From Candidatus Omnitrophota bacterium (GTDB lineage: Bacteria; Omnitrophota; Gorgyraeia; Duberdicusellales; 4484-171): DNA of 64,000 bases. The stretch covers positions 12,471 through 76,470 of the forward strand of contig JAFGQU010000022.1 of NCBI GenBank assembly GCA_016935525.1. The letters run 5' to 3'. The translations under genes and the position numbers were made by a program. The notes below the pieces were generated by a model, which did not search any database, had not been told where the DNA came from, and saw only the letters and a program-made list of their open reading frames with translations. Below, piece by piece: positions 1 through 64,000 of this stretch (position 1 is its first letter; the number at the start of each line of letters is the position of its first letter).

Positions 1-320
1 CCGATATCACTCACAATGATCGCGTCAGTTTGAATCTTGATGATTGTGCCGAGGAGACTGTCGATATCCCGATATTGTTCAGGAATAATAAACGGCATGT
101 TCAAAGTGACGAAAAGTTTTTTCCGGTGAGCATGGGCCACATCAATCGATTTTTGAAGCTCGTTATAGGAGGAAAAATTCGAAGCAGTATCTCCCGCATG
201 ACAATTTATATCCTTGTATACGACCTGTTCAGGGATTATTCCGCAATAGAATTCATCAGCACCGGCATCGATAAGCGGAAGAATATCTTGGTATCTACTG
301 ACCGGAGCTAGAATATGCAT
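1..320 (-). CDS. Peptidase U32 family protein, N-terminal part (gene continues beyond window start)
   Basis: Minus-strand translation from ATG at ~318-320 gives MHILAPVSRYQDILPLIDAGADEFYCG...KKLFVTLNMP, matching U32 collagenase-like N-termini (ELLAPAG..GADAVY..VTxN). Not in the ORF track because it runs off the window. Confidence 0.5.
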   Translation of the reverse strand, partial: MHILAPVSRYQDILPLIDAGADEFYCGIIPEQVVYKDINCHAGDTASNFSSYNELQKSIDVAHAHRKKLFVTLNMPFIIPEQYRDIDSLLGTIIKIQTDAIIVSDI

Positions 321-1623
321 GGGTCTTGTCCTCTTTCCATTTTTTTAGATCTTCTTCGGTATCGATATCCCGTAGCAAAGGTAATCTGGCTGAGGCTGCT
401 TTAAGATTTTCAATACGGCTTAATGTGGCGGGTAACACATCCGGAGTACTCCAGGGTATGTTTCGGAAAAGTTCTCGATACATTTTTTTCATCCCCAAAA
501 GATAATATCCTCCATCATGAGTCGGCCCCAGTACGATTTGATGGGAATCTAATAATCGGAGTGCGTTTTCAATGATATCCCGGGAAAGGTCGGGAATATC
601 GGTCCCGACAATGACCACTTTCTCCGCCCCGTAGCTGAACACCCGGCACAATGCGTGTTCCATCCGTTGGCCAAGATCATGACCGGTCTGGCTTAGACAA
701 AGGAATCCTGATCTTGCCCAGCGGCAGGTTTTTTTTACTGTATCAGAATCAGCTACAAAAATATACCGAATGAGGCCGGTATTTGAGATGCTGCGTGCGG
801 TACGGAATGCCTTTTCTGCGATTCGTTTATACACTAACGCGGCATAACGTTTCCCTTTGGTTTTTGCCAGCCGGCTTTTCACTTTGCCCGGGACCGGATA
901 ACGCGCAAAGAGAATAATCGCGGTATGGTTTTTTTTCTTACGAGCAGTATACATTTGAGCCAATTCGTAAGGAGATTTTCCTAAAAGATAGAGACACATT
1001 ATTTTCGCATCAAAGAAATATTGCCGGACGATGCCGTTTTGGACGAATCGCCGGGCTGAAGTAACGGCGGTTTTCGGTAAAAGATGTATTTTAGTGAGGA
1101 CCCTAGCTTTTTGAAGGAATTTTACTTCTTCGAATAACGGCCAGTTCGGGTATCCGGCTATCCGGTAGAAGAATCCGCGACGGACAATAATACAGTGATC
1201 TCCGAACCGGGTGAATACCGAATCAAACCGGCTGCAGAAAGTATACCATTTAAGTATCCAGTGAGATATATCCAGAGCCAGACGAAATATCCCGATCTGC
1301 ACTCTTTGATCGGAAAAGAAATCGGATAGCGAAAAAAAAGCATCGTCCGGCAAGCGCGTGTCGGCATGGAGAAATAAGAATATATCTCCTTTTGCCCGGT
1401 CGGCCCCGGCATTGAGTTGGTATCCTCTTCCCCGGGCAGTCGTAAGTACCGTTGCTCCCAGTGATTCGGCGATTGTCAGGGTGGCATCGGTACTGCCGCC
1501 GTCGGCAACAATGATCTCGATTTCAGGATTAAGGGTGCGAAGATGATTGATACAATCGGCTATACACAGTTCTTCGTTAAGGGTAGGTATGATTACTGAG
1601 AAAGTAAACAAATGCGTTCCCAT
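295..1623 (-). CDS. Fusion protein: N-terminal GT2 family glycosyltransferase (TIGR04283-like) plus C-terminal DUF2064 / MobA-like nucleotidyltransferase-fold domain (TIGR04282-like)
   Basis: N-terminus FSVIIPTLNEE...IIVADGGSTDAT...LHADTRLP is a typical GT2 core. C-terminal half AIILFARYPVPGKVKSRLA...VGTDIPDL...GPTHDGGYYLLG matches DUF2064. Confidence 0.7.
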   Translation of the reverse strand: MGTHLFTFSVIIPTLNEELCIADCINHLRTLNPEIEIIVADGGSTDATLTIAESLGATVLTTARGRGYQLNAGADRAKGDIFLFLHADTRLPDDAFFSLSDFFSDQRVQIGIFRLALDISHWILKWYTFCSRFDSVFTRFGDHCIIVRRGFFYRIAGYPNWPLFEEVKFLQKARVLTKIHLLPKTAVTSARRFVQNGIVRQYFFDAKIMCLYLLGKSPYELAQMYTARKKKNHTAIILFARYPVPGKVKSRLAKTKGKRYAALVYKRIAEKAFRTARSISNTGLIRYIFVADSDTVKKTCRWARSGFLCLSQTGHDLGQRMEHALCRVFSYGAEKVVIVGTDIPDLSRDIIENALRLLDSHQIVLGPTHDGGYYLLGMKKMYRELFRNIPWSTPDVLPATLSRIENLKAASARLPLLRDIDTEEDLKKWKEDKTHAYSSSGQ

Positions 1624-1692
1624 TGCATATAATCGGGGCCCAATAGATAATTACCCTTGAAAATGATACGTAAAGAAATCCCGTTATGAGAA

Positions 1693-1935
1693 TTAATCCA
1701 TATGTTTTGTGGATTCCTGGATTAGAGGAAGAATCGCTTCGACTTCTTCTTTGGACATCCGGCCGAGTTTAGCGAAACGGTATTCTCCGTCGGCACTTTT
1801 ATTTTCCCGGGTAATCTGAAGTTTTTTTGTCCCTTTGTTGTAGGAATGGACTCCTACAGTAAGCCGTTCTACATCGTTTTCCCATGATTTCTGAAAGATA
1901 CATTCGTCCAGGCTTGGATTATACGGCATAAGCAC
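1693..1935 (-). CDS. Hypothetical small protein (80 aa)
   Basis: Complete ORF in an operon-like position between the GAF-ANTAR gene and the transferase fusion. No recognisable motif. Confidence 0.4.
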   Translation of the reverse strand: MLMPYNPSLDECIFQKSWENDVERLTVGVHSYNKGTKKLQITRENKSADGEYRFAKLGRMSKEEVEAILPLIQESTKHMD

Positions 1936-1973
1936 CTCCCTCTTTTAATAAAAATATGCATTGTGGTATGGTA

Positions 1974-2678
1974 TTATTTTCCGCTCTTGATCTCATCGGA
2001 CAAAATGATCGCATCGGCGATCTCTTTCATCGGCACTCGTTTATCCATACTGGACTTACGGATTAAAGCGTAGGCCGCGTTTTCGGTCAGTTTCTGTTCG
2101 CGCATAAGGATACCTTTGGCTTTTTCTACTTTCTTGCGAGTTTCCAGCTCTTCCTGAATAATCTTCGATTTCACCATCAATTCGGTATTTTCAATAGCGA
2201 CCGCAGCCTGGTTAGCCACGGCACTTAAAAGGTCGATATCACTTTTGGTAAATTTGTACACATCGGTAGTATAACAATTGATCACTCCGATTAATTTTTT
2301 CTTTACCAGCATCGGTACACTGAGCATAGATACCAGGCCTTCACGACGGGCAAGCTGTTTTTCTTTATATTGCGGATCTTTAGCTACATCAAGAATGACC
2401 ATCGGTTTTTTTTCTTTCGCGACCAGCCCGACAATCCCTTCTCCCAGCTTGATACTGCGTTCTTTAAGATAGGCCTGGCTCATCGCCTGGGTCGCCCTGA
2501 TTTTCAATTCCTGTGTTTTTTCTTCAATCAGCCATAATGCGCAGATCTTCGCCCGCATTACGTTGGCGGTAAGGGTGACGATCAGTTTCAGTACATCTTC
2601 GAGATAAAGGTCGGAAGTGATCGCTTTACTGATCTTACTTAACGTCACAATATAGTCTTTATAGCTGGTTTTTGGCAT
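1974..2678 (-). CDS. GAF domain plus ANTAR RNA-binding antiterminator-type regulator
   Basis: N-terminal GAF-like region. C-terminal ELETRKKVEKAKGILMREQKLTENAAYALIRKSSMDKRVPMKEIADAIIL is a classic ANTAR helix pair (AmiR/NasR-like). Confidence 0.75.
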   Translation of the reverse strand: MPKTSYKDYIVTLSKISKAITSDLYLEDVLKLIVTLTANVMRAKICALWLIEEKTQELKIRATQAMSQAYLKERSIKLGEGIVGLVAKEKKPMVILDVAKDPQYKEKQLARREGLVSMLSVPMLVKKKLIGVINCYTTDVYKFTKSDIDLLSAVANQAAVAIENTELMVKSKIIQEELETRKKVEKAKGILMREQKLTENAAYALIRKSSMDKRVPMKEIADAIILSDEIKSGK

Positions 2679-2808
2679 ACTATCTCATTATAACAAAAAT
2701 GATGGCACTGAGAACCCTATATCTATATATTATATATATAGGAAGCAGAAAATCAAAGGAAGAAATAACGCGGGGGAAAAGCGAAAAAACGCCTATTTTA
2801 AATGGATA

Positions 2809-3237
2809 TTATTTCTCCTGGATGATGAATTTTTCAATTTTTTCTTTTATATGGTCACGGATCTTCCGGATAGTTTTTAATTTTTCCTGATCACTTCCCG
2901 ATAGTCCCGCCGGATCTTCAAACCCCCAATGCAGCCTTTTGGCGATACCCGGAAATACCGGGCAACGCTGGGAATTGGCTCCATCGCATACGGTGATAAC
3001 GTAGTTATACCGTTTGCCTTGGGTGTAAAAATCAAACACGCTTTTGGCCTTATTTTGGGAAATATCGACCCCGATCTCTTTCATTACCTGAACGACCAAC
3101 GGATTCACTGTGCCCGGTTCGAGTCCGGCACTTTCGGCATAAAACCGGTCGCCGCCCAGTCTGTTTAAAAAGGCTTCGGCTATCTGGCTGCGTGCCGAGT
3201 TATGGATACATACAAAAAGCACTTTTTTCTTATCCAT
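2809..3237 (-). CDS. arsC: Arsenate reductase, thioredoxin-coupled LMW-PTP family (ArsC)
   Basis: CIHNSARSQ P-loop near the N-terminus and VCDGANSQRCP second Cys pair. Overall collinear with B. subtilis-type ArsC. Confidence 0.75.
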   Translation of the reverse strand: MDKKKVLFVCIHNSARSQIAEAFLNRLGGDRFYAESAGLEPGTVNPLVVQVMKEIGVDISQNKAKSVFDFYTQGKRYNYVITVCDGANSQRCPVFPGIAKRLHWGFEDPAGLSGSDQEKLKTIRKIRDHIKEKIEKFIIQEK

Positions 3238-3562
3238 ACCGAGTTCTTCTCCGTTACGAATATATGAAAAGTAACATTATTTTCGATATGCCCCTTTTAT
3301 CCCGCCGCTTAAAACCACGGCTTTCAGGCTGTGGATGGATGCGGCGAGGATTCCGCCCCAAAAGAACTCCGGGCTTTTCTCTCACCCCAACATGTTTATC
3401 CAGCGGGATCCCGCTGGATAAATTACATTTATGTGCGGGAAGCCCGGGTGGGGCTCCATTTGAAACAAGGGGGCCCGTGGCATACAGGCATAGCTTACTG
3501 TTCTCTTGTGATTTGGCCATGAAGGAACTGTTACTTTTTTGTGAACAATAACCGGTATCGTC
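3238..3562 (-). other. About 320-nt GC-rich, ORF-less 5' leader / candidate structured RNA upstream of arsC
   Basis: No credible ORF on either strand; only mutually overlapping low-complexity ORFs. GC content is higher than flanking intergenic DNA. Multiple nested helices, including a perfect 28-bp palindrome. A hairpin plus T-run sits at ~3545-3600 on the + strand. Confidence 0.3.
3395..3422. repeat. Perfect 28-bp palindrome TTTATCCAGCGGGA|TCCCGCTGGATAAA, centred on GGATCC
   Basis: Read directly: the 14-nt arm and its exact reverse complement abut with no spacer. Confidence 0.9.
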
Positions 3563-3919
3563 TCAACGGTTATTGTACCCTTGATTTTTCTTTATTTTTT
3601 CCCGGGCCTGTTTTCGTTTTTTTGCGGCTTCTTTATGCGTTTTTTTCAACTCTTTTTCTGCCCGGTGTAAAGCCCGTGCTACTTCCCGTTCCTGAAGGAT
3701 TTTAGTTTTAGCTTCACCGGACTTGCCGATGGTCGCCCACCAGTCTCCGACCCGGTTGAATACGGAATGTTCTGATGCATGTGCGTGCGCCTGGACATTT
3801 GCCTGGGTTTCTCCCTGATCCTGGGGGTAACAGGGTAACACCTGCGCACAGATAATGAAAGCGATTAACAGAGGTCTCTTCACCAAAGTCTCCTTTCGGT
3901 TGACTATAGTCCTATCCAC
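3563..3919 (-). CDS. Small secreted Lys-rich protein (signal peptide plus KE-rich C-terminus)
   Basis: Hydrophobic KRPLLIAFIICAQVL segment, then a charged KxxK-rich tail. AAAGGAGAC lies 7 nt before an internal GTG, so the likely true start is the GTG near 3878. Confidence 0.5.
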   Translation of the reverse strand: MDRTIVNRKETLVKRPLLIAFIICAQVLPCYPQDQGETQANVQAHAHASEHSVFNRVGDWWATIGKSGEAKTKILQEREVARALHRAEKELKKTHKEAAKKRKQAREKIKKNQGYNNR

Positions 3920-4002
3920 ATATTACCCGGAAAAGCAATTATATCAGAAGCAACCGGTATCAACAATAAAGGATATTATATATGGGGTACCCAAAAAGAA
4001 TA

Positions 4003-4060
4003 ACTGAAGGCGGGGTTGTCTCTCTTTACAACAACTCGTGATGAGTTGTTGTAAAGAGAA
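4003..4060 (-). terminator. Rho-independent terminator after 4072..4956
   Basis: Perfect 16-bp stem CTCTTTACAACAACTC/GAGTTGTTGTAAAGAG with a 5-nt loop, followed on the minus strand by TTATTCTTTTTGGG. Confidence 0.6.
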
Positions 4061-4071
4061 GTCGTATTCAG

Positions 4072-4956
4072 TTACTTGCGCGGCGACATGGATGTCGAAA
4101 GCGCATCGAGTTTTTCAACGACAGTAGCGATCTGTTCGAGATTACGTTCGGACTCGGTATTTATTTTTTTGAACACATCGGAAATCGAATCGATAGCTTC
4201 GATGTTCAGATCATAATTAAGGAAATTACGCGTATCGACTAATTGAGCGAGGAACGGTTCTATTTTTGTTTTTAACCGATCGACTTCTCTCATGATCTGG
4301 TCGAAGTCTCTTTGCGTTACAGTCAGCCGGCGCCGGCTGCGGTTACGGATAGAATTGTTGTTGAATGATTCTAGATTGCTTTCCCACGCTGCGAAATAGG
4401 CAGCAGCCTGTTCTTCCATGGTCCCGGATGCGTCACGTAACGCTTCGATATGAGTCTGGGTTTTCTCGATTTCCTGGATGAACTTTTTGAACTGTTTGGT
4501 CAACGGGTTATCCATCAGACGGTCCGCTTCGTTGGTTTCGGCAAGAAAATTCATGGCATTTACCACATTGTGGACCTGTTCGTCGGTTTTTGTGAGTACC
4601 GCCCGTAAACTGGCCATGCTGGCTAAGGTATCTTCTACTTTCACTTGGTCCATATAGTCCTGAACAATCGCAACGCTTTGGGGATGCGATTCTTCTTGGG
4701 CCATATCGACCATTTCCGGTTCGGCCACATCCTGAGGTTCTTCTACGAGAGGCTTCTCCACCACCGGTTGAGGTTCAACGGGTTCGGTTTCTACCGCGGG
4801 TAGCTCGATCGGTACCTCAGATACCTCCGGCACTTCAATGATCTTCGGCGGGGGCATAAAATATCCCTGATTATTGGCTGGTTGAGCGCCGGCTACAGAA
4901 ACGGTCGCGCATATCCAAATAAGTATCCCTAAGCTTCTTAATAGAGCTGTTTTCAT
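4072..4956 (-). CDS. Secreted protein: signal peptide, Pro/Glu/Val-rich linker, C-terminal ~190-aa alpha-helical domain (function unknown)
   Basis: N-terminus MKTALLRSLGILIWICATVSVAGA is signal-peptide-like. PEVSEVPIELPAVETEPVEPQPVVEKPLVEEP linker. Rest is predicted helical. Confidence 0.6.
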   Translation of the reverse strand: MKTALLRSLGILIWICATVSVAGAQPANNQGYFMPPPKIIEVPEVSEVPIELPAVETEPVEPQPVVEKPLVEEPQDVAEPEMVDMAQEESHPQSVAIVQDYMDQVKVEDTLASMASLRAVLTKTDEQVHNVVNAMNFLAETNEADRLMDNPLTKQFKKFIQEIEKTQTHIEALRDASGTMEEQAAAYFAAWESNLESFNNNSIRNRSRRRLTVTQRDFDQIMREVDRLKTKIEPFLAQLVDTRNFLNYDLNIEAIDSISDVFKKINTESERNLEQIATVVEKLDALSTSMSPRK

Positions 4957-5120
4957 TTGTCCCTCCTTGTTACCGTGCCTTTTTCTCTCGTCTTAACTAT
5001 ACTATAATTATAGGGAAGATTACAAATATATCACTTTCGTATATAACTGAATCACAGTAGCTTATAAGTCCAGCCGTCTTTAAACCGGTCAAATCGGGTT
5101 ATCGTCGAAAAGCGTAGTAA

Positions 5121-6626
5121 TTACTTGATTTTCCTGGCGCCGGGCAATATCTCTTCACGCACTTTTGGTAATTGTCCGAAAATGTTCTGGTATATCTCGT
5201 TATACCGGTCTTTGGGGCCGATAAATTCAAATACCAGCGGCATCACCTTTTTTGCCTCTCTCGCCATATCGTGAGATATGTTACGGATATCCCATTGAGC
5301 ATGATTGTCCTGGCGTAACCGTGAAATATGATAAAGTTCCCGGGCGTTTATTCGCATAAGGGCTCGGCGACAATGAGCGTTAGTAAGAATATAAGGAGCG
5401 CTCTGCGGTGCTCTTTTGGCGATGTGCTCGTAAGTCCGGTTGGTTTTCTCGACGATTTCGGTAAAATAATCCTCTTTCCCGATCGCTTTAATCGATTCCG
5501 GGACAGTAAGGCCTAACGCTGGGTCGTACCCTTGAGTGGTAAGGGTAGCCATCCGGTGGCGTTTTAACTGGCCGAAACAGGCTGCAGACAGGATGATATC
5601 AAAAGTAAGGCTTACATATTCAAATTCCCTTATCATCGAGTCATAAAATTGCAGATTCTTCCATGCCGTTTGAAATATTTTTTGTTTTGTCTCAAACGGA
5701 CAGTTCGTTATGATCCGTTGGCACTGCCGGTAAGGTAAGTTCGATACGCTATGTAAAATACTCGCGGCAACCGTATCGTCTCCGTCAGCGGTGTACTCGA
5801 TCAGGCGGACTTTTCCTTCGGTCGGTTCGACCGGGGTCTCCGTGATCAATTGTTGCGTCAGGCTTTTAAGTTCCGGATACGTTTTCTGGTCACGATCGTT
5901 TGCCTGATGAAAAATTACGATCGAAGGCGCGACCTCGGCGATCTCATCGTAGATCATTCTTCCCAGTCTCTGGACTTCTTCAAGCGGGTGGGATGCGAAC
6001 CGCCGTAACATCAGTTCAAGGTTTCGCGCGTTTACGGTAAGTCCTACCTGCGATTCCGTCGCGAGTGCCGTAACGTACCGGGCATCTTCTTTTGCCCAGC
6101 CTTCGAGGAGATTATGATTTTTAGGGTTTTCGGCCAGTTGAGGATATTTTTTAAATACGTGGTCTTTCAACAGAGAAAAGAGTTCGAAATAAGCGTTATT
6201 TTGTACTTTGACCGTATCGATAAAAAGCCGTTCGGCTCCGGTATTTTTTATGTCCTGGGGGACCACAAAATCATTATCTAACGTGATATAACGTTGAGAC
6301 TTTTCGGTGTAAGAACACAACCGGAATCTTTCCAGCTCCTCCATCGCCAATCGCGATACTCCGATGATATCCAGATTGAATACAGCGTGTTCGGCGACCG
6401 AATGGTGGCCCATTTTAAAAATGATCGAACTGTTGGATTTACGGGTCTTTTCTACCTCGTTACGGGCATCTTTACGGATCTCTTCGATAGGACGGGGATC
6501 GCGGCTGATCCGGGCGTAGGCTGCGGATATGACTTCGGGAGTGATATCTTGACGTGAGGCTGGGTTTGCCTGGAGTTCTTTTAACACAGCAGTATCGACG
6601 TTGAAACCGGCTAAATGGACTTTCAT
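5121..6626 (-). CDS. thyX: Flavin-dependent thymidylate synthase ThyX-like, tandem-domain (~500 aa) form
   Basis: N-terminal half carries a ThyX-motif-like RFRLCSYTEKSQRY (compare RHRxxSxxxxSQRY). C-terminal half carries RHRMATLTTQ. Two ThyX-like halves in one chain, as in the long ThyX forms. Confidence 0.55.
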   Translation of the reverse strand: MKVHLAGFNVDTAVLKELQANPASRQDITPEVISAAYARISRDPRPIEEIRKDARNEVEKTRKSNSSIIFKMGHHSVAEHAVFNLDIIGVSRLAMEELERFRLCSYTEKSQRYITLDNDFVVPQDIKNTGAERLFIDTVKVQNNAYFELFSLLKDHVFKKYPQLAENPKNHNLLEGWAKEDARYVTALATESQVGLTVNARNLELMLRRFASHPLEEVQRLGRMIYDEIAEVAPSIVIFHQANDRDQKTYPELKSLTQQLITETPVEPTEGKVRLIEYTADGDDTVAASILHSVSNLPYRQCQRIITNCPFETKQKIFQTAWKNLQFYDSMIREFEYVSLTFDIILSAACFGQLKRHRMATLTTQGYDPALGLTVPESIKAIGKEDYFTEIVEKTNRTYEHIAKRAPQSAPYILTNAHCRRALMRINARELYHISRLRQDNHAQWDIRNISHDMAREAKKVMPLVFEFIGPKDRYNEIYQNIFGQLPKVREEILPGARKIK

Positions 6627-6733
6627 GTTCGCTCCTTATTGTGAGTTTGATCCGACAGGTCTTATTATTATAGCAAGAAATATTTCTTTGAGAAGGACAT
6701 TATTATGGATCGGTTCGCTTAGGATCCGAGTCA

Positions 6734-8419
6734 TTATAGCTGTTTTTTCTCTATTTTTGCCCAGGTATCCCGCAAAGGGACGATCCGGTGAAACACAGGA
6801 TTTTTATCGGTAGATTCGACCGGGTCGACAAAAAAATAACCGTGCCGTTCGAATTGATAGCGAGTGCGCACATCCGCTTGTTTCAGGGAGGGTTCGAGTT
6901 TTGCTCCAGAAAGCATCTCCAGAGAATGAGGGTTAAGATGGACAGTGAAATCTTCTCCTTCGGCATGGGCTTCGGGGGCAGCTGCGGAAAACAGATGGTC
7001 ATAGATCCTGACCGGAGCGGATATCGCATGAGCCGCGCTTACCCAATGGAGAGTCGCTTTTACTTTTCGTTTATCGGGAGCGTCTCCTCCTCGCGTCGCC
7101 GGATCATAGGCGCAGTGTAATTCGACGATATTCCCTTGAGCGTCTTTTATTACTTGTTCGCATGTAATGAAATAGGCATAACGCAGGCGTACTTCTTTCC
7201 CGGGAGAAAGCCGGTAAAACTTTTTCGGCGGATCTTCGCGAAAATCGTCCTGTTCGATATAGATGATCTTACTGAACGGTACCGGCCTGGTCCCCATGGC
7301 GGGATCCTCGGGATTATTGACCGCGTTCAGCTCTTCGGTCTGTCCTTCGGGATAATTGGTGAGCACTACTTTAAGAGGGTTCAAGACCGCCATCCTTCGC
7401 GGTGCGGTTTTATTGAGTTCTTCCCGTAACGCATTTTCCAGAAGAGCGACATCGATGATACTATTGAATTTAGCGACTCCTATTTTTTCGCAGAAATTGC
7501 GGATAGATGAAGGCGTATATCCTCTACGGCGTAATCCCGAAAGAGTCGGCATCCGCGGGTCATCCCACCCGCATACGTGATTTTTTTCTACCAGTTGGAG
7601 CAGTTTCCGTTTACTCAATACCGTATAACTTAAGTTCAGGCGGGCAAATTCGATCTGTTGAGGATGGTACGCATCAAGTTCAGCGAGGATCCAGTCGTAC
7701 AAGGCCCGGTTATTTTCAAATTCCAGCGTACAGATCGAATGGGTGATCCCTTCGATCGAATCGCTCAGGCAATGGGCGAAATCATACATAGGATAGACAC
7801 ACCAGGCCTCACCGGTACGATGGTGGCGTTCATATCGGATACGATAAAGAATAGGGTCGCGCATGATCATGTGCGGTGAAGCCATATCGATCTTTGCCCT
7901 CAGGACCCGGTCTCCTTCGCCGAATTCCCCCTGACGCATCCGGGTAAACAGACCAAGATTTTCTTCAACACTGCGATTACGAAACGGGGAATCTTTTCCG
8001 GGTTCGTTCACCGTACCGCGAAACACGCGGATCTCATCAAGCGGCAGGTCGCATACGTACGCTTTGCCTCTTTTAATGAGTTCGACGGCATACGCGTAAA
8101 GTTTTTCAAAATAATCGGAAGCGTAATAAAGACGGTCTTCCCAGTCAAATCCCAGCCAGCGGACGTCCTGGGTGATGGAGTCTACATATTCCTGTTCCTC
8201 TTTCGTCGGATTGGTATCGTCAAACCGCAGGTTGCATTTTCCCTGATAATCACGGGCGATACCGAAATTGAGACATATGGATTTTGCATGACCGATATGA
8301 AGATATCCGTTGGGCTCCGGGGGGAAACGGGTATGGACTCTGCTCGCATATTTCCCGGTTTTCAGATCGTCGTCAATGATTTCCCGGATAAAATTAGTAG
8401 GTTTTTTAGAAGATTCCAT
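6734..8419 (-). CDS. glnS: Glutaminyl-tRNA synthetase
   Basis: [13 protein letters not shown]...[19 protein letters not shown] (HIGH motif), collinear with E. coli GlnRS. 561 aa. Confidence 0.9.
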
Positions 8420-8500
8420 AGGATGTATTTTAACACAATCTTTTAAAAAGTGAAGTGAGCGGGTCTCCTCGGATATTGGCTGTTACAAAAACGATTCGGC

Positions 8501-9136
8501 CTAATCCGTCAGGGGGTGACGGTACCGGTCGATCAGCCGTTCAATGGCATTTCTGATCGTGGAGAACTCTTTTGCGGCAATAAGGTCACTGCGGAAGATA
8601 CTAGTACCGAAGGCTACAGCGTCGGCTTTATACTCAAAAAATGAGCGGATATTTTTCTCGTTCACTCCGCCGCACGCGAGCAACTCGATGTCTCTGAACG
8701 GGCCTTTGATCTCCTGGAAATATCCGGGTGATACAGATTTCGCCGGGAATACTTTTACCATCGTCGCTCCGTTTTGCCAGGCATGATATATTTCCGTCGG
8801 CGTAAACGCTCCGGGGAATACGGGGATTTTTTGTTTCCGGCAATATTCGACGACTTCTTCGACAAAGACGGGAGATACGATAAAACTCGCTCCCGAGTCG
8901 ACGGCGTTCTTAAGGTTGGTGATATCCAGTACCGTACCGGCCCCGATAGTGAGTGAGTTTCCGGCAATGTTCTTCATCCGGCGAATGAGCGAGGATGCTC
9001 CTTCGGTGTCCATGGTGATCTCGATAGTCTTTAATCCGGATGAGATCACCGTTTCGGTAAGCGGTTCAATCTCTGTCTCTTTGATCCCCCGCAGGATTCC
9101 CAATATCGGCAGTTTTTTGAATTCGGCTATATCCAT
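8501..9136 (-). CDS. eda: KDPG / KHG aldolase (Eda family)
   Basis: Eda-family core recognised. ORF-track N-terminal extension (to 9196) runs into the repeat array. Likely start is MDIAEFKKLPILGILRG at ~9136. Confidence 0.75.
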   Translation of the reverse strand: MDIAEFKKLPILGILRGIKETEIEPLTETVISSGLKTIEITMDTEGASSLIRRMKNIAGNSLTIGAGTVLDITNLKNAVDSGASFIVSPVFVEEVVEYCRKQKIPVFPGAFTPTEIYHAWQNGATMVKVFPAKSVSPGYFQEIKGPFRDIELLACGGVNEKNIRSFFEYKADAVAFGTSIFRSDLIAAKEFSTIRNAIERLIDRYRHPLTD

Positions 9137-9145
9137 AAGATTAAA

Positions 9146-9300
9146 GTCACATAGACACACGTATGCCTTCGGCACGTCACAAAGACACAAGGTCACAAAG
9201 TCACAGAGTCACATGTATTCGGTTCCACGTGTGACGTGTGTCGTGCAACGTGTGACTGCCCGCGAAGCAGACGTTCGTGTGACGTGTGACTTTGTGACCT
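9146..9300. repeat. Inverted array of short direct repeats (GTCACA x~5, then TGTGAC x~5). Intercistronic, 9307..10257 stop to eda start
   Basis: Left arm gtcacatag...gtcacaaag...ggtcacaaagtcacagagtcacatg. Right arm cacgtgtgacgtgtg...cgtgtgactg...cgtgtgacgtgtgactttgtgacc. Can fold as a long bulged hairpin. Confidence 0.85.
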
Positions 9301-9306
9301 TCCTGA

Positions 9307-10257
9307 TCAGTCGGCGTCGGTATCAACAAGACTTTCGTAAAATTCACGATAGTTTTCTTTATGCTCGCTATTCCTCAGTGCCATCGCGGCCCGGGGATGT
9401 TCGTTCATCATTCCGGCGATCGCATAAGGAATGATATAGCCCCATTCGATCTTTTCGCGTAACGGAACGAATTCTTTAGAGATCAAATCGAGTATCGGGC
9501 GGATATCGAATTTAGGGTTTTTCAGGAATCCGATCAATAATTCCAGTGGACAATTGCCTGCGGCCCGGCCGATGCCGTATATCGTCGCATCAAGATAATT
9601 CGCACCGTGCATGATCGCCTCGATGGTATTACCGAACGCCAGTTGTTGATGGTTATGCCCGTGAAACCCGACTTCCCGGGTTTTCAGTATTTCTTTGAAT
9701 TTTTTTACCAGCCACTCTACCGGTTCCTGATACAGCGCTCCGAAACTGTCGACAATATATACCGCCTGGACTTTACTCTCGCTTTCGATCTGCTGTAACG
9801 CTTCATCGAGTTCCGGCCCCTGGTCACGTGAAATAGCCATGACGTTAATGGTCGTTTCATACCCTTTCTCGGCAAAATGATTTACCATAAAGATCGCCTT
9901 ATCGATATCTTTTACGTAAGAAGCGACCCGGATCATATCTACCGGGCTCTCGCTTGCAGGTTTGACATCATCGATCTCTACCCGGCCCACATCGACCATT
10001 ACCGATAGTTTCGTATGCGATTCGATCCCTTTGGTTATCTTGAGAATATCCTCGTCATCACAGAACTTCCACGGTCCGTATTCTTTCGCAGAGAACAATT
10101 CCCGCGAATTCTTATAGCCGATTTCCATATAGTCTACACCGGATTCGGAGATTGCTTTATAGACCGCGCGTACCAGTGTAGGGTCAAAATCATGGTTATT
10201 GATCAATCCGCCGTCACGGATCGTGCAATCAAGCACTTTAATTTCGGGACGATACAT
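9307..10257 (-). CDS. HMGL-like (pyruvate carboxyltransferase / DRE-TIM) aldolase-family protein
   Basis: KVLDCTIRDGG N-terminal motif and TIM-barrel-like remainder. Likely start MYRPEIKV at ~10257, preceded by AAAGGAG. The ORF-track upstream extension is probably not translated. Confidence 0.65.
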   Translation of the reverse strand: MYRPEIKVLDCTIRDGGLINNHDFDPTLVRAVYKAISESGVDYMEIGYKNSRELFSAKEYGPWKFCDDEDILKITKGIESHTKLSVMVDVGRVEIDDVKPASESPVDMIRVASYVKDIDKAIFMVNHFAEKGYETTINVMAISRDQGPELDEALQQIESESKVQAVYIVDSFGALYQEPVEWLVKKFKEILKTREVGFHGHNHQQLAFGNTIEAIMHGANYLDATIYGIGRAAGNCPLELLIGFLKNPKFDIRPILDLISKEFVPLREKIEWGYIIPYAIAGMMNEHPRAAMALRNSEHKENYREFYESLVDTDAD

Positions 10258-10265
10258 AGTATACT

Positions 10266-10345
10266 CCTTTTTAGTTTGTGTGTTCGCCCGTGCTTGGTTT
10301 CCCGCCACAGGCGGGATTCCCGTTCCCAAACACGGGGTAACGGGT
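10266..10345 (-). promoter_or_regulatory. GC-rich structured 5' leader (three-way junction) upstream of the HMGL-like gene
   Basis: Outer helix GCCCGTG/CACGGGC encloses two hairpins: CCCGCC-aca-GGCGGG, and CCCGTTCCC-aaacac-GGGGTAACGGG. About 80 nt between a sigma70-like promoter and the RBS. Confidence 0.35.
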
Positions 10346-10369
10346 ACACGGGCTCACTTAATTCATAAT

Positions 10370-10406
10370 CATAAAATTATACCTGTAAAATATGAAATTC
10401 CAAGCA
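10370..10406 (-). promoter_or_regulatory. Sigma70-like promoter (TTGGAA-16-TATAAT) for the HMGL-like / eda operon
   Basis: Minus strand reads cTTGGAAtttcatattttacaggTATAATttt, ~115 nt upstream of the ATG. Confidence 0.35.
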
Positions 10407-10424
10407 CTAATGCAGTCGATGGTC

Positions 10425-10520
10425 CATGGCCGATAGTTAATAGTCAATAGTCAATAGTCGAGAGTCGATAGCCTATGGACTACGGACTATGGACTATGGA
10501 CCACAGACTATGGTCTATGG
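10425..10520. repeat. Inverted array of direct repeats (AGTCAATA-type x~5, then TATGGACT x~6)
   Basis: tagttaatagtcaatagtcaatagtcgagagtcgatagcc, then tatggactacggactatggactatggaccacagactatggtctatggact. Reverse complement of the right unit (AGTCCATA) is one mismatch from the left unit. Confidence 0.75.
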
Positions 10521-10775
10521 ACTGAATCAAAAAGCTGAAGGAGAAAAAGGGCAAAAAGCGAAAAAGTTATCAATATCTGGCAGCCAAGGACCATTATATA
10601 AGGCAGAAAGTCTTTTTTTCGTTTATAACGTTTATAACGTACGCCTCCCCGTACCTGAGCGCTTCCAGTACGGATGGTATCGCAGACGGCTTTAGCCATA
10701 TAAAGGGCGCAAAGCAGAAGTAGCAAAAGGATTCCGAGTGTATCCATGAGGTATAGGATTTAAGGCTTTTCAGTT

Positions 10776-11138
10776 TCAGACCGAATAAAAAAGCAGTATC
10801 CCGATTGCGATCATTCCCAGAGCGAGCATACGTGAAGAAAACGGCTTATTGGGGATGATTCTCTCCGAGAAGCTTAAAATGGGTTTTCGGGCAAAGATTA
10901 TGGCTGTCCCTTTTAAGAGGCTGATAATACCGAATATAACCATTACTATCGGCAAAGCCGCGTTTTGAATGTTGAGGATAAAGATTATTCCGAAAAGAAG
11001 GGCCCCAAGCGCGCCAAAATAGAATTTTGTGCCTTGTTTCCAGAATTCCAGAATAGACCGGATAAGTTGAGGTTTTACGAGAAATAAACTGCCTTCAATC
11101 ACTAAGCTGATTGCCAAAAGCTGAATCATTATTGTCAT
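10776..11138 (-). CDS. Small integral membrane protein (about 4 TM segments), function unknown
   Basis: Strong RBS AAGGAGG 7 nt upstream. Highly hydrophobic 120-aa product. Confidence 0.55.
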   Translation of the reverse strand: MTIMIQLLAISLVIEGSLFLVKPQLIRSILEFWKQGTKFYFGALGALLFGIIFILNIQNAALPIVMVIFGIISLLKGTAIIFARKPILSFSERIIPNKPFSSRMLALGMIAIGILLFYSV

Positions 11139-11474
11139 ACCGATCCTCCTTTTTTAAGGTGAGAGACTGCATCCTGACTTTTGTTTTCTCATCGATTATT
11201 CCTGGGATATCGGTACCTTCTCATGTACTAGTATAGCAAATATTTTCTATTTTTATAAATAAATATTACCCAGCGAAGATTTTTGTCCGGAATTATTTTT
11301 ATAAATTATTGTAAATGAATAAGTTACGTACACAACTATTTGTGCATTATTAGCCAGATTCAGGGGTTTGTTTATATAAGTACTTGTAGCACAATGTCTT
11401 ACGTTTAAAATATACTTGTAATCTCTCCCAGGATTGTAGTATATTTAAAGTGGAAGGGAAAAGGGGGGATAGTT

Positions 11475-11825
11475 ATGTTGAAAATGTTAAACATTATCAC
11501 ACCGACGTATGGGCACCAGGCCAATATCACCCAGAGTTTACGCGGGGCTGATAAGTTACACGATGTATACCCTCGGATCCGGGTGAATTCTCCGCCTAAG
11601 GTGACTCATACCGCAGGGCGTACAATTAAAGAAGAATTTGAGGTGAAAGACGCTGATGTGCTGAAAGGGTATGATCCCGGTCAATATTCCGGTTATCAGG
11701 GGATCAATCTCGATTCCGGGATCAACCTGAAACCGGCAATAAACCCTGTAGGTACTAATTTTATGCCTATATACGGGTTTACCGGGCCGGGAAGTATCGG
11801 AGGCTGGCTTAATATATACGCTTAA
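11475..11825 (+). CDS. Hypothetical protein (116 aa), only confident + strand gene in the window
   Basis: RBS GGAAGGGAAAAGGGGGG before the ATG. Gly-rich C-terminus GFTGPGSIGGWLNIYA. Preceded by ~330 bp of AT-rich DNA. Confidence 0.5.
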   Translation: MLKMLNIITPTYGHQANITQSLRGADKLHDVYPRIRVNSPPKVTHTAGRTIKEEFEVKDADVLKGYDPGQYSGYQGINLDSGINLKPAINPVGTNFMPIYGFTGPGSIGGWLNIYA

Positions 11826-12011
11826 CTAAGGATCTCCTTGAGCCATATTTCCGAAAGAGGCCTGAAAGCCATTTTTATATCTCAATTCCTCTTTTTGTGA
11901 ATAATCTCCGCTTGAGTTATCCACAGCGGTTGGATCCGGAGACTCCCGGGCATACCTCTCTTATCTAAATCCCCTATTTTTAAAGTGTACATAAGCCGGT
12001 TTTTTGGGTAA

Positions 12012-12794
12012 TCAGGGGTGGTAACGTGTACAGGTCTCTTCATTGTGAATAACTTCCATTTCAGTGAGATATTTCCAATACCGTTTCGGCATGAACTGCC
12101 GCTGTAATCGTACATTTTTACGGTCTTTTATCGCAATATTCTTAAAGTATTCCTGCCATATTTTTTGATGTTCGGCTTCTTTGAAAGATAATTCAGGAAC
12201 CCTATAGTTTTTTACGTCAAAAATACGGGGATATGTAAGGTTGTGAATCGCTATCTTTTTTCTCTTAATATCATGGATAAACCATTGTTTCTGGGGCAAC
12301 CTTTGAGAAAAATGCCTTATAATAAGGGGTAATACATAATGGTCGGTCTCAATCGGAGCATACAGCCAGCCATCCTGAAGTTCCCGGAACCGTACCAATC
12401 CTCTCATCCGATGGGCTTCTACGCTTACTTTACGGGCATGATCATGGATAAACTTTACCCTCTCATCGGAAAGGAAATAATCAAGCTTTTTTTGAGTCTC
12501 AAATCCCAGCCGGACATATCGATAAATCGCCATTTCTTTATGCTGAACGGAAGACAAAAATACCCGGAATATATGGTCCAATGACCGGCGAACGAGGACC
12601 TTTTCGAGGGTATTCAAAAAATCGGCAGTTTCTGCTGGATCGGTCGTAATGGTGATGATTTTATCAAACAGGCCGGGTCGATAGGATCCTTTCGGACAGA
12701 TATTTCCCGGTTTTTCTCGTTTTTTTTCGATGACCGAAAGAGCCGTCAAGAGGCCCGTATACGTCCCGTCATAAAGATAGATCTTTCTTTCCAT
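12012..12794 (-). CDS. DUF4130-domain protein, partner of the radical-SAM DNA modification/repair protein (TIGR03915-like)
   Basis: About 260 aa, immediately downstream of and abutting the radical-SAM gene (stop/start adjacent). Composition and gene pairing fit the TIGR03915/TIGR03916 pair. Confidence 0.65.
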   Translation of the reverse strand: MERKIYLYDGTYTGLLTALSVIEKKREKPGNICPKGSYRPGLFDKIITITTDPAETADFLNTLEKVLVRRSLDHIFRVFLSSVQHKEMAIYRYVRLGFETQKKLDYFLSDERVKFIHDHARKVSVEAHRMRGLVRFRELQDGWLYAPIETDHYVLPLIIRHFSQRLPQKQWFIHDIKRKKIAIHNLTYPRIFDVKNYRVPELSFKEAEHQKIWQEYFKNIAIKDRKNVRLQRQFMPKRYWKYLTEMEVIHNEETCTRYHP

Positions 12795-14081
12795 TCAAAA
12801 TTCTCCGTGGAGCACCGAAGCGATTTCTTCCTTTTTTCCCTGTATAAAAAAATTAAGTTGTGGTGAAGAATTTTGCAGGGCGGGTCTTTTTTCAGGGGCC
12901 AGTCGTTCCCGGATATCTTCGGGAGTGAAAGGGATATCGCCATGATATTTCCCTTTTACCGTAATGAAATATTGAGCCCGTTTGAGCGATATTCTCATCT
13001 TTTTCAGGTCTTCGATCCGTAAAGATTTTACTTGCCGGGTGAGGACTATTTTATATGCCCCCTGTACCCCTATCCCCGGGACGCGTATCAGCGTCTCATA
13101 ATCAGCACGATTTATCTCTACGGGAAATTTTTCCGGATGACGTAATGCCCAACTCGCCTTGGGATCGACTTCCAGATCAAGGTGCGGAGTGTTTTTCGTA
13201 AAGAGTTCCCGTCCGTCGAACCCGTAAAACCGGATCAGCCAATCAGCCTGATAGAGGCGGTGTTCACGTAACAACGGGATAGCGGTGGTGAGTGCCGGGA
13301 GATTTTTCGTGGTGTTTACCGGTACATACGCCGAATAGTAGACCCTTTTCAAATGGATTGATTGATAGAGCCATTGACTTAACCCCATGATCTCCAGGTC
13401 CGTTTCCGGAGTAGCTCCGATGATCAATTGAGTGCTTTGGCCGGCCGGAGCATATGCCGGTACTTTTTTATGCTTTTTCCGTAACGCGATCATCGAACGT
13501 ATCGAAGTGTCGAGCCTTTTCATCGGGCCGATGATCTCGGGCATTTTTTTATCCGGGGCAAGAAGAGCGAGACTTTTTTGGGTAGGTAATTCGATGTTTA
13601 CGCTTACCCGGTCGGCGTACCGCCCGGCGATCTCCAAGAGACGCGGTGAGGTCCCGGGGATGATTTTAAGGTGGATATATCCGCCGAACTGACGGCGTCC
13701 GCGCAACTGGCGCACTATCTCGATCATCCGTTCCATCGTATAGTCGGGAGTTTTAATGACCGCCGAACTCAAAAATAATCCTTCAATATAGTTTTTTTCA
13801 TAAAAATCTACGGTAAGATCGATGAGTTCACGAGGTTCGAACGTTGCCCGCGGGATATCGTTACTACGCCGGTTTACGCAATAGGCGCAATCATAGATGC
13901 ATACGTTGGTCATCAGTATTTTTAATAATGAAATGCATCGTCCATCGGACGACCAGCTATGACAGATCCCGCCCAGGACAGTCATTCCCAGTTTATTTTT
14001 TCGTTTTGCGCCGCTGGAGGAGCAGCTGACGTCATATTTCGCGCTTTCGGCCAGAATTTTAAATTTTTCTAACGTATTCAT
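12795..14081 (-). CDS. Putative DNA modification/repair radical SAM protein (TIGR03916-like)
   Basis: MNTLEKFKILAESAKYDVSCSSSG N-terminus. CIYDCAYCVNRR radical-SAM CxxxCxxC motif. C-terminal HhH-like LIRVPGIGVQGAYKIV. The ORF-track N-terminal extension (to 14222) reads through the tandem repeats. Start set at the internal Met (~14081). Confidence 0.75.
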   Translation of the reverse strand: MNTLEKFKILAESAKYDVSCSSSGAKRKNKLGMTVLGGICHSWSSDGRCISLLKILMTNVCIYDCAYCVNRRSNDIPRATFEPRELIDLTVDFYEKNYIEGLFLSSAVIKTPDYTMERMIEIVRQLRGRRQFGGYIHLKIIPGTSPRLLEIAGRYADRVSVNIELPTQKSLALLAPDKKMPEIIGPMKRLDTSIRSMIALRKKHKKVPAYAPAGQSTQLIIGATPETDLEIMGLSQWLYQSIHLKRVYYSAYVPVNTTKNLPALTTAIPLLREHRLYQADWLIRFYGFDGRELFTKNTPHLDLEVDPKASWALRHPEKFPVEINRADYETLIRVPGIGVQGAYKIVLTRQVKSLRIEDLKKMRISLKRAQYFITVKGKYHGDIPFTPEDIRERLAPEKRPALQNSSPQLNFFIQGKKEEIASVLHGEF

Positions 14082-14138
14082 GATATATAAAATACAAAAA
14101 CCTTCGCCGTTTTTAGCGAAGGTTTTACTTGACCCAAA

Positions 14139-14305
14139 TTGCGAAACAATTTGCCCGTAGGGCCGATCCCAAAACTGAAAGTTTTGGAACAGATCGGGGT
14201 CACCCTCTTGAGGGTATTCCATGATCTGCGAAGCAATTTGCCCGTAGGGCCGATCCCAAAACTGAAAGTTTTGGAACAGATCGGGGTCACCCTCTTTTGA
14301 GGGTT
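14139..14305. repeat. Near-identical tandem direct repeat (2 x ~87 bp), each with a bulged hairpin. In the 5' leader of the radical-SAM gene
   Basis: Unit TGCGAA(A/G)CAATTTGCCCGTAGGGCCGATCCCAAAACTGAAAGTTTTGGAACAGATCGGGGTCACCCTCTT(T)GAGGGT occurs twice. Inner stem CCGATC..CCAAAACT-gaa-AGTTTTGG..GATCGG. A further hairpin CCTTCGC-cgttttta-GCGAAGG plus T-run lies at 14100-14127, ~15 nt before the ATG. Confidence 0.85.
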
Positions 14306-14417
14306 TTCTGTCCAGGATTTAATCCTTCAAACACAGGACATTTATCTAATTATATATTTAGCTTATCGCGAGATCGGAAGATTGTCAATATGGATTTGTA
14401 GTGTACATTCCCATCAC

Positions 14418-14500
14418 AAGACTAATAAAATTCCAAATTACAACTTCCAATATCCAAATGGGTCTTGTTTGTAATTTGTAAATTGGTATTTGGAATTTGG
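14418..14500. repeat. Inverted array of direct repeats (CCAAAT x3, then ATTTGG x3), immediately after gltD stop
   Basis: ttccaaattacaacttccaatatccaaatg...tttgtaatttgtaaattggtatttggaatttggag. Folds as a long hairpin followed by TTTATT on the minus strand. Possible terminator role. Confidence 0.75.
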
Positions 14501-14503
14501 AGA

Positions 14504-15952
14504 TTAGAATGTCGGCAACTCGGAATTTCCCATAAGATAGCGGTCGATATGATGTGCTGCCCGGCGGCCTTCAGAGATTGCCCAGACGATCAGGGATTGG
14601 CCGCGATGGGCATCGCCGCAGGCAAATATGCCTTTTTGCGAGGTCATAAACCTTTGGTCGGTCTGAGCGTTATTCCGGTTATCTTTTTTGATCCCGAGGT
14701 CGTCCAGTAATCCCTGTTGGGGATGTAAGAACCCTACCGCTAAAATGACCAGATCGGCATCAATATCGAATCCGCTGCCCGGTATTTCCTGCATGAGCGG
14801 ACAGGATTCGGGACTGTTCGGGTCTTTTTTAAATTCGACTTCCACACATTTGATTTTTTTGATCTCACCATTTTTTCCTACAAACTCTTTGGTGAGTACC
14901 GACCAATGACGGTTTCCTCCTTCTTCATGACTGGAAGAAGTTTTTAAAAGCATCGGATAGGCCGGCCAGGGATCGTTTTCTCTACGGCACTGAGGCGGTT
15001 GCGGAAGAAGTTCGATTTGAACCACGCAAGAAGCATCCTGACGATGGGCTGTACCCACGCAATCCGAACCGGTATCTCCTCCTCCGATCACTACTACCCG
15101 TTTACCCTGGGCGGTGATCATTTTTTCAGGAACAGTTATCCCGGCAATCCGGCGGTTATTCTGTATAAGATAATCCATCGCAAAATAGATACCGTTAAGG
15201 TCCCGGCCGGGAAGAGTGAGGTCCCGGGGAACCCGGGAACCGGTCGCGATACAGATCGCGTCAAATCTATTCCGTAACGTTTCGGGTTCGAGGTCTTTAC
15301 CGATTTCGATATTTGTCTCAAATCGGACTCCTTCTTGTTCCCATATCCGCAGCCGGCGGTCGATCACCTGTTTTTCCAGTTTAAAATCAGGGATCCCGTA
15401 GCGCAAGATGCCTCCGCATTTTTCATCTTTTTCATACACGGTTACCGTATGGCCGGCTTGATTTAGTTGTGCCGCACAACTCAATCCCGCCGGTCCCGAT
15501 CCGATTATCGCCACCTTTTTCCCGGTACGCGATTGCGGCGGGCGAGGCCGGATCAGGCCATGGGTAAACCCGTATTCAATGATCGAGAGTTCATTTTCCC
15601 GGATAGTGACCGGATCATCATTGATCCCTAATACGCAGGCATATTCACAAGGCGCCGGGCATACCCGTCCGGTAATTTCCGGAAGATTATTGGTTGTGCC
15701 TAACAGTTGTAACGCTTTTTCCCAACGCCCTGAGATCATCGCGTCGTTCCATTCCGGAATATAATTTCCGACAGGACAGGCCCAATGACAAAAAGGAGTA
15801 CCGCAATCCATACAGCGTGATGCCTGTTCGGCCGATTTCTCATCACTACGTAACAAAGACACTTCTTTATAATCTTTTATCCGTTCGCAGACCGGCCGAT
15901 ACGGTGTTTTTTCTCTTTTTGTCTTTAAAAACGCTTTTACGTCCTTCGCCAT
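14504..15952 (-). CDS. gltD: Glutamate synthase (NADPH) small subunit
   Basis: Two Cys clusters ([23 protein letters not shown]). GSGPAGL FAD/NAD folds. 482 aa. Directly downstream of gltB. Confidence 0.9.
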
Positions 15953-16061
15953 TGCTCACTCCGTTCGCTACACAGATGATCGCTGATTTTATACTGATGA
16001 GCGCAGATATTTGCATCTGTGATTATATGCTTCTCCAGTTTCTGTAGCAATCTGCGTATAA

Positions 16062-19000
16062 TCAATCCGATACTTCGGTCAATCCTAATTTCTTGTCGAC
16101 ACCTTGCATTTCCAGGATCTTTTTATATTCTAACGGCATTATCTTTACGAATTTTTCCACACAATCGTTAAAATTATCCAATACTTTTTTGGCGACGGTA
16201 CTTTGAGTATATTTATAATGATTACTCACTAAAGAATGAATAAGTTGAGTATCATCCTCATGTAGGGTCTCAAATTTTACCATGCTCAGGTTACATTTTG
16301 CCCGGAAATCCTCTTCGGTATCCCATACATAAGCGATTCCTCCGCTCATTCCCGCGGCAAAGTTTCGCCCGGTACGTCCTAAGACCACTACCCGTCCCCC
16401 GGTCATATATTCACAGCCATGGTCGCCGACTCCTTCGACTACGGCATAGAGACCGGAATTACGAATACAAAACCGTTCGCCGGCAATCCCGCGGATATAG
16501 GCTTCGCCCGATATCGCTCCGTAAAAAGAAGTGTTTCCGATAATAATATTCTCCTGGGGAATATATTCGGCGTTACGGTCGGGATAGATGATGATTTTCC
16601 CGCCGGAGGTACCTTTGCCGACATAATCATTAGCCATGCCTTCTAATTCGAACGTGATCCCTTTCGCAAGCCAGGCTGCGAAACTCTGGCCGGCAATACC
16701 CCGGAATTTGATCTGGATCGTATCTTCCAGAAGCCCTTCTTCTCCGTAAAATCTACATACCTCACCGCTTAACATCGCTCCGGTAGTACGGTCGGTATTT
16801 TTAATCGATACTTCAAATTTTACCGGTTCGGAATTATTATTTAAAGTATACCGGCATAGATCGATAAGCTTTCGGTCAAGCACGCTGTCTATTCGGTGAT
16901 CCTGAGTACGTTGACAATAAGTGCCTACATCCGGCGGTACCTGCGGTTTATAGAGTATCCGCGAGAAATCGATCCGGGTCGCTTTCCAGGGCAGGATATT
17001 GGTATCGACTTCTAAAAGGTCGGTACGGCCGATAAGCTCATCGATCGTCCGTATTCCCAGAGAAGCCATGATCTCACGCAGTTCTTCAACAACAAAGTTA
17101 AAATAATTGACGATATGTTCCGGACGGCCCTGAAATTTTTTCTGCAAAAGATCATCCTGGGTCGCTATTCCTACCGAACAATTATTTAGATGACAATGCC
17201 GTAACATGACGCATCCCATTATAATCAATGTTGCGGTACAGAATCCGAATTCTTCGGCTCCCAGAATGGCAGCGATTGCGACATCTCTTCCGGTACGTAA
17301 TTGCCCGTCGGTCTGCAGGCGTACCCGTGACCGCAGGTCGTTTAAGACTAAGGTTTGATGCGTTTCCGATACCCCCAGTTCCCAGGGTAACCCGGCATGG
17401 CGGATAGAACTGACCGGAGACGCTCCGGTCCCGCCGTCTCCGCCGGAAATAAGGATCATATCGGAATGTCCTTTCGCTACGCCGGCGGCAATAGTGCCTA
17501 CTCCGATTTCCGAGACCAGTTTTACGCTGATCCGCGCGTGCGGATTGGTGTTTTTCAGATCAAAAATAAGTTGAGCCAGGTCTTCGATCGAGTAAATATC
17601 ATGATGCGGCGGCGGTGAGATTAAAGTGACCCCTGGTGTCGTGTATCTGGTTTTCGCGATGGTAGGCGATACTTTATGACCGGGCAGTTGTCCTCCTTCG
17701 CCCGGTTTCGCTCCTTGAGCGATCTTTATCTGCAATTCGTCGGCATTCGTAAGATAGTTTGTGGTTACTCCAAACCGGCCGGACGCGACCTGTTTTATCG
17801 CGCTGCGCCGAGAATCTCCGTTAGGATGAGGGATAAACCGTGCGGGGTCTTCGCCTCCTTCACCGGTATTTGATTTTCCACCGAGCTTATTCATGGCGAT
17901 TGCCAGGGTTTCATGGGCGCCCCGGGAAATAGAACCGAAACTCATCGCTCCGGTAGCGAACCGTTTAAAAATATCTTCTTTCGGTTCGACCTCATCGATA
18001 GGGATAGTCTCAGACCTCTTGAATTTCAGCAGACTGCGTAATGTCGTCGGCTGTGCCGATTGATCGTTGATCAGGCGGGCAAATTCCCGATATTTCTGAG
18101 GATCGTTTTTACGGGTAGCGTCCTGCAGGGCGGCGATACTGTGCGGGTTCCAGAGATGGAACTCTCCGTCCCGTTTCCACTGGTAAAGCCCTCCGGTATC
18201 CAAAAGTGCGTTATACCCTGAACGTTGTGGGTAAGCATTGTGGTGTCGAAGAATCGTCTCGCGCGCGATGATCTCGAAATCCACTCCGCCGATACGGGAT
18301 ACCGTACCGGTAAAACTCCTTTCGATCACTTCATCGGCAACGCCTAAGGCTTCGAATATCTGAGCCCCGCGATAACTCTGTAACGTAGATATACCCATTT
18401 TGGAAAGGACCTTTTTGATACCTTTATCTATCGCTTGTATATAATTTTTTTTGGCCGTCGGGATATCCAGTTCCAGCTCCCCTTCTCTCTCGAGATATTC
18501 GATCGATTCAAGAGCAAGATAGGGGTTTATTGCGCCGCACCCGTAACCGAAAAGTAACGCAAAATGGTGGACTTCCCGCGGTTCGGCGCTTTCTAAGATC
18601 AACGCGATCTGAGAACGGGAGGTTTTCCGTACCAGATGGTGGTGTACGGTCCCGATAGCCAGTAGTGCCGGTATGGCCGCGTGATCCTGGTTGAATCCGC
18701 GGTCACTTAACACGATAAACGTATATCCTTCTTTAATCGCCGCCTCGGATTCCCGGCAGATCGCGTCAAGACGTTTCATGAAATTATCGGAAGAATCGGC
18801 TTTAAACAGCAACGAAACCGTTTTGGTCTTAAATCCTTTCTCTTTAATATTTTTTATGAGAACAAGGTCTTCATCGGTAAGGATCGGGTGCGGCAGGTGG
18901 ACTCGCCGGGCATGAGCTTCGGTCTCATCGAGAAGATTGCGCCGTGAGCCCATAAAACATTCCAGGCTCATCACGATCTCTTCGCGGATCGGATCGATTG

Positions 19001-20591
19001 CCGGGTTGGTCACCTGCGCAAAAAGCTGTTTAAAATAGCTATACAATAATTGCGGTTTTTTAGAAAGTACGGCAAGCGGCGTATCGTTTCCCATCGAGCC
19101 GGTAGGTTCTAATCCGGTATGGGCCATCGGTTTGATGATCATCTTTAGATCTTCGCGCGTATAGCCGAAGGCTTTAAGCGAAGTCAAAGTTTTCTGTCCG
19201 TTTGCAGGCGGGGTTTCTTTCCTGGGAAGTTCACCCAGTTCTACTAAAGTGTTTTTAAGCCACTCGGCGTACGGTTTTTGGATAGAAACCGTTTCTTTCA
19301 CTTCCTGATCGTCTATGATACGACCTTCTTCGGTATCGACAAAAAACATTTTCCCCGGTTCCAGCCGGCCGGAAGAGATGATGTCACCGGCGGGAATATC
19401 GAGTACCCCTACCTCTGATGCCATTACTACCATATTGTGTGTAGTGATGATATACCGCGAAGGGCGCAGACCGTTACGGTCCAGGACCGCTCCGATCCTG
19501 GTCCCGTCAGTAAAAGCAATACTCGCCGGGCCGTCCCAGGGTTCCATTAAACAGGACATATATTTATGGAACGACCGGACCCGTTCATCAAGAAAGGTGT
19601 TCTGTTCCCAGGCCGAAGGGATAAGCATCATCATCGCGTGAGGAAGACTTCGTCCGGCCAATACCAACAGTTCCAACACCAGATCGATAGTCGCCGAATC
19701 GCTCAGTCCTGGAATAATGATCGGTTTTAGTTTTTCGATGTCCGGGCCGAACAACGGAGATGCTAAAAGCTGTTCTTTTGCGCTCATCCAGTTGATATTT
19801 CCCCGTAATGTGTTGATCTCACCGTTATGGGCGAGAAACCTGAACGGCTGGGCAAGGTCCCAGGTAGGAAACGTATTGGTACTGTAACGGGAATGGACCA
19901 GGGCAATCGAACTTTTAAGGTCGGGATCATTAAGGTCGACAAAAAAGCTCTGTAATTGATCGGGCATCAGAAGCCCTTTATAAGAGAACGTACGGCAGGA
20001 AAGGTTGGTGATATAGAAAAACGATTTTTGAGTTATGTTCGATGCAGCGACGGTTTTTTCTACCAGACGGCGGATCACGTACAGTTTTCGTTCGAACGCA
20101 AGCTGATCGGCAAGGTCCGGGGATCTTTGGATAAAAATCTGTTCGATGGCCGGTTGGGCCTTTTTTGCTCCTTTTCCGATATCGGTATTATTCACGGGAA
20201 CCTGCCGCCAGCCCAGTAACGTCTGTCCTTCTTCGCTCACGGTTTTGGCAAAAATATCTTTTAAGAGCTTTTTTTCCCGGGTATCCGTAGGTAAAAAGAT
20301 CAATCCGGTTCCGTAATCGCCATAATCCGGTAATTTGATGCGGGCGGTATCGGCTATTTTCCGGAAAAATTCGTGAGGAGTTTGGATGAGAATTCCCGCA
20401 CCGTCACCGGTCTTAGGGTCTGATCCTACCGCGCCGCGATGAGCCAGACGGTTTAAAACCCCTATTCCCTGCTGAACGAGAGCATAGGATTTTTCCCCCT
20501 TTATGTGACAGACAAATCCGACCCCGCAGGAATCTTTTTCAAATTGTGGGTCATATAAACCTTGTTTTTGAGGGAAATGAGTATATTCCAT
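16062..20591 (-). CDS. gltB: Glutamate synthase large subunit
   Basis: 1509 aa. N-terminal class II amidotransferase CGVGF. Central and FMN domains. C-terminal GXGXG domain. Confidence 0.95.
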   Translation of the reverse strand: MEYTHFPQKQGLYDPQFEKDSCGVGFVCHIKGEKSYALVQQGIGVLNRLAHRGAVGSDPKTGDGAGILIQTPHEFFRKIADTARIKLPDYGDYGTGLIFLPTDTREKKLLKDIFAKTVSEEGQTLLGWRQVPVNNTDIGKGAKKAQPAIEQIFIQRSPDLADQLAFERKLYVIRRLVEKTVAASNITQKSFFYITNLSCRTFSYKGLLMPDQLQSFFVDLNDPDLKSSIALVHSRYSTNTFPTWDLAQPFRFLAHNGEINTLRGNINWMSAKEQLLASPLFGPDIEKLKPIIIPGLSDSATIDLVLELLVLAGRSLPHAMMMLIPSAWEQNTFLDERVRSFHKYMSCLMEPWDGPASIAFTDGTRIGAVLDRNGLRPSRYIITTHNMVVMASEVGVLDIPAGDIISSGRLEPGKMFFVDTEEGRIIDDQEVKETVSIQKPYAEWLKNTLVELGELPRKETPPANGQKTLTSLKAFGYTREDLKMIIKPMAHTGLEPTGSMGNDTPLAVLSKKPQLLYSYFKQLFAQVTNPAIDPIREEIVMSLECFMGSRRNLLDETEAHARRVHLPHPILTDEDLVLIKNIKEKGFKTKTVSLLFKADSSDNFMKRLDAICRESEAAIKEGYTFIVLSDRGFNQDHAAIPALLAIGTVHHHLVRKTSRSQIALILESAEPREVHHFALLFGYGCGAINPYLALESIEYLEREGELELDIPTAKKNYIQAIDKGIKKVLSKMGISTLQSYRGAQIFEALGVADEVIERSFTGTVSRIGGVDFEIIARETILRHHNAYPQRSGYNALLDTGGLYQWKRDGEFHLWNPHSIAALQDATRKNDPQKYREFARLINDQSAQPTTLRSLLKFKRSETIPIDEVEPKEDIFKRFATGAMSFGSISRGAHETLAIAMNKLGGKSNTGEGGEDPARFIPHPNGDSRRSAIKQVASGRFGVTTNYLTNADELQIKIAQGAKPGEGGQLPGHKVSPTIAKTRYTTPGVTLISPPPHHDIYSIEDLAQLIFDLKNTNPHARISVKLVSEIGVGTIAAGVAKGHSDMILISGGDGGTGASPVSSIRHAGLPWELGVSETHQTLVLNDLRSRVRLQTDGQLRTGRDVAIAAILGAEEFGFCTATLIIMGCVMLRHCHLNNCSVGIATQDDLLQKKFQGRPEHIVNYFNFVVEELREIMASLGIRTIDELIGRTDLLEVDTNILPWKATRIDFSRILYKPQVPPDVGTYCQRTQDHRIDSVLDRKLIDLCRYTLNNNSEPVKFEVSIKNTDRTTGAMLSGEVCRFYGEEGLLEDTIQIKFRGIAGQSFAAWLAKGITFELEGMANDYVGKGTSGGKIIIYPDRNAEYIPQENIIIGNTSFYGAISGEAYIRGIAGERFCIRNSGLYAVVEGVGDHGCEYMTGGRVVVLGRTGRNFAAGMSGGIAYVWDTEEDFRAKCNLSMVKFETLHEDDTQLIHSLVSNHYKYTQSTVAKKVLDNFNDCVEKFVKIMPLEYKKILEMQGVDKKLGLTEVSD

Positions 20592-20602
20592 AGCTCTTTC
20601 AT

Positions 20603-20875
20603 TTAACCGAGGATACCGCGATAATAATCGACGTCAATCCGGTATTTTTCTATTTTGGTATGAAGCGTGTTACGGTTGATCCCCAACATTTTAGCGGCTT
20701 TCAGTTTATTGCCGAAGGTGCGTTCCAGGACTATTTCAATCAACTTTTTTTCAATGAGAGCTACGATGTCTTTATAGATTTCCCGGTGTTTGCCTTTGAT
20801 GATCAAAGAATCCACTTCTTTTTTTAAGTCGAGATAAAGGTTTTCTTCGTGAGGATCAGGATTTAATTTTTCCAT
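20603..20875 (-). CDS. Fis-family (HTH_8) small DNA-binding protein
   Basis: C-terminus NKLKAAKMLGINRNTLHTKI matches the Fis/NtrC-type HTH. 90 aa, 11 nt upstream of gltB. Confidence 0.55.
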   Translation of the reverse strand: MEKLNPDPHEENLYLDLKKEVDSLIIKGKHREIYKDIVALIEKKLIEIVLERTFGNKLKAAKMLGINRNTLHTKIEKYRIDVDYYRGILG

Positions 20876-20994
20876 TGTATCAGGATGATTGTTTTTACCC
20901 GAACGATTTTTCGATATTTTCTGTCATAGGATGCCTTATTTTTAGGCAAAAAAGAGCAAAATTTTTTCCGTACCGGCTTTACTTTAAAAATGGA

Positions 20995-21699
20995 CTATTG
21001 AACCGGTATGTTTTTATTGATCAAACGGGCGAAATTAAGAAAAATCCGTTGCGCGGCCAGGTTATATGTATCTTCGATATCGTGAGCCCGCAGGACCATC
21101 TGAGTACAATACGAGTTGTTCCAACGGTCCCGGTGAACATATTCTTTTATCCATTCGACGATCATTTTTGGTTTGATCTCCACATGAAACTGTAACGCAT
21201 AGGCGTTTCCGATACGGAACGCCTGATCACAGATAGCCGATGTCGCCAGTAATTGGCTTCCCGGAGGGATAGTGAACGTATCGTGATGCCATTGGAACAC
21301 TTCCATATTTTCGCCTATTCCTTCGAATAAAGGATCGGTTAAGCCTTCCGGCGTGAAATCTATAGTATGCCAGCCGATTTCTTCGGATGAGGCTCGCGTC
21401 ACTATTGCTCCGGATGCTTTCGCAATCAGTTGGGCTCCCAGGCAAATTCCTAATACGGGGATTTTCTGCGTCAGGATATCTTGGATAAAACTATTCTCTT
21501 TTGCCAGAAAAGGGAATTTTTTCTCTTCATAGACGTTCATCGAGCCGCCCAGGATCACTACCGCATCGGCATCGGCTGGATCCGGTAGTGAATCCCCGGC
21601 GTAAAGACGAATAGTTTGAACCGGCAGTTTCCCTGATTGAAAGAAATCCAGAAGTAATCCCGGTCCTTCGATATCAATATGCTGTAGAAAATAGATCAT
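20995..21699 (-). CDS. Class I glutamine amidotransferase (GATase1), stand-alone
   Basis: VVILGGSMNVYEE...IPVLGICLGAQL catalytic-Cys context. HxE at the C-terminus (QFHVE). Confidence 0.75.
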   Translation of the reverse strand: MIYFLQHIDIEGPGLLLDFFQSGKLPVQTIRLYAGDSLPDPADADAVVILGGSMNVYEEKKFPFLAKENSFIQDILTQKIPVLGICLGAQLIAKASGAIVTRASSEEIGWHTIDFTPEGLTDPLFEGIGENMEVFQWHHDTFTIPPGSQLLATSAICDQAFRIGNAYALQFHVEIKPKMIVEWIKEYVHRDRWNNSYCTQMVLRAHDIEDTYNLAAQRIFLNFARLINKNIPVQ

Positions 21700-21717
21700 C
21701 GCGGTCAGAATGTTTTT

Positions 21718-23823
21718 TCACAGGACCAGTAACAGTTCCTGATATTTTGCCAATGGCCATAATTCGTCGGCGACTACCGTCTCGGCGGTATCTATCGCTT
21801 CCCGTAATGTATCCAGAGCCCGAGCTCCTTTGGTCGCGTACGCTTCGGAGATCTTTATAAGCGTAGATTCTTTTTCACAGGCGGCCATGGCTTTCTCAAG
21901 ATTGTGCGTCCCGGTAAGGATCTTAGCATACAGATCATTGAGTAATTTGATCTCAGTGTTAAACGGGGACGATTTTATGCCGGCAGTTTTTGCCGCGGCC
22001 TGCGATGGAGCGATAAGCGCGATCTGTTGAGCGATTGCCGGTAAGATCATGGTCCGGGCGATATTGACCGCTGTTTTAAATTCGATATCTTTAGTCTTAT
22101 TGTACGCTTCCAGTTTGATCTCTATTTTAGAGTGGAGCTCTTTTTCGGTCAAAATGTCGAACCGTTTAAACAGCTCAAGCGCATCTTTGTTCAGAAATAA
22201 CTTTAATGCTTCAGGAGTGTTTTTGGTGTTAGGCAACCCGCGTTTTGCAGCTTCTTTATGCCATTTCTCGTCATAATTATTTCCTTCGAACCGTACTCGT
22301 TTAGTTTCTTTAAAGACCTCTTCAAGTACCGCGATCGCTTTTTCCGCAGGACTGGTCTTTGTCTTTTTCTTTTCAATCCTATCGGCAATTTCTTCATAAC
22401 CGTAAGCCATGATCAGATTGAGCATGGTCGCGGCTTCCGAACAGTTTTGACTTGACCCTACTGCCCGGAATTCAAATTTATTTCCGGTAAAAGCCAGCGG
22501 AGAAGTCCGGTTACGGTCGGATGTATCTTTGGCTACTTTAGGAAGATTTTGTACTCCGACATAAATTTCCGAGAGTTTTTTATCGGTAATCGTCCCTAAC
22601 CCTTCGATCTGATCGAGTAACGCGTCGAGATATTCTCCTAAATATACCGAAATGATAGCCGGCGGCGCTTCGTTTGCCCCTAACCGATGATCATTACCGG
22701 CATCGGCGACCGCCGACCGCAGGAGCCCGCCATATTTATGTACTCCCAGCAATATCGCGCCCAGCGAGATAAGAAAGATGATGTTATCTTTTGGCGAACC
22801 GGAAGGATCAAAATAGTTCGCGCCGGTATTATCTCCGATCGACCAGTTAAAATGTTTTCCGGAACCATTGACTCCGGCAAGCGGTTTTTCGTGTAATAAC
22901 GCGACTATTTCGTGAGCTTCGGCGACTTTTCTCATGATATCCATAAGCTGAAGGTTATGATCAATCGAGAGGTTTACCTCTTCATACAGCGGCGCGATCT
23001 CAAACTGGTTCGGCGATACTTCGTTATGACGGGTTTTTGAGGGTATCCCGCGACGATAAAGCTCCCGGTCCATATCTTCCATGAACATGATCACTTTTTC
23101 TTTTATCGCCCCGAAATAATGGTCTTCCATCTGCTGACCTTTTGCCGGAGTCGCTCCGAAAAGCGTTCTTCCGCAAATTTGCAGATCAGGACGGGTTCCA
23201 TAAAGAGCTTGGGAAAAAAGAAAGTATTCCTGTTCGGGGCCGCCATAGACTTTGATCTGTTCGGTATGTTTGTGCCCTAGGAGACGATTGATACGTAATG
23301 CCGCTTCGTTGACCGCGTTCAGCGAACGCAGTAACGGGGTCTTGATATCGAGGACTTCCCCGGTCCAGGAAAGAAATATCGAAGGGATCACCAGAGTTTT
23401 AGTCTCTCCCGCTTCCAGAAGAAAAGCCGGAGACGTCGGGTCCCAGGCCGTATATCCTCTGGCTTCAAACGTCGAACGTATTCCTCCGGAAGGAAATGAT
23501 GACGCGTCCGGTTCTGATTGGATCAATTGTTGTGCTGAGAAACGTTCGACGATATCGCCCCCTTCACCGTAAGAAATAAAAGCATCGTGTTTTTCGGCGG
23601 TACCGCCCCGTTGCGGCTGGAACCAATGGGTGAAATGAGTCGCGCCGTTTTCGATTGCCCATTCTTTCATGGCGTGGGCGACATCACCGGCAATCGATTG
23701 GTCCAGAGGTTTTCCGCTTTCAATAGTTGCCAATAGTTTGCGGTACACATCTTTATTAAGTTTTTCCAGCATCACTTTCTTACTGAATGTCAGTTCTCCG
23801 AAGATATCACTTATCTTAGGCAT
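21718..23823 (-). CDS. glnN: Glutamine synthetase type III
   Basis: About 700 aa, GS-III-like N-terminus (THFTHWFQPQRGGTAEKHD). AAAAAGGAGGT lies 7 nt before the second ATG (MPKISD), so the start is set at ~23823 rather than 23844. Confidence 0.8.
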   Translation of the reverse strand: MPKISDIFGELTFSKKVMLEKLNKDVYRKLLATIESGKPLDQSIAGDVAHAMKEWAIENGATHFTHWFQPQRGGTAEKHDAFISYGEGGDIVERFSAQQLIQSEPDASSFPSGGIRSTFEARGYTAWDPTSPAFLLEAGETKTLVIPSIFLSWTGEVLDIKTPLLRSLNAVNEAALRINRLLGHKHTEQIKVYGGPEQEYFLFSQALYGTRPDLQICGRTLFGATPAKGQQMEDHYFGAIKEKVIMFMEDMDRELYRRGIPSKTRHNEVSPNQFEIAPLYEEVNLSIDHNLQLMDIMRKVAEAHEIVALLHEKPLAGVNGSGKHFNWSIGDNTGANYFDPSGSPKDNIIFLISLGAILLGVHKYGGLLRSAVADAGNDHRLGANEAPPAIISVYLGEYLDALLDQIEGLGTITDKKLSEIYVGVQNLPKVAKDTSDRNRTSPLAFTGNKFEFRAVGSSQNCSEAATMLNLIMAYGYEEIADRIEKKKTKTSPAEKAIAVLEEVFKETKRVRFEGNNYDEKWHKEAAKRGLPNTKNTPEALKLFLNKDALELFKRFDILTEKELHSKIEIKLEAYNKTKDIEFKTAVNIARTMILPAIAQQIALIAPSQAAAKTAGIKSSPFNTEIKLLNDLYAKILTGTHNLEKAMAACEKESTLIKISEAYATKGARALDTLREAIDTAETVVADELWPLAKYQELLLVL

Positions 23824-23945
23824 GGTAACCTCCTTTTTCTTCATCGGGTTTGACTTACATAATAAGAAACGTTCCCTAACCCTTATCGTCAGAGAACGCC
23901 TTTGTTCTTTTTCTGCCTATTTTTCGGGCACTTCGTTGTACTAAA

Positions 23946-23978
23946 TATACAAGTAATAATCTTGCCGATTTGGTAACC
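23946..23978 (-). promoter_or_regulatory. Conserved 33-nt motif (copy 1) upstream of glnN: TATACAAGTAA-N12-TTGCC-N6-GGTAACC
   Basis: About 85% identical to 28677..28709. Contains an imperfect palindrome TTGCCGATTTGGTAA. About 100 nt upstream of the glnN start. Confidence 0.35.
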
Positions 23979-23983
23979 ATTTT

Positions 23984-24325
23984 TTATCCTATCGCCGTAT
24001 TGCCGGTTTCCCCGGTGCGAATACGGATACATTGGCCTAAATCTATGACAAATATTTTACCATCTCCGATGTTTCCTGTCTTGGCCCCTTTTATGATCGC
24101 AGCAATAGTAGATTGCACAAAATCCTCGTTTACCGCGATCTCCAGGCGTATTTTCTTCAGGAGATTTACCTCGTGGATCACGCCACGATAGGTTTCAGTA
24201 TACCCTTTTTGCTGCCCGCAGCCAAGAGCATTTGTTACGGTCATTTTATAGACTTCAGCTTCATAAAGGGCTTTTTTTACATCCGGTAATTTATGCGGTT
24301 GAATCATTGCAATTATTAATTTCAT
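23984..24325 (-). CDS. glnK: P-II nitrogen regulatory protein
   Basis: Near-canonical P-II sequence. T-loop [12 protein letters not shown]. 113 aa. Immediately downstream of amt. Confidence 0.9.
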
Positions 24326-24339
24326 TTTTATCCCTCCGT

Positions 24340-25683
24340 TTAGCGGGTAGTGAATATTTGAAACCCGGAATAGGATTCCATCCCATGTTGGCTAATATCC
24401 AATCCTTTCAATTCTTCTTCACGTGATACGCGTAAACCGGTCAACTTTTTCAACAGGGTAAACACCAGCCCCATAGTAACGGCAACGAATACGGCCGTAG
24501 TAAATACTCCCAAAGCCTGTATACCGAGTTGAGTGAATCCGCCTCCGTATATCAGGCCGTTATGAGCCAATCCCATAGCTTTCTGCCCGAATATACCTAC
24601 TGCGAGAGTACCCCAGATCCCGTTCATAGCGTGAACGGGAACGGCACCGACAGGATCGTCAACTCCGATTTTATCTAAAAATATTGTTCCCAGTACGACA
24701 ATGATCCCAGCGATTGCTCCGATGATCATGGCCGCCCATGGCTCAACGAACGCACAAGGAGCGGTTATGGCTACCAGTCCGGCGAGTGCGCCATTCATCG
24801 TCATGGTCAGATCCGGTTTCCCAAATAGTTTCCAGGCAAAAAACATTCCCGCAAGCGCTCCGCTTACCGCGGAAATATTCGTGGTCATAGCTACGTGAGC
24901 AATAAGGCTCCCGTCGCCGACACGTAATGTCGAACCGGGATTAAATCCAAACCAAGCAAACCATAATATAAGCGTACCCAACGAGGCCAATGTCATCGAA
25001 TGACCTTCGATCGCATTGGCTGATCCATCTTTATTAAATTTACCGATGCGCGGGCCGAGTATGATAGTTCCCATAAGTGCGGCGGTGCCGCCTACCGTAT
25101 GGACCACGGTAGATCCCGCAAAGTCAGCGAAATTAAGTTGTGACAACCATCCTCCGCCCCAGATCCAGTGGCCGACAATGGGGTATACTGTAGCGGAAAT
25201 AAGGAAAGAATAAATAAGGTATGCTTTAAATTTCATGCGTTCGGCGATTCCCCCGGCAACGATAGTTGCGGCCGCACCGCAGAATACCGCATGAAAAAAC
25301 CAGGTAGCATAAAGAGGAAGATGCCCTTCATGTGAGGCACCGATCAACGCCCATCCCTTAAATCCCATAAACGCATTCCCCGCTCCGAACATGATCGCAT
25401 AACCAAAAATATAGAACCCCATCGATGCCATACAGAAATCTAAAAAGTTGTTCATGAGGATATTACAGGTATTCTTTGTACGAATAAGACCGGCTTCCAG
25501 CATTCCGAATCCGGCCTGCATAATGAATACCATAAATGCCGCGATCATCACCCATAGCGTATCAATACCGGCGGTGATCGTGGCGATATCGGTCTGTGCC
25601 CACAGCTTAGAAGGTAGGATAAATAAACTCAATAGGGTGAGGATCCCTAACCCTGCATATTTCATTTTTGTCGATTTCATCAT
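24340..25683 (-). CDS. amt: Ammonium transporter (Amt)
   Basis: Amt family throughout. AAGGAG lies 6 nt before the internal ATGATG, so the start is set at ~25683 (MMKSTKMKY..., signal-peptide-like). Confidence 0.9.
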
Positions 25684-25740
25684 CAACTCCTTTAGTTTAT
25701 TCATTTGATTAACCGATTGAATAAAATGAGCCAAAAAAAA

Positions 25741-25923
25741 TCAGATCGTTTTCAACTTATCGTCCAGAAAACCAGCGTACACTCTATTGATACGATTGGT
25801 TTTCAGCCAACGTTCTAGGGTGGAGATCTGGATATCGGTTTTTTTCGATAATTCATATAGCGTATACCCTCTTTCTTGCTTTAAGTTGCGTAATTTATCA
25901 ATAAGTTCTTTGTTTTCCATCAA
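25741..25923 (-). CDS. Small HTH DNA-binding protein (60 aa) embedded between glnK(2) and amt(1)
   Basis: RGYTLYELSKKTDIQISTLERWLKTNRI is an XRE-like HTH. No clear RBS. Confidence 0.4.
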   Translation of the reverse strand: MMENKELIDKLRNLKQERGYTLYELSKKTDIQISTLERWLKTNRINRVYAGFLDDKLKTI

Positions 25924-25934
25924 TGTGTCTCAAA

Positions 25935-26276
25935 TTATCCGATTGCTTTGGAACCGGTCTCTCCGGTACGGATCCGGATACACTCGCCTAAATCGATTAC
26001 AAATATCTTCCCGTCACCGATATTTCCCGTACGGGCGCCTTTGATAATGGCATCAATAGTAGGTTGAATAAAATGCTCATTGACCGCGATTTCTAAACGG
26101 ACCTTCTTTAAGAGATTTACTTCATGGATTACTCCGCGATAGGTCTCGGTAAACCCTTTCTGCTGCCCGCAGCCAAGAGCATTGGTAACCGTCATTTTAT
26201 AGACCTCGGCCTCATAAAGGGCTTTTTTTACGTCGGGGAGTTTATGCGGTTGAATCATCGCGACTATAAGTTTCAT
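25935..26276 (-). CDS. glnK: P-II nitrogen regulatory protein (second copy)
   Basis: About 90% identical to the 23984..24325 product. Confidence 0.9.
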
Positions 26277-26305
26277 CGTATCTCTCCTCTTTTTTTATCC
26301 CATTT

Positions 26306-26338
26306 CTTGTACCGGGAAGACAACTTCCCGGGTACAAG
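26306..26338 (-). other. Intercistronic stem-loop between amt(2) and glnK(2)
   Basis: CTTGTACCGGGAAG-acaa-CTTCCCGGGTACAAG, a ~14-bp stem. No U-tract follows on the minus strand, so probably not a terminator. Confidence 0.5.
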
Positions 26339-26352
26339 AGAATGGCGTTTTA

Positions 26353-27702
26353 TTATTCAGTAGTAAATATCTGGAATCCGCTGTATGATTCCATCCCGTG
26401 TTCACCGATGTCCAGTCCTTTTAATTCTTCGTCAGGAGTTACCCGTAACCCCATTATTACTTTTATGATACCGAAAAGGATCGTTGCCGTACCGAATACC
26501 CAGATAAATACGCTGGCGACACCGATCAACTGGACGATAAATTGTCCCAGTCCCCCTCCGAAAAAGAGGCCGTCGATTCCGCCATACGCGCTTTCGGCAA
26601 ATAATCCGGCAGCCAACGTTCCCCAGGCACCGCATATTCCATGTACTGAAACTGCGCCTACCGGATCATCGATATGAAGTACTTTGTCAATAAACTCTAC
26701 ACTTAACACTACCAACGTCCCGCCGATCGCACCGATGATGATCGCGCTTAACGGTGAAACATTCGCGCACGGTGCGGTAATCGCGACCAGTCCGGCTAAG
26801 GCGCCATTTAAGGCCATACTGGTATCGGGTTTACCGAACCGTATCCAGGCTACACTCATCCCCATAATAGCTCCGGCGGCGGCAGCCAGATTGGTCGTGA
26901 CTGCGATGATCGCGATACTTAAATTCGTCCCGGAAGTAGTACTGCCCGGGTTAAATCCGAACCAGCCGAACCACAGGATGAATACCCCTAACGCTGCTAA
27001 AGGAATATTATGTCCGGGAATAGCATTTGATGAACCGTCTTTATTATATTTCCCTAACCGTGGACCTAACATGATCGCACCGGCAAGTGCGGCCCATCCG
27101 CCGACGGAATGGACGACCGTCGAGCCGGCAAAATCGATCATTCCTTTTGCCGCAAGCCATCCTCCGCCCCAGATCCAGTGGCCGACTACCGGATATATAA
27201 CCGCGGTAATACACACACTGTATGCCAGGTACGCATTAAATTTTGTCCGTTCCGCCATTGCGCCCGATACGATCGTCGCAGCGGTTGCGGCAAATACGGT
27301 TTGAAATATCCAGTAAGTAAATTGCCAAAGCCCTTCGGACGTAGCCGGATTAGCGGTACTTAAAAAGAACCCGTTTTTCCCGAACAGTCCCAATACGCTT
27401 GTTCCGAACATGATTCCGAATCCTACGGCCCAGTAGGCGATTGATCCTACCGAAAAATCCATAAGGTTTTTCATCATGATGTTGGCTGCGTTTTTTGCCC
27501 GGGTAAATCCCGTCTCGACCATGGCAAATCCGGCTTGCATAAAGAATACCAGAAACGCCGCAATAAGCGTCCATACGGTATCGATCGCAATCGCATTGCT
27601 TTCGGGCGTAGCTTCAGCCCACGCCGGCCGAATAACCGCAGTTATCGCCACCAGGAGTATCGGCAGCCATTGTACAGTTTTCAATAAAATCTTTTTAATC
27701 AT
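26353..27702 (-). CDS. amt: Ammonium transporter (Amt), second copy
   Basis: Amt family. Signal-peptide-like N-terminus. RBS AAGGGAGGT before the ATG. Confidence 0.9.
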   Translation of the reverse strand: MIKKILLKTVQWLPILLVAITAVIRPAWAEATPESNAIAIDTVWTLIAAFLVFFMQAGFAMVETGFTRAKNAANIMMKNLMDFSVGSIAYWAVGFGIMFGTSVLGLFGKNGFFLSTANPATSEGLWQFTYWIFQTVFAATAATIVSGAMAERTKFNAYLAYSVCITAVIYPVVGHWIWGGGWLAAKGMIDFAGSTVVHSVGGWAALAGAIMLGPRLGKYNKDGSSNAIPGHNIPLAALGVFILWFGWFGFNPGSTTSGTNLSIAIIAVTTNLAAAAGAIMGMSVAWIRFGKPDTSMALNGALAGLVAITAPCANVSPLSAIIIGAIGGTLVVLSVEFIDKVLHIDDPVGAVSVHGICGAWGTLAAGLFAESAYGGIDGLFFGGGLGQFIVQLIGVASVFIWVFGTATILFGIIKVIMGLRVTPDEELKGLDIGEHGMESYSGFQIFTTE

Positions 27703-27723
27703 AATGTACCTCCCTTATTTAAA

Positions 27724-28521
27724 TTAAAATGCATACGCAAAACTTATCCCGGTATAAAAGCGTTCCGGTTGATTCCCGTCGTTGGCATCTTTTAGATCAT
27801 CTAAAGGTATCGAATAGTTGATCGACGGCGTCATGGTTAACGTGTCGGTCAGAGGTAACGTCAATGCAAGAGAAAGACCGATATCATACCCACTTGTTCC
27901 GGCAATAAAGAGTTTTCGGTTATATCCGAAATGAGAGCCGAAATCAAGCGATATGCCGGTATCTTCGTGAAGCAGGAGACTGTAAGCCATATCCAGCGAA
28001 AAATAACTTCCCAATCCTCCGCCATGGTTCTGGTCGCCGTAATCACGATAATAGGTAAGTGAGGTTTCTACCGGCCAGTCCAGTCCCGGTATTTTGCTCA
28101 ATCCTAATCCGACATAAAATTCACGGCTATACAGGTTTGCCGCGGGAAAATCATAGTACGTATGCCCTACCGATACGCTCAAGAGATCGTTGATCGCTTT
28201 GGTATAATCGATCACATAATCGATCTCGTCCGATTGCCCCCCCTGATTATTGTCGGTATCCCAACTGCTCCAGAAACTGAAGGTGAACCCATAGGCGCTG
28301 ATGTGTATCCCTGGCTGGATGACCGGGTCCCGGTCAAGTAAAAAACCTCTCCAGACATAATCCGAATAGAAATCAAGCGTTCCGGAAATATCAACGTCGA
28401 TATGTAACTCGTCAAGGATACCCGCGCCATACACACTTTTCCCTAAAGGAAAAAGCATGCCGGTAATAAGCAGTACCCCTAAAGTTACGTGCCGTACGGT
28501 TATTAAAAGTGATTTTACCAT
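27724..28521 (-). CDS. Outer-membrane beta-barrel (porin-like) protein, co-operonic with amt
   Basis: Signal peptide MVKSLLITVRHVTLGVLLITGMLFPLGKSVYGAG. Alternating aromatic beta-strand pattern. C-terminal ...ISFAYAF. Start set at the internal Met with RBS AAAGGGGA. The ORF-track extension is likely untranslated. Confidence 0.6.
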   Translation of the reverse strand: MVKSLLITVRHVTLGVLLITGMLFPLGKSVYGAGILDELHIDVDISGTLDFYSDYVWRGFLLDRDPVIQPGIHISAYGFTFSFWSSWDTDNNQGGQSDEIDYVIDYTKAINDLLSVSVGHTYYDFPAANLYSREFYVGLGLSKIPGLDWPVETSLTYYRDYGDQNHGGGLGSYFSLDMAYSLLLHEDTGISLDFGSHFGYNRKLFIAGTSGYDIGLSLALTLPLTDTLTMTPSINYSIPLDDLKDANDGNQPERFYTGISFAYAF

Positions 28522-28571
28522 CGTGTGTCCCCTTTCGTTAAGGCGTTTGTTTGTATATCGGACCATTTTTT

Positions 28572-28630
28572 CAAAAAAAAACGTTTCACTGCACCCCACC
28601 CGGTGTAATGAAACGTCTTTGTTTTTTTAC
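28572..28630. terminator. Bidirectional rho-independent terminator (after the sigma-factor gene, in the leader of the porin-amt operon)
   Basis: AAAAAAAAACGTTTCA...(20-nt loop)...TGAAACGTCTTTGTTTTTTT. A-run on one side and T-run on the other. A second hairpin CACAGTAAA-caatcgtta-TTTACTGTG sits at 28643-28669. Confidence 0.6.
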
Positions 28631-28676
28631 CACTTTGTATACACAGTAAACAATCGTTATTTACTGTGCGTTCAAC

Positions 28677-28709
28677 TATACAAGTAACTGATTACCCGCT
28701 TTGGTAACC
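28677..28709 (-). promoter_or_regulatory. Conserved 33-nt motif (copy 2): TATACAAGTAA-N12-TTACC-N6-GGTAACC, upstream of the porin-amt-glnK operon
   Basis: tatacaagtaactgattacccgctttggtaacc, with perfect palindrome TTACC-cgcttt-GGTAA. Matches the copy upstream of glnN. Confidence 0.35.
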
Positions 28710-28710
28710 G

Positions 28711-29244
28711 TTAACTCAATAAAAGTTCGTGAGCTATATACGCGTACTTATGTTTGATCTTTTTGCCCGTCTTTACTACCATTACATGAGAGATTCCCAG
28801 AGTTTCTCCGATTTCCCGGGTAGTAAATCCGTCTAACTGCATCATAAAGATGTTCCGTTCCCGTACAGTAAGTACAGGCGTGATCTCGCCTAACAGCAGA
28901 TGAGCGTCGATCCAATGAACGGGAAATCCGTCATTCCTGTCCGGTATTTTCTTGTTCAGCGAGTCATGCCCGGTATGTTCAGATTCGGCATCCAGGCTTA
29001 ATGAGACCTTATCCAGAGATCTATACGTTTTCCGAATATAGTTTTTCAGAAAATAATAGCAGTTTTGCAAAATATAACTGTCGGTCTTATTGTTCCAGAA
29101 CCCGGTCATGTTTTGTTCCCAAAGGTGGGTAGAAGCTTCCTGATAGAGATCCTGTTCGTCAAAATAGGTATACCGATTATTGAGTTTATGCGTGATTGCT
29201 TTTAATTTAGGATTCAGTTTGACTATTAATTCTTCGAACTTCAT
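28711..29244 (-). CDS. Sigma-70 family (ECF-like) RNA polymerase sigma factor
   Basis: C-terminal region-4 HTH LTVRERNIFMMQLDGFTTREIGETLGISHVMVVKTGKKI. N-terminal region-2-like segment. RBS AAGGAGG. Confidence 0.55.
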   Translation of the reverse strand: MKFEELIVKLNPKLKAITHKLNNRYTYFDEQDLYQEASTHLWEQNMTGFWNNKTDSYILQNCYYFLKNYIRKTYRSLDKVSLSLDAESEHTGHDSLNKKIPDRNDGFPVHWIDAHLLLGEITPVLTVRERNIFMMQLDGFTTREIGETLGISHVMVVKTGKKIKHKYAYIAHELLLS

Positions 29245-29333
29245 AGGTACCTCCTTAAAAAATAAAAACCCTCATCAAGCTGTCATCGCTTAATGAGGGC
29301 GTCGTTGCCGCTTTTGGAGTTTTCCGGGGCCGT

Positions 29334-29364
29334 AAAAAAGAAAAACCCCAAATTACTTTGGGGC
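29334..29364 (-). terminator. Rho-independent terminator after 29432..30541
   Basis: Minus strand: CCCCAAA-gtaa-TTTGGGG followed by TTTTTCTTTTTT. Confidence 0.65.
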
Positions 29365-29431
29365 ATCTTTGCCTAAACCCGTTTCTACCTACATTGTAGA
29401 AACTATTCTTGTATTAAAGATACCATTAATC

Positions 29432-30541
29432 TCAGGACATGTCAAGTATTTTTTCGGCAATCGCCAGCGCCGCCGTAAGTCCCGGCGATTCAATACCGAT
29501 AAGGTTAATAAACCCGGGAAAACCCTGGTCCGACTCTTCTTTTATCACAAAATCCCTGAAATCCTCGTGTTCAGCCTGTAATTTGGGCCTGATCCCGGCA
29601 GTATCACCGATAAGCTCCGCTATGGTCACCTCCGGCAGGAACTTCTTTATTTCCTCGTAAAACCGCTGTTTTTGGCCGATATCGACGGTATAATCGATTT
29701 CCCGGCAATAATAGGAATCCGGCCCTACCCGCAATCCTCCGGCCATATCGGGAGTAATATGGATACCCAGTGAAACACCTGTCGCCGGCGGATAAATAAG
29801 ACGAGCTATTGAATATTTTTGCGGATTACCAAGACGGAAATATTGCCCTTTACAATAGTGGATCTTGTAATGATTTCGTTCAATATCTATCCCTGCTAAA
29901 GAAGCTATGTTATCGCTGTGAAGGCCGCCGCAATTTATGATTTTTTCTGCCTGGAAAGCGAATTCTGTTCCTTGCGGCTCTTTTACAGTCACGGTATAAC
30001 CGGAAGACTCTTTCCGGATACGGACCACTTCGGTAGAAAATGAAAATACGACACCACGATCGAGCGCGGTTTGATAAAGAAACTGCATGTATGAATGAGA
30101 ATCGATGATCCCCGATTCCGGCGAAAATAACGCGGTGCGGGCATTCACATCCGGCGCATACGAGGAGATTTCTTTTCTACTAAGATACCGTAACGTGGTG
30201 ATCCCGCACTGGATGACATTTTGGAAAATATCTTCGATTTTCGCTTCTTCGGCCCGGTCGGCGGCAATGATGAGTTTACCGGTTTTCCGGTAAGGGATAC
30301 GGTTCTTTTTACACAATTGGTAAAGAAGTTCTTTACCGCGGACGCAGCAAGTAAGTTTCAGCGACCCCGGACGATAATATAACCCGGCATGGATGACCTC
30401 CGAATTACGCGAACTGGTTTCCTGACCGAAAGAAGCGTTTTCCTCAATAACCACTATAGAGGTATTTTCTTCAGCTAGTTTCGCAGCACAACTTAACCCG
30501 ATAATACCCGCTCCGATAATGACAGTATCGACTTTTTCCAT
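29432..30541 (-). CDS. lhgO: FAD-dependent oxidoreductase, L-2-hydroxyglutarate oxidase/dehydrogenase (LhgO) family
   Basis: N-terminal TVIIGAGIIGLS dinucleotide fold. SEVIHAGLYYRPGSLK and GQYFRL motifs, collinear with E. coli LhgO. Confidence 0.75.
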   Translation of the reverse strand: MEKVDTVIIGAGIIGLSCAAKLAEENTSIVVIEENASFGQETSSRNSEVIHAGLYYRPGSLKLTCCVRGKELLYQLCKKNRIPYRKTGKLIIAADRAEEAKIEDIFQNVIQCGITTLRYLSRKEISSYAPDVNARTALFSPESGIIDSHSYMQFLYQTALDRGVVFSFSTEVVRIRKESSGYTVTVKEPQGTEFAFQAEKIINCGGLHSDNIASLAGIDIERNHYKIHYCKGQYFRLGNPQKYSIARLIYPPATGVSLGIHITPDMAGGLRVGPDSYYCREIDYTVDIGQKQRFYEEIKKFLPEVTIAELIGDTAGIRPKLQAEHEDFRDFVIKEESDQGFPGFINLIGIESPGLTAALAIAEKILDMS

Positions 30542-30569
30542 GACGGTTTATTATATCAAAGCAATCGTA

Positions 30570-30610
30570 TAAAAAAACGCCTCTTCCGGTAAAAGAAGAG
30601 GCGTTTTTTG
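30570..30610 (-). terminator. Rho-independent terminator after 30632..32272 (bidirectional-capable)
   Basis: AAAAAAACGCCTCTTC-cggtaaaa-GAAGAGGCGTTTTTTG. An upstream hairpin AACCGCAC-cac-GTGCGGTT at 30611-30630. Confidence 0.65.
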
Positions 30611-30631
30611 TCAAACCGCACGTGGTGCGGT

Positions 30632-32272
30632 TTATGATTTCAATATTGTTTTGGCGATCTCGTCGTTCTTATCGGCGATAAACGTAATTCCCGTCTCTTT
30701 TGCCGTTTCCCGGTTTGCCGCATAGATATCGTCCCGAGAGATCTCTTTTAACGAGAATTTCCGTGCCCCGGCCATCAATTGTTGCAATCCGGCAGCAAGC
30801 TTATCGGCTAATGTCCAGGCAGCGATAGCTCCGCAGGGAATATTTTTCATCTCATCTTTACCGACTTTTTTCTGGACATCATAATAACCGGCAAAGATCT
30901 CATCGGGAGTCGTCCCGAATTCGGTCACACTCGACGGCAATTTATCCCAGTTCCCGTTGAGTTTCTCTCTTTTTTCGGGACTTACTACCCCTTCGATATT
31001 TGACCCTAAAAATCCCGGAATCATCAGCGACCGGCCCATACAGACCAGTTTGGTAAATGGAGCGCCTAACGCTAACGCTTTAAAGATCTGGTCTTCTCTC
31101 GCCAACCCTCCGGCAAACGCCATGTCCACGACTTTTTCTCCTTTATCGGCAAGAAGTTTTGCGTATTCATAGGCTTTAGAGTGTAACACTACCGATGGGA
31201 CTCCCCAACTTTCCATCATGTTCCAAGGGCTCATTCCCGTCCCTCCGCCGGAACCGTCGATAGTGAGCAGGTCGAGTTGAGCCTGAGTTGCGTATTTGAT
31301 CGACATGGCTAACGCTTCCATACCGTAAGAACCGGTTTTAAGCGATATGCGTTTATACCCTAATTTCCGCAGGTATTCCACCGATTTCATGAAATTTTCC
31401 CGCACGGAATCACGGGATGCGAGGCTGGTATACCCCAGGCGGCTATGCCGGGCAAAGGAACGGATCGCTTTATGATTGAACGCTTCCTGTACCTCTTTAC
31501 GGGTCGGATCAGGATCGACCACGTATCCTCTTTCTTTAAGAAACAGGGCATAATCGAGGCTGGTCACCTGGATTTCTCCGCCGATATCTTTTGCGCCCTG
31601 GCCCCATTTAAGTTCGATAATGACTTTATCTCCGTATTTCTCAATTACGTATTCGGCGACACCGTTACGGGTATCTTCGACATTAAGCTGGACGATAATC
31701 GCGCCGTAACCGTCGTGATATTTCAAAAATATGTCGATACGACGGTCGAGTTCCGGAGCTTTAATGATCTTCCCTTTTTTGATTTCTGAGGATTTATCGA
31801 CACCGACCACGTTTTCTCCGATTACAATCGGATATCCTACCAATGCCGCGCCGATTGCGAATGAATCCCAATATTTCGCGGCAATAAATGTCGATCCTAG
31901 TGCTCCGGTCATCACCGGTACCCGAAACTTGGTTTTCATCTTCGCTCCGAATTCTCCTCCAAGATGTACATTAGGGAAAATACAATCGTCTTCTGATTCG
32001 GTCAGCCCTTTGGGCAGGCCTTTTGCGCCATAATTGTATCCGTCAATACGTAAAGAATTATAAGAAACGCCTACGTGACTGGTATTAGAACTTCCGGCCG
32101 TAACGGTTCCGAAATCACGCGGGTAAAGGACTTTTCTTCCCTGTAAACTGGATAACCAGGTTTCGCATTTACCTTTACAATCGGCACGGCAAAGAGTACA
32201 AAGACCTGATTCCGCCGGATTGCCCCGGTTGATCGTCCCAAGGGCGTCATTACTTTTGGGCCATTGAATCAT
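30632..32272 (-). CDS. Glutamate synthase-related FMN-binding domain protein (archaeal-type GltB subunit-2-like, stand-alone)
   Basis: 546 aa. N-terminal Cys cluster CTLCRADCKGKCE. FMN/Fe-S glutamate-synthase central-domain pattern (GSGGGTGMSP..., LVCMGRSL). Confidence 0.7.
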   Translation of the reverse strand: MIQWPKSNDALGTINRGNPAESGLCTLCRADCKGKCETWLSSLQGRKVLYPRDFGTVTAGSSNTSHVGVSYNSLRIDGYNYGAKGLPKGLTESEDDCIFPNVHLGGEFGAKMKTKFRVPVMTGALGSTFIAAKYWDSFAIGAALVGYPIVIGENVVGVDKSSEIKKGKIIKAPELDRRIDIFLKYHDGYGAIIVQLNVEDTRNGVAEYVIEKYGDKVIIELKWGQGAKDIGGEIQVTSLDYALFLKERGYVVDPDPTRKEVQEAFNHKAIRSFARHSRLGYTSLASRDSVRENFMKSVEYLRKLGYKRISLKTGSYGMEALAMSIKYATQAQLDLLTIDGSGGGTGMSPWNMMESWGVPSVVLHSKAYEYAKLLADKGEKVVDMAFAGGLAREDQIFKALALGAPFTKLVCMGRSLMIPGFLGSNIEGVVSPEKREKLNGNWDKLPSSVTEFGTTPDEIFAGYYDVQKKVGKDEMKNIPCGAIAAWTLADKLAAGLQQLMAGARKFSLKEISRDDIYAANRETAKETGITFIADKNDEIAKTILKS

Positions 32273-32327
32273 AACAACCTCCTCTTCTTGTATGGGTAAT
32301 AATTATGCGTATTTTGCCTGTATTTCA

Positions 32328-32377
32328 GGCATCCGTAAAAAATAAAAAACGTCCTTCCTCCTGAAAGAAAGGACGTC
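32328..32377 (-). terminator. Rho-independent terminator after the gltD/nfnB-like gene and its 3' repeat array
   Basis: ACGTCCTT-cctcctgaaaga-AAGGACGT with a long A-run on the + strand (U-run on the transcript). Confidence 0.55.
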
Positions 32378-32461
32378 GTTGTCCTATTGATTTACTATAT
32401 CAATATCGTTTATGCTGTCAAGGGGATTATTAAACAGCGGATAGCGTAGAGCGATTAGCGG

Positions 32462-32600
32462 ACAGATGGAAAATCCCGATCAAATCCAAAGCGCTAAATT
32501 CAAAAAAGGTATTCGCTTTCCCCATTAGGATTTCGGATTTAGAATTTTGGATTTTTAAGCCTGTGACGTGTGACCTTATGTCTATGTGACCTATTTCTTC
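32462..32600. repeat. Composite repeat element: AAATCC x2-3, GGATTT x3, TGTGAC x3 (3' of gltD/nfnB-like gene)
   Basis: aaatcccgatcaaatccaaagcgctaaattc...ggatttcggatttagaattttggattttt, then tgtgacgtgtgaccttatgtctatgtgacc. Its reverse complement has the same module order as 36793..37052. Confidence 0.8.
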
Positions 32601-34003
32601 AGATATTCAAGGATAGCTCGAGCCGCTTTCTTTGCCATACCCATCGCTTCGATGACCGTGCCTTCGCCACCGACGATATCTCCTCCGGCATACACCCCCG
32701 GAATCGATGTCTGCATACTGTCCGGGTCGACCGTAATATCACCGTGGGTATCGGTAGATAATTCCGGAGTGACCCGTAACAGGACTTGATTGGCTTTTAG
32801 GCCTACGGCCAGAATCGCTCCTTCACAGGGTATTTCAAACTCACTGCCGGCGATGGCCAGGGGCCGACGTCTTCCTGATGAATCTGGTACACCCAATTCG
32901 CACCGTTGACAGATCGCTTTTTCAATATACCCTTGGCTCCCTTTGAATGCGACCGGTTGCGTGAGGAATTCGAACTGGATGCCTTCTTCACGGGCATGAT
33001 GGATCTCAAGCCGGCGTGCCGGCATTTCTATTTCGGTACGGCGATAAAGGATCTTTACTGACGGAGCATACCCGGCAATGGATTGTAACCGTAATGCGAC
33101 TCTTGCCGCATCCATAGCGGTATTGCCTCCGCCGATTACGACCATCTGTTTTCCTATATTTACCGGAGTCGCGTAGTGAGGGAATTTGTAGGCATTCATA
33201 AGGTTCACCCGGGTAAGGAATTCATTTGCCGAATACACATTACAGAGATTTTCACCGGGGATACCTAAAAATGTCGGAACACCGGCCCCTAATCCTAAAA
33301 AGATCGCCGAATACCCTTCATCCCACAGGTCGGGAATAGTTTTAATTTGACCGATGATGGAATCAGTGATGATCTCTACTCCCAGTTTTTTTATATACTC
33401 TATCTCTACGTCAAGTATGTCGACCGGCAGACGAAACGGCGGTATCCCGTAACACAATACCCCGCCGGCACGGTGAAGACTTTCAAATACAGTCACCTGT
33501 ACTCCCTGGCGGGCTAATTCTCCGGCACAACATAATCCGGCAGGGCCGGAACCGACTACGGCGACTTTACATCTCTTTAGATGTTCTTGTTGCCGGATGG
33601 GGACATCTATGGTGTTTTTTATTCCGTAATCTCCGAGGAACCGTTCCAAAAAATGGATATTGATCGCGTTCTTTGACGCAAACGGTTCTCCTTTTTTTGT
33701 GAGTACGCACGCCCGGCGACATTGATATTCAGCCGGGCATACCCGGCCGCAGATAGACGGGAAATTGTTTTTTTGACGGATAGTCAAATACGCCTGAGCA
33801 TACTCTTTACGGGTAATCTGGAATATGAATTTTTTAATATCGATTCCTACCGGGCACCCTTCGCTACAGGTGGGGTTTTTACATTGAAGACAACGGGCGG
33901 CTTCAGCTAAAGCTTCTTCTTCGGTGTAGAGGCCGACTACTTCGTTGAAATCTTTTATCCGTTGCTGAGGGGCAATCTCTTGTGGGTGTATAGTTTCTTT
34001 CAT
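32591..34003 (-). CDS. GltD-family NADPH-dependent oxidoreductase (NfnB / SudA / 'homotetrameric GltA'-like)
   Basis: Two [4Fe-4S]-type Cys clusters (CLQCKNPTCSEGCP, CGRVCPAEYQCRRAC). Two GxGxxG folds (VVGSGPAGL, VVIGGGNTAMD). About 470 aa. Start set at MKETIH (alternative: 34045). Confidence 0.8.
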   Translation of the reverse strand: MKETIHPQEIAPQQRIKDFNEVVGLYTEEEALAEAARCLQCKNPTCSEGCPVGIDIKKFIFQITRKEYAQAYLTIRQKNNFPSICGRVCPAEYQCRRACVLTKKGEPFASKNAINIHFLERFLGDYGIKNTIDVPIRQQEHLKRCKVAVVGSGPAGLCCAGELARQGVQVTVFESLHRAGGVLCYGIPPFRLPVDILDVEIEYIKKLGVEIITDSIIGQIKTIPDLWDEGYSAIFLGLGAGVPTFLGIPGENLCNVYSANEFLTRVNLMNAYKFPHYATPVNIGKQMVVIGGGNTAMDAARVALRLQSIAGYAPSVKILYRRTEIEMPARRLEIHHAREEGIQFEFLTQPVAFKGSQGYIEKAICQRCELGVPDSSGRRRPLAIAGSEFEIPCEGAILAVGLKANQVLLRVTPELSTDTHGDITVDPDSMQTSIPGVYAGGDIVGGEGTVIEAMGMAKKAARAILEYLKK

Positions 34004-34028
34004 ATTACTAATATAAATGTTCAATGTA

Positions 34029-34106
34029 AAATTAGCATTTAGCAATTAGCAATGTGAAATTCGGAAATTCTCTTATTTCTTCCATTGCTAAATGAAAATT
34101 GCTAAT
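34029..34106. repeat. Inverted array of direct repeats (TTAGCA x3, then TGCTAA x2-3) between the nfnA-like and nfnB-like genes
   Basis: aaattagcatttagcaattagcaatg...cattgctaaatgaaaattgctaattg. Confidence 0.75.
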
Positions 34107-34125
34107 TGATCATTGATAATTTTTC

Positions 34126-34998
34126 TTACTCTATACGCTTACCGCTATCCGCTATTCGCTGTAAATTACAGATATGTTTCTCTTTTTTTTCGTACATCTT
34201 ACTGCGCTGGAAGAGTTCGTCCCAATCGACCAAGTGGGCATCGAATTCCGGCCCGTCAATACATGCGAATTTTGTTTCTTTATCTACCGTGACCCGGCAA
34301 CATCCGCACATGCCGGTCGCATCGACCATAAGCGCGTTAAGCGAGACTATAGTCTTGAGTGAATATCTTTCGGTAATCTCGGTGACTTTTTTCATCATCG
34401 CAACCGGCCCGACCGCATAGGCTAGATGGTAAGGAGTATTGTTATGGTTTTTCTCAAGAAGACGAAGAAGGACATCGGTCACCAATCCTTTCTCTCCTGT
34501 GGAGCCGTCATCGGTCGTGGCAAAAAACTCATCGGATAGGCCTTGAAGTTCTTTTCTTAAAATAAACAGGTCTTGACTACGTGCTCCGATAATAGTAGTG
34601 ATCTGATTCCCGATGTGTTTTAAAGCCCGGGTTACCGGATATACCTCGGCAATCCCTACTCCTCCCCCGATAATGAGTATCCTCCCGAATTTCTTGATCT
34701 GGGTAGGGGTCCCTAAAGGGCCGGCAAGGCTGAATACCGTTTCCCCGATACCCAGTTCTCCCAGTTTTCCCGTAGAATATCCGGCGTGTTGAAAAATAAG
34801 AGTGATCGTCCCGGTTTCTTTATCGCTCTCCACTATGGTCAACGGGATCCGTTCGCCGGTCGCGGTGGGAATCACTACTACGAATTGTCCGGGGCGGGCT
34901 TTTTGGGCGATAAGCGGAGCAATGATACGCAATTGAGTGATTCGCAGGGGATCTTTCCGGATGAGTTCTTTTTTATCGATAATCTTCATCAGTATCAA
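34126..34998 (-). CDS. PyrK-like FAD/NAD(P)-binding, [2Fe-2S] electron-transfer subunit (NfnA / SudB-like)
   Basis: FNR-like fold. C-terminal MCGCCRV...C cluster typical of PyrK/NfnA. About 285 aa. Confidence 0.75.
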   Translation of the reverse strand: MILMKIIDKKELIRKDPLRITQLRIIAPLIAQKARPGQFVVVIPTATGERIPLTIVESDKETGTITLIFQHAGYSTGKLGELGIGETVFSLAGPLGTPTQIKKFGRILIIGGGVGIAEVYPVTRALKHIGNQITTIIGARSQDLFILRKELQGLSDEFFATTDDGSTGEKGLVTDVLLRLLEKNHNNTPYHLAYAVGPVAMMKKVTEITERYSLKTIVSLNALMVDATGMCGCCRVTVDKETKFACIDGPEFDAHLVDWDELFQRSKMYEKKEKHICNLQRIADSGKRIE

Positions 34999-35483
34999 AA
35001 CGATGTGGTGAAAAACCTATCCATACCCGACAAAATGCCTTTTGTCGTCAACGTCACAATAATACCGGCGATCATGATGCCGATAATGATTCCGCACAAT
35101 GCTTTCGCAAACCGGAATTTAAGCAGGGCGGCGACCAGGGTCCCGGTCCAGGCTCCGGTCGTAGGGAAAGGTATGGCGACAAACATGACCAGCCCGATAA
35201 ACCCGTAGGTACGGACAAAATCTGATTTTAATTCGATCCGTCGGTTCCACCAGTGGAAAAACCTTCCGGCGAGAGGTACGTTTTGCAATACATCGAACAT
35301 AACCTTATAAAAGAAAAACAGAGGGATTACCGGCAGGATATTACCGAAAATTGACAACCAGTAACTTTCCAGAGTTGAGATCCCTTGCGCTAACGCATAG
35401 GGGATAGCACCTCTCAATTCAAGAATGGGAGACGCCGCGATAAGAATAGTGATAAGTTTAGTTTCCGGGAGCATATTTACCAA
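34995..35483 (-). CDS. Small polytopic membrane protein (COG2426-like, 'small multidrug export'-type), function uncertain
   Basis: 162 aa, 4-5 hydrophobic segments. Overlaps neighbouring genes by a few nt. Confidence 0.4.
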   Translation of the reverse strand: MVNMLPETKLITILIAASPILELRGAIPYALAQGISTLESYWLSIFGNILPVIPLFFFYKVMFDVLQNVPLAGRFFHWWNRRIELKSDFVRTYGFIGLVMFVAIPFPTTGAWTGTLVAALLKFRFAKALCGIIIGIMIAGIIVTLTTKGILSGMDRFFTTSF

Positions 35484-36102
35484 TTAACGGAACAAAAATG
35501 CATCCTCCGGCCGATGTTCTCTCGGACTTTCCGGTAGGAGTCTTCTTTAAGATCGTCAGGGTCTGCTGGAATGATTCTCCTACGGGCATGATCAGGGTGC
35601 CGGGTGAGCTCAACTGTTCGATCAACGGTTGAGGGATAACGGTTGCGGCGGCGGTCACGATGATTTTATCGTAAGGGGAATGTTCCGGCCAGCCTTCGGT
35701 CCCGTCATCGACCTTTAAAGATACATTAAGTTTGAGTGTTTTTAATATCTTTTCGGCTTTTTCAGCCAACTCCGGTATACGTTCGACACTATACACGCTA
35801 CATCCGATTGCCGCTAAAATCGCGGTTTGATAACCGCTGCCGGTGCCGATTTCCAATACCTTGTCAGAAGATCCCAGGTCAAGCAATTCAGTCATAAGCG
35901 CGACGATATAAGGCTGAGATATCGTCTGGTCATATCCGATAGAAAGCGGCCGGTCAGTATAAGCGTCCGGCATAAGGATATCGGGAACAAAATATTCCCG
36001 GGGAACACTCAAAAAAGCATCTACTACTTTTTTATTTTTAATCCCTCTTGATTGGAGTTGTTCTTTTACCATTTGTTGGCGTAGGAGTGTATATCCGGAC
36101 AT
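35458..36102 (-). CDS. pcm: Protein-L-isoaspartate O-methyltransferase
   Basis: VLEIGTGSGYQTAILA SAM-binding motif. ...VPREYFVP... Collinear with Pcm. 214 aa. Confidence 0.85.
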   Translation of the reverse strand: MSGYTLLRQQMVKEQLQSRGIKNKKVVDAFLSVPREYFVPDILMPDAYTDRPLSIGYDQTISQPYIVALMTELLDLGSSDKVLEIGTGSGYQTAILAAIGCSVYSVERIPELAEKAEKILKTLKLNVSLKVDDGTEGWPEHSPYDKIIVTAAATVIPQPLIEQLSSPGTLIMPVGESFQQTLTILKKTPTGKSERTSAGGCIFVPLIGKYAPGN

Positions 36103-36104
36103 AA

Positions 36105-36773
36105 TTACTGGTTCAGTATTGCCAGGAAAAAAAAACGTAAAAAACGGATGGTGTCGATGATCGGCTTGATCTTACTGGAAGAATCTTTATGATAGATACT
36201 CTGGATAGGAATCGACTTGATCCGGATATTATTACGGACGGCTTTAATAAGAAATTCCGAATCGACTTCAAAGTTCTCCGTTTCAATAGGTATTTTTTCC
36301 AGGACTTCCCGTTTTATCAGACGAAATCCGCATTGGGTATCGGGGATATGTTGTTTGATCAAAGCCGAAATCAGCCAGGACATGAACCGGTTGGTGAGCA
36401 CGCGGTCAAACGGCATCCCTTGAGGGTTATTCATCCGGTTACCTAATACGAATTTTTCTCCCTGATGAGCTTGGTATAAAAACCCTTTTACATCGGAAGC
36501 AGCGTGTTGACGGTCGGCATCCATAGTGATCACGTAATCAAACTCTTCGTTATCAAAAAGATACTGGACGGCATTTTTTAAGGATTGGCCTTTTCCCAGA
36601 TTTTCTGAATTACGTAATACGGTTACTCCGGCGGATTGAGCGATCTGAGCCGTCTCATCGGTAGAACCGTCATCAACGACCAGAATAGATAATTCTGTCT
36701 GTTGCAGTTCTTCTAAGACCAGCCCTAAGCTATTCGCTTCGTTATAGGCAGGAATAACAGCCCATACTTTCAT
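36105..36773 (-). CDS. GT2 family glycosyltransferase (polyprenyl-phosphate sugar transferase-like)
   Basis: VIPAYNEANSL...VVDDGSTDETAQIA...DADRQH (DxD). Start set at MKVWAVIPAYNE. Confidence 0.75.
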   Translation of the reverse strand: MKVWAVIPAYNEANSLGLVLEELQQTELSILVVDDGSTDETAQIAQSAGVTVLRNSENLGKGQSLKNAVQYLFDNEEFDYVITMDADRQHAASDVKGFLYQAHQGEKFVLGNRMNNPQGMPFDRVLTNRFMSWLISALIKQHIPDTQCGFRLIKREVLEKIPIETENFEVDSEFLIKAVRNNIRIKSIPIQSIYHKDSSSKIKPIIDTIRFLRFFFLAILNQ

Positions 36774-36792
36774 AATGGATCTTTCCACATTA

Positions 36793-37052
36793 TAGGTCAC
36801 ATGTCACATAGTCCCACGACACACGTTACTTTGACTTTATTCGGATACGGTTAGATTTCAATCACCAATAACCAAGATATATCTTTTAAATCCTAAATTC
36901 TAACCCCTAAATCCTAAACAAATTCGAAATGGGGAAAATCCAAAACAATACCACTGAGACCAAAAATCAAAAATATATCAATATTTTGGGTTTGGGATGT
37001 ATGATTTAGGATTTGCTTAGAGCCTAGGATTTTGGATTTAGGATTTAAACTG
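36793..37052. repeat. Composite repeat element: GTCACA x2-3, AAATCCTAA x3-4, spacer, TTAGGATTT x4
   Basis: ggtcacatgtcacatagtc...taaatcctaaattctaacccctaaatcctaaac...ggaaaatccaaaac...gatttaggatttgcttagagcctaggattttggatttaggattt. Same modules as 32462..32600 in opposite orientation. Confidence 0.8.
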
Positions 37053-37081
37053 TGATTAGTCATTATCTGGTTATTTATTCC

Positions 37082-37924
37082 TCAGTCTGTCCAAAATTCT
37101 CCGAACATATACCATTGAGAAGGATATTTTTTTATGTAGCTTCCCAGTATTCCGGCGCATTCGTCTAACAGTTCGCTTTCAGTCTTTAATCCGTCTCCTT
37201 TCAACGGAGAGATCGCTTTTTCAAAAATCAAACGATAATGATCTCTATTTTCACGGATCATAAACGTCGGGACGATATATGACCGGCTGCGCAGGGCGAA
37301 CCGTACCGGTCCCTTCGGCAATTTGCAGGCATGGTCAAGCAGAGTTACCTTTTCTCCATTACCGAAAAAATCCCGGTCACCTACGATAGCTATTATACCG
37401 CCTTCGGCTAAATAACGAAAACAAGTTTTTACTTCGTCGGTGGAGATGATTTTTACTTTACAGAGATTCCGTTGATGATTAAAAAAACGGTTTACTCTGG
37501 GGTTTTTATGCGGCAAAGCTAATCCGGCAACCGGGTAACCCGACATGCCCATAACCGCGGCACCTAATTCGTAATTGCCCAGATGGGCGCTGTAGATAAT
37601 AATGCTTTTGCCTTCCTGACGTAACCGGTCGACGATCTCCCGGTGCTCTATCTTTACGTATCGGGTTATAAACTTCGGGTTGATCCGGGAAAAACGAAAG
37701 AAATCGACAAGATAATAGGTGAAATTTATGAATATCATGCGTACGTGTGCGGCAAGTTTCTTTTTATCATCGCCGATGACCGGTTTAAGGTTATTGCTGA
37801 TCACGACAAAATCCCGTTTCGCACATAGAAACTGTAGATTCCCTAAAAGATAGGCCAGGAGATACCCTACCCGCCGGGGAAGGATTAATGCGAGGAATCT
37901 CCCTAGAAGAAACAGAAAATACAT
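37082..37924 (-). CDS. Lipid A biosynthesis (Kdo2-lipid IVA) acyltransferase, LpxL/HtrB family
   Basis: SAHLGNYELG (H-x4-E/D acyltransferase motif). About 280 aa. Confidence 0.7.
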   Translation of the reverse strand: MYFLFLLGRFLALILPRRVGYLLAYLLGNLQFLCAKRDFVVISNNLKPVIGDDKKKLAAHVRMIFINFTYYLVDFFRFSRINPKFITRYVKIEHREIVDRLRQEGKSIIIYSAHLGNYELGAAVMGMSGYPVAGLALPHKNPRVNRFFNHQRNLCKVKIISTDEVKTCFRYLAEGGIIAIVGDRDFFGNGEKVTLLDHACKLPKGPVRFALRSRSYIVPTFMIRENRDHYRLIFEKAISPLKGDGLKTESELLDECAGILGSYIKKYPSQWYMFGEFWTD

Positions 37925-37925
37925 A

Positions 37926-39038
37926 TTATAGTTTTTTTTGATTTAAAGTAACATCGGCAATATGCAATGCCGCGTCGCTCAACGCGGTCTGTTTTGCCGA
38001 TTCTTTTAAAACCGATAATTGGCGGGGATTATTGAGCAGCATATTCACCGTAACCGGTATCTGGATGAGATTAGTGATCCGGATGATTGCCTGTCGGTTT
38101 TCAAGGTAACGGACATTACGATCTTCCTGTCCCGGAATAGGATTTACTACTAAGGTGCCGATCCCTTTGGTCAGAGCTTCCGAAATGGTTAATCCCCCGC
38201 CTTTGGTAATCAAGATATCCGAAAAATCCATCAGTTTATTTATAAAATCGACATATCCATACGCAAAGATTTTTTTGCGGAATTTTTTACGGGAAACCCA
38301 TTCATAAAGCTTCTTATTCCGGCCGCAGACGACGATCAATTGAAGCTGCCGTGGCAATTCTTCCATGAGTTTGATGATCTGTTTGATCGGGCCGATTCCT
38401 AACCCTCCGCCCATGATCATTATCGTTTTGGTATCGAATGCAAACCCGAATTCCGCGGCAATCGCTTCGCGAGGATGGTTTTGGCTGAATTGATAAGAAA
38501 TAGGGATGCCTGCCACCTTGATCTTTTCCTGAGGAACCCCTTCTTTTACTAAAATCTGCTTGGCTTCCTGACAGGCTACCGTATAGATGCTGATCTGTGG
38601 ATGGATCCAGAACCGATGAGGATAATAATCGGTTACTACCGCGATCAGGGGGATATCAAGTTTATATTTCTTTTTTATATCGCCGGCGATACGACAGGGA
38701 AATGCCTGAGTAGCCAGAATAGCCCCCGGCTGGTAATCATTTAAAAGTTTGTAAATTTTAGGGATAGCAAATATATTTACGATATTCTGGAGAGGCGAGG
38801 CGGCTTTTACGACCGTCTTACGGTCATATAATGATCCCCAGATAAACGGAGCATGTTTTATCGTGAGCATATAAAAGAAGTCGATACAACGTTCCAGACG
38901 CGGAGTAACATATCCGAACCCGTTAATGTTCTTTATATCTAAAGAAGGTTCACGAAACCGAAACGCTTCTTCAAGGTTTTCGCTTGCTTTTTTATGGCCG
39001 CCATATTGGGAAATGTGTAAAAGCAATAATCGTTTCAT
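37926..39038 (-). CDS. Diacylglycerol glycosyltransferase, UgtP / MGDG-synthase family (GT28)
   Basis: Collinear with B. subtilis UgtP: LLLHISQYGGHKKAS, IMGGGLGIGPIK, ITKGGGLTISEAL, NPIPGQEDRN. Confidence 0.8.
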   Translation of the reverse strand: MKRLLLLHISQYGGHKKASENLEEAFRFREPSLDIKNINGFGYVTPRLERCIDFFYMLTIKHAPFIWGSLYDRKTVVKAASPLQNIVNIFAIPKIYKLLNDYQPGAILATQAFPCRIAGDIKKKYKLDIPLIAVVTDYYPHRFWIHPQISIYTVACQEAKQILVKEGVPQEKIKVAGIPISYQFSQNHPREAIAAEFGFAFDTKTIMIMGGGLGIGPIKQIIKLMEELPRQLQLIVVCGRNKKLYEWVSRKKFRKKIFAYGYVDFINKLMDFSDILITKGGGLTISEALTKGIGTLVVNPIPGQEDRNVRYLENRQAIIRITNLIQIPVTVNMLLNNPRQLSVLKESAKQTALSDAALHIADVTLNQKKL

Positions 39039-39046
39039 GCTGAATC

Positions 39047-40207
39047 CTATCGAGAGAATGCTGAAATAAAAGCGTTCACAACCTGGGGATGAAACTGTAC
39101 TCCGGAATTTTTTTTAATTTCTGCGATCGCCTCATCATGGGTCAAAGCTTTACGGTACGGCCGTTCAGTAGTCATCGCGTCATAGGCATCGGCGACTGAA
39201 ATAACCGCGGCGATCATCGGGATTTTTTTACCGGATAACCCTTGAGGATATCCTTCCCCGTCATAACGTTCATGATGATACTTTACTCCCAGAATCACCT
39301 GATTGAGGTCTTTTATCGGAGAAAGGATGCCTTCTCCTACCAGCGGATGAGTTTTAATCGAAGCCCATTCGGTTTCGTTTAAACTTTCCTGTTTGTTCAG
39401 TATCTGTTCCGGCACGCCGATCTTTCCGATATCATGCAGGAGCGCGGCAATACGCAGATGAGAGGTAAATTCTTCCCAGTTCCGGATCTTTCTCATCTTA
39501 CGCAGTTGGTTGGCGATGACCATCGAATAATCGACGACTCGTTTGGTATGTCCCGAAGTATAGTGGTCTTTCGCTTCAATCGCCTCAGCCAGCGTCGATA
39601 TCGTCTGGACGAAAAGATTCTGATTTTTCTCAAGCTGTATCGTAAGGTCTTCAAACAAACTGGCATTTCGTATTGCCATCGCCACATCCGAAGAAAGGAT
39701 AGAAAGAAACGTGAGTTCGTCGGTCCCGAAAGATTTCTTATCTTTTTTCTCGCCTAACACGAATACTCCGAAAAACTCGTCACGGAAGAATATCGGGATG
39801 GCTATCCTTGCTTTATAGACCTTCAATTGTTGATGCAGTTGTTCTAAAAGCTTCTTTTCTTCGGGCGACTCCAGGATTTTTTTACTTTTCAGACGGGACT
39901 GGATCCGTTCGGTAATAAGAAACAGATTATCGTGGCCGGGAACGTGATAAGTAAGAAAATATTTGATTAAAGGCGACTCCGAAGATATCTTGATCAGTCC
40001 GGAAGGGACTTTTGTCCCTTTTTTGCCCTGACTGATCGTAAGAATATAGGATTTTTTCTGTTGGTCAAAAAGGAATATCCCGGCATGAGATACCTTCAGA
40101 CAACGTAACACGGTGCGGATGATGAGTTTGATCAAGGTGTCGGTACGATGTATCAGGATCATTCGGCGAGCCGCTTTTTCAAGCTCTTTACGATAAGTTA
40201 TTTTCAT
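39047..40207 (-). CDS. GAF-domain HD-GYP phosphodiesterase (c-di-GMP signalling)
   Basis: HD motif (LLHDIGK) and HHERYDGEGYPQGL (HD-GYP signature). N-terminal GAF-like region. Confidence 0.8.
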   Translation of the reverse strand: MKITYRKELEKAARRMILIHRTDTLIKLIIRTVLRCLKVSHAGIFLFDQQKKSYILTISQGKKGTKVPSGLIKISSESPLIKYFLTYHVPGHDNLFLITERIQSRLKSKKILESPEEKKLLEQLHQQLKVYKARIAIPIFFRDEFFGVFVLGEKKDKKSFGTDELTFLSILSSDVAMAIRNASLFEDLTIQLEKNQNLFVQTISTLAEAIEAKDHYTSGHTKRVVDYSMVIANQLRKMRKIRNWEEFTSHLRIAALLHDIGKIGVPEQILNKQESLNETEWASIKTHPLVGEGILSPIKDLNQVILGVKYHHERYDGEGYPQGLSGKKIPMIAAVISVADAYDAMTTERPYRKALTHDEAIAEIKKNSGVQFHPQVVNAFISAFSR

Positions 40208-40275
40208 GAGTTTGTATCAATCGTATTGTCAGCGGAAGGCCTCATCTCCCTTTGAGATCAGTGAGAAAAAACGTA

Positions 40276-40632
40276 TCAATTCATATATTTGCCGATCAAC
40301 GTATCCAGCGATTCCAATTCTATCGGTTTTACCAGATAATCGATCACACCGAATTTTTTTGCCCGTACAATCGATTCTTTATCGTCTTTGGCGGTAATCA
40401 TGATGACTTTTGTATCGTGGGAGGAGTTGCGGATATGTTCTAAGATATAGAAACCGTCTTCCCCGGGCATTTTTACATCCAACAATACTAACTGAGGGTT
40501 CTCGGCATCGAATATCTCCAGTGCCGATTGGGCCTCCGTGGCGGTGAACGCTTTAAATCCTTTACGTTTCAAAAAATTCTTAAAAAATTCAACTACTTCG
40601 ACTTCGTCATCGACAATCAATATTTTACTCAT
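40276..40632 (-). CDS. Single-domain response regulator (CheY-like receiver)
   Basis: ILIVDDE...LLDVKMPGEDGF...KVIMITA with conserved D/D/T/K positions. Confidence 0.85.
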   Translation of the reverse strand: MSKILIVDDEVEVVEFFKNFLKRKGFKAFTATEAQSALEIFDAENPQLVLLDVKMPGEDGFYILEHIRNSSHDTKVIMITAKDDKESIVRAKKFGVIDYLVKPIELESLDTLIGKYMN

Positions 40633-40754
40633 TGCTCCTCCTTAAGTTGCTTCATCGATCAGGTAGAACCCGGTATAATAATGAAATTTATTATACCATA
40701 AAATAATTTTTGGGGTATATTTTCCTTACTGGATAACGGCTAAACGGCTTCCGG

Positions 40755-42002
40755 TTATTCCGACTCGAGGGTAAGTTTGGTTATGATCTCGGCGATGGTA
40801 GGATGCATAAAAACGCTCTTTTTTAAGCTATCGATGGACATTCGGTTGCGTATCGCATAGGCAAAAATACTGATAAGCTCACAGGCCCCCCGGGAAAGAA
40901 GCGTGGCTCCCAAGAGGGCTCCTTTTTCATCTATAAGGATTTTAAGGTAACCTCCATCGTCATGGTATACCGATGATGACGAAAATGGGCGAAAATGGGT
41001 TTTAAGAGCGCGGTACGCTGTTCTTTCCTGTTCTAACTGCTCCTCTTGGATTCCTACCTGGGCCAGTTGAGGAATAGTAAAAACACCTTCCGGAATACCC
41101 ATAACACTGTATTTCTGGCTGTTTCCGGCAATATTTTCTACGCAGATACGGCCCTGATATTCTCCGATATAGGCATACATCTTTTCTGCGGTCACATCGC
41201 CGCAGGCGTAAATATGCGGCAGGTTTGTCTGACAGAATTCATTAGTAAGGACCCTTTGCGACTGATCACGTTGTATCCCGATAGCATCCAGGTTAAGCCC
41301 CTGAGTATGCGGCACTCTGCCTGCGGCAAGCAGGACCATATCATATTCGTTGAAATCATATTGAGCGGCATCGGCCCCGGTATGAATATCGATGCCTTCG
41401 CGGGACATGTACGTTTTTAACCTTTGAACGATTGAACTGTCAAATCCTAAAAGGATCCGTGGTTCTTTTTCTATGACGGTCACCTTCCGGGAAAGAGTAT
41501 GTAAGAGCGAGGCGAATTCCACGCCGATAGCTCCTCCGCCGACAATAAGGAATTTTCCGGGCAGGGTTTTAAACGAAAAAAGAGTTTCGGCAAAGAATAT
41601 CTTTTTATTGTCTACTCCCAGAAAATCTCTGGGATGAGAACCGGTCGCGATAATATAATATTGAGATTGGATCCTTTTTTCTCCGACGGCGATCTCCCGG
41701 TCATTTATAAACCGGGCCGAGCCCCATAAAAATTCCAGCCCTTGGGTGTGAAGGAATTGGAGCGACTTTTTTTTAATGGATCCGACCAGTTTTTCTTTTT
41801 CCTCATAAAGCCGGGCGGGATTTTTTTCGTATCCCCCGTGGTGAAGATACAGTTTGGCGGGGATGCAACCCCGGTTAAGGCAGGTCCCGCCGTATAGAGC
41901 GGGATCTACATCGATCAGGACGGTCTTTTTTTTCTTTTTCAATGCCTGCCGGGCGGCTTCGATCCCTGCGGCTCCGGCTCCGATTATTACGATATCGTAC
42001 AT
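40755..42002 (-). CDS. Class I pyridine nucleotide-disulfide oxidoreductase (dihydrolipoamide dehydrogenase family)
   Basis: IVIIGAGAAG. Redox-active GGTCLNRGCIPAK. C-terminal FMHPTIAEI dimerisation motif. 415 aa, shorter than canonical Lpd. Confidence 0.7.
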   Translation of the reverse strand: MYDIVIIGAGAAGIEAARQALKKKKKTVLIDVDPALYGGTCLNRGCIPAKLYLHHGGYEKNPARLYEEKEKLVGSIKKKSLQFLHTQGLEFLWGSARFINDREIAVGEKRIQSQYYIIATGSHPRDFLGVDNKKIFFAETLFSFKTLPGKFLIVGGGAIGVEFASLLHTLSRKVTVIEKEPRILLGFDSSIVQRLKTYMSREGIDIHTGADAAQYDFNEYDMVLLAAGRVPHTQGLNLDAIGIQRDQSQRVLTNEFCQTNLPHIYACGDVTAEKMYAYIGEYQGRICVENIAGNSQKYSVMGIPEGVFTIPQLAQVGIQEEQLEQERTAYRALKTHFRPFSSSSVYHDDGGYLKILIDEKGALLGATLLSRGACELISIFAYAIRNRMSIDSLKKSVFMHPTIAEIITKLTLESE

Positions 42003-42910
42003 TGTCTGAACGAAAGGTTATAGTCGTCGACCGTTTTCTTTATCCGGGCATCAAGAGGGATCTCAATGATCTTTTCTATTCCGTCCTTTGAAATGATACA
42101 AGGAACTCCCATAGCAATATCCGAGACTCCGTATTCTCCGTCAAGACAGACCGAAACCGGAATCAGGCTGTGGGTATCAAGAGCGATCGATGCGACAAGG
42201 TCAGCGCAGGCTAAAGACGGCGCAAAATAGGCGCTGCGGCTTTTCAATTGGTCCACTATTTCTTTTCCGCGCAGTGTTACGCGGGACGAGACTTCTTCCT
42301 GTTCTGAGGGAGTAAGAAAATCGGTTATCGGAAGGTTGTTGTATTTTGAATACTCCAGAAGTGGAAGCATATCTTTACTATGCGGGCCGATTACCAGCGA
42401 GTGGATCGAAGCCGGATCGACCGTGGTCTTCTGGTAGATCAGGTTGGTCAGACGTGCCGAGTCAAGGCCGGCTCCCATACCGATCACCCGGGTACGGTCG
42501 AACCCTAACCTTTTTTGCACGAAATATACCAGAAGGTCAAGAGGATTGGTCACGATGACGACTACGGATTCCGGCGCGTTCTTTTTTATCTCAACAGCGA
42601 TTCCTTCGACAATAGTACGATTGATCTTTAAAAGATCACTACGGGTCATTCCTTCCTGTCTCGGTTTACCGGCAGTAATGACTACGATATCCGATCCGGC
42701 GATATCGGAAATCCGGTGGCTTCCGGTGATCTGCGTCCGGAACCCTATAAATTGCCGGGTATCTTCAAGGTCATAAGCGATCCCGCAGGCGAGTCCCGGG
42801 AGAACATCCACCAGGACAAGGTCTTTAAGGTCTAGTTTATTTAAAAGATGGAAGGCAAGTGCGCTTCCTACCGAGCCGGCTCCGATAATAGAGATTTTAT
42901 TGATCATAAT
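41987..42910 (-). CDS. mdh: Malate dehydrogenase (LDH-like family)
   Basis: ISIIGAGSVG. ITAGKPRQEGMTRSDL with Arg at the substrate-specificity position (malate-type). Start set at MINKISIIG. Confidence 0.8.
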   Translation of the reverse strand: MMINKISIIGAGSVGSALAFHLLNKLDLKDLVLVDVLPGLACGIAYDLEDTRQFIGFRTQITGSHRISDIAGSDIVVITAGKPRQEGMTRSDLLKINRTIVEGIAVEIKKNAPESVVVIVTNPLDLLVYFVQKRLGFDRTRVIGMGAGLDSARLTNLIYQKTTVDPASIHSLVIGPHSKDMLPLLEYSKYNNLPITDFLTPSEQEEVSSRVTLRGKEIVDQLKSRSAYFAPSLACADLVASIALDTHSLIPVSVCLDGEYGVSDIAMGVPCIISKDGIEKIIEIPLDARIKKTVDDYNLSFRQCTIS

Positions 42911-42917
42911 CGTTATA

Positions 42918-43032
42918 TTGAAATACGATAGAAATACATAGAAATACGATGGAAATGCAATTGTATTTCGTTCCGTGAAGCGGAACATATTTCACGAACG
43001 TATGTGAGTATATTTCGCGAAGCATATTTCAA
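42918..43032. repeat. Inverted array of direct repeats (GAAATAC x4, central hairpin, GTATTTC x4) between the IDH-family gene and mdh
   Basis: gaaatacgatagaaatacatagaaatacgatggaaatgcaat - tgtatttcgttccgtgaagcggaacatatttcacgaacgtatgtgagtatatttcgcgaagcatatttcaatg. Confidence 0.85.
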
Positions 43033-44114
43033 TGAGACTTTATTTTCTTGATTATTGCATCGGCCATCTGAGACGTCCCGACTGCGGCCGGATCGTCACG
43101 GTCGGCTTTTAGATCATAGGTTACCGCTTTCCCTTCGGCAATAACCTCTTCGACCGCTTTTTCGAGGCAGCAGGCTTCACGTGTATATCCCAGATGTTTT
43201 AACATCAACACCCCCGAAAGGATCGTTGCGGTCGGATTCACCTTGTTTTTTCCGGTATATTTCGGAGCCGAGCCGTGGACCGGTTCGAACACCGCATATT
43301 CATCTCCGATATTCGCGCCCGGGGCGACCCCTAACCCCCCTACCAATCCTGCGCATAGATCGGAAATAATGTCGCCGTAGAGATTTTGTAATACCAGAAT
43401 ATCAAAATTTTGCGGACGGGTCACCAATTGCATGCATAGATTATCGACAATGATATCGCCGGCTTCAATATCGGGATATTCTTTGGCGACTTCTTTAAAT
43501 GTATGCAGCCATAATCCGTCGGTCGCTTTCATGATGTTCGCTTTATGTACACAGGTAACCTTTTTGCGGCTTTCTTTACGGGCCAATTCAAAGGCAAACC
43601 GGCTGATATGGCGAGTTGCGCTTATCGATATCGGTTTAATCGAGATGGCACTGTCTTTTCGTATCTCCTGCCCGCTTGCGGCTGAGATCTGCGATATAAG
43701 CTTATCGGTCACTTCCTCACCCTGAAAGAACTCTATGCCGGCATAAAGATCTTCGGAATTTTCCCTCAGTACGATAATATCGACGTTTTTATGAGGCGCG
43801 GCTACTCCGGCTATGGTCTTTGCCGGCCGCAGGCATACGGACAGATCTAACGCATGTCGCAAGGCTACATTTACCGAACGGAAACCGCTTCCTATCGGAG
43901 TAATGATCGGCCCTTTAATGGCTACTTTATTTTTTTTTATCGAATCGAGAGTTGCTTTAGGCAGGAGCTCTCCGCTTGCTTCCAATGCCGGTTGCCCGGC
44001 CAACGCTTCTTGCCATTCGATAGTTACTCCGGTCGCATCGATACAACGCCGTGTGGCCAGAGTCACTTCCGGCCCGATCCCGTCACCTGGGATAAGAGTC
44101 ACTTTGTGCGACAT
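43029..44114 (-). CDS. Isocitrate / 3-isopropylmalate dehydrogenase family protein (NAD-dependent beta-decarboxylating dehydrogenase)
   Basis: LIPGDGIGPEV N-terminus. FRSVNVALR. GSAPKYTGKNKVNPTATILS. 361 aa. IDH vs LeuB vs homoisocitrate DH cannot be resolved by eye. Confidence 0.75.
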   Translation of the reverse strand: MSHKVTLIPGDGIGPEVTLATRRCIDATGVTIEWQEALAGQPALEASGELLPKATLDSIKKNKVAIKGPIITPIGSGFRSVNVALRHALDLSVCLRPAKTIAGVAAPHKNVDIIVLRENSEDLYAGIEFFQGEEVTDKLISQISAASGQEIRKDSAISIKPISISATRHISRFAFELARKESRKKVTCVHKANIMKATDGLWLHTFKEVAKEYPDIEAGDIIVDNLCMQLVTRPQNFDILVLQNLYGDIISDLCAGLVGGLGVAPGANIGDEYAVFEPVHGSAPKYTGKNKVNPTATILSGVLMLKHLGYTREACCLEKAVEEVIAEGKAVTYDLKADRDDPAAVGTSQMADAIIKKIKSH

Positions 44115-44210
44115 TGCATCCTTTCCCGCGTGAATCCCTGCCCGCCCTGCCTGAGTACAGTCAGGGCGCAGGCGGTGGCGCGTTTTGATCCGTGGGATTC
44201 CGCTGCTATC

Positions 44211-44711
44211 TTACAATTTAAAATCACCGTATTTTTTTAAATAAGGGATGATCCCCCCCTGATTCACCAATTCTTTACGGAATGAATCAAATTTGACAAA
44301 TACACTCTCTTTATTTTTTGTATGGTTGTAAATAACTCCCCGGTCGCAATCAACCGTCAGTTCATCTTTTTCTGCGATCCCTTCGGTATCGGCTTCAATC
44401 AGCGGCAGGCCGATATTAAAGGCATTACGATAAAATATCCGGGCAAAACTTTTTGCTACTACACAGGCAATTCCCGCTTCTTTGATCACCCAGGGCGCCT
44501 GTTCCCGGGAAGAACCTAACCCGAAATTATTTCCGGCAATGACGATCGATTTTCCGGGAGTGATCTCTTTTGAAAACCCCGGCCGGATATCTTCAAAGAG
44601 ATATTGTGATAATTCCTTCATATCGCTGATTTTAAATTTGTAGCGCCCTGAAATGATAAAATCGGTATTGATGTCGTCGCCAAAACGAAAGGTTATGCCG
44701 TCAAATTTCAT
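44211..44711 (-). CDS. leuD: 3-isopropylmalate (or homo-)aconitase-family dehydratase, small subunit (archaeal-type LeuD)
   Basis: 166 aa. GDDINTDFIISGRY and AGNNFGLGSSREQAP motifs. Confidence 0.75.
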   Translation of the reverse strand: MKFDGITFRFGDDINTDFIISGRYKFKISDMKELSQYLFEDIRPGFSKEITPGKSIVIAGNNFGLGSSREQAPWVIKEAGIACVVAKSFARIFYRNAFNIGLPLIEADTEGIAEKDELTVDCDRGVIYNHTKNKESVFVKFDSFRKELVNQGGIIPYLKKYGDFKL

Positions 44712-45757
44712 AAGTTTTTGAAATCCAGAGGGTTACGGACTCTGGTCATCGCAGTTTCCATTGTGATTACTCCGGTCTGTACCAGTTCTTTAAGACAATG
44801 GTCCATAGTGTGCATTCCGTATTGAGCGCCCATCTGCATCAATGAAGGAATCTGCGCGATCTCTCCTTCACGGATCAAATTTCTGATACCGGGGGTGGAA
44901 ATCATCACTTCTGTCGCAAGTCTTCTTCCCTGCCCGTCAGCCCGCGGTAAAAGGTTTTGCGAGATTACCCCTTGCAGACAATCGGCAAGTTGTACGCGTA
45001 CCTGTTTTTGTTGATGCGGAGGGAATACGTCGATGATCCGTTGTACGGTCTGCGGAGCATCGGAAGTATGTATTGTCCCCAGTACCAGATGGCCGGTTTC
45101 GGCCGCCGTGATCGTCGTTGCAATCGTTTCCAGATCGCGCATTTCCCCTACCACGATCACATCGGGATCCTGGCGTAAACAACGTTTTAAAGCTTCCGGG
45201 AACGAATGGGTATCGGCGTACACTTCTCGTTGTTTTATGATACTCTTACGGTTCTCATGATAGAATTCTATAGGGTCTTCTATACATACGATCATTTCCT
45301 GTCGTTCGGAGTTGATCACATCGATCATTGCCGCCATGGTAGTGCTTTTTCCAGTTCCGGTCGGCCCGGTGAGAAGAATAAGGCCGTTACGGCGTTGAAG
45401 TAACTCGTAAGCAATCGGCGGTAGGTCTAATTGATCCATGCCGGGAATCACCTTTGGAATCCGTCTAAATGCCGCCTCTACACTGGTCCTTTGATAGTGG
45501 ACATTAACCCGGAACCGGTCAAGTCCGGACATAGTAAACGAAAAATCAAGTTCTTTGTCGCGTTCAAAAATAGCTTTTTGATCGTCAGTCAATATACTGT
45601 AGATGAGTGATTTAGTCTCATCGCCGGAGAGTGAGTCCATCGTCATCGTGTACAGGCGGCCGTCAATGCGCAAGATCGGAGGTTGGTTGACAGTGATATG
45701 AAGGTCACTGGCTTTTTTATCCATAGTGAGCTTCAGTAGTTCATTGATCGTTACCAT
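44708..45757 (-). CDS. pilT: Type IV pilus retraction ATPase PilT
   Basis: Walker A LLTGPTGTGKSTT. PilT-signature GHLVLGTIHTSDAPQTVQRIIDVFP. 349 aa. Confidence 0.85.
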   Translation of the reverse strand: MVTINELLKLTMDKKASDLHITVNQPPILRIDGRLYTMTMDSLSGDETKSLIYSILTDDQKAIFERDKELDFSFTMSGLDRFRVNVHYQRTSVEAAFRRIPKVIPGMDQLDLPPIAYELLQRRNGLILLTGPTGTGKSTTMAAMIDVINSERQEMIVCIEDPIEFYHENRKSIIKQREVYADTHSFPEALKRCLRQDPDVIVVGEMRDLETIATTITAAETGHLVLGTIHTSDAPQTVQRIIDVFPPHQQKQVRVQLADCLQGVISQNLLPRADGQGRRLATEVMISTPGIRNLIREGEIAQIPSLMQMGAQYGMHTMDHCLKELVQTGVITMETAMTRVRNPLDFKNL

Positions 45758-45772
45758 AGTAACTTTCCTCTC

Positions 45773-47026
45773 TTATTTTATATATTTTCTCGGATCGGTT
45801 ATTTTTCCGGTAAGGCTTGATGCCGCGACAGCAGCCGGAGATGCAAGATAAATAAAACTATGAGGGTTACCCATTCTTCCTTTAAAATTACGGTTAGCCG
45901 TCGATAACACTACTTCTCCGTCTGCCGGCACCCCCAGATGGGTCCCTACACACGGCCCGCATCCGGCAGGAAGGATAACCGCACCGGCATCGATCAGGGT
46001 TTTTATGAGACCTTTTTTAAGCGCAGCGAGATAAATCTTTCCCGAAGCCGGAGCGATTAACAGTTTTATTCGCGGATGCACTTTTCGTCCGGAAAGTATT
46101 TTCGCTGCGATTTCAAGATCTTCTAACCTGCCGTTGGTACAGGTTCCAATATACGCCTGATCGATTTTAGTGTCAACCAGCTCTTCTATCGGCGCTCCGT
46201 TATCGACCGTATGAGGTTTTGCGATATAAGGAGTCAATTTCGATACATTACATTCGATCACTTTTTCATAGTGACAATCTTTATCCGGGTATACCGGGAT
46301 ATATGTACGGTCTTTTATTTTTTTCAAAAACTGGAGGACCTTCTTATCGACTGGGGTAGTGCCGCATTTTGCGCCGAATTCAATCGTCATGTTTGTGATG
46401 GTGCAACGCGCGTCGATGGAAAGGGTATCAATCACCCCTCCGGTAAATTCAATCGCTTTATACGTAGCCTCGTTTGCCGTAAGGGTATGGATTATGTGCA
46501 GGATGATATCCTTACTGTAGACTCCTTTAGGCAACTTGCCGTGTACGATGATCTTGTAAGTCTCGGGCACTTTGAACCAGTTTTTACCGGTAGTAAGGGT
46601 TACCGCAAGGTCGGTCGACCCGACTCCCATTCCGATCGCCCCCAGAGTCCCGCAGGTCGATGTATGCGAATCCGCACCCAGGATAAGGGCCCCGGGTATG
46701 GCGAACCCTTCTTCGATCACCAACTGATGCGAGATCCCGCAATTCACATCAAACAGGCGGGTTTTTGTTTTTTGAGAGAAGTCCCTCATACGCGAATGGA
46801 TCCTGGCTACGCCTACATTAGGAGCTGGAGCGCTATGATCGATGAATATCGCGTATTTCTTAGGATCTTTAAGAGGTTTTTTGAACGTAGCGATGCTGTC
46901 TAAGACCAATGAAGTCGTTCCGTCCTGAGAAAAACAAAAATCAACCCGGCACACCCCGACTTCTCCCGCTCGTAAAGATTTACCGGCATGACGAGAAAAA
47001 ACTTTTTCGGCGATTGTCTGGCTCAT
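45773..47026 (-). CDS. leuC: 3-isopropylmalate (or homo-)aconitase-family dehydratase, large subunit (archaeal-type LeuC)
   Basis: 417 aa. Aconitase-family Cys ligands (GTCTNG, AGCGPCVG). ...ADSHTSTCG... Confidence 0.8.
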   Translation of the reverse strand: MSQTIAEKVFSRHAGKSLRAGEVGVCRVDFCFSQDGTTSLVLDSIATFKKPLKDPKKYAIFIDHSAPAPNVGVARIHSRMRDFSQKTKTRLFDVNCGISHQLVIEEGFAIPGALILGADSHTSTCGTLGAIGMGVGSTDLAVTLTTGKNWFKVPETYKIIVHGKLPKGVYSKDIILHIIHTLTANEATYKAIEFTGGVIDTLSIDARCTITNMTIEFGAKCGTTPVDKKVLQFLKKIKDRTYIPVYPDKDCHYEKVIECNVSKLTPYIAKPHTVDNGAPIEELVDTKIDQAYIGTCTNGRLEDLEIAAKILSGRKVHPRIKLLIAPASGKIYLAALKKGLIKTLIDAGAVILPAGCGPCVGTHLGVPADGEVVLSTANRNFKGRMGNPHSFIYLASPAAVAASSLTGKITDPRKYIK

Positions 47027-48201
47027 TATAGATTGTCCATGAATTCTTTTATGCGACGGGCGCCTTCTTTGATCTGTTCAGTACTCGTCGCAAAACTGAT
47101 ACGGATATACCCTTCAATACCGAATCCTTCCGAAGGAATAACGGCAACGGAGTGTGTATCAAGAAGCCGGGAAGCAAAATCATAAGCCGAAAGGCCGCTT
47201 TGGGAAATATCGCAGAAAAGATAAAAAGTCCCCTGGGGCTTTAACGGTGAAAGCGACGGGTGTCCGCTCAAGCTCTCAAATAACAGGTCCCGCCTTTCCT
47301 GAAAAATCTTTTTGATGTGCCCGGTCCACTCCTGTCCTTTAGCCAACGCGACACATGCTGCTTTTTGAGCGATAGAATTTGCCCCGCTGGTAGTATGGTC
47401 GATCATTTTTGACGCTTCCTGAACAAATTTGACCGGAGCGGCGATATAACCCAGTCGCCAGCCGGTCATAGAAAAACATTTGGAAAATCCGTTCACCGTG
47501 ATTGTCCGGTTATACGCTTCCTTATTAAGAGCCGCAAAACTCGTATGGGTTCTTTTATCGAAAAGTATATGTTCGTAGATCTCGTCGCTTAATACCCAAA
47601 GATTACTATCTTTAATGACATCCCAGAGGGCTTTAAGTTCAGATTCGGTATACGTCACGCCGGTGGGGTTGGAAGGATAATTTAAAATGATCAGTTTTGA
47701 TCGGGCGGTGATCGCCGCCGCAAGCTTCTTCGGATCGATCTTAAATCCGTTTTCTCTATGTGTGGGAAGAGTACGGACTTTCGCACCGGCAATCTTTGCC
47801 ATCTCCGGGTAACTTACCCAGTAGGGTTCGGGAAGGATGATCTCTGAATCTTTCTCGATCAAAGCAAAAATACCCAGGAACACAGAAAATTTAGCTCCGG
47901 TAGTCACCAGGATGTTTTCCGGAGTATAACCAAGAGAATTTTCGTTTTGAAGTTTTTCGACAATACCGGCTTTAAGCTCGGGAGCGCCGGAAGAGGGCGT
48001 ATATTTCGTAAATCCTTGGTCAAGTGCGTCTTTTGCCGCTTGTTTTATGAAATCCGGCGTATCGAAATCAGGCTCACCGGCGGCAAAGTTGATGATATCT
48101 TTACCTTCTTTTTTTAGCTTTTTCGCCAAAGCGGTGATCTTAAGCGTAGGCGACTTAGAAAGAGCCGTAACATGAGAATTAAACTGATTTAGAATCTCCA
48201 T
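47026..48201 (-). CDS. Class I pyridoxal-phosphate-dependent aminotransferase (AspC-like)
   Basis: NYPSNPTGV and FSKCFSMTGWRLGY (PLP-Lys context). 391 aa. Confidence 0.8.
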   Translation of the reverse strand: MEILNQFNSHVTALSKSPTLKITALAKKLKKEGKDIINFAAGEPDFDTPDFIKQAAKDALDQGFTKYTPSSGAPELKAGIVEKLQNENSLGYTPENILVTTGAKFSVFLGIFALIEKDSEIILPEPYWVSYPEMAKIAGAKVRTLPTHRENGFKIDPKKLAAAITARSKLIILNYPSNPTGVTYTESELKALWDVIKDSNLWVLSDEIYEHILFDKRTHTSFAALNKEAYNRTITVNGFSKCFSMTGWRLGYIAAPVKFVQEASKMIDHTTSGANSIAQKAACVALAKGQEWTGHIKKIFQERRDLLFESLSGHPSLSPLKPQGTFYLFCDISQSGLSAYDFASRLLDTHSVAVIPSEGFGIEGYIRISFATSTEQIKEGARRIKEFMDNL

Positions 48202-48231
48202 TAGGAAAAATAACGGTTTGGTTATCCCGAC

Positions 48232-48262
48232 GCGATAAAACTCCGGCTTTTAAGCCGGAGAT
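48232..48262 (-). terminator. Rho-independent terminator after rplQ
   Basis: Minus strand CTCCGGC-ttaaaa-GCCGGAG followed by TTTTAT. Upstream hairpins GATTCCGC/GCGGAATC and CCGGA/TCCGG. Confidence 0.6.
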
Positions 48263-48380
48263 AGAAACTCTGGTCGGGATTCCGCTCCTGCGGAATCATA
48301 AAGAGAACCTACGGGCTTTCCCGCACCTTATTGTTTTTATTCAGCGAGATCCCGGAATGTCCGGAATAGCCCGTGGAGCT

Positions 48381-48896
48381 TCATTTTCTATCCGAAGATT
48401 TTTTCTTGAACATCTCCTTTACTCCGTGAATGAGTCCTCCTTTAGGCTGTTTTTCTTTTGATTCGGGAGATGTCGCTTTTTCTTTTTTCTCTTCGGTTTC
48501 TTTTTGGGTCTTCTTTTTAGCCTTTTTCTCTTCTTTTTTCTCTCTTTTGGTGAATTCGATCAAAGCCAGCGATGCGCCGTCACCGGGCCGGGTAGCCAAC
48601 GGGATGATCCGGGTATATCCCCCGGCGATTTCGCTGAATCTCGGAGCGATCACATCAAAAACCTTTTTCACCAAACGATGATCGTTAAGAAGCTGATAGG
48701 CCTGACGGCGGGTATGCAGAGTATTATCTTTACCCAATCCGATGAGTTTATCGGCCCAGGCGCGTAATCCTTTTGCTTTAGCTCTGGTGGTCTTGATAGA
48801 CTCGTAGATCACCAGCGAACGCAATAGACTTCTTATGAGCGCTTTACGTTGAGCCCGGGAACGGGAAAATTTTTCGTTCTTTTTACGATGCCTCAT
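48381..48896 (-). CDS. rplQ: 50S ribosomal protein L17, with a ~45-aa Lys/Glu-rich C-terminal extension
   Basis: Conserved L17 core MRHRKKNEKFSRSRAQRKAL...GGYTRI. Tail KREKKEEKKAKKKTQKETEEKKEK... Confidence 0.9.
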   Translation of the reverse strand: MRHRKKNEKFSRSRAQRKALIRSLLRSLVIYESIKTTRAKAKGLRAWADKLIGLGKDNTLHTRRQAYQLLNDHRLVKKVFDVIAPRFSEIAGGYTRIIPLATRPGDGASLALIEFTKREKKEEKKAKKKTQKETEEKKEKATSPESKEKQPKGGLIHGVKEMFKKKSSDRK

Positions 48897-49879
48897 ACCA
48901 TTTCAAGTTTTTTGGGGTCTATTTTTGTCCCTAACGATAACCCCATGGTTTTCAATAAGTTAGTGATCTCGTTTAAAGATTTCTTCCCGAAATTCCTATA
49001 GGCGAGCATTTCCGCTTCAGCCTTGGATACCAGTTCGGAAAGACTCTTGATGTTGGCCTCTCTCAGACAGTTGGCGCTTCTTACCGATAATTCCAATTCG
49101 GAAATAGGGATCTTAAGTTTCTCATAGAACGCGATCTCCTCCGGAGTGAGTTCTTCGATCTCTTCTTCCGGTATCTCACCCAAAGTAAAGAAAAGTTCCA
49201 GATGCTTACTGAACACTTTCGAAGCATAGATCAACGCCTCTTTGGGTTCGATACTGCCGTTAGTGGTTATTTCCAGGATAAGTTTGTCGTAATCGGTCCG
49301 TTTACCGACTCGGGCGTTCTCTACTTTAAAATTGACTTTTTTTACCGGGGTAAAGATAGAATCGATAGGAATCACCCCGATAGGCATATCTTCCTGCTTA
49401 TTCATATCCGCCGGAACAAATCCGCGCCCCTTGCCTACTTCCATCTCAATGTCTATCTTTGAATTCTTTGAAGTCAATTCGGCGACATGCAGATCGGGAT
49501 TTACCACTTCGATGCTTTCATCGGTGGTAATATCTCCAGCCGTAACATTCTTTTCTCCAGTTATTTTTAAGGTGATCTTACGGGGTGATTTCGAATAGGA
49601 ACGCAACACAATATTTTTAATATTGAGGATAAGTTCGGGAAAGTCTTCTTTGACGCCGGGTATCGTAGAGAATTCATGCGATGCCCCTTCTACTTTAATA
49701 GAAGTCACTGCCGCACCCTCAATTGACGAAAGCAATGCCCGTCTTAATGAATTTCCCAGCGTAACTCCATACCCTCGTTCTAACGGTTCAGCGATAAATT
49801 TTCCGTAGAAGGGTGTATATGATTCTTCTTCGATGATGATACGCTTGGGAAATTGAAAATCGCGCCATGTAATGCCCAT
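48893..49879 (-). CDS. rpoA: DNA-directed RNA polymerase alpha subunit
   Basis: RpoA N-terminal and C-terminal domains recognisable. 328 aa. Confidence 0.95.
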   Translation of the reverse strand: MGITWRDFQFPKRIIIEEESYTPFYGKFIAEPLERGYGVTLGNSLRRALLSSIEGAAVTSIKVEGASHEFSTIPGVKEDFPELILNIKNIVLRSYSKSPRKITLKITGEKNVTAGDITTDESIEVVNPDLHVAELTSKNSKIDIEMEVGKGRGFVPADMNKQEDMPIGVIPIDSIFTPVKKVNFKVENARVGKRTDYDKLILEITTNGSIEPKEALIYASKVFSKHLELFFTLGEIPEEEIEELTPEEIAFYEKLKIPISELELSVRSANCLREANIKSLSELVSKAEAEMLAYRNFGKKSLNEITNLLKTMGLSLGTKIDPKKLEMV

Positions 49880-49904
49880 ATGACCTCCTTATGTACTTTA
49901 GGCG

Positions 49905-50543
49905 TTATTTCGAATATAATTCAACTATTAATTGTTCATTCACCGGTAAGATCAAATCTTCTTTTTCCGGTAATCGGGAAACTTTCAGTTTCAGATTTTC
50001 TTTGTCGACATCAAGCCAGGTAGGCGTGCTGCGACTTTTTGCGTTTACATCTATATTTAATTTTATCAATTTCGCATAACTTTCCGACGCTTTGAAGAAG
50101 ATCTCATCGTTTGTTTTGACATGATATGACGGAATATCTACCCGCCGACCGTTTACAAACACAAATCCATGTTTTACCATTTGCCGAGCTTCGGTACGCG
50201 AAAGAGCAAACAGCGCGCGGAAAATGACATTATCCAGGCGCCGTTCAAGCAATTCGATAAGTTTACGTCCGGTAGCACCTTTTGTTCTGGTGGCGATAGT
50301 ATAGTATATCCGGAACTGCTTTTCTAGCATCCCATACATTCTCTTTACTTTCTGTTTTTCCCGTAACTGTTGAGAATAATAAGATGCTTTCTTTTGCCTG
50401 CCGGTACCTTTTCCGTGAAATCCGGGAGCATAGGGGCGTTTAGTAAAAGGACATTTTTCGGCAATGCATTTGGGCCCTTTTAAAAACAGTTTCATCCCTT
50501 CCCGGCGGCATAACTTGCATTTTGCTTCTAAATATCGTCCCAT
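49905..50543 (-). CDS. rpsD: 30S ribosomal protein S4
   Basis: MGRYLEAKCKLCRREG...S4 domain. Start set at the internal Met with RBS GAGGT. The ORF-track extension is not used. Confidence 0.9.
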   Translation of the reverse strand: MGRYLEAKCKLCRREGMKLFLKGPKCIAEKCPFTKRPYAPGFHGKGTGRQKKASYYSQQLREKQKVKRMYGMLEKQFRIYYTIATRTKGATGRKLIELLERRLDNVIFRALFALSRTEARQMVKHGFVFVNGRRVDIPSYHVKTNDEIFFKASESYAKLIKLNIDVNAKSRSTPTWLDVDKENLKLKVSRLPEKEDLILPVNEQLIVELYSK

Positions 50544-50579
50544 TCTTTTTACCTCACATTTATTGGTTAATTCTTTCAA

Positions 50580-50612
50580 GTAACGCGTAACGCGACACGC
50601 GTAACGCGTAAA
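50580..50612. repeat. Palindrome-rich motif in the rpsD 5' leader (CGCGTAACGCG-aca-CGCGTAACGCG). Shares a 16-nt core with 60380..60415
   Basis: Minus strand ACGCGTGTCGCGTTAC here vs ACGCGTGTCACGTTAC upstream of rplV. Confidence 0.45.
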
Positions 50613-50625
50613 AACAATACATTCT

Positions 50626-51015
50626 TTATACTCGCCGTTTTTTTCTCGGCCGGCAACCGTTATGGGGTACGGGCGTCACATCCTTTACTCGCCGCACATT
50701 TAAACCCGCACTCTGTAATGAACGGATAGCTGCTTCTCTTCCCGGTCCGGGCCCTTTGACAAAGACTTCCACATCGGTAAGTCCAACATCTTTAAGCCGT
50801 CTGGCAACATTAAATGCGGCAAGCTGGGCGGCGTAAGGAGTAGATTTTTTTGTCCCCTTAAACCCGATAGACCCGCCTGATGACCAGGCCAGGGTGTTCC
50901 CTTCCATATCGGTAATAGTGATGATCACATTGTTGAACGTCGCATTGATATGGGCCTGTCCCATATTGGACTTTAAATGTATCTTCTTTTTTTTCTCTCT
51001 TCTCTTTTTAGCCAT
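50626..51015 (-). CDS. rpsK: 30S ribosomal protein S11
   Basis: Conserved S11 core. Lys-rich N-terminal extension. Confidence 0.9.
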
Positions 51016-51027
51016 TATGTACTCCTC

Positions 51028-51396
51028 TTATCGTTTTATCCCACCGACACGAGCTTTAGGCCCTTTTCGGGTCCGGGCGTTACATTTAGTCCTTTGTCCG
51101 CGGACCGGCAATCCCCGTTTATGGCGCGTGCCCCGGTAACTGCTTATTTCGATGAGCCGGCGGATATTCTGAGAAATATCCCGCCGCAATTCTCCTTCTA
51201 TTTTATAATTTGCCTGGATATAGGTAGTGATCCGGGAAACTTCTTCTTCGTTTAAGTCGGATGCCCGTTTATTCGCATCTATTTTGGTATTATCCAGGAT
51301 GAGTTTTGCATAATGCGGACCGATTCCGTAAAGATATTGTAAAGAATACAGGATCTTTTTATTTTTGGGAATATCAACACCAAAGATTCTCGGCAT
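51028..51396 (-). CDS. rpsM: 30S ribosomal protein S13
   Basis: MPRIFGVDIP...S13 signature. Confidence 0.95.
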   Translation of the reverse strand: MPRIFGVDIPKNKKILYSLQYLYGIGPHYAKLILDNTKIDANKRASDLNEEEVSRITTYIQANYKIEGELRRDISQNIRRLIEISSYRGTRHKRGLPVRGQRTKCNARTRKGPKARVGGIKR

Positions 51397-51551
51397 AGTA
51401 CCTCCTTTAATGAGACCGCAACTTATGGAATGATCATAAGTTGCATGGTCGAATTAAACCCTTGACAATTTTGCATAAAATCGTCAAGGGTGAATTCAGT
51501 CGACAGATTTATGTTCGTTCGCTTCTCTCTCTTCATAACTCTGGACTTCAT

Positions 51552-51665
51552 TCAGCCTTGTTTCTGTTTATGTTTAGGGTTTTTACAGATTATCCTTACG
51601 ATCCCTTTACGCCGGATAATCCTGCAATTTTCGCACATTTTTTTTACTGACGAACGTACTTTCAT
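51552..51665 (-). CDS. rpmJ: 50S ribosomal protein L36
   Basis: Found by manual translation; below the ORF-track size cutoff. [37 protein letters not shown] (37 aa, C-x2-C...C...H zinc ribbon). Confidence 0.8.
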
Positions 51666-51706
51666 TTTTCCAATCCTTATAAAGAGATTACGGCAATCCC
51701 TGTTTT

Positions 51707-51925
51707 CTATTTATACCTATAGGTTATTCTGCCCCGGGTCAGGTCATACGGCGATAATTCCAGTTTCACCTTATCCCCCGGTAGGATCTTAATAAAGTGC
51801 ATGCGCATTTTCCCGCTTACATGGGCAAGCACTATATGGTTATTTTCAAGCTTTACCCGAAACATCGCGTTCGGCAACGTTTCTACTATTTCTCCTTCAA
51901 CTTCTATTAACTCTTCTTTACTCAT
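51707..51925 (-). CDS. infA: Translation initiation factor IF-1
   Basis: 72 aa S1-like OB fold. ...[16 protein letters not shown]... Confidence 0.95.
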
Positions 51926-51929
51926 CGTT

Positions 51930-52679
51930 TTAAGCAGTAATAATACAGGGTCCCCGGCGCGTCACCGCGACCGTATGCTCAAAATGCACGCTTAAAGAGT
52001 TATCTTGTGTTTTTACTGTCCATCCGTCATCAAGGATCGCGACTTCAGATCCGCCGGAAGTCACCATCGGCTCGATTGCGATCACCATACCCTCTTTGAG
52101 TATTTCTCCGGTATTCTCCACACCGAAATTAGGCACCTCCGGAGGGCAATGTAATACTCTCCCGATTCCATGACCGACGAATTTTCGGATGACCGAGAAA
52201 CCGTTGGATTCTACGTAATTTTGAATCGTAGAACCGATATCGCCGATATAAGCTCCTATCCGAACTTTTTTTAAAGCCCGGGCAAGCGAATTATGTCCGA
52301 CTTTCAGCAACTTTCGGCCGATCGCCGAAACCTTCCCGGTCGGATACGTGTATGCGGTATCAACAAATAATCCTTTATATTTAATACCTAAATCAACACT
52401 CACAAAATCTCCGTCTTTGATAATGTGTTCCGGCCGCGGAATACCGTGGATGATCTCGTCGTTTATCGATACGCATAAAGATGCCGGATAATCGCAGTAC
52501 CCTTTAAATGCCGCGTCCATTCCCGGATAACGCGCGAGCATCTTATCGAAATGGATTTCGATATCTTTTGTAGATATACCCGGCCGTATAATCCGGCGTA
52601 ATTGTTTTAAAAACTGGCCGGCGACTTTGCCCGGTATCCGCATTGTGTTGATCTCTTCAGGAGAGAGAATATTATCCAT
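51930..52679 (-). CDS. map: Methionine aminopeptidase type I
   Basis: Metal ligands in the FVGHGIG / D..D..H..E..E pattern. 249 aa. Confidence 0.9.
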
Positions 52680-53307
52680 TTTTTAAAAGAGATGAGATAT
52701 CCATAAATACTTCCTGAGCGTCTTTATTGGCATCGACGACGAGCAGGTTGTCTTCCTTTTGATAATAATCCTTTAACGGGGCGCTTTCAGCTTCAAACAC
52801 TTCGATCCGTTTCTCGATCACTTCCGGATTATCATCTTTACGTTGAATCAATTTCGAACCGCACGCATCACAGACCCCTTCTACTTTAGGGGGCATATTG
52901 GTTATGTGAAAATTCGCGCCGCATTGCGGGCATATTCTCCGGCCAGAAAGGCGTTTTACAACCGTTTCGGTAGTCACGTCAAGATAGACAACTGCCGTTA
53001 TCTGGATGTGTTTCCGTTCGAATATTTTTTGTAGATTTTCTGCCTGAGCAAGATTTCGGGGATACCCGTCAAGGACAAACCCTTCATCCTTTATATTCTC
53101 TTCGATCACAGCCCCGACTACTTCATCGGGAACAAGTACACCCTGTTCCATATACTGTTTGACTTTTCTGCCCAGCTCGGAATCTTTCTTTACTTCTTCA
53201 CGTAAAATATCGCCTAAAGATATCTTGCGAATTTTAAAATTTTTGGCTAAGACGACTGCTTGGGTCCCTTTCCCCGAACCGGGAGCACCTAATAATATCA
53301 ATTTCAT
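52672..53307 (-). CDS. adk: Adenylate kinase
   Basis: GAPGSGKGTQ P-loop. Zn-lid CPQCGANF...CDACGSKL. Confidence 0.95.
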   Translation of the reverse strand: MKLILLGAPGSGKGTQAVVLAKNFKIRKISLGDILREEVKKDSELGRKVKQYMEQGVLVPDEVVGAVIEENIKDEGFVLDGYPRNLAQAENLQKIFERKHIQITAVVYLDVTTETVVKRLSGRRICPQCGANFHITNMPPKVEGVCDACGSKLIQRKDDNPEVIEKRIEVFEAESAPLKDYYQKEDNLLVVDANKDAQEVFMDISSLLKNG

Positions 53308-54662
53308 TTTCTTCCTCTCAATCTGGTTCCTGATTTGCCGAATCCTTCATACCCTTGAGCTAATATCTGTCCTTCGATCTGGCGCATAGTGTCTAAGAGA
53401 ACTCCGACCATGATCAACACGGTAGTGCCTCCGAAAAATGAAGTAATCGCATAAGAAGGAACATTGAACACTTTCATAACCATATTCGGTAACGTAGCAA
53501 TAACCGCAATATATACCGCTCCGATAAATACGATCCGGGTCGCGACAAAATCCAGATAATCAGCCGTAGGTTTACCGGGTCTGATCCCCGGTATAAATCC
53601 TCCGTATTTTTTAAGATTATTGGCAATTTCTACGGGGTTAAAGACGATTGCCGTATAAAAATACATAAAAAACATGATTAACGAGACATAAATAAGGTTA
53701 TACCAGAGCCCGTGTTCACGAAAGATTGTCTGAATGACCATAGTGAATTTATTCGTACCCGGGAAAAAAGTAGCAAGCGTTGCCGGGAACAGGATAACGC
53801 TTTGCGTAAAAATGATGGCGATGACTCCCGACATATCGAGTTTTATCGGTAAATAGGTGCTTTGCCCGCCGTAGACCCGTCGGCCGACGATACGTTTCCC
53901 GTATTGGATCGGAATACGCCGTTGAGCCTGAGTAAACAGCACGACCGCTACTACTACCGCAAGCCAGATGAGAATAAGACTTACTACCGTCACGGTACTG
54001 ATTTGCCGTTTTGCCGCATCAAGCGGAGAATAAAGGACCCACAATTGATACAAAGAACTGGGAATACGGGAGATAATACTCGTCATAATGATCAAAGAAA
54101 TCCCATTACCGATACCCCGTTCCTGGATCTGTTCACCTAACCACATGATAAATACCGTACCGCAGGTAAGAGTTAATACCGTTACCACGCGAAAGATGAG
54201 CCCCGGGTCGGGAACAATAAGGATACCGCGAAAATTATTCGGGTTTTCCAACCACAACGCGAGCATAAATCCCTGCAATAGGCAGATGACTAACGTGAGG
54301 TAACGGGTATACTGGTTGATCTTTTCGTATCCGGCTTTTCCTTCCCGCGCCAGGTTTTCCAGGGCCGGGACCACACCGGTTAAAAGCTGCATAATGATCG
54401 AAGAAGAAATGTAAGGCATGACTCCTAAGGCGAAAATACTCAATCGCTGTAATGCTCCTCCGGTAAACATATTTACGATACCTAAAAGGGTTTCTCCCTG
54501 GATTTTACGTAGTTGTTCGAAAAAAGTAGCTAAAGCCACGCTGTCTACCCCGGGGGTAGGAATAAAACATCCCAGGCGGTATACGATAAGAAGAGAAAGA
54601 GTGATAATGATTTTCTTTCGTAATTCTTCGACCCGGAATATATTTTCTAAGGTTTCAAACAT
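53304..54662 (-). CDS. secY: Preprotein translocase subunit SecY
   Basis: 452 aa polytopic. SecY signature regions. Confidence 0.95.
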   Translation of the reverse strand: MFETLENIFRVEELRKKIIITLSLLIVYRLGCFIPTPGVDSVALATFFEQLRKIQGETLLGIVNMFTGGALQRLSIFALGVMPYISSSIIMQLLTGVVPALENLAREGKAGYEKINQYTRYLTLVICLLQGFMLALWLENPNNFRGILIVPDPGLIFRVVTVLTLTCGTVFIMWLGEQIQERGIGNGISLIIMTSIISRIPSSLYQLWVLYSPLDAAKRQISTVTVVSLILIWLAVVVAVVLFTQAQRRIPIQYGKRIVGRRVYGGQSTYLPIKLDMSGVIAIIFTQSVILFPATLATFFPGTNKFTMVIQTIFREHGLWYNLIYVSLIMFFMYFYTAIVFNPVEIANNLKKYGGFIPGIRPGKPTADYLDFVATRIVFIGAVYIAVIATLPNMVMKVFNVPSYAITSFFGGTTVLIMVGVLLDTMRQIEGQILAQGYEGFGKSGTRLRGRK

Positions 54663-55099
54663 TCAACCGATCCTCCGGCATTTTTGATCAATTCTTCGGC
54701 TTTTTTAGAAAACCGATGTGCAGAAAATGTAGCTTTAGTTTTAAAATCTCCCTTGATCCGGCCAAGTATTTTAACCGGCATTTTTTCATCGGAAATCAGT
54801 TGGGCTTTTTTTAACGTCTGCGGATTAATCTGGGGGGCATCTTTCATCTTTTTCTTCACGGATTCCAGGTTCACGATCTGATATTCCATAGGGTTTACGG
54901 AAGTAAATCCCCGTTTAGGTATCTTTCTGAAAAACGGGACATTCCCTCCTATCGCTCCGACATAAAATTTGGTACCGACCCGTTGCCCGGATCCTTTATG
55001 TCCGCGTCCTGAAGTCTTTCCGTGCCCGGATCCGGTTCCCCGGCCGACCCGTTTATTTTTTTTCTTTTTACGAGCTATGCGAATCTGAGACAGGTTCAT
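54647..55099 (-). CDS. rplO: 50S ribosomal protein L15
   Basis: GRGTGSGHGKTSGRGHKG motif. Overlaps the rpsE 3' end by ~30 nt. No L30 gene between rpsE and rplO. Confidence 0.9.
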   Translation of the reverse strand: MNLSQIRIARKKKKNKRVGRGTGSGHGKTSGRGHKGSGQRVGTKFYVGAIGGNVPFFRKIPKRGFTSVNPMEYQIVNLESVKKKMKDAPQINPQTLKKAQLISDEKMPVKILGRIKGDFKTKATFSAHRFSKKAEELIKNAGGSVECLKP

Positions 55100-55571
55100 C
55101 TTTTTTTTCCTTTAACTGGTCTAATCCATTGAAGGTCGCTTTCACCACGTTTATCGGGTTACGGGACTTACGCAGGATCTTTGTCAATATGTCATTAATA
55201 CCGGCACATTCACATATCGCCCGGACCGTCGCGCCGGCGATTACGCCGGTCCCTTTTGAAGCCGGTTTAAGCATCACTCTTACCGAGCCATACATCCCTT
55301 CGGTTTCATGGGGAATCGTCCGGTCCTCGACTTTTTTTACCTCTATTAATTCTCTTCTCGCTTTTTTAATCGCTTTTTTGATAGCACTGGCTACTTCATT
55401 GGCTTTGCCCATCGCGTAGCCTACTTTATCTCGACCGTCACCTACTACTACCAGCGCAGAAAATGCAAGGTTTTTCCCTCCCTTGGTAACTTTCGTGACC
55501 CGGTTAATGGAAATAACTCTTTCAATAAACGCCGGTTGCTCTGCTGTGTGTACTTGTCTTTCGGTCTCCAT
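55068..55571 (-). CDS. rpsE: 30S ribosomal protein S5
   Basis: S5 dsRBD and C-terminal domains. Confidence 0.95.
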   Translation of the reverse strand: METERQVHTAEQPAFIERVISINRVTKVTKGGKNLAFSALVVVGDGRDKVGYAMGKANEVASAIKKAIKKARRELIEVKKVEDRTIPHETEGMYGSVRVMLKPASKGTGVIAGATVRAICECAGINDILTKILRKSRNPINVVKATFNGLDQLKEKKDEPVSDSHSS

Positions 55572-55927
55572 TAAAAAATCAAACCTCCTTCACGGGCACC
55601 TTCGGCAATAGCCTTTATTTTACCGTGATATTTATAGCCTCCTTTATCAAAACATACATTTTTTATTCCCAATTCAATGGCTTTAGCGGCTAAAAGCTTG
55701 CCGACTTCTTTTGCCCCGGCCTGGGTAGAAGAACTGACCTTTTTTTCTTTAAACGGCTTACTCAGGCTGGAAAGTCCGGCAATGACTCGTTGCGTTTCGT
55801 CGTTCACGATCTGGGTATAGATATGTTTATTACTGCGAAATACCACCAATCGCGGCCGGCTTTCAGACCCTTTAATCTTTTTCGTGAACCGATATTGTCT
55901 TCTTTTTCTGGGATTCTTTTTCATCAT
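55571..55927 (-). CDS. rplR: 50S ribosomal protein L18
   Basis: RPRLVVFRSNKHIYTQI signature. Confidence 0.95.
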   Translation of the reverse strand: MMKKNPRKRRQYRFTKKIKGSESRPRLVVFRSNKHIYTQIVNDETQRVIAGLSSLSKPFKEKKVSSSTQAGAKEVGKLLAAKAIELGIKNVCFDKGGYKYHGKIKAIAEGAREGGLIF

Positions 55928-55933
55928 ATCACC

Positions 55934-56473
55934 TTATTTGGTCATCGCTTTCCCTAATTTTTTACGGACTTCTTCACCGACATAGCGGATCCCTTTACCT
56001 TTGTACGGTTCCGGCGGATAAAGACTGCGTATTTTTGCGGCGAACTGACCTAATTGCTGTTTGTCATTTCCTTCGATGACGATTCTGGTTTGCCCTTCGA
56101 CCTTGGTCGTGAGCCCCTCCGGGACAGGCAGTTCGACCGGATGAGAGAAGCCGATACTTAAGGCAAGAGTGTTGCCTTTCATCTGGGCCTTATATCCCAT
56201 CCCGATGATCTCTAATTCACGTTTAAAGCCGGTAGTGATACCAATAACTACATTATTAAGCAACGCCCGGATGGTCCCATGAAGACTCTTGATCGGTTTC
56301 TCATCGGATAGTCTCTCTACCCATACCTGGCCGCCCTCTATTTTTGCGTTAATCCCTTTAGGTAACACAAAATCGTGCTTCCCTTTAGGACCTTCAAAAT
56401 GGATAGTCCTGTCCTTTAAGGTCGCGTTCACTTTTTCCGGTAGTGTTACTGGTTTTTTTCCTATTCTCGACAT
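55934..56473 (-). CDS. rplF: 50S ribosomal protein L6
   Basis: MSRIGKKPV...two L6 domains. Confidence 0.95.
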   Translation of the reverse strand: MSRIGKKPVTLPEKVNATLKDRTIHFEGPKGKHDFVLPKGINAKIEGGQVWVERLSDEKPIKSLHGTIRALLNNVVIGITTGFKRELEIIGMGYKAQMKGNTLALSIGFSHPVELPVPEGLTTKVEGQTRIVIEGNDKQQLGQFAAKIRSLYPPEPYKGKGIRYVGEEVRKKLGKAMTK

Positions 56474-56484
56474 ACGCTTCGCTT

Positions 56485-56572
56485 TACACAGATAATCACT
56501 GATTTAAAACAGATGATCGCTGATATTCTTTGTGGCTATCTGTGTTTTTTTATCTGTGCTCATCTGTGTTTT
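56485..56572. repeat. Inverted array of direct repeats (CAGAT(A/G)ATC(A/G)CTGAT x2, then ATCTGTG x3) in the rpsH-rplF spacer
   Basis: cacagataatcactgatttaaaacagatgatcgctgata...ctatctgtgtttttttatctgtgctcatctgtgttttt. This is a ~98-nt gap where S8 and L6 genes normally abut. Confidence 0.8.
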
Positions 56573-56967
56573 TACCATACATATCCTATAACTTCTCCGC
56601 CGACCCCCAATTCACGGGCTTTTTCGTCGGTGACTACCCCTTGAGAAGTCGATATAATAGCTACCCCGTATCCGCTTAACACTCTGGCCATAGCTTTCCG
56701 CTTATTATAGACTCTGCGGCCGGGAGTAGATACCCGTTGCAGGCTATGGATCGCGTTTTTCTTGCCTTCATAACGTAAATACACTTTTATCTGTTTGTGT
56801 TCGGGCGTATCCAATTCTTTAAAATTCTCTATAAATTTCTTTTCTTTCAGTATCTCCAGGACCCGTAACAGCATCCGGGAATGAGGAACGGCTACGTCTT
56901 CTTTACGGGCACGGATAGCATTACGTATCATTGTAAATCCATCGGCGATCATATCTGTTCTGCTCAT
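56572..56967 (-). CDS. rpsH: 30S ribosomal protein S8
   Basis: S8 signature. 131 aa. Confidence 0.95.
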   Translation of the reverse strand: MSRTDMIADGFTMIRNAIRARKEDVAVPHSRMLLRVLEILKEKKFIENFKELDTPEHKQIKVYLRYEGKKNAIHSLQRVSTPGRRVYNKRKAMARVLSGYGVAIISTSQGVVTDEKARELGVGGEVIGYVW

Positions 56968-56986
56968 AATATCCTCTCGTCTTTAA

Positions 56987-57181
56987 TTACCAGCTTGCTT
57001 TTTTTACTCCAGGAACCAATCCCTGCCAGGCAAGCTGTCTAAAACAGATCCGGCAAAGTTCAAAATCCCGGATATATCCGCGCGGCCGGCCGCAACGGCG
57101 ACAACGATTTTTTCTGCGGGTAGAAAACTTCGGTGCCTTCTGGTCACGCTTCCATTTTTCTTTCATTGCTTTTGTCGACAT
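56987..57181 (-). CDS. rpsN: 30S ribosomal protein S14 type Z (zinc-binding)
   Basis: 61-64 aa. CRRCGRPRG...CRICFR Cys4. Confidence 0.9.
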
Positions 57182-57189
57182 AACACCTC

Positions 57190-57759
57190 TTATTTCTTAA
57201 ATGGGAACCCAAAATATCGTAACAATTCACAAGCTTCCTCGTCGGTTTCGGCCGTGGTGCATATCGTGATATTCATCCCTTGAGTCCGTTCGATCCTATC
57301 GATGTCTATTTCGGGAAAGATCGACTGTTCGGTTATTCCGAAATTGTAATTCCCCTGATGGTCAAAACCGTGAGAAGAAAAACCACGGAAGTCACGAATA
57401 CGGGGGATGGCCGACACGATCAGCCGGTCAAGGAAATCATACATACGTAATCCCCGTAAGGTCACGCAACATCCGATTGCAAGACCTTTACGTAGCTTAA
57501 AATTTGAAATCGGTTTTTTTGCCCGGGTGATTTTCACTTTTTGCCCGGCGATTTTCGTAAGATCGGCGGCAGCTTTTTCTACCAGTTTTGCGTCACTGGT
57601 CGCCTGGCCGATCCCCATGTTGATCACGATCTTTTTCAATCGGGGAATCTGCATAGGATTGGCATAACCGAATTTTTCCTTCATCTGACCGACTATCGTA
57701 TCACGATAGATCTGCTTCAGACGCGGAACATATTTTTCTTTTAGATTTCCTTCTGGCAT
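57190..57759 (-). CDS. rplE: 50S ribosomal protein L5
   Basis: L5 signature. 189 aa. Confidence 0.95.
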
Positions 57760-58055
57760 CGCGAACAGACCCTCACTTTTCCTTTTTTATCGAGTAGTTT
57801 TGTATGAAACCGTACCCCTCGGTTACAATGGGAGCATAACAGCGCGATATTAGAGACCTGTATCGGTATCGGGATCTCTTTGATCCCTCCCGGATCAGCT
57901 TCTGACCGGCGGCGCATATGTTTTTTCACCAGGTTGACCCCTTCCACCAATACCGTGTTTTTCTTATAGTTCATTCTCAGGATCTTCCCGGTTTTATTTT
58001 TATCTTTTCCGGCAAGAACCATTATTTTATCGCCTTTTTTTAAGTGTAAACTCAT
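57741..58055 (-). CDS. rplX: 50S ribosomal protein L24 (KOW), with a C-terminal Cys4 (C-x2-C...C-x2-C)
   Basis: GDKIMVLAGKDKNKTGKI KOW motif. C-terminus CSHCNRG...CSRCQKEI. Confidence 0.9.
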   Translation of the reverse strand: MSLHLKKGDKIMVLAGKDKNKTGKILRMNYKKNTVLVEGVNLVKKHMRRRSEADPGGIKEIPIPIQVSNIALLCSHCNRGVRFHTKLLDKKGKVRVCSRCQKEI

Positions 58056-58057
58056 GA

Positions 58058-58423
58058 TTATATTACCTCTGGCGCCAATGAGAGAATTTTTGTAAATTTA
58101 TCCCGTAATTCCCGGGCAATCGGACCGAATACTCTTGTTGCGCGGGGATTTCCTTGTTTATCGATGATCACGCACGCATTTTTATCGAACGTGATCGCCA
58201 TGCCGTTTTTCCTCTTGATAGGAGCATGAGTGCGCACGATTACGGCCCGGACTACTTCCCCTTTTTTGACCTGGCCCCGGGGAATAGCTATTTTGACACT
58301 GGCAGTGATCACATCGCCAATATTGGCGCATTTCTTGTTTTTCTTACCGATAACGCCGATACAGGAAACCATTTTTGCTCCGCTATTATCGGCAACATCC
58401 AGTTTTGTCCGTAAATAGATCAT
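58058..58423 (-). CDS. rplN: 50S ribosomal protein L14
   Basis: [17 protein letters not shown] signature. Confidence 0.95.
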
Positions 58424-58671
58424 TGGATCTTCTCCAATAAAAGAAACCGTTTTTCTTTAGAATAAGGGCGTGATTCGATGATCCGTACTTTATCACCGAC
58501 TTTGGCGATACTTTCGGGATCATGCACTTTATATTTCTTGGTATATTTCACCTGTTTCTGGTACATCGGATGAGCCATGCGTTGTTCGATCTCGACTACA
58601 ATGGTTTTCTGCATTTTATCGGAAATGACCACGCCTTCCATGATTCGTCTTTTTGTCTTAACTTCCTTCAT
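58420..58671 (-). CDS. rpsQ: 30S ribosomal protein S17
   Basis: OB-fold S17 signature. 83 aa. Confidence 0.95.
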
Positions 58672-58864
58672 TTTTCTTCTCCTTCAATAGAGTTAAAATA
58701 CGGGCGGCATCTTTCCTGAGTTGCACAAAAAGATGCGGTTTTTCCACATGAGCGATCTTTTTCTGGAACCCAAGCTCCATAAGGCGCTTACGGGTCTCTT
58801 CAAGTTTAGTAGTCAGTTCCTGAATTGATAATTGACGTAAATCTTTTATCTTCATGAGTGTCAA
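58658..58864 (-). CDS. rpmC: 50S ribosomal protein L29
   Basis: 68 aa helical L29 pattern. Confidence 0.9.
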
Positions 58865-59268
58865 CGCCTGGTTACAAACCGGGTTTTAAAAGGGAATTTA
58901 TACGCAATATTTTTAAAGGTTTCCCGGGCATATTCCTCCGGAACCCCGCCTAATTCAAAAAGGACGACTCCCCGTCTTATCAGCGCGACCCATTTATCTA
59001 CTTCGCCTTTCCCTTTCCCCATCCTTGATTCGGTAGGATGTTTGGTGATCGCTTTATCGGGAAAAATACGGATCCAGAGTTTTCCGCCCCGGCGCAACCG
59101 TCTGGTGATGATCACCCGCGCAGTTTCGATCTGCGTATTGGAAAGATACCCGCAGGTCAGGGCTTTTATACCGTACTCACCGAAAGAAACCGAAGATCCG
59201 GCTACAGCAAGGCCTTTTCTTCTGCCTCGCTGTGGTTTACGATATTTTACTCTTTTAGGTAGTAACAT
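58861..59268 (-). CDS. rplP: 50S ribosomal protein L16
   Basis: [16 protein letters not shown] signature. Confidence 0.95.
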
Positions 59269-59278
59269 GGTTTAATCC

Positions 59279-59971
59279 TTACGAAGACTTCCCCGGACTA
59301 TTGGTTTCCTGGGGTGACTCAGGAATAAGATAATGCCCAAGATTTTTTATTCCTTTATATACCCACACTTTTACCCCGATCGTACCATATGTGGTACGGG
59401 CCACGGCAAATCCATAATCAATATCCGCACGAAAAGTCTGCAGGGGCACTTTACCGTATTTATATCTTTCGGTACGGGCGATTTCATGGCCGTCGAGCCG
59501 GCCGGATACGCTCATCTTTATTCCTTCACAACCCAGATTGATCGCCTGTTGAAGAGTCTTTTTCATTGCCCGGCGAAATCCCACCCGGCGAATAAGCTGA
59601 AAAGCGATATTTTCTGCCACCAACTGAGCCGATGTCCCCGGTTCCATAACCTCTTCGACATCGATCATAATCTCTTTTTTAGTTAATCTACCGATTTCTT
59701 CTTTTACCCGTTCTATATCCTGGCCCCGCCGGCCGATGATTACACCGGGACGAGAAGTCTTTATCCGGGCCCGGATAAGCGTAGGAGATACCCGTTCAAT
59801 AATAATACTGTCGATCGACCCGAACGAATAATTCCTTTTGATCAATTCCCGGATCTTTATGTCTTCTTCTAAAAAGTCGGCATATTCCCGTTTATTACTC
59901 GTAAACCATTTTGACTGCCAATCTTTTCCGAATCCGATCCGTACTACAAAGGGATGAACTTTTTGCCCCAT
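59279..59971 (-). CDS. rpsC: 30S ribosomal protein S3
   Basis: MGQKVHP...KH domain. 230 aa. Confidence 0.95.
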   Translation of the reverse strand: MGQKVHPFVVRIGFGKDWQSKWFTSNKREYADFLEEDIKIRELIKRNYSFGSIDSIIIERVSPTLIRARIKTSRPGVIIGRRGQDIERVKEEIGRLTKKEIMIDVEEVMEPGTSAQLVAENIAFQLIRRVGFRRAMKKTLQQAINLGCEGIKMSVSGRLDGHEIARTERYKYGKVPLQTFRADIDYGFAVARTTYGTIGVKVWVYKGIKNLGHYLIPESPQETNSPGKSS

Positions 59972-59978
59972 ACTTCTC

Positions 59979-60377
59979 CTACTTTGTTTTTTTCTTTTTA
60001 ACCGTTGTTTTTTTAGGTTTCTGTTTTGTTTTTTGTCCCAATATTTCCGCCGACCCCAGCTCCACCAGAAGGTGCGAAGTCCGGCGGCGGATCATGGTTG
60101 CCCGGCCGAAACTTGCCGCGCGATAACGAGTGATCATCGGCCCATCATTTACCCGTAAGGTGAGCAGTTTCAATTGAGCTTCGTCATACCCTTTTTGTTT
60201 GGCGTTGGCGACCGCCGATGAGAGCGTCTTATTGACGAATTTCGCCCCTTTTTTATTTAAAGAGTGCAAAATAGCCTGTGCCTCAGGAAGTGTGCGGCGT
60301 TTTACCAGATCGATCACCTGTCTTAACTTCTGCGGCGATATTCTTAAATATTTTGTGAGAGCTTTTGCTACCATCAT
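59979..60377 (-). CDS. rplV: 50S ribosomal protein L22 (Lys-rich C-terminal tail)
   Basis: L22 core. KKTTVKKKKTK tail. Confidence 0.9.
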   Translation of the reverse strand: MMVAKALTKYLRISPQKLRQVIDLVKRRTLPEAQAILHSLNKKGAKFVNKTLSSAVANAKQKGYDEAQLKLLTLRVNDGPMITRYRAASFGRATMIRRRTSHLLVELGSAEILGQKTKQKPKKTTVKKKKTK

Positions 60378-60379
60378 GC

Positions 60380-60415
60380 ATCCTGTAACGTGACACGCGT
60401 GCTGCGCAACACGTC
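60380..60415. repeat. Palindrome-rich motif in the rplV 5' leader sharing a 16-nt core with the rpsD leader motif
   Basis: cctgtaacgtgacacgcgtgctgcgcaacacgtcg. Compare with 50580..50612. Confidence 0.45.
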
Positions 60416-60422
60416 GTAATTA

Positions 60423-60710
60423 TTATTTTTTCGCTATTGCTTTCTTTGCTTTAATACCGCCATGTTGACGGAATGTCCGGGTAGGGACAAATTCTCCTAA
60501 TCTATGTCCGACCATCCCTTCAGTCACATACACCGGGACGTGTTTCCTTCCGTCATGAACGGCAAAAGTCAATCCGACAAATTCGGGAGTGATCATACTG
60601 GCTCGAGCCCAGGTTTTAATCGGTTTTCTATCTCCGGAAGTCCGCGCTTTTTCGACTTTTTTCTGTAACTTAGGATATACGTAAGGACCTTTCTTTAATG
60701 ACCTGCTCAT
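60423..60710 (-). CDS. rpsS: 30S ribosomal protein S19
   Basis: [11 protein letters not shown] signature. Confidence 0.95.
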
Positions 60711-61555
60711 TTCGATCCTTTCGTTTTTCTTCTTTTTATAATGTATTTATCACTTATACGATGAGGTTTTCTTGTCTTACCGCCTTTAGTCGGTTTTCCC
60801 CAGGGAGTGACCGGATGAGGGTTCCCCTGGCCGGCTTTTCCTTCGCCTCCGCCATGAGGATGATCTACGGGGTTCATCGCGACTCCGCGTACTTTCGGAC
60901 GACGTCCTAACCATCGTACCCGGCCGGCTTTTCCGTGAACACACGCGGCATGTTCTATATTTCCTACCTGTCCTACTGTTGCCCGGCAGGATAGCTTTAT
61001 TAACCGGATCTCTCCCGAAGGCATCCTGATCTGAGCAAACCCGCGTTCTTTAGCCATAAGCTGGGCGCTCGACCCGGCACTACGGATCAATTTGGCGCCT
61101 CGCCCGGGCTCTAACTCAAGATTATGGATTTCAGTACCCAAAGGCATATGTTCGAGTTTCATACAGTTACCCGGTTTAATGTCTATCTGGCTATCGGAGG
61201 CGCTCATCACCTGGTCTCCTACGTGTAACCCGTGAGGATGAATAATATACCGGCGTTCTTTATCGGAATATTCCACCAGGGCTATCCGGGCGCTGCGGTT
61301 GGGATCATACTCGATCGCAATAACGTTTCCTGAGGTATCGAATTTATCCCGTTTAAAATCAATATTTCGATAACGGCGTTTATGCCCGCCGCCGCGATGG
61401 CGCATCGTGACTCTTCCGTCGGTATTTCTCCCGCCGGTTCTTTTCACATGGCTGGTCAGAGATTTTTCCGGTTTACTTTTAGTGATCTCGGCAAAATCAG
61501 TAATGACCTTGTATCTCATCGTCGGCGTGATCGGTCTAAATTTCTTAAGTCCCAT
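60707..61555 (-). CDS. rplB: 50S ribosomal protein L2
   Basis: L2 signature. 282 aa. Confidence 0.95.
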
Positions 61556-61566
61556 ACGTTACCTCG

Positions 61567-61857
61567 TTATACAAACTTTATTTCTTGGCCTTCACGCAAA
61601 GTGACGACCGCTTTTTTCCAGGAAGCAGTCTTTCCTTCCTGTCCCCAACGTAACCTTTTCAGTTTACCTTTTTTATTAAGTACGTTCACTCTCGTTACTT
61701 TTACTTTATATATTTTTTCGACAGCCTTTTTTATTTCGATCTTATTGGCATCACCGGAAACCCTGAACGTATATTGCCGGTTCTGTCCGGCCATCGTCGC
61801 TTTTTCGGTGATATACGGAGATTGTATTATCGAATAAAACTCGCTCATTTCAGCCAC
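61567..61857 (-). CDS. rplW: 50S ribosomal protein L23
   Basis: 96 aa L23 signature. Confidence 0.9.
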   Translation of the reverse strand: MAEMSEFYSIIQSPYITEKATMAGQNRQYTFRVSGDANKIEIKKAVEKIYKVKVTRVNVLNKKGKLKRLRWGQEGKTASWKKAVVTLREGQEIKFV

Positions 61858-62489
61858 TTCTTTATTTTTTCTTCGATCTTCAAAAGGCTTTCTTTAGTAA
61901 ATACGATCTTCTCGCAATTGAGAGCCATGTACGTCGACAGATCATTTACCCGCGAAACGGTAAGGTTCGCGATATTACGCGAAGCGAACGCCAGGTTATC
62001 CGTAGGAGTATCGATGATAAATTTCACCTTAGTCTTTTCGACCTTTAGATTACGCAATATCTCGAAAAACCCTTTGGTCTTTTTACTATCCAGGACTATC
62101 TGGTCTATGACCATCAATTGTTCGTCGTTCAATTTAGAATTCAAAGCGCTTTTCAGCGCCATCGTCTTCATCCGTTGCGGGAACTTTTTAGTATATTTGT
62201 GCGGTTGAGGGCCAAAGGTTATCCCGCCCCCGCGCCATAATGGAGAACGGATCGACCCGACCCGGGCCCTCCCCGTTCCTTTTTGACGCCACGGTTTGAT
62301 CCCGCCGCCGGATACTTCACCGCGTCTTTTGGTTTTCGCGCATCCGGTCCGTTTATTTGCCAGATGACTGACCACCGCCTGGTTCAAAAGGTCATGATTC
62401 ACTTTCCCGTCAAACACTTTAGAATCAAGCGAATACTTTGAGATCTTTTTACCTTTTTGATTATAAATTTCTAATTCTTTCGTCTTCAT
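61845..62489 (-). CDS. rplD: 50S ribosomal protein L4
   Basis: L4 signature. 214 aa. Confidence 0.95.
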   Translation of the reverse strand: MKTKELEIYNQKGKKISKYSLDSKVFDGKVNHDLLNQAVVSHLANKRTGCAKTKRRGEVSGGGIKPWRQKGTGRARVGSIRSPLWRGGGITFGPQPHKYTKKFPQRMKTMALKSALNSKLNDEQLMVIDQIVLDSKKTKGFFEILRNLKVEKTKVKFIIDTPTDNLAFASRNIANLTVSRVNDLSTYMALNCEKIVFTKESLLKIEEKIKKWLK

Positions 62490-63109
62490 CGTTTACGCAC
62501 CGATACGACACCGCCGATACTTCCCGGAACAGCGCCTTTAATGAACAAAAGGTTATTTTCTGTATCTACTTTCACTATCTCTACCTTCCTTACGGTACGA
62601 TAGACATCACCCATGTGTCCCGGCATCTTAAGGCCTTTGATGATCCGGCCGGGAAAAGTATTTGCCCCGGCTGATCCCAGCCGGCGATGCATGGTGTGGC
62701 CATGAGTCCGCGGTTGGCCCCGCCAGCCATGGCGGCGGACACCGCCCTGAAACCCCCGGCCTTTCATTTTACCCTGGACATCGACTATTTCCGATTCCTG
62801 AAAAATGTCAATTCCGATCTCCTGAAGCGGCGCGATTTCAGCGTTCGGGTCGAAATCGACTTCACGTAATAACCGGTAAAAGGAGGTACCGAGTTTTTTG
62901 AAATATCCCTGTTGCGGTTTTTTTATCTTCTTCACCTTTTTTTCCGGCACTTTAAAACACCCGATCCGGACCTTTTCCTTTGTGGGATAGGTCACTTTCT
63001 CAAGTACACATGCTGGTTCGATCTCAAGGATGGTAACTCCGACCAGATCCCCTTCTTCGGTAAAGATCTGGGTCATCCCTAACTTTTTTCCATACAGTTC
63101 TTTTATCAT
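62486..63109 (-). CDS. rplC: 50S ribosomal protein L3
   Basis: L3 signature. 207 aa. Confidence 0.95.
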   Translation of the reverse strand: MIKELYGKKLGMTQIFTEEGDLVGVTILEIEPACVLEKVTYPTKEKVRIGCFKVPEKKVKKIKKPQQGYFKKLGTSFYRLLREVDFDPNAEIAPLQEIGIDIFQESEIVDVQGKMKGRGFQGGVRRHGWRGQPRTHGHTMHRRLGSAGANTFPGRIIKGLKMPGHMGDVYRTVRKVEIVKVDTENNLLFIKGAVPGSIGGVVSVRKR

Positions 63110-63196
63110 CTCAATATACCTATATTATTATATGCGTGAGGCGTGTAAAACCCCCTCACCCTACGTTTCATCGCTTTGATCACGCAAAACGCTTTT

Positions 63197-63505
63197 TTAA
63201 ACTTCCTGTTTTATCTCTACATTCACCCCGCTCGGTAGATTTAACTTACGTAATGCATCTATCGTCTTAGGGGTAGGACTGTCCAGGTCAATGATCCGTT
63301 TATGAACAGCCATCATAAATTGCTCTCGCGATTTTTTATCTATGTTCGTCGAACGGTTGACGGTATAGATCTTCTTTTTTGTAGGCAAAGGAATAGGGCC
63401 ATTCACTTTAGCTCCGGTTCTTAAAGCCACATCCACGATCTCACTCGTTGATTGGTCTAGAAGTCTGTGATCAAATGCTTTCAGTCGTATTCTTAGTTTG
63501 AGCAT
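63197..63505 (-). CDS. rpsJ: 30S ribosomal protein S10
   Basis: [17 protein letters not shown] signature. Confidence 0.95.
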
Positions 63506-63541
63506 GAACCTATTCCTTCTCTCTACGATTCTTGAAGCAGA

Positions 63542-64000
63542 TTATTCGGTGATTTCGGTAACCACGCCGGCTCCGACTGTCCTTCCGCCTTCACGAATAG
63601 CAAATCTTAATTCTTTTTCAATTGCGACCGGCTGGATAAGTTCGACATCTACAGTCACGTTATCCCCCGGCATTACCATCTCTACTCCCTGAGGCAGTTT
63701 CATGGTACCAGTTACATCTGTGGTACGAAAATAGAATTGCGGACGGTATCCGCCGAAAAACGGCGTATGTCTTCCGCCTTCTTCTTTTTTCAAAGCGTAG
63801 ATCTGAGCTTTGAATTTTTTATGAGGAGTGATCGTTCCGGGATGACAAGCAACCATTCCTCTTTCCACATCGTCTTTTTCAATACCACGCAGAAGTAACC
63901 CTACGTTGTCGCCGGCCTGGCCTTCATCAAGAAGTTTACGAAACATTTCTACCCCGGTCACGACCGTCTTTTTCGGTTCTTCGGCAATACCGACTAACTG
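63542..64000 (-). CDS. tuf: Elongation factor Tu, C-terminal portion (gene continues beyond window end)
   Basis: Domains 2/3 of EF-Tu (…[12 protein letters not shown]… C-terminus). ORF open to the window edge. Confidence 0.9.

What the first reader, a model, noticed from the sequence alone, without database searches (positions are those of the whole stretch)
43029..48201. pilT embedded, with 4-nt overlap, between leuC-like and leuD-like genes of an aconitase-family/dehydrogenase operon
Order: aminotransferase, LeuC-like, PilT, LeuD-like, IDH/IPMDH-family, mdh. pilT overlaps leuD by ATGA and is 15 nt after leuC, so it is translationally embedded in a metabolic operon and far from any other pilus genes.

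Either a genuine retraction ATPase is co-regulated with this pathway, or this PilT-family ATPase has been recruited for another function. It is also unclear whether the LeuCD/IDH-family trio is for leucine, a 2-oxoacid elongation pathway (homoaconitase/homoisocitrate DH), or a TCA variant.
Basis: seen in the sequence. Interest (0 to 1): 0.5.

Follow-up and report, generated by a model that had tools for sequence, protein, structure and literature searches.

The report
pilT fixed inside Omnitrophota metabolic operon
In this uncultured Omnitrophota bacterium and about 70 related loci, the gene for the motor that retracts type IV pili lies between the two subunit genes of a probable aconitase; this is an ancient, inherited gene order, but nothing shows that the pilus motor and the enzymes work together.

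Summary
On the minus strand the order is aminotransferase, LeuC-like, pilT, LeuD-like, IDH-family dehydrogenase, mdh, lpd-like. There are 15 nt between leuC and pilT, and pilT and leuD share an ATGA overlap. No other pilus gene lies in the 64 kb.

The window comes from Candidatus Omnitrophota, class Koll11, close to order Duberdicusellales. The arrangement is not a recent insertion. leuC-pilT-leuD occurs in 69 related loci and sits directly after the ribosomal rpoA-rplQ operon wherever that flank is held. It spans Velamenicoccia and Gorgyraia. 40 of 73 pilT-leuD junctions keep a 4-nt overlap.

One nested clade has lost pilT from the site. Zapsychrales has lost leuCD but keeps AT-pilT.

PilT is an orthodox retraction ATPase and the best-conserved gene of the block.

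The LeuCD-like pair fails the equivalog cut-offs for both isopropylmalate isomerase and homoaconitase. Its substrate loop, RYKF, is invariant. It most likely supplies the aconitase that AcnA-less Omnitrophota lack, feeding an NAD-IDH-like enzyme. Its nearest archaeal relatives, however, lie in lysine (alpha-aminoadipate) clusters.

Best reading: a genuine pilT frozen into a housekeeping operon by co-transcription and translational coupling, with no shown biochemical link. Interest is moderate.

The parts
47026..48201 (-). Class I/II aminotransferase, closest to aspartate aminotransferases; first gene of the block after rplQ
   Evidence: PF00155 at 262 bits. The best NCBIfam hit is asp_aminotase_Arch at 390 bits, below its 550 cut-off. 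It is present upstream of leuC in most related loci and absent in a few, for example L003, L007 and L009.
45773..47026 (-). LeuC-like large subunit of an aconitase-family [4Fe-4S] hydro-lyase; probable aconitase large subunit
   Evidence: PF00330 at 332 bits. It passes only the subfamily models PRK00402 and TIGR02086. It falls below the equivalog cut-offs for IPMI (TIGR02083, 437 against 611) and methanogen homoaconitase (NF040615, 410 against 550). The Cys motifs GTCTNG and GCGPCVG are present. It scores 321 and 317 bits against solved homoaconitase and IPMI large subunits.
45758..45772 (-). 15-nt leuC-pilT spacer with a Shine-Dalgarno-like GAGAGGAAAG
   Evidence: Read directly from the sequence. 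The leuC-pilT gaps in relatives are mostly short, though some exceed 100 nt.
44708..45757 (-). pilT, type IVa pilus retraction ATPase (349 aa)
   Evidence: TIGR01420 at 466 bits against a cut-off of 319. The best solved match is Geobacter PilT4 6ojx at 383 bits, against PilU 9n32 at 278 bits. GPTGTGKST, IEDPIEF, DPDVIVVGEMRD, TGHLVLGTIHT and GIRNLIREG are conserved across 81 sequences. A 100% identical NCBI protein is named PilT in a Candidatus Omnitrophica MAG.
44708..44711 (-). ATGA overlap of the pilT stop codon and the leuD start codon (translational coupling)
   Evidence: Read directly from the sequence. The same 4-nt overlap is kept at 40 of 73 pilT-leuD junctions in related loci.
44211..44711 (-). 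LeuD-like small subunit with an invariant RYKF substrate loop; probable aconitase small subunit
   Evidence: PF00694. It passes the TIGR02087 subfamily model only. It falls below the cut-offs for the leuD equivalog (165 against 246) and HacB (161 against 230). The loop GRYKF[K/A/S]I[ST]D is invariant in its RYKF core across 52 orthologues. Solved proteins have ARYLVY (IPMI 3vba), GPYLRT (homoaconitase 2pkp) and GRYNLT (1v7l) at this position.
44115..44210 (-). 96-nt leuD-icd spacer with a GC-rich inverted repeat; function unknown
   Evidence: Read directly from the sequence. No Rfam match. No terminator-like T-run.
43029..44114 (-). Isocitrate/isopropylmalate dehydrogenase family enzyme, closest to small NAD-dependent IDHs
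   Evidence: PF00180 at 351 bits. The best NCBIfam models are all IDH (388 bits against a 510 cut-off). The best solved match is NAD-IDH 6lky at 347 bits, against homoisocitrate DH at 246 and IPMDH at 209. The RS[VI]N motif is invariant in 53 orthologues.
41987..42988 (-). Malate dehydrogenase. The true start is probably the Met at residue 28 of the listed ORF, about position 42907.
   Evidence: NF004863 at 317 bits against a cut-off of 283. The Pfam Ldh_1_N match starts at residue 31.
40755..42002 (-). Dihydrolipoyl-dehydrogenase-like flavoprotein (415 aa), overlapping the end of mdh by 16 nt
   Evidence: Pyr_redox_2 plus Pyr_redox_dim. TIGR01350 scores 309 bits, below its 409 cut-off. It is conserved after mdh in most related loci.
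48241..48260 (-). Terminator-like hairpin (CTCCGGCTTAAAAGCCGGAG followed by TTTTAT) between rplQ and the aminotransferase gene
   Evidence: Consensus scan and direct reading. No terminator-like site was found on the coding strand between AT and lpd.
48381..49879 (-). rpoA and rplQ, the end of the ribosomal alpha operon, immediately upstream of the block (context anchor)
   Evidence: ORFs. The rpsD-rpoA-rplQ-(AT)-leuC-pilT order is conserved in related loci.

Best explanation
pilT here is a genuine type IVa pilus retraction ATPase gene. It was inserted between the large- and small-subunit genes of a LeuCD-type hydro-lyase in an early ancestor of Omnitrophota class Koll11 and has been inherited vertically since.

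It belongs to a housekeeping block (aminotransferase, hydro-lyase large subunit, pilT, hydro-lyase small subunit, isocitrate dehydrogenase, malate dehydrogenase, lpd-like) that sits directly after the ribosomal rpoA-rplQ operon.

The inferred mechanism is this. The block is transcribed as one unit. pilT is translated from its own Shine-Dalgarno site 15 nt after leuC. leuD is translated by ribosomes that terminate on pilT, through the ATGA overlap. This gives PilT steady, growth-linked expression and makes leuD expression depend on pilT. That dependence helps to lock the order in place. No biochemical interaction between PilT and the enzymes is required.

The enzymes most likely form the oxidative TCA branch (citrate to isocitrate to 2-oxoglutarate) plus the oxaloacetate, malate and aspartate interconversions. 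That branch would supply 2-oxoglutarate to the GS-GOGAT genes about 20 kb away. The RYKF-loop LeuCD pair would stand in for the canonical aconitase that most of these genomes lack.

What is shown: gene identities, junctions, conservation and phylogenetic distribution. What is inferred: co-transcription, translational coupling, the substrates of the enzymes, and the pilus function of PilT.
For: Anatomy is given.

PilT is orthodox.

Organism: PilT homologues of 70-100% identity, where a source names them, come from Candidatus Omnitrophota/Omnitrophica MAGs.

Synteny from the PilT query on 80 species genomes:
- 47 loci show the full leuC-pilT-leuD order.
- 7 more are cut by contig ends but consistent with it.
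- 3 have leuC-pilT without leuD.
- 9 have AT-pilT without leuCD.
- 14 lie in other contexts.

Synteny from the independent LeuC query on metagenomes: in the AT/ribosomal context, 23 loci have pilT after leuC and 13 have leuD after leuC. All 20 loci in other contexts have leuD directly after leuC.

Taxonomy of named MAGs, from the Seymour 2023 supplement: the full arrangement occurs in Duberdicusellales, Velamenicoccales, Gygaellales and Gorgyraeales, all in GTDB class Koll11.

In the LeuC and RpoA trees, the pilT-less ribosomal-context loci are nested among pilT-bearing clades, and Zapsychrales (AT-pilT) forms one clade.

PilT is the best-conserved gene of the block. Its mean identity to the window is 67%, against RpoA 66, IDH 66, LeuD 61, LeuC 60 and AT 50. 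Its divergence tracks RpoA (rho 0.75).

The ATGA overlap is kept at 40 of 73 junctions. G+C content shows no anomaly at pilT. No terminator-like site lies inside the block, and one lies before AT.

Literature:
- Type IVa pilus genes occur in 135/141 Velamenicoccia and 38/40 Gorgyraia genomes (PMC10066038).
- The KO lists of two genomes show pilB, pilC, pilD, pilM and pilT but no pilU.
- Omnitrophota have a horseshoe TCA cycle that ends at 2-oxoglutarate for ammonia assimilation. AcnA was found in only 3 of 14 MAGs, and the authors suggest that an aconitase-family enzyme substitutes for it (PMC8542988).

The window also carries GOGAT, GS-III and two Amt genes.
Against: - There are no expression data, so co-transcription and coupling are inferred from spacing only.
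- The consensus promoter and terminator scans found no more sites than in shuffled sequence.
- Conserved order over such divergence could reflect selection for co-regulation rather than mere lock-in. I cannot separate the two.
- The rest of the genome is not available, so the presence of pilB/C/M-Q and the absence of a second pilT or pilU in this organism rest on literature for relatives.
- The aconitase assignment is indirect. The closest LeuD homologues outside the phylum lie in LysW-type lysine (alpha-aminoadipate) clusters. The Ser/Asn motif of the dehydrogenase also occurs in the archaeal cluster's dehydrogenase.
- The trees are neighbour-joining without support values.
Confidence: 0.62

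Rival explanations
1. The linkage is adaptive. Pilus retraction is deliberately co-regulated with the 2-oxoglutarate/aspartate node, so that contact-dependent feeding or attachment follows carbon and nitrogen status. Selection on that shared regulation, rather than lock-in, keeps pilT in the operon.
For: The order has persisted across a whole class while flanking genes were lost piecemeal (AT, leuCD, icd/mdh). pilT is still found next to AT after leuCD loss in Zapsychrales, and in L020 it overlaps icd by 4 nt. A nitrogen-assimilation cluster lies in the same window. In L069, a pilT outside this context again overlaps a metabolic gene, pfk.
Against: No regulator, riboswitch or conserved promoter was found. 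One whole clade lost pilT from the site without losing the enzymes. Zapsychrales lost leuCD without losing pilT. So neither partner needs the other in cis. The genes that stay next to pilT differ between lineages.
Confidence: 0.15
2. This PilT-family ATPase has been recruited to a function other than pilus retraction, for example powering another secretion or uptake machine, or acting with the flanking enzymes. The real retraction motor would be encoded elsewhere.
For: It is isolated from all other pil genes in 64 kb and embedded among metabolic genes.
Against: It meets every sequence criterion of PilT, including the (A/G)IRNLIRE motif, and matches solved PilT better than PilU or DotB. It was the best PilT-like match in each species genome fetched, and only one assembly gave two loci. 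KO lists of two Omnitrophota genomes show pilT without pilU, alongside pilB/C/D/M.
Confidence: 0.07
3. On the metabolic part only: the LeuCD-like pair and the dehydrogenase are homoaconitase and homoisocitrate dehydrogenase of a 2-oxoacid elongation or alpha-aminoadipate route, with the aminotransferase making 2-aminoadipate. They would then not be aconitase and IDH.
For: The nearest non-Omnitrophota LeuD homologues with a YKF loop (54% and 48% identity) lie in complete LysW/LysX/HCS/LysY/LysZ/LysJ/LysK clusters. Related bacterial loci have a NifV-type homocitrate-synthase-like gene in front of leuC-leuD-dehydrogenase, scoring above the TIGR02660 cut-off. A basic residue in the loop fits any tricarboxylate substrate.
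Against: No LysW-pathway or homocitrate synthase gene lies in the window's block. mdh follows the dehydrogenase. The window's dehydrogenase ranks IDH models first (388 bits against 334 for homoisocitrate DH). The archaeal cluster's enzyme ranks the homoisocitrate and isopropylmalate models first. Its best solved match is an NAD-IDH. Most Omnitrophota MAGs lack AcnA yet have citrate synthase and IDH. Zapsychrales, which lacks leuCD at this locus, includes Ca. Zapsychrus, which has AcnA. Re-citrate synthases are also NifV-like, as the title of Li et al. 2007, cited in PMC8542988, states.
Confidence: 0.2
4. pilT is a recent insertion or an assembly chimera in this one MAG.
For: None beyond the oddity of the order.
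Against: The same order occurs in 69 independent loci from many studies and assemblers, with PilT identity running from 87% down to 58%. There is no composition anomaly.
Confidence: 0.01

Closest known systems
PilT, type IVa pilus retraction ATPase (Geobacter metallireducens PilT4 6ojx, Aquifex aeolicus PilT 2ewv/2gsz, Pseudomonas aeruginosa PilT 3jvu)
   Same: Full-length alignment. It scores 383, 347 and 340 bits against these solved structures. Length is similar. Walker A, Asp box, Walker B, His box and the (A/G)IRNLIRE motif are present. It scores above the TIGR01420 cut-off.
   Different: The difference is genomic setting only. The gene lies between the two subunit genes of a metabolic enzyme and behind a ribosomal operon. 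In the model organisms I know of, pilT sits next to pilU or within pil clusters (my own knowledge, not tested here).
Archaeal-type two-subunit aconitase-family hydro-lyases: Methanocaldococcus jannaschii isopropylmalate/citramalate isomerase (4kp1/3vba) and homoaconitase (4kp2/2pkp), and the Pyrococcus horikoshii small subunit (1v7l)
   Same: Same two-subunit architecture and Fe-S ligand motifs. The large subunit scores 317-321 bits and the small subunit 116-139 bits against them. It passes the subfamily models TIGR02086 and TIGR02087.
   Different: It is below every equivalog cut-off. The substrate loop is RYKF (one residue longer) instead of YLVY (isomerase) or YLRT (homoaconitase). Its neighbours are IDH-like and mdh rather than leuA/leuB or coenzyme B genes.
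Homoaconitase of LysW-type alpha-aminoadipate lysine clusters in Thermoproteota (Brockarchaeota MAGs) and related contigs
   Same: These hold the closest non-Omnitrophota small subunits found (54% and 48% identity), with a related G[KR]YKFK loop. The order is leuC-leuD-dehydrogenase.
   Different: There leuC and leuD are adjacent with no pilT, and they are surrounded by lysW, lysX, HCS and lysYZJK. The dehydrogenase is only 41% identical to the window's and ranks homoisocitrate/isopropylmalate models first.
The 'missing aconitase' of Omnitrophota horseshoe TCA cycles (Williams et al. 2021, PMC8542988, Supplementary Table S6 note)
   Same: Those authors found AcnA in only 3 of 14 MAGs. They suggested that one of two enzymes annotated as 3-isopropylmalate/(R)-2-methylmalate dehydratase acts as aconitase. 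The pair described here fits that suggestion.
   Different: The paper does not mention pilT (no occurrence in text or supplements), the gene order or the RYKF loop. This work adds the locus, its conservation and the complementary pattern with Zapsychrales.
Small homodimeric NAD-dependent isocitrate dehydrogenases (6lky; 6ltf/6m3s)
   Same: These are the best solved matches (347 and 301 bits, full length). The Arg/Ser/Asn substrate motif RSVN is shared.
   Different: The window's enzyme has an insert of about 20 residues (around residues 131-155). It is below the NCBIfam IDH equivalog cut-offs.

Membership tests
PilT/PilU family type IVa pilus ATPase (TIGR01420) | Whole-protein score above the curated cut-off | tested here: met
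   466 bits against a cut-off of 319.1, covering profile positions 2-341 of 343.
PilT/PilU family type IVa pilus ATPase (TIGR01420) | Catalytic motifs: Walker A, Asp box, Walker B, His box | tested here: met
   GPTGTGKST, IEDPIEF, DPDVIVVGEMRD and TGHLVLGTIHT are conserved in all 81 aligned sequences, with only conservative changes.
PilT rather than PilU | C-terminal AIRNLIRE-type motif, and closer similarity to PilT than to PilU | tested here: met
   GIRNLIREG is present in the window, and (A/G/S)IRNLIRE in the orthologues. Solved PilT scores 340-383 bits against PilU 9n32 at 278 bits. That the motif is specific to PilT is my own knowledge.
PilT rather than PilU | Acts with a type IVa pilus machine (pilB, pilC, pilM-Q, pilins) in the same genome | not testable with these tools
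   Only 64 kb of the genome is held, and none of these genes is in it. The literature reports type IVa pilus genes in 135/141 Velamenicoccia genomes, and pilB/C/D/M/T KOs in two example genomes.
3-isopropylmalate dehydratase (LeuC/LeuD equivalogs TIGR02083/TIGR02084, TIGR00170/TIGR00171) | Score above the equivalog cut-offs | tested here: not met
   LeuC: 437 against 611 and 221 against 560. LeuD: 165 against 246 and 60 against 116.
3-isopropylmalate dehydratase (LeuC/LeuD equivalogs TIGR02083/TIGR02084, TIGR00170/TIGR00171) | Hydrophobic small-subunit substrate loop (YLVY type), and leuA/leuB neighbours | tested here: not met
   The loop is RYKFK. The neighbours are an IDH-like enzyme and mdh, and no leuA or leuB lies in the window.
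Methanogen-type homoaconitase (NF040615 HacA, NF040625/NF040604 HacB) | Score above the equivalog cut-offs, and a YLRT loop | tested here: not met
   410 against 550; 161 and 132 against 230. The loop is RYKF rather than YLRT.
Homoaconitase of the alpha-aminoadipate lysine pathway (LysW type) | Placement in or with a LysW/LysX/HCS/LysYZJK cluster | tested here: not met
   None of these genes is in the window. The nearest outgroup homologues do sit in such clusters, so common ancestry with this type is likely, but the context differs here.
Aconitate hydratase (AcnA, AcnB, Aquifex-type PRK07229/TIGR01342) | Score above the curated cut-offs for a known aconitase family | tested here: not met
   The best aconitase model, PRK07229, scores 348 against 612. 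AcnA and AcnB models are far below their cut-offs. So the pair is not a member of a described aconitase family. The claim made is only that it works like an aconitase.
Aconitate hydratase (function) | Interconverts citrate and isocitrate | not testable with these tools
   Only indirect evidence exists: IDH and mdh as neighbours, the absence of AcnA in most Omnitrophota MAGs, and the complementary pattern with Zapsychrales.
Isocitrate dehydrogenase (NF006529, TIGR00175 and others) | Score above an IDH equivalog cut-off | tested here: not met
   388 against 510; 343 against 432. IDH models do rank first, and the best solved matches are all IDH.
Isocitrate dehydrogenase (NF006529, TIGR00175 and others) | Ser/Asn pair that binds the gamma-carboxylate (E. 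coli Ser113/Asn115) | tested here: inconclusive
   RSVN is present and invariant in 53 orthologues. However, the dehydrogenase of the archaeal lysine cluster also has QSVN, so the motif does not discriminate.
Malate dehydrogenase (NF004863) | Score above the cut-off | tested here: met
   316.6 bits against a cut-off of 283.

The most novel reading that the evidence does not exclude
Pilus retraction in Koll11 Omnitrophota is hard-wired to central carbon and nitrogen metabolism. On this reading pilT is kept inside the 2-oxoglutarate-producing operon because retraction, and so contact with a host or prey, must be dosed together with this branch. Alternatively, PilT and the two-subunit hydro-lyase interact physically. 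Either way the gene order would be a functional signature of the episymbiotic or predatory lifestyle rather than a frozen accident.
Probability: 0.1. Interest if true: 0.6.

Novelty: new variant of a known kind. Interest (0 to 1): 0.38.

Why it matters
- It shows that an odd-looking gene order is real, ancient and class-wide in a phylum known almost only from metagenomes. That gives a simple synteny marker for Koll11 and its sublineages: full block, pilT lost, or leuCD lost.
- It places the pilus retraction motor among the most conserved, housekeeping-linked genes of these ultra-small, probably host-dependent bacteria. This fits the view that type IV pili are central to their way of life.
- It names a concrete candidate, with a diagnostic RYKF loop, for the aconitase that published reconstructions of Omnitrophota metabolism could not find. 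The candidate can be tested by simple enzyme assays.
- It does not reveal a new mechanism. The PilT and the enzymes belong to known families.

Tried and rejected
- An exact look-up of the window's PilT on contigs found nothing.
- An internal promoter for pilT: the best sigma-70-like match (11 of 12, at 46176..46148 inside leuC) is not conserved in seven relatives, so I treat it as chance.
- RNA elements: a permissive Rfam scan of 38-52 kb gave no match.
- An alignment of the rplQ-AT spacers of relatives was uninformative.
- The window's HMGL-like gene (9307..10329) as a Re-citrate synthase: it scores only sub-threshold, nearest to 4-hydroxy-2-oxovalerate aldolase, so no citrate synthase is identified in the window.
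- The Ser/Asn motif as proof of isocitrate specificity: rejected, because the archaeal lysine-cluster dehydrogenase has it too.
- Recent insertion or chimera: rejected.
- Literature: no paper found mentions pilT between leuC and leuD. Searches for two-subunit or heterodimeric aconitase found nothing.
- Kizina et al. 2022 and Li et al. 2007 are not held, so expression data for Ca. Velamenicoccus archaeovorus could not be read.
- No structure prediction was run, because it would not decide between the explanations.

Full report
**1. The observation**

On the minus strand lie:
- an aminotransferase (48201..47026);
- a LeuC-like gene (47026..45773);
- pilT (45757..44708);
- a LeuD-like gene (44711..44211);
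- an isocitrate/isopropylmalate dehydrogenase family gene (44114..43029);
- mdh (42988..41987, probably starting at about 42907);
- a dihydrolipoyl-dehydrogenase-like gene (42002..40755).

The leuC stop codon is followed by 15 nt holding a GAGG-type ribosome-binding site, then the pilT ATG. The pilT stop codon overlaps the leuD start codon as ATGA.

Pfam and NCBIfam support the family assignments. All genes of the window are on the same strand. The block starts right after rpsD-rpoA-rplQ.

Pfam scans of the ORFs of at least 120 aa from 1 to 48 kb found no other pilus gene. They did find a nitrogen-assimilation neighbourhood: GOGAT, glutamine synthetase type III and two ammonium transporters. 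The ribosomal-protein end of the window (48-64 kb) was not scanned.

**2. The organism**

A 100% identical protein is on record as PilT of a Candidatus Omnitrophica MAG. The next 119 hits are 68-86% identical, and those that carry a source name are Omnitrophota/Omnitrophica PilT.

Named MAGs among the related loci can be placed with the taxonomy table of Seymour et al. 2023 (PMC10066038). The window groups with B7_G16 and fen_1318 on the RpoA and LeuC trees. Both belong to Velamenicoccia, order Duberdicusellales, GTDB class Koll11.

**3. Conservation, searched from pilT**

80 species genomes holding a close PilT relative were fetched with 10-kb flanks and searched with the window's proteins.
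- 47 loci show leuC-pilT-leuD in full, nearly always within rpsD-rpoA-rplQ-(AT)-leuC-pilT-leuD-icd-mdh-lpd.
- 7 more are cut by a contig end but are consistent with this.
- 3 have leuC-pilT without leuD.
- 9 have rplQ-AT-pilT without leuC or leuD.
- 14 lie in other contexts. These are high-G+C 'Omnitrophota' with tandem pilT-like genes, one locus with pilT followed by pfk, and Actinobacteria and Acidobacteriota.

The full arrangement is present in Duberdicusellales, Velamenicoccales (CG1_02_44_16), Gygaellales (GWF2_43_52) and Gorgyraeales (UBA10183). The AT-pilT form is found in Zapsychrales.

**4. Conservation, searched from leuC**

A search that starts from pilT cannot see loci that lost pilT. 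I therefore searched metagenome contigs with LeuC.

Among loci in the AT/ribosomal context that hold downstream sequence, 23 have pilT directly after leuC and 13 have leuD directly after leuC. All 20 loci in other contexts have leuC-leuD adjacent, usually followed by the same kind of dehydrogenase. In three of the loci inspected (L128, L135, L146) a NifV-like synthase gene comes first.

On a LeuC tree rooted with archaeal homologues, the ribosomal-context loci form one clade. Within it, the pilT-less loci form a single subclade nested among pilT-bearing ones. On the RpoA tree they fall within the clade that holds Gorgyraeales, and the AT-pilT Zapsychrales loci form one clade.

The simplest history is one insertion of pilT between leuC and leuD before the radiation of Koll11, then one later loss of pilT from the site and one loss of leuCD. 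These are neighbour-joining trees without support values, so the number of events is provisional.

**5. pilT as a working, vertically inherited gene**

Across 49 loci with the complete block, PilT is the best-conserved protein. Mean identity to the window is 67% for PilT, against RpoA 66, IDH 66, LeuD 61, LeuC 60, RpsD 59, AT 50, MDH 44 and LPD 36. PilT divergence follows that of RpoA (rho 0.75) and LeuC (rho 0.72).

All ATPase motifs and the PilT-type (A/G)IRNLIRE motif are kept. Solved PilT proteins match over the full length at 340-383 bits, PilU at 278 bits and DotB at 127 bits. G+C content is even across the block.

The ATGA overlap between pilT and leuD is kept at 40 of 73 junctions. Where leuD was lost, pilT overlaps icd by 4 nt instead (L020).

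**6. What the enzymes are**

The LeuC-like and LeuD-like proteins pass only the broad archaeal-type subfamily models. They fall below the equivalog cut-offs for both isopropylmalate isomerase and homoaconitase.

The small-subunit loop sets substrate choice in the methanogen enzymes (my own knowledge of work on the M. jannaschii proteins). Here it reads GRYKF(K/A/S)I(T/S)D, with RYKF invariant in 52 orthologues. Solved proteins have ARYLVY in the isomerase, GPYLRT in the homoaconitase and GRYNLT in the Pyrococcus protein. A conserved basic residue suggests a substrate with a third carboxylate.

The dehydrogenase ranks IDH models first. Its best solved match is an NAD-IDH at 347 bits, against homoisocitrate DH at 246 and isopropylmalate DH at 209. 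mdh follows it, and an aspartate-aminotransferase-like gene leads the block.

Williams et al. 2021 (PMC8542988) describe a horseshoe TCA cycle in Omnitrophota whose oxidative branch ends at 2-oxoglutarate for ammonia assimilation. They found AcnA in only 3 of 14 MAGs and proposed that an aconitase-family enzyme annotated as isopropylmalate dehydratase substitutes for it. Nine of the eleven AcnA-less MAGs carry two such enzymes.

By the column order of their table, the three MAGs with AcnA include Ca. Zapsychrus. That is the order in which my loci lack leuCD next to pilT and carry a different, 402-residue dehydrogenase. I read this complementary pattern as support for an aconitase role.

KO lists in the Seymour source data show a genome with citrate synthase, NAD-IDH, mdh and leuC/leuD but no aconitase KO.

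**7. The counter-evidence on the enzymes**

A search of 1.84 billion representative proteins shows that the closest small subunits outside the phylum share a G(K/R)YKFK loop (loops read). Those that carry a source name are archaeal: Brockarchaeota/Thermoproteota at 54% identity and Bathyarchaeota at 49%.

Two of the three whose contigs I looked up lie in complete LysW-type alpha-aminoadipate lysine clusters, with leuC and leuD adjacent. The family therefore probably descends from homoaconitases. A homoaconitase-like or dual activity cannot be excluded.

The Ser/Asn motif I first took as a mark of isocitrate specificity is also present in the archaeal cluster's dehydrogenase, so I dropped that argument. 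The archaeal dehydrogenase does rank homoisocitrate and isopropylmalate models above IDH models, the reverse of the window's enzyme.

I put the aconitase/IDH reading at about 0.6 to 0.65, the homoaconitase-type reading at about 0.2, and leucine biosynthesis well below that.

**8. How it most likely works**

A terminator-like hairpin lies between rplQ and the aminotransferase gene. None lies on the coding strand inside the block. The gaps inside the block are short or negative.

I infer one transcript from AT to lpd. pilT would be translated from its own ribosome-binding site, and leuD would be coupled to termination on pilT. This gives PilT constitutive, growth-linked expression. It also makes removal of pilT costly for leuD expression, which would help to freeze the order.

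Nothing requires PilT and the enzymes to interact. Lineages have lost either partner while keeping the other.

Type IVa pilus genes are reported in 135/141 Velamenicoccia and 38/40 Gorgyraia genomes. Two example genomes list pilB, pilC, pilD, pilM and pilT KOs without pilU. This fits a single, genuine retraction motor.

**9. Comparison with what is known, and novelty**

PilT is a full member of its family. The hydro-lyase is a member of the archaeal-type LeuCD subfamily but not of any described equivalog or aconitase family. The dehydrogenase is IDH-like but below the equivalog cut-offs.

I found no paper that mentions pilT at this position. 'pilT' does not occur in the text of either main Omnitrophota genomics paper, nor in the supplementary files held for them, some of which were cut when stored.

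The new points are three: the conserved gene order, its evolutionary history, and the RYKF-loop candidate for the missing aconitase. The idea that a LeuCD-like enzyme replaces aconitase in Omnitrophota was already voiced.

I rate this a new variant of a known kind, with moderate interest. It is a well-supported curiosity with a testable enzymological side, not a new mechanism.

Noticed in passing
window 14504-34045: A nitrogen-assimilation neighbourhood lies on the same strand. It holds two GltD-like subunits (14504-15952, 32591-34045), a GOGAT large subunit (16062-20591), glutamine synthetase type III (21718-23844) and two ammonium transporters (24340-25734, 26353-27702). It lies about 20 kb downstream of the 2-oxoglutarate-producing block.
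   Followed up: partly
window 5121-6626 (-): A ThyX of 501 aa with two Thy1 stretches, roughly twice what I recall as the usual length (my own knowledge, not tested here). It appears to be a tandem-duplicated flavin-dependent thymidylate synthase.
   Followed up: no
window 48241-48260 (-): A terminator-like hairpin, CTCCGGCTTAAAAGCCGGAG followed by TTTTAT, lies between rplQ and the aminotransferase gene. It suggests that the metabolic/pilT block is a transcription unit separate from the ribosomal alpha operon, or is reached by read-through.
   Followed up: partly
window 44115-44210 (-): The 96-nt leuD-icd spacer holds a GC-rich inverted repeat (CGCCCTG...CAGGGCG) without a T-run. It has no Rfam match.
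   Followed up: no
L069:7418-10635: In a low-G+C genome outside the ribosomal context, a PilU-like gene and pilT (59% identical to the window's) follow metK and ahcY. pfk comes next, overlapping the pilT stop codon by 4 nt. Here too pilT is coupled to a metabolic gene.
   Followed up: no
L128, L135, L146 (about 4700-9100 in each): These loci lack the ribosomal context and carry a four-gene module: a NifV-like homocitrate/Re-citrate-synthase-like gene, leuC, leuD with loop GR(Y/H)KFKTLD, and an IDH-family gene. In L135 and L146 the synthase scores above the TIGR02660 cut-off. This may be a widespread 2-oxoglutarate or 2-oxoadipate module.
   Followed up: partly
L081-L085 (archaeal and unplaced contigs): The nearest LeuD homologues outside Omnitrophota lie in complete LysW-type lysine clusters. 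This hints at an archaeal-type origin of the Omnitrophota enzyme, possibly by transfer.
   Followed up: partly
L036, L039, L045, L051, L053, L056, L057, L061: Zapsychrales-type loci keep rplQ-AT-pilT but lack leuCD. In L039 and L051, pilT is followed by a divergent dehydrogenase of about 400 residues (IDH family, about 33% identical to the window's) and then lipB. In L061 the gene after pilT is a 62%-identical IDH.
   Followed up: partly
window 27724-28599, 10776-11138, 30632-32272 (-): Two ORFs (291 aa and 120 aa) have no Pfam match. A 546-aa protein has only a partial Glu_synthase domain and no NCBIfam match.
   Followed up: no
L058, L059, L060, L062, L065: High-G+C contigs labelled Omnitrophota (62-67% G+C where measured: L058, L059, L065) carry PilT genes about 60% identical to the window's. 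L058, L059 and L065 have N-terminal extensions, and L058, L059, L060 and L062 have a second, more distant PilT-like gene upstream. None is in the ribosomal/leuCD context.
   Followed up: no

What the first reader, a model, noticed from the sequence alone, without database searches (positions are those of the whole stretch)
56485..56572. Foldback array inserted in the rpsH-rplF junction of the spc ribosomal operon
S8 and L6 genes are normally separated by only a few nucleotides. Here a ~98-nt spacer carries CAGAT(A/G)ATC(A/G)CTGAT x2 followed by ATCTGTG x3 with T-runs.

S8 is the translational autoregulator of the spc operon in model bacteria. A structured element immediately downstream of rpsH could affect operon polarity or processing, or it is simply one of the genome's foldback elements tolerated inside an essential operon.
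Basis: partly seen in the sequence, partly recalled or inferred. Interest (0 to 1): 0.5.

Follow-up and report, generated by a model that had tools for sequence, protein, structure and literature searches.

The report
Foldback repeat inside ribosomal-protein operon
An 84-base palindromic repeat built from CACAGAT units sits between the S8 and L6 ribosomal-protein genes of an uncultured Omnitrophota bacterium. It is one copy of a widespread, apparently unnamed family of intergenic foldback repeats, not a ribosomal-protein regulatory site.

Summary
rpsH (56572-56967) and rplF (55934-56473) lie on the minus strand, separated by 98 nt. Positions 56486-56569 are an 84-nt foldback. As transcribed, it has three CACAGAT units, then two 21-nt ATCAGYGATYATCTGT units that pair with them.

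It is not a conserved leader. The two nearest relatives carry unrelated foldback arrays at this junction, a third has a 13-nt spacer, and the median across 82 Omnitrophota loci is 18.5 nt.

It belongs to a dispersed sequence family:
- a second copy lies between gltB and gltD (15969-16056);
- an 85%-identical copy lies between rpsK and rpsD in a relative;
- further copies sit at other junctions in distant Omnitrophota and in dozens of metagenome contigs, 35 of 36 intergenic;
- a contiguous-unit variant occurs in Bacteroidota.

No Rfam family matches, and there is no compensatory or G·U signature of RNA-level selection. I found no target-site duplication, GTAG/CGTC tag or transposase.

Best reading: a MITE/REP-like foldback repeat. 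It is tolerated because it inserted just after the stop codon, leaves the 12 nt before the rplF start intact, and has no U-tract on the sense strand. An S8 role is unsupported. Interest is moderate, mainly for the unnamed family.

The parts
56572..56967 (-). rpsH (ribosomal protein S8, 131 aa), the upstream cistron
   Evidence: ORF. It is 100% identical to an NCBI protein named 30S ribosomal protein S8 of a Candidatus Omnitrophica MAG, Pfam PF00410.
55934..56473 (-). rplF (ribosomal protein L6, 179 aa), the downstream cistron
   Evidence: ORF with N-terminus MSRIGKKPVTLP. The orthologous gene in L001 carries PF00347.
56474..56571 (-). The 98-nt intercistronic spacer. It is the longest junction in this genome's S10-spc gene run.
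56486..56569 (-). CACAGAT-family foldback element, 84 nt: sense strand ACACAGAT...ATCTGTGT. It starts 2 nt after the rpsH stop codon and ends 12 nt before the rplF ATG.
   Evidence: nhmmer with an HMM built from 12 copies in other genomes: 56486-56569, minus strand, E = 8e-16, 53.3 bits. It is 72/85 identical to the L001 rpsK-rpsD spacer, score 55 against shuffles 10.5 +/- 2.0. Predicted hairpin.
56538..56569 (-). 5' arm as transcribed. Three CACAGAT units at 56562-56568, 56552-56558 and 56538-56544, spaced 10 and 14 nt apart, with A-rich linkers.
   Evidence: Exact matches on the minus strand; sequence.
56486..56524 (-). 3' arm as transcribed. Two 21-nt units (ATCAGCGATCATCTGTTTTAA, ATCAGTGATTATCTGTGTAAA), each a degenerate pair of about 10-nt subunits, complementary to the 5' arm.
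   Evidence: Direct-repeat family D2 and inverted pairs I1-I4.
56474..56485 (-). Residual 12 nt (AAAGCGAAGCGT) between the element and the rplF ATG. With the 2 nt after the stop codon it makes a 14-nt 'empty-site' spacer.
   Evidence: Sequence. Compare the 13-nt spacer of relative L004.
15969..16056 (-). Sibling copy of the same family, in the 109-nt spacer (15953-16061) between gltB (16062-20591) and gltD (14504-15952).
   Evidence: nhmmer E = 3.3e-11. It is 69/89 identical to the rpsH-rplF copy; alignment. Pfam identifies the flanking genes as glutamate synthase large and small subunits.

Best explanation
The spacer holds one copy of a dispersed, non-coding foldback repeat, the 'CACAGAT family'. 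Its two arms are short tandem arrays of a 7-nt core spaced about 10-11 nt apart, one arm the inverse complement of the other.

Shown:
- The element is an insertion relative to the ancestral short rpsH-rplF junction.
- Homologous copies occupy other intercistronic gaps in this genome, in a relative, in distant Omnitrophota and in many metagenome contigs.
- Copies are almost always intergenic and mostly lie between co-directional genes.

Inferred:
- The family spreads as DNA, in the manner of MITEs or REP/REPIN elements, through an unidentified enzyme that recognises the repeated terminal units or the hairpin.
- The arms then grow, shrink and decay by unit slippage.
- In this operon the copy is co-transcribed. 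It survives because it landed immediately after the stop codon and left the 12 nt before the rplF start untouched.
- On the sense strand the hairpin is preceded by A-runs rather than followed by U-runs, so it should not terminate transcription.
- Folding brings the rpsH stop and the rplF start back to about 14 nt of each other.
- Any effect on the mRNA, as a 3'-exonuclease barrier or an RNase III site as for REP and Correia elements, is a by-product rather than the reason the element is there.
For: 1. Insertion. The spacer is 98 nt here, 13 nt in L004 (S8 70% identical), 1-6 nt in the next relatives, and 18.5 nt at the median of 82 loci. Removing ACACAGAT...ATCTGTGT leaves 14 nt.
2. Not orthologously conserved. 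The sister genomes L001 and L003 (S8 92% identical to each other, 73-74% to the window) carry CGTCGT/GTCGTT-unit foldbacks at this junction. These show no similarity to the window element (scores 7-8 against shuffle means 8.1 and 8.9).
3. Dispersed homologues. These are the gltB/gltD copy in the window and the L001 rpsK/rpsD copy (85% identity, z about 22). There are 12 clusters in 1.24 Mb of Omnitrophota loci, at rpsJ/rplC, rpsN/rpsH, probably rplN/rplX, and upstream of rpmJ. At least 36 distinct foldbacks occur among 120 metagenome loci.
4. Location. 35 of 36 metagenome copies are intergenic and 22 of 27 lie between co-directional ORFs with gaps of roughly 10-60 nt. Contexts are diverse: rfbA, murB/ddl, ftsA, pyruvate:ferredoxin oxidoreductase, rpoA/rplQ.
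5. DNA-level symmetry. Sense-strand G·U against A·C oppositions number 27 against 38, with 72 transversion mismatches among 793 Watson-Crick pairs. Four orthologous copies give a covariation term of +0.62, one compensatory pair and seven broken pairs.
6. Turnover typical of junk-like repeats. Across related genomes the rpsN/rpsH junction shows an empty site, a solo unit, forward-only arrays, another family, or a full foldback. One copy carries a nested 73-nt hairpin insertion.
7. Slippage. In another window family, every heptamer of one arm has the same mismatch to the other arm.
8. No Rfam match.
Against: - No target-site duplication can be defined, because the flanks are A-rich.
- There is no GTAG or CGTC tag.
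- No transposase or RAYT was found next to any copy examined, so mobility is inferred from distribution only.
- The same core and spacing occur in Omnitrophota with only 50-58% S8 identity to the window, and in Bacteroidota. That is unusually deep conservation for a MITE and could instead point to a conserved host partner.
- All copies in Omnitrophota r-protein operons score better in the sense orientation, and 23 of 31 copies are A-rich on the sense strand. This hints at a strand-specific constraint, although in the wider metagenome sample orientation is 12 sense against 11 antisense.
- Copy number per genome is unknown, since only 64 kb was seen.
Confidence: 0.6

Rival explanations
1. A selected intercistronic RNA hairpin. 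The element is kept because, in the mRNA, it acts as a processing or stability determinant (an RNase III or RNase E/Y site, or a 3'-exonuclease barrier that uncouples rpsH and rplF levels). Alternatively it loops out so that ribosomes terminating at rpsH re-initiate at the weakly Shine-Dalgarno-led rplF.
For: - It is certainly co-transcribed within an operon.
- The hairpin starts 2 nt after the stop codon and ends 12 nt before an ATG that lacks a good Shine-Dalgarno sequence.
- Copies in Omnitrophota operons all score better in the sense orientation and are A-rich on the sense strand.
- Three related lineages each keep some foldback at this junction.
- Long structured spacers are common at several r-protein junctions in the phylum.
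Against: - There is no excess of G·U over A·C on the sense strand (27 against 38) and no covariation among orthologous copies.
- The L003 copy has largely lost complementarity even though its S8 is 92% identical to that of L001.
- A close relative and most of the phylum manage with 1-30 nt.
- Orientation is random in the wider sample.
Confidence: 0.2
2. A phased array of binding sites for a conserved sequence-specific protein, acting on double-stranded DNA or on the RNA helix. The 7-nt cores recur every 10-11 nt, about one helical turn, in Omnitrophota and Bacteroidota alike.
For: - The core CACAGAT and its spacing are conserved across very distant genomes, while linkers and interiors vary.
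- Solo units and forward-only arrays also exist.
Against: - Sites lie inside operons rather than at promoters.
- Other array-foldback families in the same window use quite different units with 7-8-nt periods, which would need many different proteins.
- No candidate protein was identified.
Confidence: 0.1
3. A terminator or insulator against antisense transcription. On the + strand the hairpins are followed by T7 and T5 runs, so the element would stop antisense transcripts entering the r-protein operon, or would itself end a short antisense RNA.
For: - The + strand reads ...GGCTATCTGTGTTTTTTT and ...CTCATCTGTGTTTTT.
- A sigma-70-like match (TCGACA-18-GATAAT) lies at 56467-56496 on the + strand.
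Against: - The terminator scan did not call the element on either strand, and the promoter-like count is within the shuffle expectation (3 against 1.8 +/- 1.5).
- The T-runs are not conserved in other copies, for example L001.
- A-rich sense spacers are general upstream of start codons.
Confidence: 0.05
4. An S8-dependent autoregulatory or leader element of the spc operon.
For: - Its position is immediately downstream of rpsH.
- By my recollection of the E. coli sequence (not tested here), it shares a 6-bp CAGAUG/CAUCUG helix with 16S helix 21.
Against: - The same family sits between gltB/gltD and in many non-ribosomal operons.
- The orthologous spacers in the nearest relatives are unrelated or absent.
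- The stem is a regular repeat-built helix. As far as I know, S8 sites have an irregular core (base triple, bulged A), which I do not see here.
- No Rfam leader family matches.
Confidence: 0.02
5. A purely local product of replication slippage and hairpin-templated repair at this junction, with no dispersal.
For: - Arms are tandem arrays.
- Homogenisation within an arm is seen in another window family.
- Solo units and half arrays exist.
Against: This cannot explain 78-85% identity over about 85 nt, linkers and centre included, to copies at non-orthologous sites in this genome and others.
Confidence: 0.03

Closest known systems
REP / BIME / REPIN elements (enterobacteria, Pseudomonas and others)
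   Same: - They are short, non-coding, imperfectly palindromic intergenic repeats.
- They lie mostly between unidirectional or convergent ORFs just downstream of coding regions, and are often co-transcribed.
- Inverted dimers fold into larger hairpins, and several families can coexist in one genome (PMC3733652).
- They produce no target-site duplication.
   Different: - REPs are single 20-40-bp palindromes with an unpaired GTAG or CGTC tag, and many are linked to RAYT transposases (PMC3733652).
- Here the arms are tandem arrays of a 7-nt core at about 10-11-nt spacing.
- No tag is present and no RAYT was seen.
- The sequence is AT-rich, not GC-rich.
Bacterial MITEs that are co-transcribed, such as Correia/NEMIS of Neisseria, ERIC, RUP and pneumococcal BOX
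   Same: - They are about 60-150-nt elements with terminal inverted repeats and variable interiors.
- They are dispersed in intergenic regions, including inside operons, and fold into long hairpins in mRNA.
- BOX elements are modular, with a tandemly repeated middle module (own knowledge; PMC3049150, PMC3184786 and PMC2229807 appeared in the search lists but were not read in detail).
   Different: - MITEs normally show target-site duplications and share their inverted repeats with an identifiable IS. Neither could be shown here.
- Here the tandem repetition is in the terminal arms themselves.
Contiguous heptamer direct-repeat arrays: cyanobacterial heptamer repeats and TAACTGA repeats of Beggiatoaceae, Cyanobacteria and Bacteroidetes
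   Same: - They are 7-nt units repeated 2-7 times in intergenic DNA, often directly upstream of start codons.
- Many different heptamers occur per genome, the phylogenetic distribution is patchy, and the function is unknown (PMC4679880; bioRxiv 10.1101/2022.06.06.494920).
- The window has many such arrays.
   Different: - The TAACTGA sets are nearly all direct repeats: 169 direct sets and one indirect in the 'Maribeggiatoa' genome (PMC4679880).
- Here each direct array is matched by an inverse-complement array, giving a foldback.
- In the CACAGAT family the cores are separated by 3-4-nt linkers.
r-protein autoregulatory mRNA leaders (the S8 site at rplE in the E. coli spc operon; Rfam r-protein leader families)
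   Same: It is a structured RNA inside a ribosomal-protein operon, next to rpsH.
   Different: - It is not conserved at the orthologous position.
- It is not restricted to ribosomal operons.
- It has no rRNA-mimic irregular core and no Rfam match.

Membership tests
S8-binding / r-protein leader RNA | The same structured sequence is conserved at the orthologous junction in relatives. | tested here: not met
   L001 and L003 carry unrelated foldbacks (alignment scores 7-8, within the shuffle range). L004 has 13 nt, and the median of 82 loci is 18.5 nt.
S8-binding / r-protein leader RNA | Restricted to ribosomal-protein operons regulated by that protein. | tested here: not met
   Homologous copies lie at gltB/gltD in the window and next to rfbA, murB/ddl, ftsA, pyruvate:ferredoxin oxidoreductase and acyl-CoA dehydrogenase genes in metagenome contigs.
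S8-binding / r-protein leader RNA | Specific binding of S8 to the RNA, mimicking 16S helix 21. | not testable with these tools
   This needs an in vitro binding assay, and no 16S gene of this organism is available. By eye the stem is a regular helix.
Any curated RNA family (Rfam 15) | Covariance-model match at the gathering score. | tested here: not met
   There were 0 matches in the whole window and 0 in 15 loci holding family copies. The only hit at E <= 10 in the spacer is a chance miRNA match (14.6 bits against a gathering score of 87).
MITE | Terminal inverted repeats flanking a short non-coding interior. | tested here: met
   ACACAGAT...ATCTGTGT, with 2-4 units per arm. Interiors vary from about 15 to 85 nt between copies.
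MITE | Multiple dispersed copies at non-orthologous sites. | tested here: met
   Two copies in 64 kb of the window, 12 clusters in 1.24 Mb of Omnitrophota loci, and at least 36 distinct foldbacks in 120 metagenome loci.
MITE | Target-site duplication of fixed length. | tested here: inconclusive
   Flanks are A-rich and no consistent duplicated di- to octanucleotide was found. The filled/empty comparison (window against L004; L016 against L040) lets the insertion point be placed only to within a few A residues.
MITE | A cognate autonomous IS with the same terminal repeats. | not testable with these tools
   Only fragments of genomes are held. ORFs next to clustered copies in L137, L162 and L175 look, by eye from their sequences, like an integrase, an HU-like protein and an amidase. 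None is flanked by the repeats in the manner of an IS.
REP / REPIN (RAYT-associated) | A 20-40-bp palindrome with an unpaired GTAG or CGTC tag at one end (PMC3733652). | tested here: not met
   The bases following the outer units are GGTG, GGGA, GTTT, GTAA, GTTA and so on. GTAG is not among the 25 most frequent 4-nt flanks at the ends of 69 foldbacks.
REP / REPIN (RAYT-associated) | Located between unidirectional or convergent ORFs, downstream of coding regions. | tested here: met
   Of 27 metagenome copies with both flanks, 22 are co-directional, 2 convergent and 3 divergent. All 4 inspected Bacteroides copies lie between convergent genes.
REP / REPIN (RAYT-associated) | A RAYT (Y1 HUH transposase) gene in the genome, flanked by the repeats. 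| not tested
   The window's proteins were not all scanned, and the whole genome is not available here.
Contiguous heptamer direct-repeat arrays (cyanobacterial heptamers, TAACTGA type) | Head-to-tail 7-nt units in one orientation. | tested here: not met
   Cores are 7 nt but spaced 10-14 nt apart, and each array is paired with an inverse-complement array. Forward-only arrays of the same core do exist in relatives (L026, L031).
Intrinsic (Rho-independent) terminator | A GC-rich hairpin followed by a U-tract on the transcribed strand. | tested here: not met
   On the sense strand the 3' arm is followed by AAAGCGAAGCGU. The scan calls nothing in the spacer on either strand.

The most novel reading that the evidence does not exclude
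The CACAGAT foldback may be a previously undescribed, deeply conserved class of intergenic element. Its arms are phased arrays (about one helical turn apart) of a 7-nt core shared by Omnitrophota and Bacteroidota. It would be either a new kind of non-autonomous mobile element whose ends are tandem recognition units for an unknown enzyme, or a domesticated array bound by a conserved host protein. It preferentially fills intercistronic gaps of highly expressed operons, ribosomal-protein operons included. It would be one of many co-resident 'array-foldback' families that together make up much of the intergenic DNA of these small genomes.
Probability: 0.2. Interest if true: 0.65.

Novelty: new variant of a known kind. 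Interest (0 to 1): 0.42.

Why it matters
For this locus, the result removes a tempting but wrong reading. The structured spacer after rpsH is not an S8 or L6 regulatory leader, so it should not be annotated or modelled as one.

More broadly, essential and tightly packed ribosomal-protein operons of Omnitrophota turn out to be repeatedly colonised by foldback repeats. Long spacers occur at 30-60% of loci for several junctions. That makes these operons a natural experiment on how much intercistronic structure translationally coupled genes can tolerate.

The family itself has arms made of phased tandem units, deep sequence conservation, no tag, no target-site duplication and no known mobilising enzyme. 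I found no name for it in Rfam or in the searchable literature. If the enzyme or binding partner were found, it would add a new type to the REP/MITE catalogue. It could also explain the many heptamer-array families seen in cyanobacteria, Beggiatoaceae, Bacteroidota and candidate phyla.

Tried and rejected
- **S8 mimicry.** No conserved spacer in relatives, and the family also sits in non-ribosomal operons. Rejected.
- **Rfam.** Gathering scan of the whole window, permissive scan of the spacer, and gathering scan of 15 family-bearing loci. Nothing found.
- **Hidden small ORF.** An ATG in the first unit opens an MxTDK... reading frame in most type-B copies. Its length (11-40 aa), frame and stop position relative to the next gene (-1 to 61 nt, or running on) are inconsistent, and one copy has GTG instead. 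It is a by-product of the repeat.
- **RNA-level selection.** The G·U against A·C strand-asymmetry test (27 against 38) and the covariation test on four orthologous copies are both negative.
- **Orientation bias.** It looked consistent in Omnitrophota operons, but is 12 against 11 in the metagenome sample. Not robust.
- **Target-site duplications and GTAG/CGTC tags.** None found.
- **Transposase next to clustered copies.** By eye, the neighbouring ORFs look like an integrase, an HU-like protein and an amidase. No RAYT was seen.
- **Intrinsic terminator or promoter in the spacer.** Nothing above the shuffle expectation.
- **Plasmid collection.** The window element gave no match. The contiguous-unit variant matched only Bacteroidota records.
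- **Literature.** String searches for five diagnostic 16-17-mers found no paper. Keyword searches found only REP/MITE and heptamer-repeat work.
- **Searches that returned nothing.** The first genome scan with the single S8 protein found nothing. The window's own contig could not be retrieved by exact protein look-up.
- **In-situ drift.** Drift of one ancestral element into the three different junction elements is unlikely, because the CACAGAT family stays 85% identical between the same two genomes at other sites. The CGTCGT family of L001 has no cluster in the window.

Full report
**Setting.**
The window is from an uncultured Omnitrophota bacterium. Its S8 protein is 100% identical to an NCBI entry named 30S ribosomal protein S8 of a Candidatus Omnitrophica MAG. 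The S10-spc-alpha ribosomal-protein cluster runs on the minus strand from about 63.9 kb down to 48.4 kb. rpsH is 56572-56967 and rplF is 55934-56473, both on the minus strand with canonical protein ends. The spacer is therefore exactly 56474-56571, 98 nt. It is the longest junction in this genome's S10-spc run.

**Observation.**

UAA-AA-ACACAGAUGAGCACAGAUAAAAAAACACAGAUAGCCACAAAGAAUAUCAGCGAUCAUCUGUUUUAAAUCAGUGAUUAUCUGUGU-AAAGCGAAGCGU-AUG

- Three CACAGAU cores form the 5' arm.
- Two 21-nt units (ATCAGYGATYATCTGT...) form the 3' arm.
- The repeat finder reports the direct families and inverted pairs of 14-24 nt at 79-100% complementarity.
- CACAGAT occurs 10 times in 64 kb against 4.0 +/- 2.0 expected, and four of the ten are in these 98 nt.
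- The sense strand folds into one long interrupted hairpin of -23.6 kcal/mol (z = -2.2).

**Not a conserved leader.**
I fetched the three closest lineages and 80 species-level Omnitrophota genomes.
- L001 and L003 are 92% identical to each other in S8 and 73-74% identical to the window. They have 80-nt and 72-nt spacers that are also array-foldbacks, but built from CGTCGT/GTCGTT units.
- Those spacers have no detectable similarity to the window spacer (scores 7-8 against shuffle means 8.1 and 8.9).
- L004 (70% identical) has a 13-nt spacer. The next relatives have 1-6 nt.
- The median of 82 loci is 18.5 nt. Even so, 30% exceed 40 nt and hold all sorts of hairpins.
- Cutting ACACAGAT...ATCTGTGT out of the window spacer leaves 14 nt, the size of an unoccupied junction.
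- No Rfam family matches the spacer, the window, or 15 related loci.

**A dispersed sequence family.**
The window's gltB-gltD spacer (15953-16061; gene identities from Pfam) holds a clearly homologous element, 69/89 identical. In L001 the homologue is not at rpsH-rplF but at rpsK-rpsD. It is 72/85 identical, score 55 against 10.5 +/- 2.0 for shuffles.

Scanning the Omnitrophota loci found 12 clusters of the same architecture. They lie at rpsJ/rplC, rpsN/rpsH, probably rplN/rplX, and upstream of rpmJ, in genomes whose S8 is only 50-58% identical to the window's.

An HMM built from 12 copies, none from the window, finds exactly two places in the 64-kb window. They are 56486-56569 (E = 8e-16) and 15969-16056 (E = 3e-11), both best on the minus strand.

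- 35 of 36 distinct foldbacks are intergenic.
- 22 of 27 with both flanks lie between co-directional ORFs, only tens of nucleotides from each.
- They sit next to genes as varied as rfbA, murB/ddl, ftsA, pyruvate:ferredoxin oxidoreductase, acyl-CoA dehydrogenase and rpoA/rplQ.

A variant with contiguous units (CCACAGATTACACAGATTTACACAGAT ... ATCTGTGCTAATCTGTGTAATCTGTGG) belongs to Bacteroidota: Bacteroides finegoldii, Haliscomenobacter and Persicobacter. All four inspected copies lie between convergent genes.

**One of many array-foldback families.**
The window holds about eight strict cases against about 0.3 in shuffles, each with its own unit: GTCACA, ATAGTCA/CTATGGA, TTTGGAA, TAAATCC, TTAGCAA and GTAACGC. 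Some units recur at two or three window loci.
- In the 10330-10507 element every heptamer of one arm carries the same mismatch to the other arm. The arrays are therefore homogenised within an arm, which is the signature of unit slippage.
- Across related genomes the rpsN/rpsH junction shows an empty site (L036), a single ACACAGAT (L024), forward-only arrays (L026, L031), a different family (L034, L044), or a full foldback (L016, L025, L028).
- The L031 rpsJ/rplC copy carries a nested 73-nt hairpin insertion.

This is the behaviour of fast-turnover repeat DNA.

**RNA or DNA?**
If the hairpin were kept by selection on the mRNA, mismatches on the sense strand should be mostly G·U.
- In 33 sense-oriented copies I count 27 G·U, 38 A·C and 72 transversion mismatches among 793 Watson-Crick pairs. 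There is no asymmetry.
- Four orthologous rpsJ/rplC copies give a covariation term of +0.62, one compensatory pair and seven broken pairs.
- The L003 copy has lost much of its complementarity although its S8 is 92% identical to that of L001.
- Orientation looked biased in Omnitrophota operons, where every copy scores better in the sense orientation, and 23 of 31 copies are A-rich on the sense strand.
- In the wider metagenome sample, however, orientation is 12 sense against 11 antisense. I do not rely on it.

The evidence therefore points to a DNA-level palindrome, not to an RNA under structural selection.

**Mechanism (shown and inferred).**
Shown:
- The element is an insertion.
- It has dispersed homologues.
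- It is intergenic and mostly intra-operonic.
- It turns over fast and lacks an RNA signature.

Inferred:
- It spreads like a MITE or REP/REPIN through an unidentified enzyme that recognises the repeated terminal units or the hairpin.
- It changes length by slippage.
- In this operon the copy is tolerated for three reasons. It sits 2 nt after the stop codon and leaves the last 12 nt before the rplF ATG untouched. On the sense strand the stems are preceded by A-runs rather than followed by U-runs, so no intrinsic terminator forms. Folding brings the stop and start codons back to about 14 nt apart.
- A REP- or Correia-like side effect on mRNA decay or RNase III processing is plausible but untested.

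**What does not fit neatly.**
- No target-site duplication, no GTAG/CGTC tag, and no neighbouring transposase were found.
- The core and its roughly 10-11-nt phasing are conserved far more deeply than is usual for MITEs. This leaves room for a conserved binding partner.
- An ATG in the first unit opens a small ORF in most copies. Its length, frame and stop position are inconsistent, so I treat it as a by-product.

**Comparison with known systems.**
The element works most like REP/REPIN elements and co-transcribed MITEs, and it resembles the heptamer direct-repeat arrays of cyanobacteria and Beggiatoaceae (PMC3733652, PMC4679880, bioRxiv 10.1101/2022.06.06.494920). It fails the defining tag test for REPs. 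It cannot be shown to meet the target-site-duplication and IS criteria for MITEs. It differs from heptamer arrays in pairing each array with its inverse complement. Searches for diagnostic sequence strings found no paper.

I therefore class it as a new variant of a known kind, dispersed palindromic intergenic repeats. The S8 idea is not supported.

**Verdict.**
The feature is real, is an insertion, and is a member of a widespread, apparently unnamed foldback-repeat family. It has no evidence of a ribosomal-protein-specific role. Interest is moderate, and lies mainly in the family and in the readiness with which Omnitrophota r-protein operons accept such insertions.

Noticed in passing
window 63110-63196 (minus strand); L001 3707-3788: The rpsJ-rplC spacer (87 nt) is orthologously conserved between the window and L001 and folds into two hairpins (AAAGCGTTT..GCG...AAACGT and GGGTGAGGGGG...CGCCTCAC). 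Unlike the rpsH-rplF spacer, this looks like a genuinely conserved structured leader or spacer. 61% of Omnitrophota loci have more than 40 nt at this junction.
   Followed up: partly
L025 1658-1830, L040 7140-7370, L049 3870-4016, L037 10396-10565, L058 487-585, L059 10396-10494 (rpsH-rplF spacers): A different conserved structured spacer at the same rpsH-rplF junction in more distant Omnitrophota. It has a first hairpin, then GAACTTACCCC, a second hairpin, then GGGTTAATTCG. It may be a real lineage-specific leader or processing element.
   Followed up: no
window 9145-9298, 10433-10523, 14432-14501, 32273-32590, 34022-34160, 36887-37047: Other array-foldback elements with different 7-8-nt units: GTCACAAA/TGTGAC, ATAGTCA/CTATGGA, TTTGGAA, TAAATCC/TAGGATT, TTAGCAA, CTATCCG. 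All are intergenic. The 318-nt region 32273-32590 stacks four different arrays. GTCACA and TAAATCC units each recur at two or three window loci.
   Followed up: partly
window 10330-10507 (minus strand): The 5' arm is (TCCATAG)x4 and the 3' arm is (CTATTGA)x3. Every heptamer pair has the same single mismatch, so each arm has been homogenised separately. This is evidence for slippage or conversion within arms.
   Followed up: partly
window 50544-50625 (minus strand): The rpsK-rpsD spacer carries a direct array of the self-palindromic unit ACGCGT(T) (GTAACGC x4.6 on the + strand). The longest-ORF start of rpsD (50579) is probably wrong. The conserved N-terminus MGRYLEAK starts at 50543, which makes the spacer about 82 nt.
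   Followed up: partly
L031 about 3389-3500: A 73-nt unrelated hairpin element is inserted inside the first unit of a CACAGAT foldback at rpsJ-rplC. This is a nested insertion of one foldback into another.
   Followed up: no
L205-L208 (Bacteroides finegoldii records NZ_OY725907, NZ_OY725905, NZ_OY725915, NZ_OY725914): The contiguous-unit CACAGAT variant forms near-perfect hairpins (about -62 kcal/mol for the one folded, L205). It exactly fills the gap between convergent genes in all four inspected cases and carries no annotation. These 'plasmid' records look like chromosome fragments, since they carry housekeeping genes such as rny, rlmD and rluA.
   Followed up: partly
L086, L103, L142, L157 (contigs Ga0256831/Ga0256832): One metagenomic organism is packed with many different tandem heptamer-type arrays (CTCTGCG, CCTTGGCG, CACCGATT, CGCAGATT) interleaved with CACAGAT units. 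This is an extreme case of the array phenomenon.
   Followed up: no
window 295-63961: 74 of 77 crude gene calls in the 64-kb window are on the minus strand, an unusually strong strand bias. As a result, orientation relative to transcription and orientation relative to replication cannot be separated for the window's repeats.
   Followed up: no
window 56538-56569 and 56486-56514: By my recollection of the E. coli 16S sequence, the CAGAUG/CAUCUG helix of the element is identical to six base pairs of helix 21, next to the S8 site. Given the family's distribution I take this as coincidence.
   Followed up: no
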